This document shows positions 1-64,000 of a DNA stretch of 64,000 nucleotides, piece after piece. Position numbers and translations under genes: made by a program. Position 1 is the stretch's first letter; each line of letters begins with the position of its first letter. Below the pieces are notes generated by a model, which was not told where the DNA came from, searched no databases, and saw only the letters and a list, made by a program, of their open reading frames with translations. Source of the DNA: Podarcis vaucheri (lineage: Eukaryota); NCBI GenBank assembly GCA_965113315.1, contig OZ220376.1. One strand, given 5' to 3'.

Positions 1-27
1 GGTGGGCGGGAGAGAAAGAGAGAATCA

Positions 28-330
<303 letters not shown>

Positions 331-605
331 TCAAAAGGAGAAAAGAGCCTATGTATTTTACACATTGCAGCATCCACTGTCACTGTCACTGTCACATTGC
401 AGCATCCACTGTCACACAGCACCATTCCCAAGGCTTGTTATGGCTACCCAAAATACAAGTGAACACCATACAGGTTTTCTCCAACTAGCTGGGTCGCAAC
501 TTGTACAGGACTAACCTACACTATGAAGACTATGGCAGGCTCTGAACAATTTCACAGCATCTGCTAAACTCTCTTATTTATGACATACCATCAATCAGGT
601 TACTG

Positions 606-863
606 GAAGAAGAAGAAGAAGAAGAGTTTGGATTTGGTATCCCGCTTTATCACTACCCAAAGGAGTCTCAAAGCGGCTAACATTCTCCTTTCCCTTCCTC
701 CCCCACAACAAACACTCTGTGAGGTGAGTGGGGCTGAGAGACTTCAGAGAAGTGTGACTGGCCCAAGGTCACCCAGCAGCTGCATGCGGAGGAGCGGAGA
801 CGCGAACCCGGTTCCCCCGATTACGGGTCTATCGCTCTTAACCACTACACCACACTGGCTCTC
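606..863 (-). mobile_element. tRNA-derived squamate SINE (Squam3-like), near full length
   Basis: Minus strand starts GAGAGCCAGTGTGGTGTAGTGGTTAAGAGC (A box), has GGTTCGCGTCTCC (B-box-like), a CORE-like middle and a (CTT)n tail. Confidence 0.8.
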
Positions 864-1664
864 GAGATGGTTTAGGATTACACACATGGTAGTACTGCAC
901 TTAAGAGATTCCTTTGCAACTTAGATACTTCCTTTGCCATATCCTCTAGAAGACTCTGTTCCCAAAGCTGTGCTAACTCCTTTTTATGATGGCTGGCTCC
1001 AACAAGTACACATGCAACTATGTTAATTTAAAGCTCCATTAGACACAATGGAGAAACTGATAGGTGCAAGGAGAAGCTACTTTCCCTAAATGGGGGAAAG
1101 GCTCACAAATCGATATGAAAATGTTCTTGTAAATTCTCATGGGTTTTCTGCAAACCTTGCAATGAAAACTGCAATCATCACATCTTGATTAAAGTAAGAT
1201 TGCTTCCACTGACCACGGTAGGGCAGGAAGAAAGATTCCAATGCACACAAAAAACCTAACCACAGAATTGCTATACGAAATGGGGGGACATTCCCATAGG
1301 AATCTGCTTGGCTGCCGTGAAAATAGGATGCTGGGTTAAGATGGGCCCCATGCCTGATCCAGCAGGGCTCTTCTGACCTTTTGCTTTTAACGGCATACAA
1401 ATTTTGCACCTCCCTCAAGATACTGACACAAAAGTAAAGACAAATTGTGATGTGACAATCCAAAGGTAGAGAAAGCACTACTTGAGGGAGGAAGAAGCCG
1501 GGTGATGAAGTGGTGAGCTAACAACCAGCAGACACGGGTTGGATTCTTATCTGCAACCAGTGGTGTACTGGGGCGCAGCTCAGGGGGCTTTTCCAGAGTG
1601 ATGATGGCATTTGCTGGAGGACCAGGGTAACTGATGGAGCCTCTTTGCTCCGACAAGTGACTGA

Positions 1665-1932
1665 GGGCTCATCCATGCTGTCATTTAACGTGGATAATAA
1701 GATTCCTGTAGCTCCATTAATTCTCCGTTGTCCATAGGACATTCTCCTCCAAATCAATGCCTTCCCACACTTTCCTCTCCCTCAGTCCAGATCTTTTCAT
1801 ACCAGCGATAATCCGAAAATGAGAATCCAGATTGAAAGTGTGGGAAGGCAGTGAATGTCATGTGGACAACTGATAATTAAAGGAGGTACAGGAAGCTTAC
1901 TGTCCACATTAAATGACAGTATGGATGAGCCC
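1665..1932. mobile_element. Palindromic MITE, PIF/Harbinger-like
   Basis: ~110-bp imperfect inverted arms starting GGGCTCATCCAT...ATGGATGAGCCC, flanked by a 3-bp TGA duplication. Confidence 0.65.
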
Positions 1933-4317
1933 TGAGCTGATAACGAGGTTTCACATTTTTACATTGCTCATGACAGATTAGCATACGGGAAGTCAGATAA
2001 ATGAAGCAGAGTTTGGATACTTCTCCCCTCTGATGGGTTCCTACTTCCTACCGGCAGTTTTGATAGTGAAAGTTTTTTGTCGTCAGATTGTATTTCTAAT
2101 TAAAAAGTTAAAGGTCAAACTTCAATTGGTAAAAGATATTTCCTTAAAGCTCAATGTATTTTACAAGTTAAACCCAAGCAATCAAAAGTGAGCACCGCTT
2201 AGTTCAATGGAACATACTTCCAGGAAATGATATACAGGATTGCATTCCTACTTATCTTGATGAATTGGGTATTATGCTATGCACTGATGCCCTTTGGTGA
2301 AGTTCATGCATGTGTAAGTAAATAAATAACATAATGGATCAGCACAGCTGCCTGCATTTTTGGACTCTCCTCAGGGTGTGGCCATGGGGCCTGTCACAAT
2401 GAATCTCAAAATGTACAACTAGAACACTGCCAGAAACACAGAGAACTGAACTAGAACCAGGTGAGAAGACTGGGCAGACATATTATGAGGTATGGGAGAA
2501 CTGGGGGGAAAGGCAGAGAGGCCAAGATGTGGAACTCCCACTCAGTTTACTGAGTGGGAAGGCGGATCTCTGAGTCCACTCCTCCATCACCTTTACGTCT
2601 ATAGACAATGTTACTCTTAACACTTGGAGGTGGGTATGAGAGAGGAAGTAGGAGCAGAAGGACCCTGAAAGGTGACACAATTTCTCAACTTTATAATAAA
2701 AACTATGAACAAATATGGCTGAAATAGTGACCCGGGCATTTAAATACTTTAATTACTTTTCCTTGGCATAATAAGGTTCATGTTTTGTAATCTTGTCATG
2801 TTTAACCATTATGTCTATGTTATAAATAGTTCTGGTCGCTACCTTCCATGCATTCACATACCTGTGGTTTATTTATTTTGATTTTATTTTATGTCTGTAT
2901 TTATTCAACTGTGGTCTATAACTGTAAATGAACTGTGTGTGTTTGTCACCACAACCTGCTTGATAACACTGTATTTTGCAGAATCTCTTGTAAACTATTT
3001 TTTTGAAAATTACTCCCCCCAACCCCAAAAACCTGTAAAATAGCAAAAACAGGTTTTTGAGCCTAAGAAGGTTAATTGAAAGTTTGAATTCCTTCTCTAT
3101 AAAGTCCAAATAGAAACCGACAAACAATAGTGACAACAGACAGAGCTTGACTGCTTCAGAAATTCCTTTACGAAATGGATGTCATAGGGAAAGGCGATGT
3201 TGCAGGCTATCAAGACTTGGCAGCTAGGCTATGAGAAAGTTGGTTGAGCTTTGCAAAGAATAGCCAAGGTAGAGTCAAGATGGTATGACTGAGGGCAGGT
3301 AAAACACAGTAGCAAGGAAATGAAAAGAGAAGAAAGGAGGAACAGGGCCTACAGCTAACTAGGCATGGAAATATTTTGAAGGAGGGTGGGGAAGCCATGA
3401 AGAAACGGGGGCAAAGGGGAGACATACACAGTCACATCAGCTGATGCCGCACAGACAAGAAAAGGGTGGGCAAGCACAGCGCCCCCAAGCTATGCAAATG
3501 TGTGGGAGAAAGCCCATACATTTTTATTCTGCATTCACAGGTCCTAAGATTTCAGCTATATGCTAGCTATGTTATGCCCCCCCCCAAACTGATTTGCTGA
3601 AGCTCAGCCACTCTCGTTTGGCTGTGACAACAAAAAGCATAGCAGAATGGGCTTGTTTTTACATAGAGCATAGCCAGTGGAAGGAAGAAAGCTTCCTACA
3701 CAATGCCTAAAACCGCTGACTGGCAAGTAAAAGGCCCAGCTATTTTGAGATACAGCCTCTCCTCTGCCACTAAAAATAGTCTTGTGAAGACCGCCAGGTC
3801 CAAATCCTTCAAAGCTACAGTTGGCAAACTGGCAGGAACCCAGGAGCAGCAGAGGCCAAGGTATTTTTCATATCTTAGGGCGAGACAGATCTATTTCTCA
3901 TCACCACTGCCTCTCCAGCAAGCATTCGTATCTGAAAATCCCATCTTCTTCTTATCCTTTGCGTTAAAAACAGATATATCTAAACAAACAGTGTGATCCC
4001 TACTTCAGATTACATTAGGTGGGTGAGGACTGGATTTCTACTAAAATCCCCTTGTGCTGGTGGAACAAAATGTTACTGGGGCATAGTGGATTGACACTGT
4101 ATTGCGCTAGTGAAACTCTGCTAGGCAAGGGGCAAAAAATGGGCGGAGCTGGAAGCAGCAGAGCCTAGACAGAGAGCCTAGACATTATAACTGGAAAATA
4201 GGTGGTACAAATAATTAAAAGCACACTCTCCTCCTGGAGTTGATGAGAGGTCCCAGAAGCCGTTAACTATGCAGTAAAGATTCTGGCCACCTTCAAAGTA
4301 AAAAAAGCAGCACGGTA

Positions 4318-4520
4318 CAGTGGTACCTTGGAAGTCAAACAGAATCCATTCCGGAAGTCCGTTTGACTTCCAAAACGTTTGAGAACCAAGGTGCGGCTTC
4401 CGATTAGCTGCAGGAAGCTCCTGCAGCCAATCGGAAGCTGTGGAAGTCACTTCCGGTTTTTGATTGTCTGGAAGCCAAAATGTTTGACTCCCAAGGTTTT
4501 TGAAAACCAAGGTACGGCTG
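4318..4520. mobile_element. Tc1/mariner(pogo/Tigger)-type MITE
   Basis: TIRs CAGTGGTACCTTGG / CCAAGGTACGGCTG with TA on both sides; internally palindromic. Confidence 0.75.
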
Positions 4521-4770
4521 TATGATGATAATGTATTTATTTATACCTCATCTGCTTCCCTGGCAGGGACTCAAGTTAGCTTACAAATAAAAATAAGAAC
4601 AGCCAAAACATAGGGGGGACCATCATTAAAAAACAATTAAACATTGATAAAAGTAAAACTATATCTAGATGTACATAAACATCATACAAATAATTACAAT
4701 AAAAATAGCATGGCACCAGCCCTGTAATTAAAAAGCTCACAATATTATTGTATGTTATTCTATTATTATA

Positions 4771-4840
4771 AAACGAGATGACGTCTGCAAGCCCAGTCAT
4801 CTGCGACTGTACCTAATGGTCAGGGGTACCTTTACCTTTA
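4771..4840 (+). mobile_element. 5'-truncated Sauria SINE 3' end
   Basis: Ends GGGGTACCTTTACCTTT like the full copy at 40.3-40.6 kb. Perfect 14-bp TSD ATTCTATTATTATA (4757-4770, 4841-4854). Confidence 0.75.
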
Positions 4841-7800
4841 ATTCTATTATTATATCTTCTTCCTAGCACTGAGGCAAGGCACAGGATGACGGTTAACCGT
4901 GTAAAAAAGTTTTATACTTTTAATTTCAACACCATCCCCTAAAGAGATACATCCCCAAACACTGCCATCAGCTCCACTGGATGTAGCACACAGAATGAAG
5001 AGCATCTGGTAGAAACGCCTTCTCTCAATAACTCTTTCTCAATGGGGACCCAGTCACATACAATGTCTGTTGCAATGTCTGACCATCATGCCTCGCAATC
5101 CTTATGTCCCTCTTCTCCACAGAAGCCACCAACAGACCCATAAGAAAAGATGTTCTCCACACTTGCCTCCACGGTAGACAAATGACAAGCACATTCTACT
5201 GCAGCTACAGTGGCCAGGGACAAATCTTCTGCCCATTGGCCATCCCTGCTACTGTTTTTCTCCTAGAGCTCTTGTACTTTTGGAAGATACTTGACACGAC
5301 AGAAATGTAAACAGGTGAAGCTATACATAGCTCAAGGAAGTGATGGGGAACGCCGCACCTGTTACTCCCATCTGACATGTAGATTTCAGGAGTGCAGTGG
5401 CCCTGGGGGAAAAAAGATGGCAATCCCATTCCTCTGTGAAGTTGTCAAAATGCAGTCTACTATTGCATCCTTATGATGGCTAAAAGACAGGGAGTCAACC
5501 CTTGTTATTAATCTCTTATATCTGCATGATGGTGGGCATGGGGTTTCCCACAACGCCCCATAAGTGTTGGGGGCTTGCCAACAGCTTTATTCCTAGAGCA
5601 CTAGAGGAGCAGCAGCAGCCTGGCAACTAAAATGTCCTCCTGACTTCCCCTCCCCTGACTGCTACTAGAGTAATGGATACCTGGATCTGCTGGAAAAATA
5701 ACCAGCAAAACCTGACAATCAAACAGGCAAGTCCTAAGAAAACAAAGAAGGCAGGCTTTTTTTGCGGGGGGGGGGTCACATTTATGGCTGCCAGAGCAAG
5801 ACCCCATGGCCATATGCTTTAAACATTTTATTGCTTCTCTGCAGGGTCCAACCAAGCTCATTGGGTTGCTCCTCTCATAGTAGTGTGTGCAGTGTTCCTA
5901 ATTCATGGGGTTTCCATTTTCCTCCATTACAGAAAGCTTGTGGCTCTACCATGAACAGTCCTTACCTGAAGATACTTAAATAAAGGATTGAATGATTTTC
6001 TCCAAAAATGCATTTTTAATATGCACTGATGCTGCAGATGTAAAAGATTATCAACAAAAATGGGGAAGGATTTACAAAAGGAAATTCCTTGAGAAATCTG
6101 GTCTTTTCTTTTGGAGCTTGAACTTTGTTTACTGTGAGCTCAATGTTAAGAGACAATTGTATAAAAATGGCAATGTAATGGCATTTAACACCTATTAAAT
6201 TAGATTAGAGATCTTTAAAGTTGGCAATAGTTAACTACTGGTGCTGTTCCAACAACTGAGATATGTTACAATGCTCAAGTATTCTGGAAAACAACTGTCC
6301 AAGCAATATCAACCCTTACTAACTTTTTGTACTTATACATCCTCATGTCTACTCTATACCCAAATTTGTTTAAACAGAAGGCTGTATTAATGTGCTTGTG
6401 ATTACTATACTGACCTATGTTACTAATTGAAACACATAGTAAATACATTTTATGTTACAGAAATGTGCTTCTTGCATGGAGTGTTGTGTTTTAACTTCTG
6501 CATGTTTTGATACATTAAATAAAATTAAAAGAAGAAACAAATATTCTGAGCATTGATAGCGAAGACTCAAGTTCCTATGCTGTGGGGCCCCTGTCACCTA
6601 TTGGCTACTGGTAAATTACATTTACCTATTCCAAACATAAAAGTCAACAGCCCAATGATAGAACTAGTGAGATCATATGCATGAAAGGAAAAATGGAAGA
6701 CATTGGCTGGCTTCTTGCATCAGCTGCAGAAATACTGCTTAAAAACTCAATTGCTTTGTATTTCCTAAGCATTGTTGGAATGTGCTACGCTAGAGACAAA
6801 ACCAGGTTTCCTGAAAGCTTCAGTTAGTTAGGAAAGGGCCTCTTCATAGAGCAGGTTGACAGCTGTCTGATCTTGCTCCAATCCTGCATTTCTGTTTCCC
6901 CTCCTCTTCCGCCCTCTGCATTTGCTTTGCTTCTTCTTTGATATTACAGCAAGGACTCAGCTATACAGCTGCAAATAAAATGTTTTAAGTGCGTTTTAAA
7001 CGCAATATATAATGTGACACTAGATGGTGAGCCTTATGGAAAACTCCATGTGCTTTTAAAAATGCTTTTTCAGAACAGTTTTTATATGTGCATAGATTCC
7101 ACCCAGATTTGTTTTCCATGTCCACAAAGTCACCTACCTAGCTCTATTCTCTGTGAAAACTACCATCTGAGACATCTCATCTAGTTGCCGATCTGGACTC
7201 CTTAGCTGACATGGCTCTTTTGGCTGAAAACATCCACATTCATATGTCATGCTGAGCGAAACAGCAAATAACAGCTCTACCTCCTCCAACTAAGATTACA
7301 CTGGAAAGTCTCCTGAATTTGTATGGGTTTGCAGAGTTATGCACACAGCTGCATGATCCCTGTTCCAGAGACAGGGGCATTCCCTACTTAGCCCATTGGA
7401 TTCAGGCAGCTGTTCCCATTTCTTTCTTATAGTTTTCTCACAGGTCAACTGCTATTCCATGGCCCTGATAATGGGAAAAGACAGGTGGACAAGCACAAGA
7501 TGTAATGGTGATGCCCTCACTTGCTTCCCTTCTGAGTCTCTTTCGCTGAAGAGCACTAAACTTATCAGTGCAAATGGAAACTCAGAATTCCAGGTGTACA
7601 AGTTATCTTTACTACAAGTTGAAGCACAGAACAAAACCATGCTGAATCTAACTATTTTAAGTGTCTATCTGCAATTATACATACACAATTCAATACAATT
7701 ATAACAATAAAAGCAATATAAAATATTACTTACAAAGGATACCATCACCATACAGAACCACCCAATTTGATCATTTTTAGGTACGTATGCCATTCCTAAT

Positions 7801-10800
7801 CAATTCTCACTGGCAGATGATGATGATGATTCTTCTTTGGACTATGTTAAAGTGCATTAAAAACACCACCACCAGTGTATTGTTTTGATGCTACAGCCTG
7901 GGGCTCTTTATCTGAATTTTATCACAGTGTTCTCAGAAAATGATCAAAGCAGCCATGACAACTTAATGTTCTTTTAACTTAAGTATAGCTGCATAACTTC
8001 CCCTCTGGTCTTTTGGCCTTTGGCTCAATATGCCATTGGAAACATCAAAGGTCAGGAGACTCAAATCCTCCAACCCAGAATAAAGACACAATGAGGGGTA
8101 AAGTTAATGTCTGAGGAGGAGATTAAACTATTTACAATGAGCTACAGGAAAGTTCAGTGTTCTTTTATGAAAAAGCAGTTCATTACTACTTGAAAAACAT
8201 ATTAGCTGATAGAACAACTACTTATCAAGGTAGGAATAAGCCCTACTTTCAAGGTAAACAAATAAAATAAGAGATATTCACTTTATTCTGGAACTAGCAA
8301 TAATATCTTCTTCAAGTTTAGATTTGGCATGCATTAACACAGATTTATGTATCTACATTATATTTTTATTTATTAAAATAGGGAATACACTAGAGGAGAC
8401 AATGGGAATAAGACTTATCAGAACAACTTCCCTCAAGGCACTCTTCCTTTTGCACATAAACTCTGTAAGTGAAGAACTTGAATCCTAATCCTAAACCCAT
8501 TAATAAATCACATTAGTTGATTACATAACCAATGTTGAATTAAGTTCCCACATGGAAACAGAAACAAATTAAATTGCTTTTCTTTTGTATATAATTTCTA
8601 CCATACATACTGAAGCTAGGCGATTCTACATGTGAAACAAAAGCAAAGAAAAATGGTAAAGCATAATTTAAACAGTGTATCTGAATGTGCTTTCATATCC
8701 ATCACAACACACACACACAAACCCCTTTCTATGAACAAAAGAATGGAACACTAAGCTATTTCAGACTTTATAGCGACAAAAAAGTCTGCAGCTAGTGTAT
8801 AGTGGCATTACAGGTTTTACTACGCACTACAAAATACAACATGACATTAACAAAAGGGGTTTTCAAAAGCAAGATTTAACATGGTGCCACAAGTTGTATC
8901 AGGCAAAGAGTTTACAGCACAGTTCCATAAACAGATGACTTCTGAAACACCGGGTAGCTCAGGGTTTTGACAGAAAATGGTCTTCTGTTTCTATTGTAAA
9001 AAACCTAGAAGATTTAATAGCATTTTCTATAGGCTATGCAAATCATTTTAATTCTGCAATCTAGGCACATTTGTTAGTGCTTGCCCTAAGTGTACGTGAG
9101 CTCAAAATCTAAAACCAAAAGGAATTACACAACAGGTTTACACACTTTCCATTCAAAGACTCATTGACCACACCAGAAATTATTGAACAGGGTAAAGGGA
9201 GGGGGAAGCAGATAGATAATTCTCTTACATCATATCCCCTACATCATATCCAAACGGCATTGCAGATCATTTATTAACCCTTCTTTCCTCCAAGGAGATG
9301 AAGGCAGCATACATGGTTATTCCTCTTTCTCAGTTTTATCCTAACAACCCAGTCATGGCTAAGTGGGGATTTACTCTCACTGGCAAATCTGCTAAAAAGA
9401 AGATCGGTGGTACAATCATAACACATGTTGTTATTATTATTAAACAAATGTCATTATTAAACTGTTTCTTTGTAACATCTTTATAAACAAAATATACTGA
9501 ACTACAACATAAACCAAGATCAATGCACTGGATGCATCGATTTCAGAAATCTCTTAAATCAGTGAAAAAAACAGAACAAAATGTAGGGGGAAATATGTGC
9601 TAGAAACTATGCCAATCTGTGTTTTGCATACTGTCAAAACTGTCAACTAGCTCAACATGGTAATCAAAGTGCATAATGTTCTCTATCAGCAAGCTAAGAA
9701 AGCGTTCCCATTCCATCCCGATTTCTGTGGTAGTTCAAGACAAATAGCATAGAAGCATCCTTTTTCCTTTCGAGTGTTTTCCTGGCTGCAATAATCTATA
9801 AAAAAATAATGTACTAATTAGATACAGCCCTTTGAAAGCAAGTACTCATGTTTAAAGCAACCTACTTTGCTTAGACTACAGCATTGCTTTAAACGTTGCC
9901 AAGGGGCTGGCAAGAGTTAAATGCTCATGTAACAATGTTCTCCTCAAACCCCCACAGGTCCATTCACTTAACACCATACTCCTGGAAGTGTGCCTGACAT
10001 ACCAAACCCCGTCCTGTTGCACATATTTTTATGCCTATTACTAAATTAGGAAAGCGGGGGGAACTGTGCCTGTGCCAATTGTGAAACAGAAAGGGTCAGC
10101 ATCATTGGTCTGCAGCAGGATCAGACAATTTGGTGCTCTCCAGATGTTGCCAGACCACAGCTCCTGTCTTCCCTGACCATTGGGCCATGCTGGCTGGAGT
10201 TGAAGAGGGCTGAAGTCCAACAACATCTGGAGGGTACCATGCTGGCTACCCCTGGGTTTACAGCTTCTCTGTTAAGCCAAAATCCTTCCAAGGCTGGCAC
10301 ATATAATCTTTATTGGTGCATGCAGCTGCACTGAAATACAATGGCACACACAGAAGAAGAAAATTAAAGGCTGTAATCAAGATTTCTCACTCCCAGGAAT
10401 ATTCTGCAGCGCACTACCGAAACCACATATTAGAATTACAGATTACTGTATAATTTAACTACCCAACGATAGAACTGGAATATAAAATTGTTATGTTGGA
10501 CATTTTGAAAAGCAAATGTAAAATGTATTAGTTTAGCCAAGAAAAGGGGCAAGGATTTTAAGTACTACTTCTTCATGACAACATTGCTGCCATAGTTAAC
10601 ACTTAGCTCTCTTGAGAAATACTAAGTGGGGCATTGAGGAATTTTTGAACAGGAAAAAAAACAGCAACTGGGAAGCATTTTAGAGGGATCTTCATCTGCA
10701 TGAATACTAAACACATATGTTGTATTTCTTGGCAACCAAGGAGGAAAGTTCTGATGGGGATGGGGGAAAGAAGGGAATAGAACTTTTCAGCCCCAGCACA

Positions 10801-12754
10801 TAGGTGAATCCCAACTACCAATGCAAATTGCTAAGCAAAACAGATTTTGACATAATGAATGATCATTCCCAGGTTATATTATAAATGCTCACAGTGATGA
10901 ACATGTAGTTTTAACATGCTTTGCAAGATTAATGGTACAAGGAAGGATAAAATTAGATGCAATAAAAAACTACAGGATTCTATATTTAGAAGTGGTATCC
11001 TCTGATTCTTAGGTCTATAAAATACACTGTTCTGAAAAAAAGATTCACCTACTCCTTTAGATAACTGGATAGGTATTTTAAAATGGAAAAAAAGTTTCAC
11101 CTTTATGACTACACTCAACATAGAAGCTGACTACAGGAAGCCTGTAAGACAATTAAGTTTGGGTTGAAGGCAAAGTATAAGTCTAAGACACAGTGTAGGA
11201 TGTGCAGAGTAAAGTTTTGAATAATGTCATGCATTTTGTTTAAGGAGAGCAAAAGCTTCTACCTTCTCCTTCCAGTCATTTCTGAGAGGAGTTCATGAGC
11301 CTGGGAGGTGGCTATGCTTGTTCACATCACACTAAACCATGGTATTTAGTACTAGGTTCAGTCTGTCCACACCCTGTTTGAAAGCCTGCACGTGTAGGAA
11401 AGGACACCCAAGAAAGGTTTGTGACCCCTTTTGCCCCACGGCATGTAAAATGTGCTTTTCAAAGTTACGCACAAACTAGCTCTTTGCAGGCATAAAGACC
11501 TTGGGGGTACAATCATGGGCAGCTCATCTCAAGTTCCCTGTACTTAATTATAACCAACTGGGCTAAAGGCATTTACTCTGAAGTAGCCTAGCTAAATTCT
11601 GGAGTATGTTGCTTCAGGACTGCTTTCAAAGTCCTATTTTCTTAAGGCAGTAATACAAATAGTATTTGAAAGGCAACTTTACCACAGAATGGCTTGGGAG
11701 TTTAAGTCATTGCCAACTCTGCTTAATTAATTCACTTACCATAAAAGTTGGCAAAACATGAAGCTTTTCACTTAGTAAATCTATAATTAACTGTTAATGT
11801 TTGCTGAGTAAACATAAGCCTATATTTAATTAAATCTTACAGTAAGATGCTATAACCTGAAAGTTTTATAAGCAACATGCTTCTGAAACAAAAACTTAAG
11901 AACTTCCAAATCTTGTTAGACATTAAAAAATTAACTTAACTTTATTGTGCTTATAAATAAAACCAGTATATGTTAATAAGACCTAGTTGTCAGAACATTC
12001 TTTCAAAGATATGAGATAAAGAAAGCATAAAGCTTTTTTCACTTCTAACAAAATCTAATCTTGACAGGAGCATTGTCTGAAGCAATGGAGTATTAAGACA
12101 TGAATGTAGAGTTATGTCTGAAGTTGCCATGTCTTTCCTACATTTCAACATCTGTAGTAATTAACGTGAGAGTCAGAATGGAATAATACCTATACACAAA
12201 GGCCCCACTGTTGGAATGCTCATTATCCAAAATCTCAGTTATCCAAACACAAAGAATTATACCCAAACCTTGCCACAGACAACTGGTTCAGATATCCAAA
12301 CAGCTGGAGTTTGCATACGTCTTTGTTTGTGTTTTGTTGGTTGGCAGCAGCCATTTTGGGCAGAAACAATGGAGGGAGGGAGGGAGATTGGACAAATCAA
12401 TTTTTCCTTTGTTTAGCTTTTTCACAGGAAGCATGCACAGGTCACTAACAAAGTTGTATAAGAATCTTAAGCAGCAACCTAACCAAAGATTAAATAGATC
12501 AGCTAATGACAATTACTCATGTCTTAGGCTCCAAGATCAGCAGGGCAAAGTTAGCAGGACTATACAGCTGAAGGCCTGTTTTATGTTGCCAAAGGATGCC
12601 CAAATTCTCTGAGGTTGCTGCATCACTCATCAGTTTCATAATGTAGAGGAGTAACATGCAGTTATTCTACTGAGGGCAATGAACATAACGCACATCAAAA
12701 CCTAAGTAAGATACAGTACACTCAAGTTGGGATAGAATAAAAACTCAATTTCTC

Positions 12755-13131
12755 GTTCTAACGAGTGATGAACGTCTGATGAAGATGATGGACTACACCA
12801 AAATGACGAAAATTGACTGGGAAAATCAGAAACCAGGAAAAGAGAAGGAATGGGGAAAATTTATAATGTATTTAAGAGAACACTGTAAACAACTAAAAAC
12901 TTTGGCAGGATTTGAGTAATGCTTGTAATGTATGAAAAACTATGTAAAAAAGGGTTATTTTTCTTTAAAAATTAGAGAAAAGAAGGGAAGCAGTTGGGGA
13001 AAAGATTGATAATAGTAACCATGGAAGCGCGGAGGGAAGTCAATGGATTCGGGGAATCCTAAATGATGTGGATGATTTGTTTGAATTAAAATTTGTTATG
13101 TAAAACTTATTAAAAACTTATTTTAAAAAAC
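12755..13131 (+). mobile_element. 5'-truncated L1-clade LINE 3' end
   Basis: Degraded ORF2-like C-terminus (MKMMDY...KEWGKFIMYLREHCKQLKTLAGFE*), A-rich tail, near-TSD AACTC(A/T)ATTTCTC at 12742-12754 and 13132-13144. Confidence 0.6.
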
Positions 13132-14463
13132 AACTCTATTTCTCCCGGTGAAATGCCCATTATTCTTTCTGAAATTTGTATACTATTTAAGCTAGTAGCC
13201 AGCACCATATCCCAGGAGATCAAATCTCAAAAATTAATTTCATGCTGAGTGAAAATATTTTAATAAAACCACAAAATATCTGGATAGGAGCAGTGCACAT
13301 AGAGACATTATTAGCATAGTTTATATGTACCAACTTTCTTAACTGTTAATAATACTTTTTGACATGCCTTGCACACAACATTTTTTTGGTAGATAAATAG
13401 GTTTATCGCTGATATGTCATAAAGTGGTGCAAGAGACAAGGGTTTCACACACCTGTTAGTTTATTAACAAAATCCAAAAGGAAGATTAATGTCTATTACT
13501 GTATTAGGACCAACTAAAATGTCACAAAGAGTTGGCCTGCTACATCTAGATAACAAGGAATTGATTGTGCAGCCTAGACTTACTTTTGCAGTACTCAGAA
13601 AATTTGGGAGAGGAAACAACATAGATAACAGAAATTAATTAGCATCCAAAATATTGGAGAAAATACAGAATAAGCCAGGAAAAGAATCATTCCTGAAGGT
13701 ACCAAAATTCTAGGTTCTTACTCAGAATCATTTGATTTAATTAGTGCCAGAGATAACCACAAATTGCCCTGCAACATCCATTTTAAAAATTGCTTCACAT
13801 AACCCCTGATGGCTTGAAACAGTTCACTCAATAATAAAAAAAGAATAAAATAATGGTTTCCAATGGTTTGTATGAGTGAAGAGCGAATCCAAAAATTTTC
13901 TGGTTGATTTGAATGAGCCAGTGTAATTACTGTCTCTATTCAGAAACCAAGAAGGAAAAAATGTTGTGTAATAACCTCAAAAGTTTTTCTTTTCCCCTGA
14001 AATACACAAAGATTATTTAATGCAAGTGTTTCAGTTTTGGCTAACCATATTTCCCTTTCCACTATTGAACTTGTAATGGTTTGGAATTTTTCAAGATTTA
14101 GTTTGCGGAATGTATAAAGTTCATGTAACACTTCAAAGATGGGTAAAAAGAGGCCACACAGATTCAACAGCAGGACCTGGAATTAACTCTGCTTGCCTGA
14201 TGCCAAATCCTATGATCTAATCACTGGCTGACAAGAATGTCTTTATATTTATCAAAGGGAAGAGTTATACTGCAAGCATGCCAAAATGTGGTAGGTGTTT
14301 TCTAAACAAAGACACAGTCCATCTCCTAAATAGAGCTGTTCATCTCTTTAATAGCATTTTAATTAAAACTTATGTAAGTCATGGGCATTTAATTAGAGTA
14401 TAACTACAAAGTAATAATTTAAAAAAACTTAACCAATAGCTGATTTTTATCTACTGCTCAGTA

Positions 14464-14705
14464 CAGTGGTACCTCGGGTTAAGTACTTAATTCGTTCCGG
14501 AGGTCCGTACTTAACCTGAAACTGTTCTTAACCTGAAGCACCACTTTAGCTAATGGGGCCTCCTGCTGCCGCTGCCCCGCCGGAGCCCAATTTCTCTTCT
14601 TATCCTGAAGCAAAGTTCTTAACCTGAAGCACTATTTCTGGGTTAGCGGAGTGTGTAACCTGAAGCGTATGTAACCTGAAGCGTATGTAATCTGAGGTAC
14701 CACTG
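14464..14705 (+). mobile_element. Tc1/mariner-type MITE (same family as 61708-61930)
   Basis: TIR CAGTGGTACCTC...GAGGTACCACTG, TA TSD. Confidence 0.85.
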
Positions 14706-15208
14706 TATCTGTTAAACTTCCAAATCTGATACTGCTAAGAATTGGGAGGTTATGGGGCAAAAAAGAGAGTATTTCTAAAATCATGAAGGATATTTCAATA
14801 GCCCTACAAACAACAACACTCACACATTACAATTCTATTAACATATTTTATAGAACAGTACAGTGGCTCTGAGCAGGGAAGAGGGTAGTTCTCTTCAGGG
14901 TTGGAGACTGAAGATGCCAACAAAGGGACTAATATTAAGAGATGGTGAAGAAAGTGCACTGTGGAATATGACACCGTGAAGACAGAGAGGCAGAAGGAGC
15001 ATAAAATAAGACCTTTTGCTTTTAAGGTGTTGGGAGCAGAAGCCCAGGAGACAAAAATGGGGAAAGTTGGGGGATATTTCTGGTAGACTATAAAGAGAGG
15101 CCTATAGGTTTTTGGAGGGATGATCCTGAAACCTGAAGGCAGCCCTGTATAGGGAAGCTATTTAAGGCTCAATGTTTTATTTTGTTTTTATATATGTTGG
15201 AAGCCGCC

Positions 15209-15262
15209 CAACAACAACAACAACAACAACAACAACAACTTCTTCTTCTTCTTCTTCTTCTT
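15209..15262. repeat. Compound microsatellite (CAA)n(CTT)n
   Basis: Direct reading. Confidence 0.9.
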
Positions 15263-15681
15263 ACTACTAGCAGTAGTATTTGAGAGTAGGCTTTGAATGA
15301 GGAATACCCTAGTTCACACCCCCACTCTGGCACCTGCTAACTGAGTGATTTTACACAAGTTACTATTCCCTTAACCACAAACCCCTATATCTGCAATATG
15401 ACAACCTTTGTTATGGGGCTATTGAGAAAATTACAGAAGAACATCGAGTTAAAGCCAAAGTTGGTCTTCCTGCTCATAAACAGTTTTGCACAAATGTGCT
15501 AAGTTAAACACACTTAGTGGTATCCTTGTTCTACTGGCAAAATGTTTTGTGCCAGTGGAACATTGCAGCGCAAGAGAATACATAAGCGGGCTGCTGGTAA
15601 TTTTGTTGCACAAAAAACTGTGTAATCTGTTGCACACTGAGCTTCCACTAACACAACTGCTACATTATTTCTTCTGTTCTG

Positions 15682-15765
15682 CAACTCACCTGTCTGCTAG
15701 CAGAGAGCACTGGATACAACCCACAACTCACCTGTCTGCTAGCAGAGAGCACTGGATACAACCCA
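15682..15765. repeat. Perfect 42-bp tandem duplication
   Basis: CAACTCACCTGTCTGCTAGCAGAGAGCACTGGATACAACCCA x2. Confidence 0.9.
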
Positions 15766-17380
15766 CAGAGAGCATCCCTGGCAACACCAACTTAAGAGCG
15801 CTCTGTGCTTAACATGGCATCTCACTTAGCAGGAGGCTATTTTAAAAGCAGCTACAACCATTTCACAAAATCAGCATTCTTGCTGATGGAAATGTAGCTA
15901 ACACTGGAGTAAGCTTCATCTTACTAATGCTGTAGGAATACTGTACTTTGTAAGCCCACTGCAAACCCCTTGCTAGAATAGAGCGAATAGAACTTATCAA
16001 GCTATTTAGAAAAGCTGTCACAATACCAACCATCCCACTCATGATCTTGATAAAGAGAAGCTACTTAAGAGGGATTATGAGCCAAAATACTCACAGGCTT
16101 TGCAACCATGAAAGGAAACCTGTTTGAAAAGTGCTTGCAAAGTAATGACAGAAAGAAAGCACTCAATGAAAACAGATCAGCAGAGTCAATTTCCTAGCAG
16201 AAATGGAAGATTATCACAGGCTGGGCAAGATTAATACACACTGTGCAAATGAAAAACTGACAGCATTTGGGGAAAATAAAGAGCTGGTTAGAGGTCCTTA
16301 GACAAGCTGACTCTGCACCAGCACTTCAATATACACTGGACCTTTAGCTAGACTCTGATGGTTACTAACTAGTGATATATTTAGCTATTTAAGAAGTATT
16401 CACATGCCTAAAGATTTGAACACACCGGAGGAAGACGTTTAATGTCCCATTTTCATATAAATAGAGGAAATAAATGCCGCTTCCTTGTACGGTAAAGACT
16501 ATTTCCTAAGCAACATGCAGTCAATCATTCCATAATGTAAATTATTCTTTCTGAAGTTCTCCTTTTTTGAATCTGTTAAAGTCATGTGTTAAGTTCTGGA
16601 AAAATACTCCCGCTCTTCTTTGAACAAACCTTACTTTTATAGTGTGCGTGCACAGCATAAATTTTACAAGTTCAAGAATATTCAGACATTCTCTTTGGAA
16701 ATTGGTATTTCTGAAACAATGATAATTTTTAGCAGTTTTCAGTAAAAAAATGTTCCGGATTTATGGAATGTTCACAATATGATACAATTTGAATCATTGC
16801 CACCACACATTTGGCTCCCTGTTTCAGTGAAGAGTTAACGTAGTCAACTCTGTTTCTGCACTTAATACAGTACAGGGCTGCAGCACCTTTATGAAGAATG
16901 CACAACTTACCCAAAACTTAAAAGTGTAGTCTTAAGCTCTCTTACTCTGCAGTAAGCCCCACTGAGACTCCATGCAAACATGCTTAAGACTATGCTGTTG
17001 TCTTGGTAAATTCTGTCCTTCATAAATTCCAGTTGAGGCAGCCTTCGTTCATTGTGACCAAATCTCCTCTGAAGTTCCCATTTTAAAATACAGTTAATTT
17101 ACCAGATAATAAGAAGTTTGCTGCAGTACAGAATAAAGGCTTGGCACGCTCAAAGATTATTGTGATGGATATTCCGCCTTCAGCAAACTCACTGTGTTTT
17201 CCCTAAAACAATCATTTAATTTTAACCCCATATTCATCTCATAGGTAGAAAGCAATGAATTAAGTTATTGCTTATAATGTAAACAACCAGTATGTCAATA
17301 CCTAACAGGCTTAACCAACATGCCTTAATCTACAAGCAGAATTGAAAATGCACGCAGCAAATCATCAACAGAAGCAATCA

Positions 17381-17719
<339 letters not shown>

Positions 17720-18479
17720 TCATGTTCATGCACTCCACCCCCTTCCAAGGTGCCAGGAGGACTTTGGCAGCGTTTACTTTCATTTTCAAGTAATCTCAGC
17801 TTGTCACTGCATGTGAACCAGGGATCATGGTTGTAACAAACACTTGTCAGTTTTAAAACAAGCCAGCTTCAAGCAATGAGTAAGTGCTGCCAAATTTCCG
17901 CTGCCGGATGTGCGGGAGGAGAGCAGTGCACAAGCCTAATGCCCACTCTTGATCATTTCAGCTCATGACGTGGTTTAATGTGGCATAGAAACACAGCCAG
18001 TATCTCATCCCTACATGCTGAATAAATAGGTGGCAAAACCATGTCAGAACTGAGTATTACTGGCAATTTAGTTTTGAGGAGTGGGCTAAAATATGTTGTA
18101 CGATTGTGGGTCTAATCCAGCTTCTCCATTTCATCCATGAGGTTGTTTCAGGAAAGCCACATCTACTTACCCTACACCTGACACTATATATGTAAGGGTG
18201 AGGATTGGCTGAATGGGTATTTACAGGCACTGTGCAGTGCTTCCCAGTATGCAAGAACCATCTTGCAAAGCACTTTATGCAGCACTTTCCAAAATGCTGA
18301 AAGCCAGCTGGCTGTCAGTACAATGTACTTTGCGGGCCCTGTGCTTGGTGTTTCCGAAGCCACAGCCTACTGGGATGGCAAAGTCATTGCACAGGCATTT
18401 CTGAAGTGCCCAACAATCAGCAGGCTGTTGGGCATTTGGGAAGCGCTGTGCAAGGGACTAGGATCTGTCACCTGATGTC

Positions 18480-18736
18480 ATTAGGATGTCAGATGGAAGA
18501 GGAACAAGCTTGTTTTCTGCTGCCCAGAGGGGAGGGTTCCAATTACAAGGAAGGAGATTCTGACAGAGAGAGCTGTTTGATAGTGACATGGACTACGTCA
18601 GAAGGTGGTGGACTGGAGGTATTTGAACAGAGGTTGAAACGCCACCTGTCAGGGATTCTTTAGCCATGACTGCTGCATTGGGGGAGTTGGACTAGATGAC
18701 CCCTGTAGTCCTCTCAACTCTACAATTCTAGGATTG
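18480..18736 (+). mobile_element. CR1 LINE 3' fragment
   Basis: Typical CR1 3' sequence ...TTGGACTAGATGACC...CAACTCTACAATTCTAGGATT. Shorter CR1 tails also at ~22740-22800, ~30965-31025 (rev), ~34000-34050 and ~53980-54035. Confidence 0.7.
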
Positions 18737-19373
18737 ACAGGTGGGTTGTCCTTACCGCCCCCCCCCCCATTAGAGTAGATAAGGATTTGACTTGTTGGGA
18801 TGGAACTGTCCGTCCCTCCCACCTATACTCAATCCATACACCCCATGTTATTCTACTTTGAAGGTAGCTTAAGTTACAATAACAAAGACCTATCAACAGA
18901 TAGCAAAGCAGATTCAAGGGGAGGTACCCGAGATTAAGTTGCAGCTAAGATTCACTTGTAAGGGTTGAGCAAGTGTTAGCTCCCATTTCTGTAGGGAGAG
19001 AAGTGAAAACCTATAGGTTTACATTCTTTGTTTGTATACTGTATTACATTATGCTTGAGGCAAGGAAAAGGCAATTTACACAGCCAAGAGTTGTTGGGAA
19101 AACAACAGAAACAGAGACACAGGTGCTTTATAAATGATTAATAAGGTTTAAAATCATCCATCTAGTCTTAATTCAATACAGCGGATGTGGTCATCGCCTC
19201 ACTTAGGAGTACTGTTTTACTAATAAATTACACTTTGGTTTTTTTAACCCTCAAATTAGAAGCAACACACATATTTAGGTACTTGAGAGTTTAAACATTT
19301 TCATTCATGCAATGTCTTCCTCTACAATTAATGTCATAAACTAAAGATATTTTGAACCCAGAAGGGCACTTAC

Positions 19374-19411
19374 CTTCAGGTACAACAACAATGTTGTTTG
19401 AATGGAGGTAT
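19374..19411 (-). CDS. LRRC28: LRRC28 coding exon 4 (not in ORF track)
   Basis: Encodes YLHSNNIVVVPE. Acceptor ttccag, donor gtaagt; 38 nt; phases join exons 3 and 5 in frame. Confidence 0.95.
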
Positions 19412-22400
19412 CTGGAAGAGAACAGAACATTTTCAAGGGCGGGCTGATAAGAGCAGGTGGCAAATATTCATAGATGAAACTTGATCAAAGACAGCATGCT
19501 GTATTTTTTCTTCCTTCATTTCTGCAAAGGTAATGCTCATATGGCAAACTATGACTGATAGACATTACCTTGAGTTTTGATCACTCTGCCTAAAACAGGA
19601 CTCGCACTTCCAAGTTTTCCTGAACCAGATTTCCTCTTCTTTCATATTGAGATTAGATCAAAAATTTCACATTTGTTACCAGGCTGCTCTGTACATAATG
19701 CAACTACCATCATATATGGTTTCCAAGACAATGCCTTCTGGGAAGGAACCCAGGAAAGAGAATAGAGAGGCAGACAAGCAGAGACCTACGTCTTCACCTA
19801 CTCCCAACTGGGCTAGTTTTTGTTTTGTTTCCAATGTCTGGCTTTTAACAAATCCATGCATTTTAAAAAAGCTGTGAGCCTTAAAAAGCTGGGTGTTAAA
19901 TCTGCTAAATAAATATACGTTTTGGATCATAGAAGAATCACAATATGCACAGCAGTTGTTTCCCTAATACTCACTTTGTTGGCAAAGGTGTAAGATAAAT
20001 ATATAAATAAGTCATGTCAAACAGCTGTGTCATATGACTGAAACAAAGTAGCCTGAGGTGAGTGTGTTGATACATTCTCCCTGCTCTAAACCAGCCCAAG
20101 GTCAGTGGGCACCTAGAACCTTTTAGCTGTTTCCTCTCAGCAAGGATCCCTGTGGAATTCATTCTGTGACTGAGTAAAGCATGCCTCCTATTTAGTTCTC
20201 AGAAGTAGGTTTGAGAATGTGATGGAGAAGCTCATAGAGATACCATTCACAAGAAGAGCCTTCACATGGCCCTCTGGCACTTGGGAGACTGTGAAAAATC
20301 AGTCATGGAATCAGCCTTATCAGAGTCCTGAAAATTCATTTTACACAATTTTTTCATACACCACAAGAGTCAGAAGTGCAGGAATCATCAGATCGTTTTA
20401 TATTTTTACAGCATCTTCTCAGATTTATTTCAATATTTAAAAAATTCTAATGTCAACATTCATTGGCAAACTGTACAAATGGTGTTCTTGTTTATTATTT
20501 AAGTTTACATGTTTTACTTTATTCTATAAAAAGGATGATCATCAAGTGAAAGCATACTGACAAGCCCAGGCAAGTTGAGGCCAGGATATAGAAAGCTATT
20601 TTAGTTTTGTCCGAGCGTTTGCATGTGCCCCGTTCCATCTTACAATCTGTTTTTGAAGGTCCATTTACTTTCAAAAGCATTCTGCCTTCTGGCATGGGAG
20701 GCTGGTATTCAAGAAATACAAGCCCAAATAACTTGTGTGGTTCTTTGGATCCTGGTCTATATTTACCATCATAGGCTGGTAAAATTTTATATAGTGCTCT
20801 CTGGTGGTGAATATTTGCAGTTACTGCTATTCAGAAATAAATATGTGCTATTCTCTTCAAATTGAGATTTGCTAGATGTCTCAAGGTAGTTAGATGTTAT
20901 TTACTGCTTGAAAATTGATCTTTTGCTCATTCAACATAGAAAAGGGGTGTGCAGGATAAGTAACCTGATGGAAGTATAGGATTGATTCTTGCTTCAGGAG
21001 AATTCAAACTTGAAGGTATTATGGTGGCAGAAGATGATAAATTATGGCTTATAGTCAGAGTTCCAAGCTGAAGTTTTGTTTTTGTTTTTTTAAGGAATCT
21101 ATATTAAAGATTCGGGACAGTGCTATGGAGTTTGAAAACAAGGGAGATTTTTCCCCATGTTAAAAATAGCCGTCCTGGAAGTAGAATGTACATTCACAAA
21201 TTAAGGACCATGTGGTAACTCTGGATCAATTAGGCCAAATAAAATTCTCATATGTTCTTAATCAGGATCCCAAGAATTACATCAAGCATGCCAAAAGTTT
21301 TGAATGTGCTCAGTGGTGTGGTTCCCTTTTTTTTTCTTTCAAAAAAGGCTGTTAGCTGAAACTCATTGAAGTTTCAGAAACAAATTGATACTGCAGAGGG
21401 ATCTATTTTTCAAAAGATTACCAAATATAAGAGTGCAGCTGTTTAGGAAACACCAGTTCAAAGACCCAGTGAGCATGTGGAAATAGCCATGTCACTATTT
21501 TTATTTAGCCTTTGCATGTTCACTTTAAAACTTGGATATTTCTAAATACCATAATAGAAAGAGAAATAGTCACCAACAGAAAGGTTATGTAAATCAGAAT
21601 CTACGGCTCCATGATGTTAAATGTTTCTATTCATTTTGAGAGCTGTTTCCAAAACAAGAACTTTACATAATTTTAATTCCTAGAAGTCAGCACTAGTTTT
21701 TATTAACCCAGATGGGTCACAATACCAGGGATGCTAGGGAAACTTATTTGATGATCCAAAATCTGTGAGCCTACCATAAAGCAATGCAAATTATAGCTAT
21801 AGCAAGGAGTTTCATCCTGCTGACAACTAGTGTGCTCTTTTTTTATTGCTGCTCCTCAGTTAGGTTTTACTATCTGATATACACATTAGGAAGATTACTA
21901 TTATTATGATTCATCCTGCATGCAGATCCCAACCTTTTACTATCCAGCAAAAGACACAGGAAAAAGGGTTAGGGGGCATGACATAATTAATACAAGAATA
22001 TTTAATGTGTATTAAACAAGCTCTCTCTGGTTTTCAGAGCTTCTAAAATTACCCTCCCTCCAAACCTTAATTTCAGGCAGGATTTTCTTATGGCCTCATC
22101 AGATAATCTTTTTAAGTGCCTGGTGGCAAAACATGAAGCATATCACAAACGCTGTACTTCAGCTTCATTATGAAATAGAATTCACCTCAGACAAGATGAG
22201 GCAAGATTAGTTCTTGAGTAAGCTACAGGCCATAGTGACCTGTAAGGCCTATTAACTGCACTGCAAATGCAAAAACCAGGAAGGTGCAGCTTTCCAGGGG
22301 CAAGAAGAAAAAGCTCAAGTTTAGACTACACTCCTTGGTTATCTATGCCATGTGACCCAAAACATCTTTAGCTCCACACATGCCCGTGACAGCACAGTGA

Positions 22401-23155
22401 CCCGATAAAGTCCTGGATACAATCACAATTCCAAACTGACTATTTAAATTTGCAAAGGCACATTTTCATGTTGCCATGCTTACAGGAATTGCTGCCAGGA
22501 AGCTGCAGCTGAAGGAATTCTTCGTCAGCTAATGGTCGCATCACTGTAGGATGCTTCTTGTGTTGTATCTGTTCATAAATTGATTTTGGAGACATCACTG
22601 AAAGGAGGTATATAAATCCCCACTTTAATAAATTAGCTGCAGTGCATCAATAAAATTGCTATCATATTTGCAAAGCTAAGTAGGATCCAGTATAGTTTCT
22701 AACTGGACGGAAGACCATGTGTTGAGATTTCTATATTGTAGGGAATTGGACTCATTGACCCTCAGGGCCCCTTCCACCCTACAATTCTATGATTCTGTAA
22801 CAGTTTACATATGAAATGTGCAATGGGGTTGACTATATTAGGAATACACGTGGTGTTTACTAGTCTCTTCTGCCCCCTGGCAGTTGATGTTATAATCCAG
22901 GTTTTAGGCTCCTTCCTTGAGAGGTAAGAGGCAGAAGGAGCTGTAGCTGGACTGTGGGATTGGCTGTTGGGAAAATTGGCAATACAAAGAAGTAAACAGT
23001 GCAAGAAGATATAGAGCCTTGCAGTAAGAAACATTCACTATTTTCAAAATGTAAGCTCATCAATGGCTGATAATTTAATGGAACCACCAAGTACAAAGGT
23101 GGCATGCCTATGAGTATTAGGTGCTAGCAACCGATAACAGATGTTTCTCCTAGAT

Positions 23156-23410
23156 CAGAGGTCAGCAAACTTTTTCAGCAGGGGGCCAGTCCACTGTCCC
23201 TCAGATCTTGTGGGGGACAGGACTATATGGTTTTTTTTTGGGGGGGATGGAGAAATTCCTATGCCCCACAAATAACCCAGAGATGCATTTTAAATAAAAG
23301 GACACATTCTACTCATGTAAAAACATGCTGATTCCCGGACTGTCCGTGGGCCGGATTTAGAAGGTGATTGGGCCAGATCCGGCCCCCAAGCCTTAGTTTG
23401 CCTACCCATG
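23156..23410 (+). mobile_element. hAT-type MITE
   Basis: CAGAGGTCAGCAAAC...GTTTGCCTACCCATG termini; perfect 8-bp TSD TCCTAGAT. Confidence 0.85.
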
Positions 23411-24274
23411 TCCTAGATGCATTAGCCAAGCCAGAGTTGGAAGCAGAATACTGGATGAGATTAACTTTAGTCCAATATAGAAAGATAATCTACGTTCTTA
23501 GCCAATGCAAACAGCAGTCCTATTTGTGAACATACCCCCCTCACTCCAAAACATATTACAAATTTGCACTTGGAAATCCCTGCCTGTTGAGATTAGGCAG
23601 GTGCCTTTGCTGTACTCTTTTTGGCGCCTGCTTAAGACGTTTTTGTTTAGGCAAGCCTATCCAGACATGCAGAAAGTTTACATGTAGTTTACATGTAGCT
23701 TACAGTTTATTTTAATTCCCCTCTGAATGTTTTTAATATCTTTTTTAAATTGTCTTTTATTGGCAATATTAATGTTTTATCATTTTTTGTAAGTGACCTA
23801 GGGTTTCATTACAATCAATTAATTTTGTCAAATAGAACAAAACAAAAAATAAAAATATTGCCTTCCAGTAGATTTTACAAAAGCAATATTCAAAAATTAG
23901 TGTTCATTCTGGATACTTTTAACAAAAGAATGGGATTTAAATTCTACATTTATTATATTTCTATGAAAAGATAGACTTTTTCAGTTCTCTGAGCAAACAA
24001 ACTAGGAGCTACAGCCTGAAAGCAGCAAATCTTTGGCATGGTGGTTCCTCCAAGCTGTCCCTTGAATCACTACCTTGAAGCATATGAAAAGACAGCACAT
24101 GAGTGAAATTAGGTCATGGAAAGGCACTAGAACAAAACAGACTAGCTCTTTAACAAACCAGATTGTTCCAAAACAAATTGTAAGATATTTACCTATATAA
24201 CTTCAGCACCCTACGTTCAAGAAACTCATTAAACTAAAGGGCAGAATATAAGGAACAAGACACCACACACTCAC

Positions 24275-24315
24275 AGTTCCACAAGGTTTGGAAGCTTCTG
24301 GGCAAGGTTTTCCGG
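24275..24315 (-). CDS. LRRC28: LRRC28 coding exon 3 (not in ORF track)
   Basis: Encodes PENLAQKLPNLVE(L). Acceptor ttttttag, donor gtgagt; 41 nt. Confidence 0.95.
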
Positions 24316-26837
24316 CTAAAAAAGAAAATTGTGAAGTTTTTGTTTAGTTTTTAAAGAAAGACTCAATATCTAACTGGCAAACCAGTTTGCCAAATTCAAG
24401 ATGGAACTAACATGAGGCTCTGAGTGTCAGAAATCCAAAACAGGGAACAACTGTTTTATGTGGCCCACCACCCCATCTGGCACTGATAATGAAACCTGGC
24501 TTAGAGCCTAGACTTGGATGACAGCGACTGTTGTCACTGGAAAGATGAAAGAATTTCAATATGCCAAGAAGGCCTGAAGATATCAACACACAGAGGGTGG
24601 AGCTAGCTTCCAAATTGGGCTCTAGAAGAACAGCAGACACCTTCTACACTAATCAATCAAGGTGCCAAAATATTAACAAGTGTGATTAGCATCTTCCAAG
24701 TTCAACATGTACTGATAATGCAGAGAAACTCACATAGCTTATAGATTCTTTAGCGTGTACTAACTTAGAAATGCCCACTGAATATTCAGGTGACTTTACA
24801 ATAGCCTAAGGCAGAGTCCTATTAGCTACTCTAATGTTAAGTCAGTATGCCAATATTTTTCAATTACTATAATGCATTCTCCAGACAGCCAGAAGTCTTC
24901 TAAATATGGAGATCTTCTAAAGCAACATTTTATAAGAGATCATGTTACAGTAGCCATGTCATGCAATTTCCACATGAAGTGCATGATGTTAGTTTTGTCT
25001 TACACAACTCTGCAGGGGTCCTATTTCACAAACAGATTGCCAGTGTATTACTGGCAGCCAGATATTTTCTTTACTGTGGTGCTGGAGCTTGATTCCAGGA
25101 TAATATTTTGGAAGTCTTGAAAGCTCACTTTCACTGGGAAAAGCAGCACGTCCAATCTGTGTGCCTCTCATGCCCCAATTTATACATGACAGTTTGCGGC
25201 TTTTTCCTACATAGTGGTTTTCAAGCAAGAAAAAGGTCAGACTTGAAGTGGCTCTACATTATACCAAATTTAGCTTTTATGTTCATCTAGGGTAGGACTG
25301 CCCATTTCAACACTCAGATTGCCATCCTTTCTTTGGCCAGCATTTCCCTACTGTTTTCAAACACAGCATATGCAGTATAGTTTTCAGCCAGAAGCAGTCT
25401 CATAATTCTTCTGCTTGTTTTCCATGCCATGCTGCAAAAATCTTGAGTTGTGGTTTCCACCTACTGGGGAATTAATGCTAAAACACACTGATTTCCCTCC
25501 TAAGCAATTTTGGTAGGCTTAGCAGCACCTGGTGTCCTTGTTATTAGGTTCCATTTTTAAAACATACATTCATAAATGGATGAATACAATCATGTAAGTG
25601 TAGAAAATAAAACAAAAACTAGCTCAGTTACTTTACCAGCACTTGTATAAATTGTATAAGCAACCAAGTCTGAATAAATTCTAATGAACTCTTTAATGTG
25701 TTCACCAGCCTAATAAACAATATTCACTAGCTATTCTAAGAAACCTAAGAATCTTGCCTATTTATTCCTACAATGCTTCAGGATGTCCCTGGTTAATATC
25801 TCACCTCTTCCATGAACATAGTAGTTAACCTTATGTAGATAACAATCTGCCATACAAGCATAACAGTGTTGAAACCAACAAAAACATTACATTCGTAGTA
25901 CAATTTCTGCTCCTGCAACAGAACTTCACCTTCCTTTCCTAATCCTGCAACTTCACCCAATCTACTCTGGAGGGTTTGGGAAATTCACAATCGGATTAGG
26001 GACATATGATGAAGTGGAGGGAGTAGAAGTTCAGTTCATTGGATTCAACCCGTAATTTACAAGGCTGTTGAAATAATTAACAAAAAATAACTCCCCATGA
26101 GCTGGGGAGAAGGAAAGCACCCCATAGCAAAAAGAAATAAAATATACTGGCAGAAATATACATTTTTTTTATTCCAGGCTCTTCTTTTTAACTTTTCAGA
26201 AAGAAAATTTGGCATGCTTCCCAAAGTTTTTCCTCTTTTAAATATAATGTTTTCCAACACATTATATTGACTGGTATGAAGAAGCACCAGAAACATAGGA
26301 ATAAACTGAAATGTCAGGGGGTATTTTATACCCCATATGCTTTTCATGCATACAAGATGAAAACTGTAGGAATTAAGTAGCTGAAATTTGATGACTTGAT
26401 TACTACTGTGCAAGTGAGAAGTCCTAGAAGAATTTAGTTATATCTGCAGTGAAAAACACATACAGTGTAGGATTGTGCCCCAGCACTGCCCAAAATGATT
26501 AAGAGCAACATTCTCTGAGTGTAGGATCTCCCACCCAGGGGACATTCAAGCATGTCAGCTTCTACCTGGTCTGAAGTGGTCTGGTCCATACATAGGCCTC
26601 CAACCACTTCAGTGAGAGCATTGCAAGGGCAATACAGAAAACATTTCCTTATTCCAACTTCAGGTCCCTAACGTGTTATTGGACAAGTGCAAATACTGTC
26701 GCCCATATCAATGAATGGCTTTCATTTACATACGGTACAGTATATTGAAAAAATTAAGGTACACTCAAGGACAATGTCCTCCACATAGACCCTAAGCATC
26801 AACAAATATTTTGCTAGTTGTACATTTTAAAAAGTCA

Positions 26838-27041
<204 letters not shown>

Positions 27042-29179
27042 CTACTCATCACAGAAGTTCATTTCTAAAAGGGAAAGCAAAAGACAAGTAGTGTTTTAAT
27101 AGGGCTCTTACTTGGTTTTCCCATAGCACAATTTTTCTGAAACATGCTTGTTTATTTTAAACATTCCTACATCCCCCTGTATTCAAAAGATAGGTAACAA
27201 AAGTAGAAACCAAATAAATATGAAATTGAAGGAATTGTGGGGAGGACGGGGCCACACAATACAGCACTAAGATCTCAAATCTAAAGCCATGTATATCTAT
27301 CTACCTTCAGGGAAAACAGATATCCGACTAGTTAGCAAGAAGCACTTTTCAATCAATGAACTATTAGTATTTGATATCAACATAAATTATTTTGCCTAGG
27401 AAAGTAACGAATGGTTGGAAACAGACAAGACTTTTTGAAGATTCCTGAAGATGATTTAGGAGATGCATTCCCATTATGTGTACCTAAACAGGCACACTTA
27501 GTTTGTTTCCCTGTTGCCTCTGGGCAAATAAGTTGTGCAGATTTTCCAATACAATACAAAAGCCTGTTTATTAGCAGAGAAAGTGGGGTAAGCATACACA
27601 TCATGAACAGCAATTTCCTTCAGTTCTTTCAAGACAGATAAAAGCTGCCTCCAGACTATAGTATACCACACAAGCATAAAAGCTAATGCAAATAGAGTTA
27701 TGGCACAGGAGATTTTATATTAAGGCTTCAAACTCCCAAAATATATTTATTTGAACGAACTTGTGCATTTCAGGAGTACTAGGATTTAAATCAGTCAAAA
27801 AACCAGCATGGACTACTTTTCCTAAGACAGATAGGGAGAACTTCTACAGATGGCAGCCCTAACTACAAGACTCTCCTAAATCATAAGCAATAACAAGAGG
27901 GAAAGGGTCTGAAGGGTACCAAGGAACATCATTGCATAACAAGGAAGAAGAAATGGTGGTAAGAATGGCTGAAGCCTTTCTGCCACTCTAAGCAATGTTT
28001 CTTCTTGATAAATTCTGGGGCATATTTTCATGTTATGCAGATATCAATGCAAGCCTAAAACAGCTCAAAAAGGGAAGCTGGCATGGTAGGCAGCCTCTGA
28101 ATCATGCCTAACCTCTATAGTTGAGCGAACCCCATTACTAGGCTAGGCTAGGCCCCACTCCAGGCAGAGGAAAAACCTCTACATGAAAGCCACAAGATGA
28201 ATGCATATATATGTCACACTTTGCATATGTGGCATGACACTAACACTGGTCACAGCTTCTGTTCCAACCTATATGCAGCCCAGGAGATGCATCTGCTTGT
28301 TCACTAATAAAAGGCATGCTTTGTGTATATGTGTATAGGATTCAATTTTCTGCATCTTCAGGTGATGTCAGTCAAGAGTAAAGTGGAATAGCTAACTGCT
28401 GCCCTCCAGATGTTGTGAACTACAGCTTCCATCATCTCTGACTACTGGAGATGCTGGCTGAAGACAGTTCAAAGTACAAAATGTCTGTAGGACTTGGCAC
28501 AGTGGTGGCTATCCCTGCTGTATACAGGGATCCCGAAGCAGAAAGACAAACTTTGAGACACAGTATAAAGCAGCTTCATTTGTTCCATTACATGTGGAAA
28601 TCCCACCTGAGGACTATCATAAGATATTCATAAACCAGGAAATAACACTGGACATAATTCAACCAGAAGGAGTACATTTCACCCTACTAGGATACTCTCC
28701 CATGGGTCTGAAGGTGGCCATATCTGAACAAAGGAGTTTCGGAAGGCAGCTCCAGTGTGAAACTGGAGAACTAAAATTATTCAGGAAGTTCATCTCTATT
28801 CATTTTTGTCTGCAGAGTCAATAGTTTCCTTTCCTCCTTCCCACTATAAATATTAACTTAGCATTGCTAAGGTGATTATTTTTGCCAATCAATAATGTTG
28901 TAAAAGTCGTCATGCTTATTCTGCATAAATTCTAGCTTTGGCCCAATTGTCTCTCTACCTGCACCGCTTGCATATAATTTCTCTCTGAAATTTATAGTTC
29001 TTCCGCCCCACACATGCAGCTGCCAACCAAGGATTTAACATTTAACACATCTACTGAAGTGGACTTCTGCCCACAAACGCTTATGCCACAATAAGATGTC
29101 ACAAGACTTCTTCCCATTTTTTAATGCAACAGAATAACACGCCAGCCCCTCTGGAAATATTAGGGTTCCCATTTTTATT

Positions 29180-30110
29180 TGCTACAAGCCGCCTCGACAT
29201 TTCCCGATAAGAAGCGAATAAATAATAATAATAATAATATTTTTTCGAGGGGCGGGGGGACTGAGGGAGAAAACACACTAATGAGAATGAAGGGGAGCCT
29301 GGAAGGAAGGAAAGGGAGTTTATGTCCTAAATGCGGTTTAATCACCGTCAAAGAGAGACCGTTGTTGGGGGACGGGGATGGGTGGCTAGGTGGGAAGAAA
29401 GCGCATAATTCCCCCTCACACGTCTCCATGGCAACAACGTCTTTGTCCCGACAGCGGGAGGCAGAGAAGGGAGAAGCAAAAGCCGCCTCTTCTCCACTCC
29501 TCACTTCGCTGGATATGCCGCTGGGAAAGGGAGGGCAGCGAGGGGGCGTCGCAACTCACCTGCGTTTCTAAGCTGAGGGGGGCCCAAAATAGGAAGCGCC
29601 CTCACTCAGCACAACACGGGGAGAGAAGGGGCGGGGCAGATGGGGGGGGAAAGACACCAACTAACATCAACATCCGGTTAACGAACGGGAGGAGCGGGGG
29701 AAAGAAGAGTGGGTGGGGGGAGAACGCTGATTGGAAGCTGGAAGGGGCGGGCTCAGAAAGTCGCGCGAGAGCTTACTCGCGCGGCTCTTCCGCTCCGTGT
29801 CTTAATGAATAAATCGGGCGGCGCTCTTGAATCGGGCACGGGCGAGAGACGGGCGCATGCGTGGCCTTGTCTTCTCCTTCTCCATAGCTTGCCCTGCTCG
29901 CATTGTCCCTGAGCGCTTCCCGCCTTTTTTGAGAGAGTGAGGGCGCGTGCGTGCGGGGCCACGCCCATAACCGCTCTTTTCCCTCAGCAAGCGCGGCCTC
30001 CAGTTTCTCTTGAGGGGAAGACTTGGCTATGGATAAACGGTACGCCATGAAATCACATCCCTGCTGCCCCTTCGCTAGTTAGTTTAGGGTTGCTGGGAAT
30101 TGTAGCCCAG
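29180..30110. promoter_or_regulatory. CpG-island promoter of LRRC28 (ancestral LRRC28/TTC23 bidirectional promoter)
   Basis: Sharp GC/CpG rise against an AT-rich background. Motifs: X-box GTCTCCATGGCAAC 29422-29435, CCAAT (ctgattgg) 29727-29734, GC box 29744-29753, TCGCGCGAGA 29761-29770, ETS-like CTTCCG, NRF1-like GCGCATGCGT 29853-29862, ZNF143-like (rev GCTACAATTCCCAGCA) 30091-30106. Confidence 0.85.
29560..29700 (-). other. LRRC28: Putative non-coding exon 1 of LRRC28 (5' end approximate)
   Basis: Consensus donor GCAG|gtgagt at 29560/29559 inside the CpG island, upstream of exon 2. The TSS is not determinable from sequence. Confidence 0.55.
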
Positions 30111-31177
30111 ATTTTTCGGATAGGTCCCTCCCATATGCTTTAAAATTTCAAACTCCGCAAATAACAGATGTATGGTGTGTATGCAAGCCTCTGGTGTGTT
30201 GCCACTGTGGGAGATTTTCCCTTCTTTTCCTCACCTGTTTTAAGGTCCTTGTTTTTCACGGCTGGACTTTCAATATATATATTCGGGGTGGGGATGGAAA
30301 TTGACCAACAATTAAAGGAAAATTTAAGAGGAAAATCCTCTGAAAAACTAAAAATATTTTTGCTGATACATTTCTGCCAGTTCTTGCTTAAGCAAGGAAG
30401 ATCTGCACCTCTGACTTGAATAAGGAACTGGAAACAGCGAATAAGGAACTCGAACAACAATTTCCCTAAAATTTGACAAGTCTTTCTTTCAAGACAAGTC
30501 TGGGATTCATTATGTTAAACATAAGATAAATGTATACAATGAATAATATTTTAAGCCAGAAGGTTGTCAGTTGCACCCTGAATTCCCTTTCATTCTCATC
30601 TGTTCTTCAGAATAGAGTACCTAGTACCTAGGTTGCTGAAATGTGAAATTAAGATTTTCCTTATTGTTTTTATATCATCATAGCCCCACAGGACTGCCTC
30701 ACCACCCACTCTCAATTAGCTGCCCACAGGAGTGTTACACTGGATTTATTGTGCTTTATATACACTCACATAAACTACATATAAGGTTGAGTAGCGGGAA
30801 ATTTGATCTTGCAAGTACCAAGTGGATGACGAGTTATTTCTGTTTGGTTTAGTACCTGGAGTGAAGCCATAATGCAACTTCATGCTAAGCATGCCATCAT
30901 CTTCCCCAGTCTCTCTGTTTATTCTTAAGAACCAGGAGAACTGGGGCAGCTTAAACCTTCTCATTGAGAATTGTAGAGTTGAAAAGGACCATAAGGGTCA
31001 TCTAGTCCAACCCCCTGCAATGAAGGAATCTTTTACCTAACATGGGGCTGAAACCCACGACCCTGAGTTTTAAGAGTTTCATGCTCTAACACCTGAACTG
31101 TTTTCATATTTATCTGGGTCCTCGTAACAATCAACATCTGCAATAAAATTTAATCATTTTAAATAATGAAACTAATA

Positions 31178-31377
31178 CAGTGGTATCTTGGTTCTCAAAC
31201 TTAATCCATTCTGGAAGTCTGTTTCAAAACCAAAGCATTCCAAAACCAAAGTGCACTGTTCCATAGAAAGCATGTAATGGAAAACAGAAAAAAGTTTGAA
31301 AACCTACTGCGGGTTTTTCAGCGTTTGGGTTCCAAGTTGTTCATGAACTAAGCTATTCAAAAACTAAGGTACCACTG
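31178..31377. mobile_element. Tc1/mariner-type MITE
   Basis: TIRs CAGTGGTATCTTGG / CTAAGGTACCACTG, TA TSD; related to 4318-4520. Confidence 0.75.
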
Positions 31378-31928
31378 TAATTATTTTGATTTCTAGCTCA
31401 TTTAATATTCAACTAATTGTGTAAATGATGTTCACTGATTTTACTAGAATTGAACCTATTTGTGCCTAAGATAGGTAAATTTCAGGTTTGGAATGGAGAA
31501 AACTTGAGAAAAGTTCCAATGATTTTCTAAAATTTGTAATAAACTGTATTTTGTAGTAATTACTGTATTGTTCTGAAAAGGAGAAATAGATAAAATAAAT
31601 GAAATAAGATTTGCCTTCAGTTCTACAGATGCAGATGATTAAAAATACATTACCACAACATGTAGTTTCAGAGTTGAATCCTAATATGCTAGGTCACTAG
31701 GAAAGAACAGGGCTAATGCCACATATTTTTTTCTGAAATACCATATGGAGTTTTCCATTATCTCATCTACTATTTTAAAATCCACCTTGTAATACTTTCC
31801 TTTGCTTTTCCCTGAAGTTACTATGCAATTCAAGAGTGTCAGCATGGTGGAGTTTTTACTTCACAGCTCTTGTTAAATACCTTTTACCAAGACTTTTAAA
31901 ATAGGGTTTACACAATAGGGTTGACATC

Positions 31929-31967
<39 letters not shown>
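31929..31967. repeat. (GT)n microsatellite
   Basis: Direct reading. Confidence 0.9.
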
Positions 31968-31968
<1 letters not shown>

Positions 31969-32478
31969 TCTCCCTTCCATCTCAAGACAAATTGTATATC
32001 AATAAAGTAGAATGGCTCAAAACCCCAGAACAATTGCTTGAAATTTATTCTTTGAGCTAGAAATAAAGTACCCAGTTCCTTTTTTCTTATGCATTTTTGT
32101 ACAGTAACATGTAATACTGTAGTTTTACATTTGGATAGAAGCCCTATATAACAGAAGAGCAAGTGCCTCTTTATTTTAACTTAATACAGTAATGCCTAGA
32201 TTATCTTGTTAATTTTTTTTTGTTGACGCAGGAGTGCTTAACTGAGCGTTAAGAACAGTGAACTGTCAATGTTGTTTACACTGACCAGTTTTAAAGTCAC
32301 TTTCTGTGTTTTGAACAGTACTCTACACTGAAGAGCAGATGGCGCTGTTGCATATCTATTGTCCAACATCCAATTTGAAGAGGTAGAACACCATAGTTAT
32401 ATATATATATATAGTGTATAATGGACTAGGTGGCGTAACTAGATGTAATTGGGGTTGTGTGTGTGTGTTCATCAGGAG

Positions 32479-32799
32479 CAGGGGTCAGCAACCTTTTTCA
32501 GCCGTGGGCCGGTCCACCCTCCCTCAGACCATGTGGTGGGTCAGACTATATTTTGAAAAAAAATATGAACAAATTCCTATGCCCCACAAATAAGCCAGAG
32601 AGGCATTTTAAATAAAAGCACATATTCTACTCATGTAAAAACACCAGGCAGGCCCCACAAATAACCCAGAGATGCATTTTAAATAAAAGGACACAGTCTA
32701 CTCATGTAAAAACACGCTGATTCCTGGACTGTCTGCGGGCCGGATTGAGAAGGCGACTGGGCTGCATTTGGCCTACGGACCTTAAGTTGCCTACCCCTG
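32479..32799 (+). mobile_element. hAT-type MITE (same family as 23156-23410) with internal ~70-bp tandem duplication
   Basis: CAGGGGTCAGCAAC...GTTGCCTACCCCTG termini; 8-bp TSD ATCAGGAG/ATCAAGAG. Confidence 0.85.
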
Positions 32800-35700
32800 A
32801 TCAAGAGTCATAGAGGCTCCTGAATTTGGTTGAGATTATAATGCTAGGAAATTCTCCCACAATTGCTACTTGCCCTATGGAGGGAAACATATAGATGTTG
32901 TATGGATGCCTGTCCATGGAAGACACTGGTTAGATCAGGGGCAGCTTCAAGCCCTGACTGTCCTTTAAAAGCAGGCCAGTTATACACAGTATGAAAAGTG
33001 AGTGATAAGATTTCCAAAGAGGAATATGCCTGGCCTCTTGGTGGCATATAATGTGGCATATAAGCTTCTACCTGGATTTCTCCAACTACTGTACACTGCT
33101 TCTGATTTTTCCACAATTCCAAAGTTCTCAAAGAAGTACTGTACATTTGAAAACTTACTCATAAATAAGAATATTTTAAACAATGCCCATTTCATACAAA
33201 CTCACGACAGAGACAGTTGAAAAACAGGAAATTGGAGTTCAGTTTTCTGTGTTATGCATGTACATAGTTACACTTTTAAAATAGGGTGTCAAAACTGTGC
33301 TCCAGTTCAGGCCTTTCCTGAGAACAAACCCCATGGATTTGATTGAATACTGTACTGTGAATAAACTTGCATAGGACGGCACTGCAAGTGTGTGCTTCCA
33401 GCTACACTTGTGTTGTGGTATGAAAATAATCCAAGCTTGGCATGCCTGAAAGGACAACCACTGTCAAACTTTATACTAACACTTCTCCCCAGTACAAAAA
33501 AAGTATCCAAGACATTTCCATTTTGTTTACAGCATTTACATAAATGATATTCAGTTGGAATCTCTTGGGGAGCAAAGTGTACTTCAGTATAAACCTTTAA
33601 AGGCCAAAATGTAAAAAAGAAGGTGGAGACTGGCAGCCTTGTTAGGAATTGTTTCGCTCTCTGCAGGCCACCGCTGAACCATTTCAAGGTTGTGTGCTTT
33701 TTAAAGTATGCAGATGTCTGCATGTCACACAACAGATATTGTAAAGACCTTTATTTAGCTACCTTTCCTGCCACAGTCAGCAGCAACTACAACAGCGCTT
33801 TAAGGAAAAACAATATTTTAAAAGTGTTCTTCAGAACGGTCTCCTGTAGCTACAATAATTACCCAGTCCAGGTGTGATTTTCAGCAGTAGTCTTCAACCT
33901 TAATTAATCCCAATCGTGTGACATAGGACCCAGTTTATTTTCTGCTTATGTCCATTTTTCTCCTTTTATGTCTGATGTAAGGGACAACTGCATATTCCTG
34001 CATTTGGAGATGATTCTCAGGGTCCCTTCTAACTCAATGATTCTATGATATCCAGATGCAAAGGAGGACAACAGAGTGCCCCACATTGCGTAGGGGCAGC
34101 TTCCCATACAGAGGGAGAAAAGATGAACCTTCCAATATCCAATTTGCCACAAATCTGAAATACATATGCTACTTTGCAATGCTACACTTCCATGTTGTTG
34201 TTTTAAGCTGTACAACAAAAAGAAAGTGGTGGTGATGCTAGCCAAGGTCAGAGAGTTACCCACTTGTGGATCCCGACCTACTATGAGTCTAAGAAAGAAC
34301 TTAGTTATGTTTAATAGAGGAGTGGATGTGAAGAGATGGACAAAATTTTTCATATGTAGTGGGAATGTGACGTGATAGTATGGTTCTGGTGAAAGTTTTA
34401 AAGGAATGTGAGACATTAATTGGACAAACTATAGCAAGATGCGCATTGAGATCTGCTGTCTATTTTTGATGGAAATAGATCATACAAAGAACAATTAATA
34501 TTTTAAGCATGTCTTCAGTTAGCAAGAAACTGAAAAAGCAGGGCTGCCATAGCTACTGAATTGTGGCATCAACAAATCTGCAATATAGCCTTATCAGGAA
34601 AACTGAACAAATATGGGCAATAAAAACTCAAACAGAGCCAAACACCTTTTTTGCAACATTGTAGGATTTTATTTGACTTTATAAGTAAACAAAAGTGATG
34701 ATTAGATTCATTCCCCATCCATACATGGAAATCTCTGGAGGAATACTTTGGGATAATTCTTGTTTTATTTTGCTTTGAACTTACGTTCTCCAACACAGCA
34801 GTGTGACAATGTGCTCCTACATTTACTGTGTCTGTTATAGAAATAGATAGAAGTTTTTAAACAAACAAACCAAAAACTGTTGGATCTACCCCTCACCCAC
34901 CATTTCTAGTTTTCTAGTTCTTGTGAAGCAAAACACTTATATAAACTGCATTCTAATATTAGTTATCCACATAATGGTATAAAAATGAATAATTAACAAG
35001 TGGAGAAGCCCTCTCTGCTGAGGCACTTGCTATGGCTATATGAGGTCCCAGCTGTGAGAGCCATACTGGGAAAGAAATCTACCAGAAGCCCTGAAGAGCT
35101 AGATTGGAGATTCATTGAGCGGATTAGACTGTAAATTTGATTCAGTCCAACATAAATCCTTATATAACATCCCTGCATAGAATATATTAAAATGACAATT
35201 TCATTTTTAGTGGCCCCAATCCAAAAAAGTCACGTGCAAGAAAGTGTGATGTTCAAATAACTAAAGCCTGGCACAGCAGATGGAAAGGCTCATTCCTATT
35301 TACAATACAAAAGAGAATGGACAGTAAAGCACATGCAACATACATGCAGATTTGATGGTTCCTGGCTGTGCTTGTGCCATGGTAGCCAATGAAACATATA
35401 TGACTGTGGCACTACAGTCCTATTTTGAGGACTGGGCTGCCAGCTTGTTATTAAATGGGATACTCGGTGTACATGTACTTTTGGAAATGTGTTAATTGTC
35501 CTTGCTTGGATCTTTGTGGTGCTAAATTAACCTGGGACCTTTAGAGAAGCTCTGGGACAACAGGTGCAAGTTCCTTAAATGAAATGGCCCCAAGGACAAG
35601 GTCCAAACATAGTACTTATTTCACACCAATCCGCAAACTAAAGATAATAACTATCTTGTTTAATCAGCAATTTATTTATTTAAATAATTTTTATCCCTCC

Positions 35701-36240
35701 TCTCATAAAAAGCTCAAGGCAACATTAAACAGCGGACTGCAGATTCAAAGAGATCCTGGTGAACTGCTGCCATCCCTGTTTCTGCATACTTGCTGTAGGA
35801 GTGGAATACCAAGTTCCAGTATTGCATAGGGTGTCGAACTTCAGAATGAGTAAATCTAGGCTGAAATCTCCACTTGGTAAGTTACTGGGTCTAGGACACC
35901 CAAGCTTGTTGGGTGTTCTAGACCCAGTAACTCTCAGCTTAACCTGCTTCACAGAGTTGTGTCAATTAGGGGTGTGTCATTTAGGTTATCCTGAGCTCTT
36001 TGAAGAAACAGAAAGGTAAACATGTAATAAGTAATGATAGTATATCATAGTGTTGCACAGTTGGCTGAGTTGTGAGCCTGAATCTTGATTAATTTCAGGA
36101 TGAATACTGGCTGTTCTCTAAGAAAGAATCACTTCCACTCCTCTGCTTAAAAACAAATCTGGACTATTTTCAATGGCTTAAACAGCTGGCACTTTCAGAC
36201 CTCTGCTTTTAACTTTTTGGATCCTGTTCTCTTCTTTTGG

Positions 36241-36390
36241 ACACTGCTCTCTGTATAAATGCTGATGGAGTCACTGGCCACAAAAACATTGTTGTTTAAG
36301 GACTTCAGCCCTGAAGAGGCAGAGACATACTGGCTCCAGGCTGAGGGACAGAGATCTGACAGAGAGGTGCATAGTTAGCATTTAATATAT
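36241..36390 (+). pseudogene. TTC23: Decayed exon of TTC23 (tetratricopeptide repeat domain 23) pseudogene
   Basis: 36262-36336 reads LMESLATKTLLFKDFSPEEAETYWL vs recalled human TTC23 LRESLEAKVEAFGDFSPEVAETYRL (16/25 identical, ungapped). Correct strand and syntenic position. Pyrimidine tract ends in GG rather than AG at 36239-36240; in-frame TAA 36256-36258 and TAG 36376-36378; donor gtaag at 36391. Confidence 0.8.
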
Positions 36391-39300
36391 GTAAGACATT
36401 AACATGCTCAATTTGCTTAACAACAGAGCTGGCACAGGAACATTTTGCATATAGGTAAGTTACACCTTAATAGAGATTGCTTTGTTGAGCTGAAACAGTT
36501 TTGTAAAATGATATGAGTGAATAATTTAACAGAGCTGCAGAACTGAACTGTGGAATGCTATTGAACTCCCAAGGTTATACAAATTATAATATTTAAGCAC
36601 ACTGTTACTGAAATTCCCCTCATTTAAAATAGGACATTCTCCGATTGCTTCCAGATGAACTGTTTATTAAGCAGGTATCTTGATTTGTTTACACAAAGGG
36701 TTTTCTTTTTTTGGTGGGGCAACTATTTACTGAGTATTCACTCTTATTTGTTTACAGTTCTTATGACACACTTTCTAGGGCATTCCCCCTCACTTTCCTT
36801 ATTGCAAAGAGCCTAGGGTTGCAGAAAAGTGGGTTTGTTGTGCAGGAGTTACAAATCAAATTTAATGACACTACCTGAATTTGCTGGTGACTGAATGCCA
36901 CTCAGAAATAGCAACAGCCTGGACACTCCCTTTACACCAGCTGCTTTATTTACTTATGTAAACAACTAGCTAGTTTAGTTGGTTGCATCTCATCCCAAAT
37001 CTTGTCCCTGATTAGGAAATTAGTTCTGGATTTCTTCAAGTGAAAGTTAATAGTCCTTCGCAATAAGTGTTTGATCAATCCATCAACCTCTGGTGGATGA
37101 TTTAGAAGGATTGGTTCTGGCATCACTTTCACTGTGCATTTTGTGCCAGTATCCATACTCAGCAGAGTTACATCTCAACGCAGCTCCTTCCTTGGAATTG
37201 TCTTCGGGGTTGAAGGTACACACAGTAGGCAATAAACACTCATGGACGCCATAAAGATTCAGTCAAGTGTAGAGGTTTACTTGACAGGCATAAAAGCATA
37301 TTGGTAGCAAATATATACAGACATTCACCACTGCCGTGGTCAAGGCATGCTTAGAGTCCAACAAGGGTCCAAGCCTCTCTCTCTGCTCTCACCGCAAGAT
37401 GCAAGCCAGAGACTCACAACAAATTACACAAGTTACACAGAACCATTGTTATCAGTACTTCCTGTCACATTGTACATGTCCATAGAACAGTTCCCACAGA
37501 AAACATCCTTGCATAGACAAAACAGTCTCAGCCTGCTGCTGCTTCTTGAAACTTCTCTGTTCTTCTCTGTTTCTGAAACAAATGATTCTCTCACACAGAG
37601 AATATCCAAGAAGAAAAACTGACATCAACCAAAGCACTCTTCATCTTTGTTCACCCAAACATAATGGATGTCCTTGGACTTAATTGTTTCCCCACTATTC
37701 CTCCCCTGCTGAAGGACATACCTATTTACATCTACCTATGCCAAAATCCAATACACCTGTTGTTTCTTTGTGGTGGTGGTTGTGTTCAGTTATCAGCTTC
37801 TTCACTAATTCATGGAGATGCTCCAAGGTCACATTCTATTTATTTGTTTGGTGCACCCACAGGTTGGTAGGTAGGGATGGGGAATAAATTCAATTTAGTT
37901 CACATTCAAAGACAAATCTGGTAATTTGCACTTTCCAAAACAAAATGAGACCCAAAATTCATCCATACTCAAAATTAGCACTTCTCTGAGCTTTGCAATG
38001 CAGTTTTTCAGCCAAGTAATATGTACAAAAATGCACAGACTAGGATAAAATGTACATAAAAAAGCAAATGTTAATGAATATAATATACAAAAGTGCAGTA
38101 TGTTTAGGGAGATTGCTTTATAAAGATGCCTATCAGGAGAAATTTGCACTAAAATGCTTATGAATTTTCATGAGGACTTTTCTTTTTTAATGCAAACGTG
38201 TGGAAATGTGGAGAACTGAACGTAAAACTAGAAAATTGAGAAACTGAAATTGACAGATTCATCCATCACTGTTGGTAGAACACACAAGCAGCTGTTCTTA
38301 GGTTTTCTTTTCATCTATTAAGTAAAAAAAAAAAACACCACTTAAATTTTGGGATGAGAAAGTGCACAGCAAACACTCAAAAAGGAACTTCGGTGCTTCA
38401 GTGGAAAACGAGGGCAAGCTAGAACTGGAACAAGAGACCCAGTCAGCTGTATCCTTATTTGGTCCTCTCATCTTTTATGCTGTCATTCCAAACAACAGAG
38501 CTGACAACTAACAAAAGGATATTTACTTGGTTAGTCTTCTGCCTTATTTGAATTTAAATGAAGTTACATATTACGATAACTTCTATAAAGGTGCCTTCTT
38601 GAGATACTGTATCTTTAGCCATGTGATGCCGTAGCAGTACTGAAGATGAGCAGATCTGGATTTGGCCAGAGCCTGGATGCGAGGCCTCCTGGGAACCCTG
38701 CATACTCTGCTGCAAGCTTCATGGAGAAATGTCACAACTGAAGCTTGGGGTGTGTGTGTGTGTGTACTGCACTAAACACTGGTATTTGTCAGGAAACTAC
38801 AGGATTGATCTGGATTATGGCTAATGTGTGAATGTGTCTTAAAAAATTAGCAGTGGGAGTGCACTGGATGCAGAATAAGCAGTAATGTGAACATACCCTG
38901 AGCTACAGTGGTGCAGGGCAGGAGGATGTAATTGCCTTGAGGTTTTCTGAATATTTAGCTTTACAACTATTAGTTACTGCGTTCCTTTCTAAACCTTGTG
39001 ACAAAAGAGAGTGTGAAGCTCACAAGGCAGTTTGCCCAAAGCAGAGTAAACTCTCTTGCCCATGAAGCCTTTTAAAGTATTACAGCTGTCCCTGGAACTC
39101 CTTGTCAAAGTTTGTTGTTCTGCAGCTAGCATGCCTATTTTTATATTCCCCTCCTGGGCTCACATCCTGAAATCTCTGCAACATGCTGAAGTCTATGGGG
39201 ATTATTAGTGGCATATGTATTTTCAGGGTAAGAACTCCCATGGACATGGAATAGGAGAATTCTGATAAACTTTCAGATAAGTCATTCTGATTTTTCAAAC

Positions 39301-40265
39301 TATATACCCCCCTCCAGTTTCCTTTCTATTACTTTGTTTAAAAGAAATTGGAGGGAGAGGGAAAGGAATTGGTTTATCATGTCATTTTATGACCTAACAT
39401 TAGGGTTATGCTGCCCCAACCAAATTTTGGTTGATTAGAGTGCTGATTAAAAGTCCAGAATTATTGGTTAATTCTTTCTTAGTGGAAGCCAAGGATAGTA
39501 AGAAATCTTATGTTTCCAAATAAGAGACACCCATCAGAACTTGGGGAAGCACTTTCTCCCCACCACCACCCTGCCTCTTAGAGAGAGAGCGCTAAGAAAA
39601 GTAGCTGTGTGTATGTGTGTGAGAGAGAAATTTCTGAAGCATTTTTGCCAGAAAAAGGCAAACAGCAAGGTTGTGGACTGGTTGAAAGCACCCTTGAGGG
39701 TGCAAGCGCTCTCTGGATAACTGATAGAGCAGGTGTCACCAAAGTTGCACCTGTAGGCACAACAGTGCATTTGAGATTCCCCCCAGCTGCCCACAAAGCC
39801 GCAGCCCACAAAACTGGAAGGAAGAGACCAGAGGGAGTGGCACCCACGGTACTTACTTAAAAATCCAAATGTGCCCACAGGTCTAAAGAGGTTGGTGAGC
39901 CCAAGACATAGAAAATTTGCTGCCTTGTAGAGGTGCTTCTTTGTTCTAAAAAGAACTCTGATGGATCAGACCAAAGTTAGTCCAGCAGCATCTTTCCAAT
40001 AATGGCCAGCCAGGTGCCTCCAGGAAATACACCAGCAGGCCTTGAAAGCAACAGCCCCCTGTTGCTCCCCAATGGCAGGAAGGGCAAGGTGTACTACCTC
40101 TGAATCTGGAGGTTCTTTATAGATTCCCATGACATATATACAGGCATTGATAGATAAAACTTGGGGCCATCACCCCAGTCTTATGGCAGCAAGTTCCACA
40201 AATTATTATTTATACAAGTGTACTTATATACTAACGTAAAATATATACTTATATATGTACTTATA

Positions 40266-40647
40266 GGGAGTGGGTGGCGCTGTGGTCTAAACCACTGAGC
40301 CTCTTGGGCTTGTTGATCAGAAGGTCGGTGGTTCAAATCCCCACAACGGGGTGAGTTCCCACTGCTTTGTCCCAGCTTCTGCCAACCTAACAGTTTGAAA
40401 GCACATCTGTGCAAGTAGATAAATAGGTACCACTGCAGCAGGAAGGTAAACAGTATTTCTGTGCTCTCTGGCTTCCATCACGGTGTTCTGTTGCACCAGA
40501 AGCGGTTTAGTCATGCTGGCCACATGACCCAGAAAGCTGTCTGTGGACAAATGCCAGCTCCATCAGCCTGAAACAAGATGAGCGCCGCATCTCATAGTTG
40601 CCTTTCACTGAACTTAACCATCTGGGGTCCTTTACCTTTTTACCTTT
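40266..40647 (+). mobile_element. Full-length Sauria SINE (Squam1-type)
   Basis: tRNA-like head GGGTGGCGCTGTGGTCTAAACC...GGTTCAAATCC, body GTGCAAGTAGATAAATAGGTACC, tail (ACCTTT)n. Confidence 0.9.
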
Positions 40648-43600
40648 ACGTATATAACGCATTTTAGCATACAACAGAATTTTGAAATATATATTAACAC
40701 AAATCAAAGATGTGTTTTGTGAAGTACACTTTCATTGTATGTTTGCAAGTAAAGCAAGTTATACAAAAAATGCTGTAAGTTTGCCCACATTCAGAGGAAG
40801 CCACACTGGGATTGTATCGCTCATGAAACTTCTACAGACTTGGGAAGTGGGGCCACCCAGAAACATAAGTAACAGAACGTCAACAAAAACCTTTAACATG
40901 ATAGTGGTAGCTTTTCAAGTCCCTTCTGTGATACCATCATTTCCACAGATTTTACCACCACTTTAAAGCTGGTCTATAAGGACTGCTGTTTTTCAACAGC
41001 TCAGAAAGGGCTGTGGCTGAAATAGAAGAGGTTTATGTATTTATTTTGCTGGCATCCCTTGTTAGCCCTGTCAAACATTTCTTGAAGGAATTTGCAAGCA
41101 GCCCTATTTTTAACAGCCACACTATATTATCTTCATTACACATGGAGCTGTTGGAACATTTCTGAAGATAGGTTTGACTTAGTGGAGGAGGGCCCAAGTG
41201 TCACCCACACGCCTGTTGGCTATCTCAGTTCTCAAAAGTTTGACTCCTATGCACTTGGGAGGGATCTCGGGGGAAGCTGCATTCTTCCTGTATTACATTG
41301 CTTTGTAGAAAGGTGATATGCTGAGTTTTTTTATGTGGTGTTTATTTTTACAATATGCTTCCTTAATATTAAACTAGCAAGACACCAGCATGAGGCAGGT
41401 GCAGTAGTAGCAGCAAGGGACCTATACATTACAGTCAAGGCTGTCTCCAGATTTGAGGAAGCCTTTGGCAAAGTGCCCTGTAGTTGTCCCTGCACTTTTG
41501 ACAGATGGCAGATTCAATTGCCCACAATGCTCCAAAGTGTCTGAATTACCATTGCTGCAGTGCACTGTGGGAAATTAAAATGTCCCTACAGGGCGTGTGT
41601 GCATGCGCCATTTTAATTTTCTACAATGGTCTTGAGTTATGCTACACTGGCCGAGCTGCATCGTTGTGGGAAATTTATATGTTTGCCCACTGCTACCACA
41701 GAAGCCTTCAGCCTGGGGTTCTGCCAAGATGCTGAGGTCTCACCATCTTGCCAAGTTTACTAGACCTGATTAAAGCATTTTCTGAGAAGAGGCATTACTC
41801 CACCACCCCGTGTAGTCCACCTCAGTGGAAAGCTGAATCACCAACAATGGATGGACATTTTGTTCCCAATGTCACTTCCCACAACTGCAACACTACACTT
41901 TCCTTCCATATGGTGAATGGCAACCATTCAGTTACATAAGACAAGTAAAATGCAAAATTTAAAGAGCACCACAGGGGAAAACCTACCTCTTGTCCTGGCT
42001 GACCAAGTGTTTATCTCTCCTTTAACCATTGCTATTCATTTACTTTGTCCCATAGGACTTAATAGAGACCCCTGAGAGTTGCCTACCCCTAATCTGAATA
42101 ATCTCACCCCTTCACCTGTATAGCAAAGGTATGTCACATCACAGCCATTTCCCCCAATGCTATTTACTTCATTGGGGTATCTTTCCATTTGTATAGCTCT
42201 CAAACTTGCCTCCTATCACGGACCACTTGAAAATTGCTGGGGGTCTTGGGTGGACCACTTAATCAACATTCATTGTCCTTGTTCTAATGAACAAAGCACA
42301 TACATAAACTGTATTTTAATAGCCCTGACTTTCTAAAGTGATGGAAAGTTCCGTAAAGTCTGGTGCAATTCCCGCCCCCCCCCCCCCAGTTTTAGAAGAG
42401 TCAAGTGGATATTCTCAACTGTTCCAAAAGCTTTCCATGGATCACATGAATGGGGATTTGTAGACCCCATTCATGTTTGATAACTTCTGGTAGAGTGTGT
42501 GGATGGAAAGCCCAAGATTTCATGTGAGAAGGTCCATCCTTTTCTCAACTGAGTCGGCTTTGGAGTTTCAATCTAGGTTACAGTCAGTGTCAACTCAGTA
42601 CATCAGTGCTATTAAGTTCTCTCACCAACAAATAGGAACGTGAGAGACCAAATTACAGAGCTTTCTACGATGCTGGCCAGACAGGATGTATTTCAGAATC
42701 CGTGACTTAGAAAATACTTCTATTTCATCATGCATATAATGCCATTAACCAAATAATTAACAGGAGAGGTGTCTATGGACGATGTGTGTTATCCAATAGA
42801 TTTTTCATCCTGACCTCTCTGCAGCTGCTCTTGTTATTTTAAGTTACATGTCCCCTAGCAAGCTTGGTAGACAGTGTATGTCACAAAAATGCCTCCTGGA
42901 AAATACAGATGAGTCATTGTCAAAAAAATCTCAAGGTCATTACTCTATACAGCAGCACACTAGTACAAGCTTTTGGACTTCTGTCCTTCTCTGGTAGTGA
43001 CCTCTGTCTTGAACATCACTGACCACTGCAGGAGGATACTTCTCAATGCAGTTTTATATTCTGCTGAGCATGACTGTTACCAAAAAAGGTTTTTGAAAGT
43101 ATGAGCATAGAGATTGTCCTTTCCCTCCCATCTCACAGAAATTTGCAACACAACCAAGTGGAACTCAGTTCACTTCACCTCACTATTTAAAAACAAGAAG
43201 CTGTCAGAGATAATCAGATGGTTTACTCAGTAAACTGCATGGACTCCTTAAAAGGGAAAGGAAGGCAAGATGACTAGCAGAACTGTGACCTTCTATTATC
43301 TGTTCTTCTGCTACATTAGACTTTGCTCTGGCAGTTTTAAACCACAATCCACTTACAAGAGCAGGACCATAGCAAATACCTTTGCGTGCATAAAGCCTCA
43401 GGTTCAATCCCTGGCAAGTTATAGGGTCTCAGGTAGTAGGGATGGGAAAGAGCCCTTCCTGGGGTCCTGAGAGCTACGATTAGTTAAGGGACAGCCTATA
43501 TTTGCACTTCTGCATTTGAAATGTAAGCTTAAGCATCCAACCTTTTGGCACAGGGATGGGGGAACCTGTGGCTCCTCAGATGTTTTTGGACTCCCATCAG

Positions 43601-44602
43601 CCCATAAAATGGCCAAAATCTGGTGGGCCACATGTTCCCCATCCTTTGAGAAGATGCATGTGCTCTAAAAGGGGACCACCTTTTTTGACGTCAGGGACTG
43701 CACTATACATACCAGTGGTAGCAGGCAAGGCCAACCAATAGGTGACAGCCCCTTCTCTCCTCTGCATTCATCCCTCTCATTCACACAAACACATCTATTC
43801 ACTCAAATGCACATCTTGCCCCATTCTTCCATCCTTTCCCTCTCTTCCATTCATTCTCTCTCTTCCGCTTTCTAGCACTATGTACACATCTTTGACTTAA
43901 GACACAGCAAGGTGCTTTCCCTAACATTGCATTTCAAGTAGCATTCATACATGGCTGCACACACTGGATGGTTTCTTCACCAGTGCGTTATTACCTTTTT
44001 GGTTTTCTTGCATGTACAATCCCCCCCAAACCCCCTTCTATTCATGAAGCTGTCTGTGCATGTGCAATGGCTATCTCAAATGTATATACCTCCACTTAAC
44101 TGCAAAGGGCATTTTCAAATTGGATGGAAGCTGTTTTGAGGGAAAATGTCTCGAACTGCCATGTTTCTCAAGAAACTATAGGCTAGATCTGGATTGTGGT
44201 TAACACCAAGTGTGCAGGGCTTCGAACAACAGCAGTGGGAGAGCACTAGAACCAGAATACCGGTAAATGGTTATGTGTACACAGCCTATGTTTGGGGGAG
44301 GCCAAATCAAAGCAGGTCACATGGGGACAGAGAACAGAGTTCTCACTTTTCAAACATAACAAAACAAGCCAGGAAAGAGGAACACAACCCACTTGTACTT
44401 CTTTTGTTGTTACCCGTGATAATATTGAAAGCACTCGAAACCCTCCTCCTAAAAACATTTTTTCTAACTGCCAGCTCTCCTTTTCTTCATGTGCAGCATA
44501 TGGCTGGATCCAACCCAGATGAAAAATGAATAGGTATAAATAACGATAGGAAAAATATCACAATGGTATACAGAACAATATTTTTGCTTTTGTATCCCGA
44601 TG

Positions 44603-44790
44603 AGAGCCAGTATGGTGTAGCGGTTAAGTGTGTCTGACTAGATCCAGTGAGACACAGGTTTGAAGTCTGTCACGTAGCTCCCTGGGCGACCTTGAGAAAG
44701 TCATCACCTCTCTTCTTAGCCAACTTAACAGGACTGTTGTCAAGATAAAGAGAGAGGATGAAAAACCATACCTGTCACCCTGTGCCCCTT
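44603..44790 (+). mobile_element. Old tRNA/CORE-type SINE (similar copy at ~57909-58060)
   Basis: GAGAGCCAGTATGGTGTAGCGGTTAAG head, degenerate B box and CORE-like body. Confidence 0.55.
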
Positions 44791-44969
44791 GGGACAGGTG
44801 GTGAGATTTAAGAAAAAGGTAATTAATAACGTTGAATGCATTTCAGGCTGCAATCCAACCGGGTTAAGGAAGGCATGCTGCTTTTAACATAACTGTGCTG
44901 AACAGTGACCTTTAAGTGCTTGCAGAATTGTGTCCACTGGTCCAAATAAAGATGCCTCAGAGCCTAGAT

Positions 44970-45090
44970 CAGGGTTTCCCAAAATTGGGTCTCCACCTGT
45001 GTTTGGACAACAACTCCCAGCAGAACCAGTGGACAGGGATGATGGGAATTGTAGTCCCAAAACAGCTGGAAACCCAAGTTTGGGAAACTG
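44970..45090. mobile_element. Short hAT-type MITE
   Basis: CAGGGTTTCCCAAAATTGGG / CCCAAGTTTGGGAAACTG termini; perfect 8-bp TSD GCCTAGAT. Confidence 0.75.
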
Positions 45091-47117
45091 GCCTAGATAA
45101 AACCTGTTCATTTCATATTTTTTTTTTCTAAAAGTAATATAAAACATGTTTATAAAAGAGGAAGACACATTCATTTTTAATGTTTAATACTTAATAAAGA
45201 AAAAAGTGCAAAGTCACAATAGCTTTAAACCATCACAGAAACACACACTGCATTTTAACCAACAAATACAAAAATGGCCTACAAAATCCCACCTGACATT
45301 AATCCACCCAATTTCAACATGTCTACGGCCTCTGAAAACACCTACTGTAGCAATCTTTTGCCTATGGCAGCCTTCTGCAACTCGTGCCCTCCAGACATTT
45401 TGAACTCCAATGCCCAGCACCCCCAGGCACCAGGTTAGGAGTGGCTGACCTAGAGCTACAGTTCTCACACTGCAACTCCAACACCTTTTCCATTTCACTT
45501 GCACATATATTGAATACTCCCATAACTTTGGCCCCAATCCAGTTAAAGTTGAAGCCAATGGAAAAAGTCAGTTACCACTAACTTGACTCCTTTTGCTTTA
45601 GATGGAATTAAGTCCTGCATAAGCTGGATCAGGGCCTGAGTTATTACATTAATGGCTATTAAAAAGCACTGGAAGAAAGTGTCACTTGAAGCAGAATTCA
45701 CTTCCCAAGTGTGCTTAAGATTGCAGCATTAAGGAGAAAAGTGCCCCACTTCTGAGGTAAACTACAAGCATATTCTACTGCATAACATTATACCCGCCCC
45801 CAACTTCCCACTGTTCATATTCAATTTAAAAAAAATGTTTGAATAAGCTCTGCCTGTGAGTAGAAACATTGCCTGAGGCAATGTTATTAATCTTTCTAGC
45901 TCGATGCTATTGCAACACAACTATTAAATAGGACAGACTGGCATATATGTGACAGGTTAGATCCTAGTAAGTTGTATTCTCTCTGGATAAAAACAAGCGA
46001 AACAGCAGCTTGTGCTAAGTGACGATTCAGTTTTAGGTGTAGAAAACCAGTAATGAAATATGCCTAAGATTCTAAGTTTGAATCTGTAAGTGCATGTCCA
46101 GCCTTAAGCATCCAGTTGCAAAATTCCTCTGGCAGAAGCCACAACTGCTTTGCATGCAGAAAATATCTGGAGCCTCATCTGTACTATACAAATGAAATAG
46201 ATTTCAATTATTTTTAATGTTTTAAACAGTTTTTTAAAATTGCTTTTTACTGTTAATATTGTTTTATTCTTTACTTTGTAAGCAGCTTTGAAGTTTTATT
46301 ACCATCGAACAGTATATAAATCTTATGAAATAAATACAGTTAAAGCAGTATCGTGCCGCTTTCAAAAGGCATGGCTTGCCCCAAAGGAAGTGTAGTTTGT
46401 TCAGGGTGCTGAGTCATTGAGAGACTGTTCCCCCAACAAAGCTGCAGTTAAATCACTCTGAGAATTACAACTTCATGAGGCCACTAGGCGTCTCCTAACA
46501 ACTCTCAACATGCTTAACACGCTACAACTCCCAGAATACTTTGGGGGGAAGCCATGACTGTTTCAAGTGGTACAATAGTGTTTTAAATGTACTGTATAGT
46601 GCAGATATGGTCTAGAAAGGCCTGGGACAGACTCATATGAAACTCCACAAAGCCACTTCCAGTCATGGTAGACCGTAGATAGGCAACTTGTGGCCATCAA
46701 CATGGTATGCAGCCCCCAATGCTTCCAAAGGCTGCCTGTCTTCCACCATATCAGTTTTTCCCTTCCTCTTTGGTATCTCTGGCATTCTCCATGGCTTTTA
46801 AAAGTGTTCCTCTGTCCTATATTTTATCAAAATAAATTGATGTATTTTTATTCCCACCCCACCCCAGCTGCTTGTGGGGGGGCGGGCGGGTGGGAAACAC
46901 CCCAGCTATCTGAGAACAAATTGGTAAGCTAATGCCATGTCTGTGACAAAGAGAGGGAGCAAGTTTAACACACTAAGGTAATAAAGGAATCACATTCCCT
47001 TCCTTTCTATGACACTGTTTAGGGAAGTTTTTAATGTTTGATTCTATTTTTAATATTCTGTTGGAATCTGCCCAGAGTGGTTGGGAAAACCCAGGCAGAT
47101 GGGCATGGTATAAACAA

Positions 47118-47155
<38 letters not shown>
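47118..47155. repeat. (ATT)n microsatellite, tail of an L2/SINE-like fragment
   Basis: Direct reading; preceded by CTGCCCAGAGTGG...GGGCATGGTATAAA. Confidence 0.8.
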
Positions 47156-48016
47156 GATGTATTTCAGAGTTACCCCCTCAAATGCTATGGGGCATACTTC
47201 TGAACAGACCTGAATAGGATCGGTACTTATTCTCTGAAGTAGCCATGGTGAAAATTGAAATGAGGGTGCTCTTCGTTCTGGTAAACTTTTGTCTCCAGCT
47301 CTGCCCATTGTCCACTCTGGCTCCACCCACTGCTGGTATGCAGCCCCTTACAGATCACCCCCTTGGCTAGAGAAGGGTTGCCCTCACCCCCTGGCAAGAG
47401 CAATTCTTAGCTAGAGTGGACTGAGTTGATATAAGACAGCATCGAATGTTCTCAAGTCCGATTCCTTTCTTCTTGGCCTGTTTAAAAGTCACCTATTTGC
47501 TGGCTTGGGTTCGTTTAAAAGGAGATCGAGCAAATTTGGGAAGGTTAGGTCTACCAATGGCTATGGACAGGATCACCAAATAGAGGAGAATCACAAGATC
47601 ATCACACCACTGCACCTCAGTTGCTGGTGTGTGTAACAAACGTTGAAGAGCGCCACTGCCTTGACATGCACTTCCCAGAGGCATCTGGTTGGCTACACGG
47701 AAGCAGACTGCTAGACTAGATGGATACCTGGTCTAATTTACAATCAAAACTTCAGCCTTTCGTGCGATTTTTAATTTCACACACCCCATCCTGCACCACA
47801 TGCAACGAAATGTAAGTCACACAGCTGTGGAAGCTTAAGAATCTAAGAAGAGCCCTGCAAGGACCCACCTAGTCAAAAAATTCTTTTTTCACAAGGGCCA
47901 ACCAAATGCCTACATTAAGCTTACATTTTGAGTTCATCTCAATTCTTGCCTATTGTGATTAGAAATAAATGTAAGAAAAATGCACATTCTGGGTGCATGA
48001 TATTTAATTTTTTATG

Positions 48017-48022
48017 TTTATT
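48017..48022 (-). terminator. Candidate SYNM polyadenylation signal (AATAAA)
   Basis: AATAAA on the minus strand ~1.2 kb after the stop, followed by ATTAAA and U/GU-rich sequence. Alternative AATAAA at 48228-48233 and 48792-48797. Confidence 0.4.
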
Positions 48023-48408
48023 TACCAGCACCAAATGTAGCTGCTCGCTCTTTCTTTCTTTTAGTGCTGAAGTATTATAGCACCCTTATCATTATGACAT
48101 AGCTTATAGCAACTGGATACAAGGCGTTTTAGCACAAGCTAATGGTGAGTGTGCTAAACTTTGCAACATCACAGCCCCATTTCAGCAAACAGTTGTGCAG
48201 GGACTCACTTTAAACAGGGTGGCCACTTTTTATTGATCCTGTTCCTGTGAATTTAAGAGCAGCCTGAAAAAAAGTCACTTAGGAGGTGAAGATTCTCCCC
48301 CTGCATTGTAACTCCATTTCTGTGAAAATGCTTAAAAGTGAGAGCCTTAATCCTAATCAAACTTGCATCGCTAGTAAAATATGCCCACCGTTTTAGAGGT
48401 GGTGGTTG

Positions 48409-48410
<2 letters not shown>

Positions 48411-48448
<38 letters not shown>
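48411..48448. repeat. (GT)n microsatellite in the probable SYNM 3'UTR
   Basis: Direct reading. Confidence 0.9.
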
Positions 48449-48452
<4 letters not shown>

Positions 48453-48529
48453 GAGAGAAATAAAACAAGGTATTAACCTATATGAATTCAACACATTTTC
48501 ACTCGTCTTCTGTTGCATCCATTTGGTTG

Positions 48530-48715
48530 GGAGAAGGACCAGAACTCAGTGGTAGAGCATGTGTAAAAAAGGTCTCAGGTTCAATCTCCAGCATTCTTCA
48601 GATACAGCTGGAAAGACTCTTGTCTAACCTGGAGAGCTGCTGCCTGTCTGTGCATGCAACACTGTGCTAGATAGACCAATGGTCTGACGTAGTATAAGGC
48701 AGCTTCCTATCTTCC
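48530..48715 (+). mobile_element. tRNA-derived SINE, antisense within the probable SYNM 3'UTR
   Basis: CTCAGTGGTAGAGCA (A box) and GGTTCAATCTCC (B box); 3' end GGTCTGAC...TATAAGGCAGCTTCCTAT shared with copies at ~57040-57195 and elsewhere. Confidence 0.65.
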
Positions 48716-49233
48716 TACTTGGTCACCTACTGAAAGGTACGGTATATTTGACAGATCAGCGATTAAGTGGGTTGCCTGGCAACACTATTCATTTATTTTT
48801 GCTATGTTTTTTTCCAACTGGTTTTGCGCAACTTTCAGTTTTAATAAATGGTTCCAAAAGTAAGTGAAACTTATCTGCATATGCCATAAAGACATTTTCT
48901 CCAGACAAGTCCCAGATGATTTAAATTGGATTGCTCTTGAATCCTTTTTAAAGCTGCTATAGTATCACAGCTTTCTAGACTTAGATGAGGTTGATGGTTT
49001 TCCTGTAGAGTCAAATACTCTCAGACTCAGGACCCAATGGCATTAGCAAAAGCAGACCTAGTGTTGTAACATGTGAACACATGTGCATTCAAAAGATCCT
49101 GCTTAAAAAAATACTCTTATATAACGTCATTGTTAATGGCTAAGTTAAAGGGAATCCCCCCCTTTTAAAGTCAGCTATATATAAATGGCAATCAAGATCC
49201 TAGATTTTTTTTTAAAAGTTGACAATATTCTTT

Positions 49234-52200
49234 TCAGAACCAAGGTCCATCGTCTTCTTCTTCCTCCTCCTCCTTCTCATTCAGATAAAGAACAGCCGTT
49301 TTCTTCTCATCAGAAATCACCGATCTTTGGTCTACCATCCTTTGAAGTTGAACAGTCTGATCAAATGTTGACTCCTCTAATCTTTGTTCACTATCTGTGT
49401 CCTTCTGATCATCTTTCATGGTGCCCTCCAGCTGTGAGGCAGCTGCTTTTTTCCTGTTCGGTACGAGAATGGTAGCATCTTGCCTTCCCCCTTCCACATT
49501 GGTTACATCCATCTGAAAGGTAAAAGACTTTTCCTTGGGTCCTATCTTTATATGCCCAACAGATTTGCTGCTTTCTGAGGGCCCATCTGTTGGGGATAGT
49601 TCTGCAGTGCCGACCCTCACTGTTTCAGAAATAGGGCCATGAAATATAATCTGTTCAGCGTGAGTTTCAGCTGGGCTGAGTCTGATGTGCCTCATTGATC
49701 TACTGACCTCCATGGAACCTCCTTCTTCCCAAATGTCTTCCCCAGGAGAACTGATCCCTGAAGATTCTGAAAGAGAGCCTTGGTAAACAACACGCTCACT
49801 GCTCAGAACTTCCTTCTGCCCCAATTTAATGTGTGTTACTAACCCTTCAGAAGAAAATGCCTGTCCCATTTCACTAAACTCTAGGTGCTGTTCGGAAGTG
49901 GGCACCTTAAAAACAATTTCCTCAGTTGTTACAAATGGTTTTGGACTTAATTTGATGTGCCGAACAGTGGTATTGGTATCTACCATCCCCTCCTTGAAAT
50001 GTTTGTCTGGAGAGCCACCAAATTCAGTTGCTTTGAGAAGAGATTCATCATATATAGTTTGGTCAGATATATGGGTGTCTTTTTGCCCTAGACGAATATG
50101 TCTCACTGTCTGTTCAGTCACAGTATGGCCTCCAGTGCTACTAAGCTCCACAAATCCTGAAAGGGGCTCTTCATATACAACTTGTTCAGTGTGTACTTGT
50201 TTGGGATCTATCCGAATGCGCCTTATCAAACTGCTGCTTTCTACTGGCCCTTTTGTCTGAGAAACAGCCTCACTGCTGCTGTTTGATGATAAGTCTGAAG
50301 CTGGCGCCTCAAAAACAGTTTCTTCAATAATTTGATTTGAACCCAAAGTAACGTGCTTAGAGGACCTAATTTCAGTAGAAAACTGCTCCTGCGTAGGACT
50401 TTCAGGGCCACTCATTTCCATGGTTTTATGAACAGGCCCTCTATAAATTATTTTTTCTGTGGTCTGAATTTCTTTAGGGCCAAGATTGAATTCTTTTGTG
50501 GACTGACTGATATCTGCAGATGCTTCAGTCTGAAAGCCACCTGAACCAAACTCCAGAGTTTCAGAAATAGGGCCTTCATATAAAACCTGCTCAGTTCTGT
50601 GAATTTCTGTTGGACCAACTACAATTTGCTGAAAATGTCTGTTAACGTCAAATGACCCTTGTGAAGAATATTCTCCTCCTCTATTAATTTCCATACTTTT
50701 GAAAACAGGGACCTGGTGGATAACTTGCTCGTTTGTATGATATTCCCTGGCATCACTGCTGCTTAGTTTGCTAGAGCTAGAAACCTCTTCTATAGTCCAA
50801 GGTGTGGAAGAAACATCTATGTCAACATTCTTTCTACCACCACTGTAGCTTTCTGACTCTTGCTTCCGGCGGTCATCAAAATCATCATCGCTTGGTAACT
50901 GTGTTGGCAACTTCATCTTGCCCAAAAGTTCTGCATTTAACTGGTCAGGGTTGAGCACCTGGGACAGATTGACTTCTGCGACTATTGTAACCAACCCCCC
51001 CTTTTTTGTGTCCTCCGTTTTTTTAATATCCACTTCTAGACTGCTAGCATCAGCTTGGCCCTCTTCTGTTAATGCAGAAAGCTCCTGTTTCACACTTTCT
51101 GGAAGGGTGTGATCAAGCTTTTCTAGTGCCTCTTTCAACTGAAGCTTTGGGTCCTTTGACTCCTGAGAAAAGAGATCCTTTATGGACTCCTGAAATTTTT
51201 GCGGGATTTTAATCTCTTTCTCAATAACAATGGATTCGGCATGAGCCACTTGCTCCTTTGGAACCTCCTCCTTTGAAATGTAGGCAGCTGTCCCTCCCCC
51301 CATCACTTGGTAAATCAGTTCTGGGGAGCCCATACCTTCATTTATCTTTGTTTGAGATCCCTGCAAGAATTGATCTTGCCAGGAATACTTAACTGTTGAT
51401 TCTTCTTCGATATGGATTTGACCATATAATGAGGCTTCTTCTTCACTCAAGGGGCGCTCCTCTGGAGTAGACACAAAATACTTTTCTTCATCAACTACAT
51501 CATCCCCCTCAGATACTTCTTCCACATGAGACACGATCACACTAGGTTGCTTCTGCTTAACATCTTTGATAGTACTTGTGGTAGCTCTATCTTCATCCCC
51601 ATGGTATAGATGCCTGGCCATATCAGGCAATGTATCTTCTACTTCCTCTACTTCAAACGGTGTTGAAAACTCCATTTCAGCTGTAGATTCCATTGGCTCC
51701 TCAACTATTTCAACTTTAACAGTCCTCTTGCCTTTGCCCCCCTTTCCTTTCACAAGATCTTCTATTACACCTTCATCTGGAATTCCCTTAATGTCTCCCA
51801 GAACTTTTTTAACATTTTTCTCTAAGGAAGATCCCAGGTCAAACTCATCAGAAATGTGCAATTCATCTTGAACTGTAGACTGTATATTGATCTCAGTCTT
51901 CACTTTTCCATTCTCTGAAATGTCTTTCTTTTCAATGGAGATGACTTTGAAATCAGAGGAATCTCCACCATCAGAAGGTTTCTGCACGAACCCTTTAAGA
52001 ATGTCAGAAACAATGGATTCTGCTATACTTTCTTGAAGTAAGGTGTCTATTTTGGAGCTCCCTTTTTCATCTTGGTTAGATTCTTTGACAAGTTTAAATG
52101 TGGTGTCATCCATCTGTTTCTCAACAGAAGGCTTCAAGTCTTGTAATGTTCTTTCTACGCTATTGTCTTTTAGTACTTGGCTGTGAGTATACACTTCTGA

Positions 52201-53156
52201 CGGGATAGGGATCTCAGCAGCTTCTTTACTTTGTGTTGCCATGCTCACATTTTTCTCCCTTTGAAATGAATGGCTTTCTTCCATCCTTGTATCTGTTGGA
52301 AGATTCTTCCCTGGTGTGTCCACTCTAATCCTTTCTTCCCATCTTACATAGCTTCCGGGCTTGGGTGCTTTATCTCCCAAAAGGCCGCTTCCCCTCATGT
52401 TATCCTTCATGGTAGATACTGTCTGCTTTTCTTCATTGATGCCTTCCTTAATTTCAGTCTTCTTTTCAAAGCTAACATTGATGGATTTCTTGTCGGTCTT
52501 CACAGTGGCAGAGTCTATCTTTTCCTTGGGCCATCTTTCGTTTCTCTCTCTTCCCTCCAGCAAAGCAGTTTTTTCCTCTTTCACTGGCTTGCTGTCTTTG
52601 ATCTGTTCACTCACTCTAGTCTGAGTTCCTTCTATGGTTCTCTCATATTTAGTTTCTTTAGAACTGGAACTTAGCCCAGAAGATGGAAAAATACCCACTT
52701 TCGCTCTTGCATTTTCAGAAATATTTGGACTTGTTGTGCCTTTCTGAATAGTTGTTGATTCTTTCAAAGACACAGTACTCCCAGCTTCAGTTTTCTGCCT
52801 TTCAGGAAACGTTCTTCGTTGAGCTTCTTTCCCCTGGCTAATAAGATAAGGTGGGGTAAATGTTCGGATCTCTCTCTGTTCTGTCATAGTTCTCTTGCGA
52901 GTTGTGTCCTTTGTGACGGCTGCAGAAGGGCGGTGTTCTGTCCTGAAGGCATCTCTTCTTAATGGTCTCCCAGGAGTCACTGTCTGCATTCCACCAGTTT
53001 TTGTTTGAGATGAATAAACTGCAGAGCTGCTAATATTTGTTACAGGGGATTTATATCTTGTGTCAACATTCTGGATTGCAGGAAAAGTTCTCCTTCCTTT
53101 CGCCTGTTGATAAGCTGAGTGGCGGTTGCTGTACTCATAAAGCTTGTTCCGGACAC
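49234..53156 (-). CDS. SYNM: Synemin giant last coding exon (tail domain, alpha/H-type, includes stop)
   Basis: Open for 3923 nt. Carries synemin tail motifs (FSTPFEVEEVED, LYGQIHIEEESTVKYSWQD, LKEALEKL, FTFQMDV, VQLQRMVDQRSVISDEKK...DDGPWF). Acceptor ggcag at 53158-53157, phase 1. Confidence 0.97.
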
Positions 53157-54245
53157 CTGCCGATAGATAAAACAAATGAAAATCATGGCTGTTAACATAG
53201 TATACTTAAGTAGTGTTCAAACACAGCCACACACAATTGGCAAAAATTTAATTACAGCATAGCATTAACACATCTAAGAAAAATGGGTGCTGCTTTGCAG
53301 TCAAACCATCCATTCCTGCTTATCTTTTCAAAACACAGATGACAAATGTGGACAACTGCATAATCCCAGGAGGTTTAATTTCTGTACAGTTCCTCACAAG
53401 GTCCCTACCGCATTGACCATCAAAGTAAATGAGATTTGCACCTGCAGAGCAACAAGCGATATTGGTGTGCAAACAGGATGAAATTCCATGAGAAACATTC
53501 CGTTCATAATTATTAACACCACTCAGCTAGGGAGCCCTAGTATTATGTGCTACTAATGGCTAATCCTAAACACACATTTCCAATTCTTTTCACAGTGGGC
53601 GCTAAAATCCATTAGGTAAAATCAGAGCTATGTGTATGCCACACTGATATTCTGTACACCTGCGAACCTTGGGGCTTCCAATGATGCCTCCCTCTTGGCC
53701 ATGGATAGTGCTATTTTGGCTAAGAACGTAAGAATAGTCCTGCTAGAGCAGAGTAGCAACCTATCCAGTCCAGCACTCCACTCTCACTGCGCCCACCCAA
53801 ACGGCCCTGGGGAACCTGCAAACATCACTCAAGGGCACTAGCGTTCTCTCTACCTGTGATTTCCAGCAACTGAGATTCAGAAGCATACTGCCTCCAACAT
53901 ACCGCCATTGATAGCCTTATCCTCCATGAATTAGTCTAATCCTCTTTTAAAGCCATTCAAGATGGTGGCCACCGTGCACTGCAGGGGATTTGATTAGATG
54001 ACCCTTAGGATCCCTTCCAACTCTACAATTCTATAATTGCTGCCTCTTTCAGAAGTGCATTCCACACAATACCTTTTATTATGTAACTTCTTTCACACCT
54101 TTTCTCTAAACTAAAAAGTCACCAATACCGTAACCCTTCTTCATAAGGGTTCCCCTTGGTCATTTTGGCATGGCATTTGTGCCTCAACATTAGAAATGGA
54201 GGGAATTGATGGTGATTTATAATTATTGATTCTACCTCCCCCTTA

Positions 54246-54641
54246 AAGAAGGCTGATCACCGAAGAATTGATGCTTTTGAATTATGGTGCTGGGGGAGAC
54301 TCTTGAGAGTCCCACGGACTGCAAGAAGATCAAACTTATCAATTATTAAGGAAATCAGCCCTGAGTGCTCACTGGAAGGACAGATCGTGAAGCTGAGGCT
54401 CCAGTACTTTGGCCACCTCATGAAAAGAGAAGACTCCCTGGAAAAGACCCTGAAGCTGGGAAAGATGGAGGGCACAAGGAGAAGGGGACGACAGAGGACA
54501 AGATGGTTGGACAGTGTTCTCGAAGTTACCAACATGAGTCTGATGAAACTGTGGGAGGCAGTGGAAGACAGGAGTGCCTGGCGTGCTCTGGTCCCTGGGG
54601 TCACGAAGAGTCGGACACGACTAAATGACTAAACAACAACA
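54246..54641 (+). mobile_element. RTE-BovB LINE 3' fragment
   Basis: Encodes ...RRIDAFELWCWGRLLRVPRTARRSNLSIIKEISPECSLEGQIVKLRLQYFGHLMKREDSLEKTLKLGKMEG...; (CAA)n tail; TSD ACCTC(C/G)CCCTTA at 54234-54245 and 54642-54653. Confidence 0.92.
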
Positions 54642-55512
54642 ACCTCGCCCTTATTTCTTTGATGTTTATCTGATGTTAACTCTCAATCTACCCCAGCTCC
54701 ACTACAATCTCTGAAGACCTTCTGCTCCCTCAAACTGTTGCTCCTTGTCTCTGAACCTTTCTTCCCAAGACCTCGTCATGTTACCAAAAGGAGCTACAGG
54801 GCTATGCATGTTATTGCCCCACTCTCCAAGTTGCATGGATCCTCCTGGCCTTTCTCGTACTGACATATATTTTCTGAAGTGAGGAGCCTTTTCTATCCAT
54901 ATGAGCTATTCAGTGGAGGCCGGTTCATTTGAGCAAGTGGCGCACTGCCCCACCAACATCAGTCTGACCCCAGCCTCCTCACTACTTTTTTTCTTCCAAC
55001 TAGTCTAGAGAGTGGCGCCGCTGTTACCTTCCTTTTCCTTAGTCTCAGCGCTGCCATTATACAACTCAGTAAGGAAGAAGATGGGAACAAAGCTAGAATC
55101 AATTGGCTCTGCATCTCATTGGCTCTGGCTATTGGAGCCTTCCCCAACCTGCACTCAGGTTCTTATTATTGGCTTCCCACTGGGAGAACCGGATGCTGGA
55201 CCAGATAGGCCTTTGGTCTGACCCAGCAGGGTGATTCTTACGTTCTTATTGTGTGAAATACATGCTTGATTTGGGCTGCCCTCATTGGCAGCCAATGTTA
55301 CTGGGCCATCCCAAGTTCCAGTGTTATGAAAGAGAGAGGAAAATGTCTCTGTCCACTTTCTCCTTGCACCATACGTAATTATATACACAGAACTAGAAGC
55401 AAGAGCTCCCCCTCTGTTGAAACAAGGATATGCAGAATTACTAGTGATGGTGCCGAAATGTCACTTCCACTCCTTACTCTGAAATGCACACATGCATGCC
55501 TGCAATTCATAC

Positions 55513-55586
55513 CTTGTGGTAATTTCCTGCCATGCTCTTCATCCCACATAAGAATCCATTGACTGCTCTCTCCTTCTAGTAAAGCT
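55513..55586 (-). CDS. SYNM: Synemin exon 3 (end of IF rod, start of tail)
   Basis: (R)ALLEGESSQWILMWDEEHGRKLPQ. Acceptor tattacag, donor gtatga; 74 nt; completes the TYR-ALLEGE intermediate-filament helix termination motif. Confidence 0.93.
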
Positions 55587-58500
55587 CTGTAATACACAAA
55601 AGCAAGTATTAGAAGAGTACAGGGGTTGGCATTTCATATGGACCATGGTACAGTACAGACATGTCACATTCCTGATCTTCTAATCATTCTAAGGAGACCA
55701 GAAGAGTTCTGTGACTCCTACCTCCTCCTTTTCGCTCCTCTTTTGCACACAAACCTGCCCAGAGCCGATTCTGTTTATGCCGTTGCAATATATTCTTCTG
55801 AAAGCTAGAACTAAGACCTGTAAGAATGTGGAAATTCTTGAACAGCTGACTTTAAACATAGAGTTCATTTAAGCTGCCACTTTAATACTCTGCTGGAATA
55901 CACTTTTGGTTTCAACTCTGCTAAATGTTTCGAACAGATAACAAGATGACCACTTCAACTCTGTAAATGGCTCATCTGGAAGAGTGTGATAGCTAAAAAT
56001 TCTAGCTCCTAGATAGCATTTTGTAATTCTTTTTTAAAAAAGAACCACCCAAAAACATTGTGCAACAACATCAATAGCCATCCCAGTAAGTCAAATTATT
56101 TTTCCTTCTAGGTTACATAAAGAGGTAACATAGCTACCAAACTTCACGAACTTGTAATCAATTTAATAGCTAGTTAAATGGAAGGGAGTGGAGGGGTCAA
56201 GCACAGTTAAGTGGGTAAATTGCAGATGGATAGTTGTGGTTATGCTGAAATTGACGTATCTGGCGAGGTATCAAGAAAGAAGTTAAAGGATAAATAAGAT
56301 TATATATCTAGTTGCTGGAAACAGTTTACAGTCTTGTGGAATGCATGCTTCAATCAAACTGTTTATTTGATTATGCTTGACATTTTAAGATACAGGAAGA
56401 AGTTAAATGGATGTAACTGTATGTTTGAATATAACTATGAAACAGTTGTGTGAAATTACATACTTGTTATGGAATATTTTCCTTTTAGAAAGAAATTTAA
56501 TAAAAATGTATTAACACATACTCACTGTGAAATAGTTAACAATGATGACATTTAATACCATGAACTTTAGATTTGGAGTTAAAACCACTTACTGTGACGG
56601 AAAGCAGGGAATTCATTCAGCACACTGAACATTCTACCAAGGAGTCCTTGTCATCACAAAGTGATCTCTAAAAACATGAGGACTAGATATTTGACTAGCT
56701 TTTTCAATTAAAAACTATCAGCCTAATGAAGAACCACACGTATGAACCATTCACTGCTGGTTTTACAATCCCAAGTAAGACAACAGCTAGAAAAGTCAGA
56801 GAATGGAGATCCTCTCACACTAGCACTTGCTGCCACGGCAAGGATGGGCTGGCATATGTGAAGGAGCATCTTTTGCCCCCCCCCCCCATAAAATATTTGA
56901 GGGTTCTGGGGGTCCCCAAAGTTGATGGGCATTGCCATTTAAATGGTGTGCGTGCATGCACCAAGTCACGTGATTGATTACATGGGGAGGGGCTCACCTG
57001 GGCCCCTCAATATTTTATTCAAATTGGCACCCCTAGGGAGGGCTATAGGTCAATAGTAAAGAATCTGCTTTGGATGCAATAGATCCCAGTTTCAATCCCT
57101 AGCCTGGTCAGGTGGGGCTGGGAATGTCCCCTGCCAATTAATATAGACCTAGGTGAACCAAAGGTCTGATTCAGTCTGATCTGGCTTCCTATGTTTAAAA
57201 ATACAAAAGGGAGGCCTGGTAGTAGTTTCCAATTATTGCCATCATCATCTATCTTAGGGATAAGCACATTTCCAAACTGAATTTTGCACATTTTGCAAAC
57301 CTTTTGCTCTGTGGCTTTTTGCAGTGAATAGTCTATAACATATTGTTCTCCCAGGATGCAGAAATGCCAAATTAAAGTCCCTCCCGTAGACTACAAGAAA
57401 TACACACAGTCCTCCAGGAAGGATTAAATTATCTCTTCCAGCCCCTTGCAGGATGAAGTTCCCTGAAAGTGTTAACTGTGATGATGGAAATTCGGAATGC
57501 GGGAAGTTTGAGTAAGGATTTTTGGCCGCTGATAAAACAACAGTTTGCTCGGTTGCTGGAGCAACGAATGAAGTCACTAAAAATAAGTTCCAAGCAATGC
57601 ACTGTATATGGCAAAGGGCAGCAGCAGCACACAGCAGTCAGCTGGAACCCAGAGCAGTGCTGCTGAAAACAAGCTGTGCATCACAATACAAGCAAAGCCT
57701 ACTTAGAAGACCTTTTAAAAAAGGAGAAGGGGGGAAAGATGGGACAGTGGCTCATTCTTTCTAAATTTTGCTGTCATCTTTTTCTTATGCAGTCACCATT
57801 GGTTACAAACATACCCAGAATTGGGGGGTGGGGGGTGGAATGCCAAGTAAACCAGCTGCAGAGAGGCAGGTTGTGAAGTAATTCCTTCAATCATGGGCAG
57901 AACTTACAAGAGCTAGTGTGGCATAGTGGTTAGACTGTTGGACTAGCGTCTGAGAGAAGAGACCAGGGTTCAAATCCCCACTCTGTGTGAATGTGAGCCA
58001 GTCTCTCTCTCCCTCCCAGCCTAACCTGCCTTACAGGCCTGTTGTGTGGATTAAATGAGGCAGGGGAGAGAGACTGGCTCACACAGTCTCTCAGCATTGC
58101 CAGGTAAAGCTTGGATGAAAGCCCTGCCTTAAATAGTGGAGAGCCACAGCTATTCAGCATAGGACCCAGTGGTCTGACTTAATGAAAGGCAACTTCCATT
58201 GTTCCTATGACGCTGCACTGAATTTAAAAAGAGAAAAATGAAATTAGTCCTGTTGCTCCTCACTCCAAGATTTTATTAAAAAAAAAAAAAAAGCTTTTAA
58301 AAATACTGGTTTTAGGGTTCTTACTTTTGGTAAAACATGGAAGGATTTTATTTTGGCTTCCAAGGAACCAGAGGCTCCTTCATACGGATTTATAAAATTT
58401 TCATCTGTGTTCACAGAGCTGGTGATGGATACCAGCAGAGGGAGGGAAGGAAGAAAACTGAAAGTGATCTATTACTGCTAAAAAAAACCCCACATGAGCA

Positions 58501-59440
58501 GGGCTGGCATCCTACTAGAAGATAAATTCAACTTCTGGAAAATTCTCTCTCATTAGAAAGGGCAGAAAAACTTCACACAAAATCCAGCATTCCAAAACTG
58601 ATTGGAAATACCAATCCTGACTGAAAACCTCATTATTTCATGTTCTTGTGACTTTTATTTTATTTTTTAAACCAAATAACATTATGTATAAAACAGGTGG
58701 GCATGTGGACAGCCTTTTAATCAATCCTGGGCAGAAATAGTTGAAATTGTATAGTATTTAACAGATTCATTTTCCTGTCTCACCTGGAGCGTCTTGTCCA
58801 AAAGCAAAGTCCATGACTGCTTGGGTTAGAACCCACAACATAAAATTGACTTGTTATTTCCAATCCACCATCTTCTTTTTCCCACTCCATCTTAAAGATC
58901 GTGACCAGATGCAGGCTCCATGGCTTCAACATCAAAGAACACACACACACCCTGCTGCCGACACCAAGTGTTCTATTTACTATCTAGCCCAATTAAGATT
59001 TCCAGAGAATTATACCAAGTCAATCCAAATAGACTGAATATGCTGAAATCTCTGCCTTATCTGGAGTAAGTTTGTTCCTACACTGCTCCTGAACTGGTTT
59101 GTCATCTCTAGTGATGTTAAATTCTCAAGAATAATCTTTCGGAGAATATTCTTGAGAATATTCTCTGGAGAACGTTCTCACCTCACATCACTAGTCATCT
59201 CCAAGTTAAGTATGTGTGTGCAAGCACACCCTACAGCAACAGATTTTACTACTCATCAACATTTTTTTGTTTTGCTTGTCTCTAAATTTCTCAGATGTTC
59301 CATTCAAGCAGAGACATTCAAACTTGCCCCAACTTTTTGCTTTATGTGAAATGAGGTTGAAACTGAACATGTCCACTGCAGCATAAGAGGAATTTCAAGT
59401 GTCTCTTAAGAGCACCATTGGTCACTTTTATGATCCTTAC

Positions 59441-59565
59441 CTGTAAGTTTCAATTTCAAGGCTGAGACCAGCTTTCACCTGCAAGAGTTCATGGTAGTCC
59501 TTTAGGTACTCTGCGATAGACATGGTTAGGAAATGCTTTTCTTCTTCCAAGGCTTCAATGATCAC
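59441..59565 (-). CDS. SYNM: Synemin exon 2 (coil 2B; not in ORF track)
   Basis: VIIEALEEEKHFLTMSIAEYLKDYHELLQVKAGLSLEIETY(R). Acceptor cgctttag, donor gtaagg; 125 nt. Confidence 0.95.
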
Positions 59566-61707
59566 CTAAAGCGAAACATGGATATAAATTGTTAACTTGA
59601 GTGAGCTCACGGGTCAGCTAACTAAAACCCTGGCAATGGCACAATTTCAGAGACTAAAAAACTAATAGGAAAAGATGGGTGGGGATTTTGTCTTAGTTAA
59701 GAGATCCAGGGAAGGTGATTTCCCCCTTGAAATCTCTCCCAAAGAGTTCCACCAACACAGAAACACTTGTTTTCTGGAGGCAACGTTGAGTGAAGTTGGG
59801 TCATTTGTCATCACAACATTTAGGACATACTGCTGTGACTATTTCTGGATCTTCTCTATCTTTTACTTTTAATAATGTTTCTGGGCACTATTGCAATGGA
59901 TTCCCTATACAAACTCCACTATGCTTCTATTAGTATAATATTATCATCATTTATTTATTAATTGCCTTCTAAATCACATTCTCAAGGCAATTTACATAGG
60001 AGGCAGTTAAAAAACACAAAAACAACAAATACTTTGAAAATAAGACAAGCCTAACAAGTGGACAATTGTGGTAAGGAGCCATTTGGTTCCTTTCCAAGAT
60101 GGCGGTGCGTTCATACGCTGTGGCTCTGAGCTCCCAATACCTCACCTACTCACGCACAGTCGCCCTGAGCCCAGTCTTGGCTGGGGAGGGTGGGGTATAA
60201 ATAAATAAAAATTATTATTATTATTATTATTATCATTTATCCAGCTGGGAAAGCCTATGGTCTCCAGTTGTTTCTAGAAGGTGTAGCAAGGAGGCACCTG
60301 TTGTATATTGACAGGAACAGGGGCAGCCACAGTAAAAGCCCTGCTCTGAGTTCCATCACATGACCTGACAACCTGTCATAGAATCATAGAATTGTGGCTA
60401 CTGCTGAGTAGGCTTCTGAGATCTTGCAGGTGCAGCTCTCCCACAGACCACAGTGGTCTACTGGGAACATATAAGGAGTAAGGCAGTTTCTCAGGTAACC
60501 TGATCCAGAGCAGTATAGGGACTTCTGTGTTAGGATTGACTTAGCCTGCTAGCAGATTGGCAGTCTATCCTGCAAAGCAAGAGGGAAAATAGTAGCTTTG
60601 CAAGCCATGGCTTATGCCAACTATGGTTTGGCTGACATACAAAATTGGGGAAACAAATGGGAAAGCAGCGACAGGAAGAAAAAGGGAGAAGAGCTTCAGG
60701 TGCACAGGTAAAAAAGATGGTTAGGTTCAACACATTTTGGAATAAATCCTTCTTCTGCAGCTATTTGAAAAACAGTTCTCAACCGAATTTGCAAACTGCT
60801 CAGATCGACCTGAGAAGCGTTATTCAAGTACTGCTCCCGAAGAAGGAATTGATTCAAAAGGCTTTGGATTGGATCCCCCAGTCAGTTTACTTAATTAATT
60901 CTATAGTCACTCAGAAGTAACACACACACACAGCTTAGTGAAGGGGAAACACTTGTCTCCTGCTGCTTGGCTAGATGGGAATTAATGCACTAATTCATTG
61001 TGATAGATCTGTGTTAAAATGCTAATTTTACAAGATGCAGTACCCATCTCCTTTGAAACACTACTGAACAGATCTGGGAACCAGGCCTAACATAGTAATT
61101 GCCCAGTTGACTCCAGGTAGAAAACAGTGCAGAATTAAAGATACAACATTTTGTGTGTTAGATTGGAAGTTTGGAAGAGAAAATTAGAAGTGGAAGGTGT
61201 GAGAGAGGCTGTGAGTTGGTGCCTTTGAGAGTGCAGGACCTTTCTCTAGGCGGTTCTCTGTGATTGCTCATCTAAAGGAAACTAAATGCCAGGCTGTCCC
61301 GTCCCTGGAATGTCACTCTGTACAGGGAATACTGGGTGGGGAGGAAGCATGTAACAGTGTTAATATAAATAGTTCCTAGGTTATTTTTGAGCAGGCAGTT
61401 TCCCATTTGTCTGAAAGATAACCCTGCAAGTTCCATTAGGTTGAAAGGTGCTCATGGCTCAGTGGTAAAGCTCAGGTTCAATCCCTGGCACCTCCAGGTA
61501 AAGTGTCTTAAACAGCGGGTTCTGGAAAGAACCCCAGCTGATGTGAGCAGATGCCAGGCAAAATAAACAACAGTGGCCCCTACACATTCAATGCAGGATC
61601 ATACCACTTTAAATAGCCATGGTTCCCCCAAAGAATCCTGGGTACTGTAGTTTGTTAAGAGTTCTGAGAACTGTTAGGAGACCCCTAATAGCATCCTTAA
61701 CAAACTA

Positions 61708-61930
61708 CAGTGGTACTTCGGGTTACATACATAGGTTACAGACTCTGCTAACCCAGAAACAGTGCTTCAGGTTAAGAACTTTGCTTCATGATGAAAACAG
61801 AAATCGTGCTCCGGCGGCACGGCGGCAGCAGGAGGCCCCATTAGCTAAAGTGGTGCTTCAGGTTAAGAACAGTTTCAGGTTAAGTACGGACCTCCGGAAC
61901 GAATTAAGTACTTAACCCGAGATACCACTG
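61708..61930 (-). mobile_element. Tc1/mariner-type MITE, inverted relative to the 14464-14705 copy, nested in an older repeat
   Basis: TIRs CAGTGGTACTTCGG / CCGAGATACCACTG, TA TSD; long stretches are the reverse complement of 14464-14705. Confidence 0.85.
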
Positions 61931-63752
61931 TATAGATCCCAGGACTATTTGGGGAAAGCCAGGACTTTGGGGGAATCTTCCCCCCAACAAACCACAATCA
62001 GTATCAGAGAATAAACTTTAGTTCCTGCTCATGGTTTGTTTAGCAAGAAGCAAACCATGAGCTTGGGTTCAGATTAGCCAGACCATGCCTTCTTTCCTTG
62101 CAGCAGCAGGAGCAAGAGAGGAATGAAGCACCTGCAACTTGATCAATATGCACTGGCACACTACACACTTAAATTAAGCCATAGTTTGTATTAACTATGG
62201 TTTATTGTGACATTGAAACCAGGCCTGAGCGTTAATCAGGAATAGTCAACATGGTGCTCTCTAGCTGTTTTGGATTCCAGCTCCCATCAACCCTACCTAG
62301 CATGGCCAATGGCCAAGGATGATGGGAGCTGGAGCCTAACAACCCATAGAAACCACCACGTTGGCTACCCCTGGTGTTAACCATGGTTAACCATTATGCT
62401 TAACCACTGAGCTACTGTCACATTTTACATACTGAAAGTTTGGTTGTGTAACAATTTGCAACCTCAGCAGATGGCACACACAAGTGGCATTTTGAAAATC
62501 CAGGCACACAAAATCCTGCCCCTTCACAATATACAATATCCCCATAATCTCCAATGGCCCTGCTCACAATGCAGCTGTTAATGAGATAAGCACAGACAAC
62601 AGAAATCTACCAGCGTGCAAATAAAACGGCTGTTCGGGAACAAAAGAAATGGTTACCGACAGGAAACAGAGGAAAAGATATGCGGGCTGGATGAATGGCT
62701 TTCGTTAACTTTCACAGTGTACTATGGTTACATTAACTGTTCTAACTCCACCAAAACAAAACAAAAACCCACTTATTTCAAGACTTTTTTACACCCTCGA
62801 CAAAGTGGGTTACTCAGAAGTGGCACCAGAACAAAGACTGCTTAAGGACATAAGAAGAGCCTGTTGGATCAGCGCCCCTGGAAAAGTCCCGCCTGCCCAT
62901 GAAGCATTCCTTCATGAAGCACATGGTTCAACTGAAATTTGCTATCACAAGATGGCCGCCAATTCAGATATCTTTAAAAGCGCAGTGAGACGAATCCATG
63001 GAGGATAAAAGCTACGTGCTGCCTCTGATATCAGATGCACTCTGCCTTTGAATGCCAGCTACTGGGAAGCAGCAGTCCCTCCCTGGTAACTTTCTAGAGG
63101 AAAATGGTTGGTCATTGCAGAAAAAAAGATGGCGGACTAAGTAGGCATTTGCTCGAATTCAACATGCTCTTTTCACGCCTTTGGAAATTATTATTTTACT
63201 TTTATTGAATTACATACACCTTAAAGGATGCAAAGGACAATATCAAGTGGTATCATCAAAATCAGAAAAACAGCACTGAAAGAGGGGGATGAAGGAAATT
63301 GCCAGGTCAAGGGGCAAACAAAATCACCACACAGGAACAGTGTAAACAGAAGAGTTTACAGTACAGCTGGATGAGGGGGAGACCAGGGAGTAATAAAGAC
63401 AACAAGGGGAAATTACATGCCTTTCCAAATAAATTCATATTTGGCCTGAACCAAAGATCTGAGATTTGAATTTTATCATGCCATTGTCTCAAAGACTTTC
63501 AAGCCACCTAAAGTGCAATACATTTAAATGGGTGTCAGGTCACATTCAGCAGTTTGCACATGTAAAGAAATCAAGAGAAGTGCAGGTATGAACTCGAGGT
63601 GCAGCAGCAAACAACCACCATAGCTATTAAGCTCCCCACAAGGTGGCTGCAATTGTGGCTTTGTAGAGAGATAGTACCACACAAGCATTATCACCACACC
63701 CAGCTGCCCTACATTTCCATACAGTGGTGGAGGTGTCATAACACCCATCTCA

Positions 63753-63778
63753 CTGCTGCTGCTGCTGCTGCTGCTGCT
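63753..63778. repeat. (CTG)n microsatellite
   Basis: Direct reading. Confidence 0.9.
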
Positions 63779-64000
63779 TTGGCTAGTGTTAGCGTTGGAC
63801 CTTCAGAGTTAACCTCCTGACTCCAAGATGGCCACACATAAACTTGTACTCATAATGGCTTTGTTTGCCAGGAGTAATGTGAAGAACCTAAGAAAAGCCT
63901 GAAGGATCAAGGCCAATGGTACGTTGATTCCAGGTGCCTGTGAGAAACCCGCAAGCAGGACTCAAGCACAAGGCCCCTTTTCCCTCCTGCGGTTTCAACC

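Follow-up and report, generated by a model that had tools for sequence, protein, structure and literature searches.

A candidate fossil exon of the ciliary gene TTC23 between an LRR gene and synemin in a lacertid lizard

Results

We analysed a 64,000-nt stretch of genomic DNA from the lizard Podarcis vaucheri (hereafter, the window), in which two minus-strand genes bound the interval of interest. One is synemin (SYNM), whose large tail exon is a 1313-codon ORF at 49234–53175 on the minus strand, 98% identical to the synemin of Podarcis muralis; in a protein search, about 20 squamate records matching this ORF carried the name synemin, and a rod-domain exon lies at 59437–59565 on the same strand. 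The other is an LRR gene, seen as two minus-strand ORFs that each hold one of its exons (17378–17716, Pfam LRR_4, 2.9e-8; and 25–297, Pfam LRR_8, 1.5e-7). The exon at 25–297 matched 20 vertebrate fragments at 73–98% identity, none of them bearing a gene name, and we infer from its position that the gene is LRRC28. A CpG island at about 29250–30250 (GC 0.54–0.62, CpG observed/expected 0.67–0.93) is presumed to be the promoter of this LRR gene; in mammals, the CpG island of the LRRC28 promoter is common to LRRC28 and the head-to-head gene TTC23. Human gene order in this region is PGPEP1L, SYNM, TTC23, LRRC28, HSP90B2P and MEF2A (PMC6238305, Table 1). Given this order, the minus-strand orientation of both SYNM and the LRR gene, and the CpG island, a TTC23 orthologue is expected on the plus strand at ~30–49 kb, where it would lie tail-to-tail with synemin.

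Within this interval, a candidate fossil exon of 150 nt (50 codons) lies at 36241–36390 on the plus strand, and thus at the place and on the strand expected for TTC23 (between SYNM and the LRR gene, opposite in strand to the LRR gene and convergent with SYNM). A reading of the sequence alone (the sequence-only reading) had placed TTC23 between SYNM and LRRC28, which agrees with the human order given in PMC6238305 and with the position of the candidate, the name LRRC28 being positional on the lizard side. The frame-1 translation of the candidate contains two in-frame stops, a TAA at 36256–36258 and a TAG at 36376–36378, which flank an open piece of 39 codons (36259–36375); the remaining two frames of 36241–36390 are also closed. 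Upstream, a pyrimidine tract (36223–36238) is followed by GG (36239–36240) at the expected site of a splice acceptor AG (together 36223–36240, plus strand), and a donor-like GTAAG follows at 36391–36395 on the same strand, so that splice-like signals exactly 150 nt apart frame the open core. The translation is identical to the one quoted in the sequence-only reading, which had reported both stops in a 50-codon plus-strand frame, and the GG-for-AG acceptor and the gtaag donor exactly 150 nt later are likewise present as described there. Two stops in 50 codons, together with a 39-codon open stretch, are the random expectation at 40% GC, so the open stretch alone does not amount to coding evidence, and whether 36241–36390 stands out from chance depends only on its similarity to TTC23.

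The lesions were compared with X3, a DNA run from a separate study under the same species label, in which a contig of 3877 nt covers 33500–37097 with 34 differences from the window. Among the differences listed, none falls within 36161–36484, a span that takes in both stops, the GG and the GTAAG, and X3 depth at the candidate exon is ~20, as for single-copy sequence. Assembly errors are therefore a very improbable source of the stops, the GG and the GTAAG. The sequence-only reading had asked for the stops to be confirmed in raw reads, and over this span the contig of the independent run speaks for the lesions.

Likeness to TTC23 is concentrated in a 26-codon core at 36259–36336 (plus strand). 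This core (MLMESLATKTLLFKDFSPEEAETYWL) is identical at 16 of 26 positions to a segment that we take to be residues ~336–361 of the 447-residue human TTC23 (ILRESLEAKVEAFGDFSPEVAETYRL), and the run DFSPE.AETY is presumably common to both. The counterpart exon of human TTC23 is, we assume, also 150 nt long. Scored by hand, the alignment of the core to the assumed human segment has a BLOSUM62 sum of 69, or ~31 bits with gapped and 34 bits with ungapped parameters, and a hand-derived E of ~3e-4 to 3e-3 when the assumed protein of 447 residues is compared with the 19-kb interval in its three plus-strand frames. As a scale for chance, the best match of the 39-residue piece to a six-frame translation of the window reached 19 bits (tblastn), which places the core ~12–15 bits above it by hand scores. 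The 24 codons outside the core, including the second half of the exon, are almost without likeness to the assumed human exon. The assumed human protein agrees at seven of seven positions with the residues named in a docking paper (E49, A52, K53, S56, N57, L68 and N92; PMC13181239), which makes it credible for the N-terminal residues 49–92 that these labels cover, the core segment lying outside them.

Pfam assigned the 39-residue piece to no family, TPR included, even at E values up to 10; the Pfam models may need more sequence than half a TPR pair provides. HMMER, run against 1.84 billion representative proteins, returned three matches, all internally repetitive and none of them TTC23 or a TPR protein; we rejected these as homologues, the proteins being unrelated and their scores inflated by summed repeats. 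This HMMER result is no evidence against homology, because the piece is too short for the search library. Nothing significant was returned for the piece from the PDB, nothing was found in the ESM Atlas, and a literature search with the assumed human peptide gave no match.

Two look-alikes illustrate what such searches can return. A degenerate-pattern scan of metagenome contigs for DFSPE.AETY hit only bacterial HypB-like genes and zero vertebrate host contigs; in contigs L001–L007, the motif sits inside a conserved block of HypB-like ORFs (GDDKPAKYPVMF...), and 12 of the 17 residues around it agree with the lizard piece. In the PDB, immunoglobulin (Ig) constant domains matched the piece at 13 of 25 residues (13–15 bits, pattern AT.T.L.K.FSP...WLQ). 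The HypB-like ORFs share DFSPE.AETY with the lizard piece but differ in fold and organism, and the Ig domains share AT.T.L.K.FSP...WLQ but have an unrelated fold; scores were non-significant in both cases. When the space searched is very large, short look-alikes of this kind do turn up by coincidence.

We also looked for further exons of TTC23 on the plus strand of 29.9–49.2 kb, where 140 stop-to-stop ORFs reach 38 residues or more. All of them were compared with Pfam, a scan of single ORFs that detects lone LRR exons at 1e-7 to 1e-8 and is insensitive to decayed exons. None of the 140 ORFs matched a TPR family, and the seven matches obtained (E values of 0.0016–0.044) are at the chance level for 140 trials. 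The earlier statement that no intact multi-exon gene was found at 30–48 kb agrees with this result for TPR-coding ORFs on the plus strand across 29.9–49.2 kb. A tblastn search of the window with the 39-residue piece, again insensitive to decayed exons, found no sister TPR unit, and inspection of the three frames by eye, a weak test, revealed no other convincing segment like the assumed human TTC23. A faint likeness to the C terminus of the assumed protein (LL.PQD...L.T) at 37344–37440 on the plus strand was dropped because X3 depth (about 1000 versus 20) marks this segment as a high-copy repeat, of ~50 copies.

RNA was examined in three sets from close relatives: X15 and X17, contig sets of two related species that we guess to be RNA, and X23, a run of unassembled stranded RNA reads from a related species. 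Over 34100–36700, depth was zero and no splice joints were seen in any of the three (relatives, tissues unspecified); in 33.5–36.7 kb as a whole, RNA was confined to a high-copy repeat at 33900–34099. The candidate exon is thus uncovered in all three sets, which suggests that it is not transcribed. In mammals, TTC23 expression is weak and tissue-restricted, so missing RNA proves little.

Discussion

The reading that we favour, with moderate confidence, is that 36241–36390 is a fossil exon of TTC23. The claim of the sequence-only reading to this effect stands as regards place, strand and lesions, and the absence of RNA cover is in line with it; the TPR character of the piece went unrecognised by Pfam. 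Under this interpretation, the segment would be the relic of one C-terminal, TPR-coding TTC23 exon, retained at its ancestral place and on its ancestral strand between the LRR gene and synemin of a lacertid genome. The exon itself would be dead (with GG at the acceptor, two in-frame stops and zero RNA cover), and the rest of TTC23 would have either drifted past recognition or been deleted. Inactivation would probably be old, because the 26-residue helix-loop core alone is still recognisable. Sequence, lesions, synteny and the lack of RNA in the three sets are observed; that the exon belonged to TTC23 (from likeness to the assumed human sequence), that the whole gene has died and that no working copy persists elsewhere are inferences.

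Unitary pseudogenes, such as GULO in primates, are single-copy genes that have decayed in place, with their flanks kept and their lesions fixed. The lizard locus resembles them in its kept flanks and fixed lesions but differs in that only one exon-sized relic is seen. Compared with human TTC23, the locus is alike in its neighbours and their relative orientation (SYNM-TTC23-LRRC28), in the core (16/26 against the assumed human residues, including DFSPE.AETY) and in presumed exon length; it differs in its two stops, the lost AG acceptor, the absence of RNA, the dissimilar second half of the exon and the lack of any other recognised exon.

An old pseudogene with one legible motif fits these observations, and a chance match fits them almost equally well, save for score and place. 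If the match were due to chance, the segment would be unique intergenic or intronic DNA that happens to resemble a TPR loop of TTC23, the gene itself having been cleanly deleted or lying elsewhere; we consider this, the main rival reading, unlikely, although by no means negligible. Homology support was not obtained from Pfam, ESM Atlas, HMMER or PDB searches, the recurrence of DFSPE.AETY and its surroundings in unrelated bacterial HypB-like ORFs (12/17 residues) and the Ig match (13/25 residues) show how far coincidence can reach, stops are as frequent as in random DNA, the remainder of the 'exon' is dissimilar, pyrimidine tracts and GTAAG are commonplace, and a second exon relic was not recognised; the human segment is, moreover, an assumed one, set down in knowledge of the sequence-only reading. 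However, a coincidence would have to produce a match to the very gene whose orthologue should occupy this position and orientation, with a hand score ~12–15 bits above the piece's best chance match in the window and with splice-like signals exactly 150 nt apart around the open core, and the assumed human protein from which the match was drawn passed its seven-label check over residues 49–92.

Retention of a working TTC23, either because the dead 150-nt exon is skipped with the frame kept or because a copy lies outside the window, appears improbable to us. A length of 150 nt is divisible by three, a compact TTC23 would fit into the 19.7 kb between the CpG island and synemin, expression of the gene may escape the RNA sets for the reason given above, and single TTC23 exons may go unseen by Pfam; yet none of the 140 plus-strand ORFs was found to be TPR-like, 33.5–36.7 kb is without RNA or splice joints in the three RNA sets apart from the repeat at 33900–34099, and no further segment resembling the assumed protein was seen (by eye, a weak test). 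That the stops and the GG reflect an assembly or sequencing artefact seems to us hardly credible, given that X3, from an independent study, is without a difference over 36161–36484 among the differences listed.

The TPR protein TTC23 belongs to the EvC zone of the cilium together with IQCE and EFCAB7; it is an accessory protein that aids Hedgehog signalling in mouse cells, and its knock-out in cells causes a moderate or mild Hedgehog defect (Breslow et al., bioRxiv 10.1101/156059), in agreement with the role at the EvC zone and in Hedgehog signalling that the sequence-only reading had ascribed to it. Losses of this kind have been catalogued across squamates, with 53 genes missing (Salve et al. 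2026, PMC13005343); the type of claim is the same as ours, an orthologue missing at a conserved syntenic place, but the main text of that paper mentions neither TTC23 nor LRRC28 nor SYNM. To the extent that the main text is representative of the study, a loss of TTC23, if real, would be either unreported or not squamate-wide. Among the matches listed in a literature search on TTC23, none linked the gene to evolution, gene loss or reptiles.

As it stands, the locus is an ordinary single-gene pseudogene candidate. If the loss is true, it would be the lineage-specific loss of an accessory gene of the Hedgehog pathway in a normal-limbed vertebrate and would offer a natural experiment on the extent to which the EvC zone relies on TTC23; such a loss would agree with the mild effect of the knock-out in cultured cells (Breslow et al., bioRxiv 10.1101/156059). 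We tentatively suggest, as a possibility that we rate below an even chance, that TTC23 has long been dead in lacertids, and perhaps in squamates more widely, with limb and skeletal patterning normal. These animals would then be natural knock-outs, and TTC23 would prove to be dispensable or to have had its role taken over by another gene, such as TTC23L.

Additional observations

Downstream of the candidate exon, unspliced continuous RNA extends from ~37.1–37.3 kb to beyond 39.5 kb in two relatives, with contigs that reach ~40.3 kb. The region covered by RNA contigs of the two related species is 36925–40300, probably extending further, on the minus strand; the RNA is probably minus-strand because the first mates in X23 all lie on the plus strand. 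A TTTATT at 36945 reads as AATAAA on the minus strand, and the RNA ends ~550 nt from the candidate exon. Its source may be synemin, through an exceptionally long 3' UTR or through read-through, or else a distinct non-coding transcript.

High-copy repeats occur at 33900–34099, 36900–37600 and 37900–38300, where summed X3 contig depth is 700–13000 (compared with ~20 in unique sequence). The repeat at 37900–38300 is SINE-like, with an A-rich tail near 38181, and interrupts the RNA contigs. At 40181–40550, minus-strand ORF translations resemble tRNA-derived SINEs, and the RNA contigs of both species end at about this point. Behind position 37726, X3 and the RNA contig sets of both relatives carry 12 extra bases, so the window has a 12-nt deletion relative to them. 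Microsatellites of (GT)n/(TG)n type, seen as CV/VC runs in translations, lie at 31950–32000 and 48400–48450, and within the synemin gene a 109-codon plus-strand ORF at 54303–54632 resembles, judged by its translation only, the C terminus of ORF2 from a LINE of RTE/BovB type.
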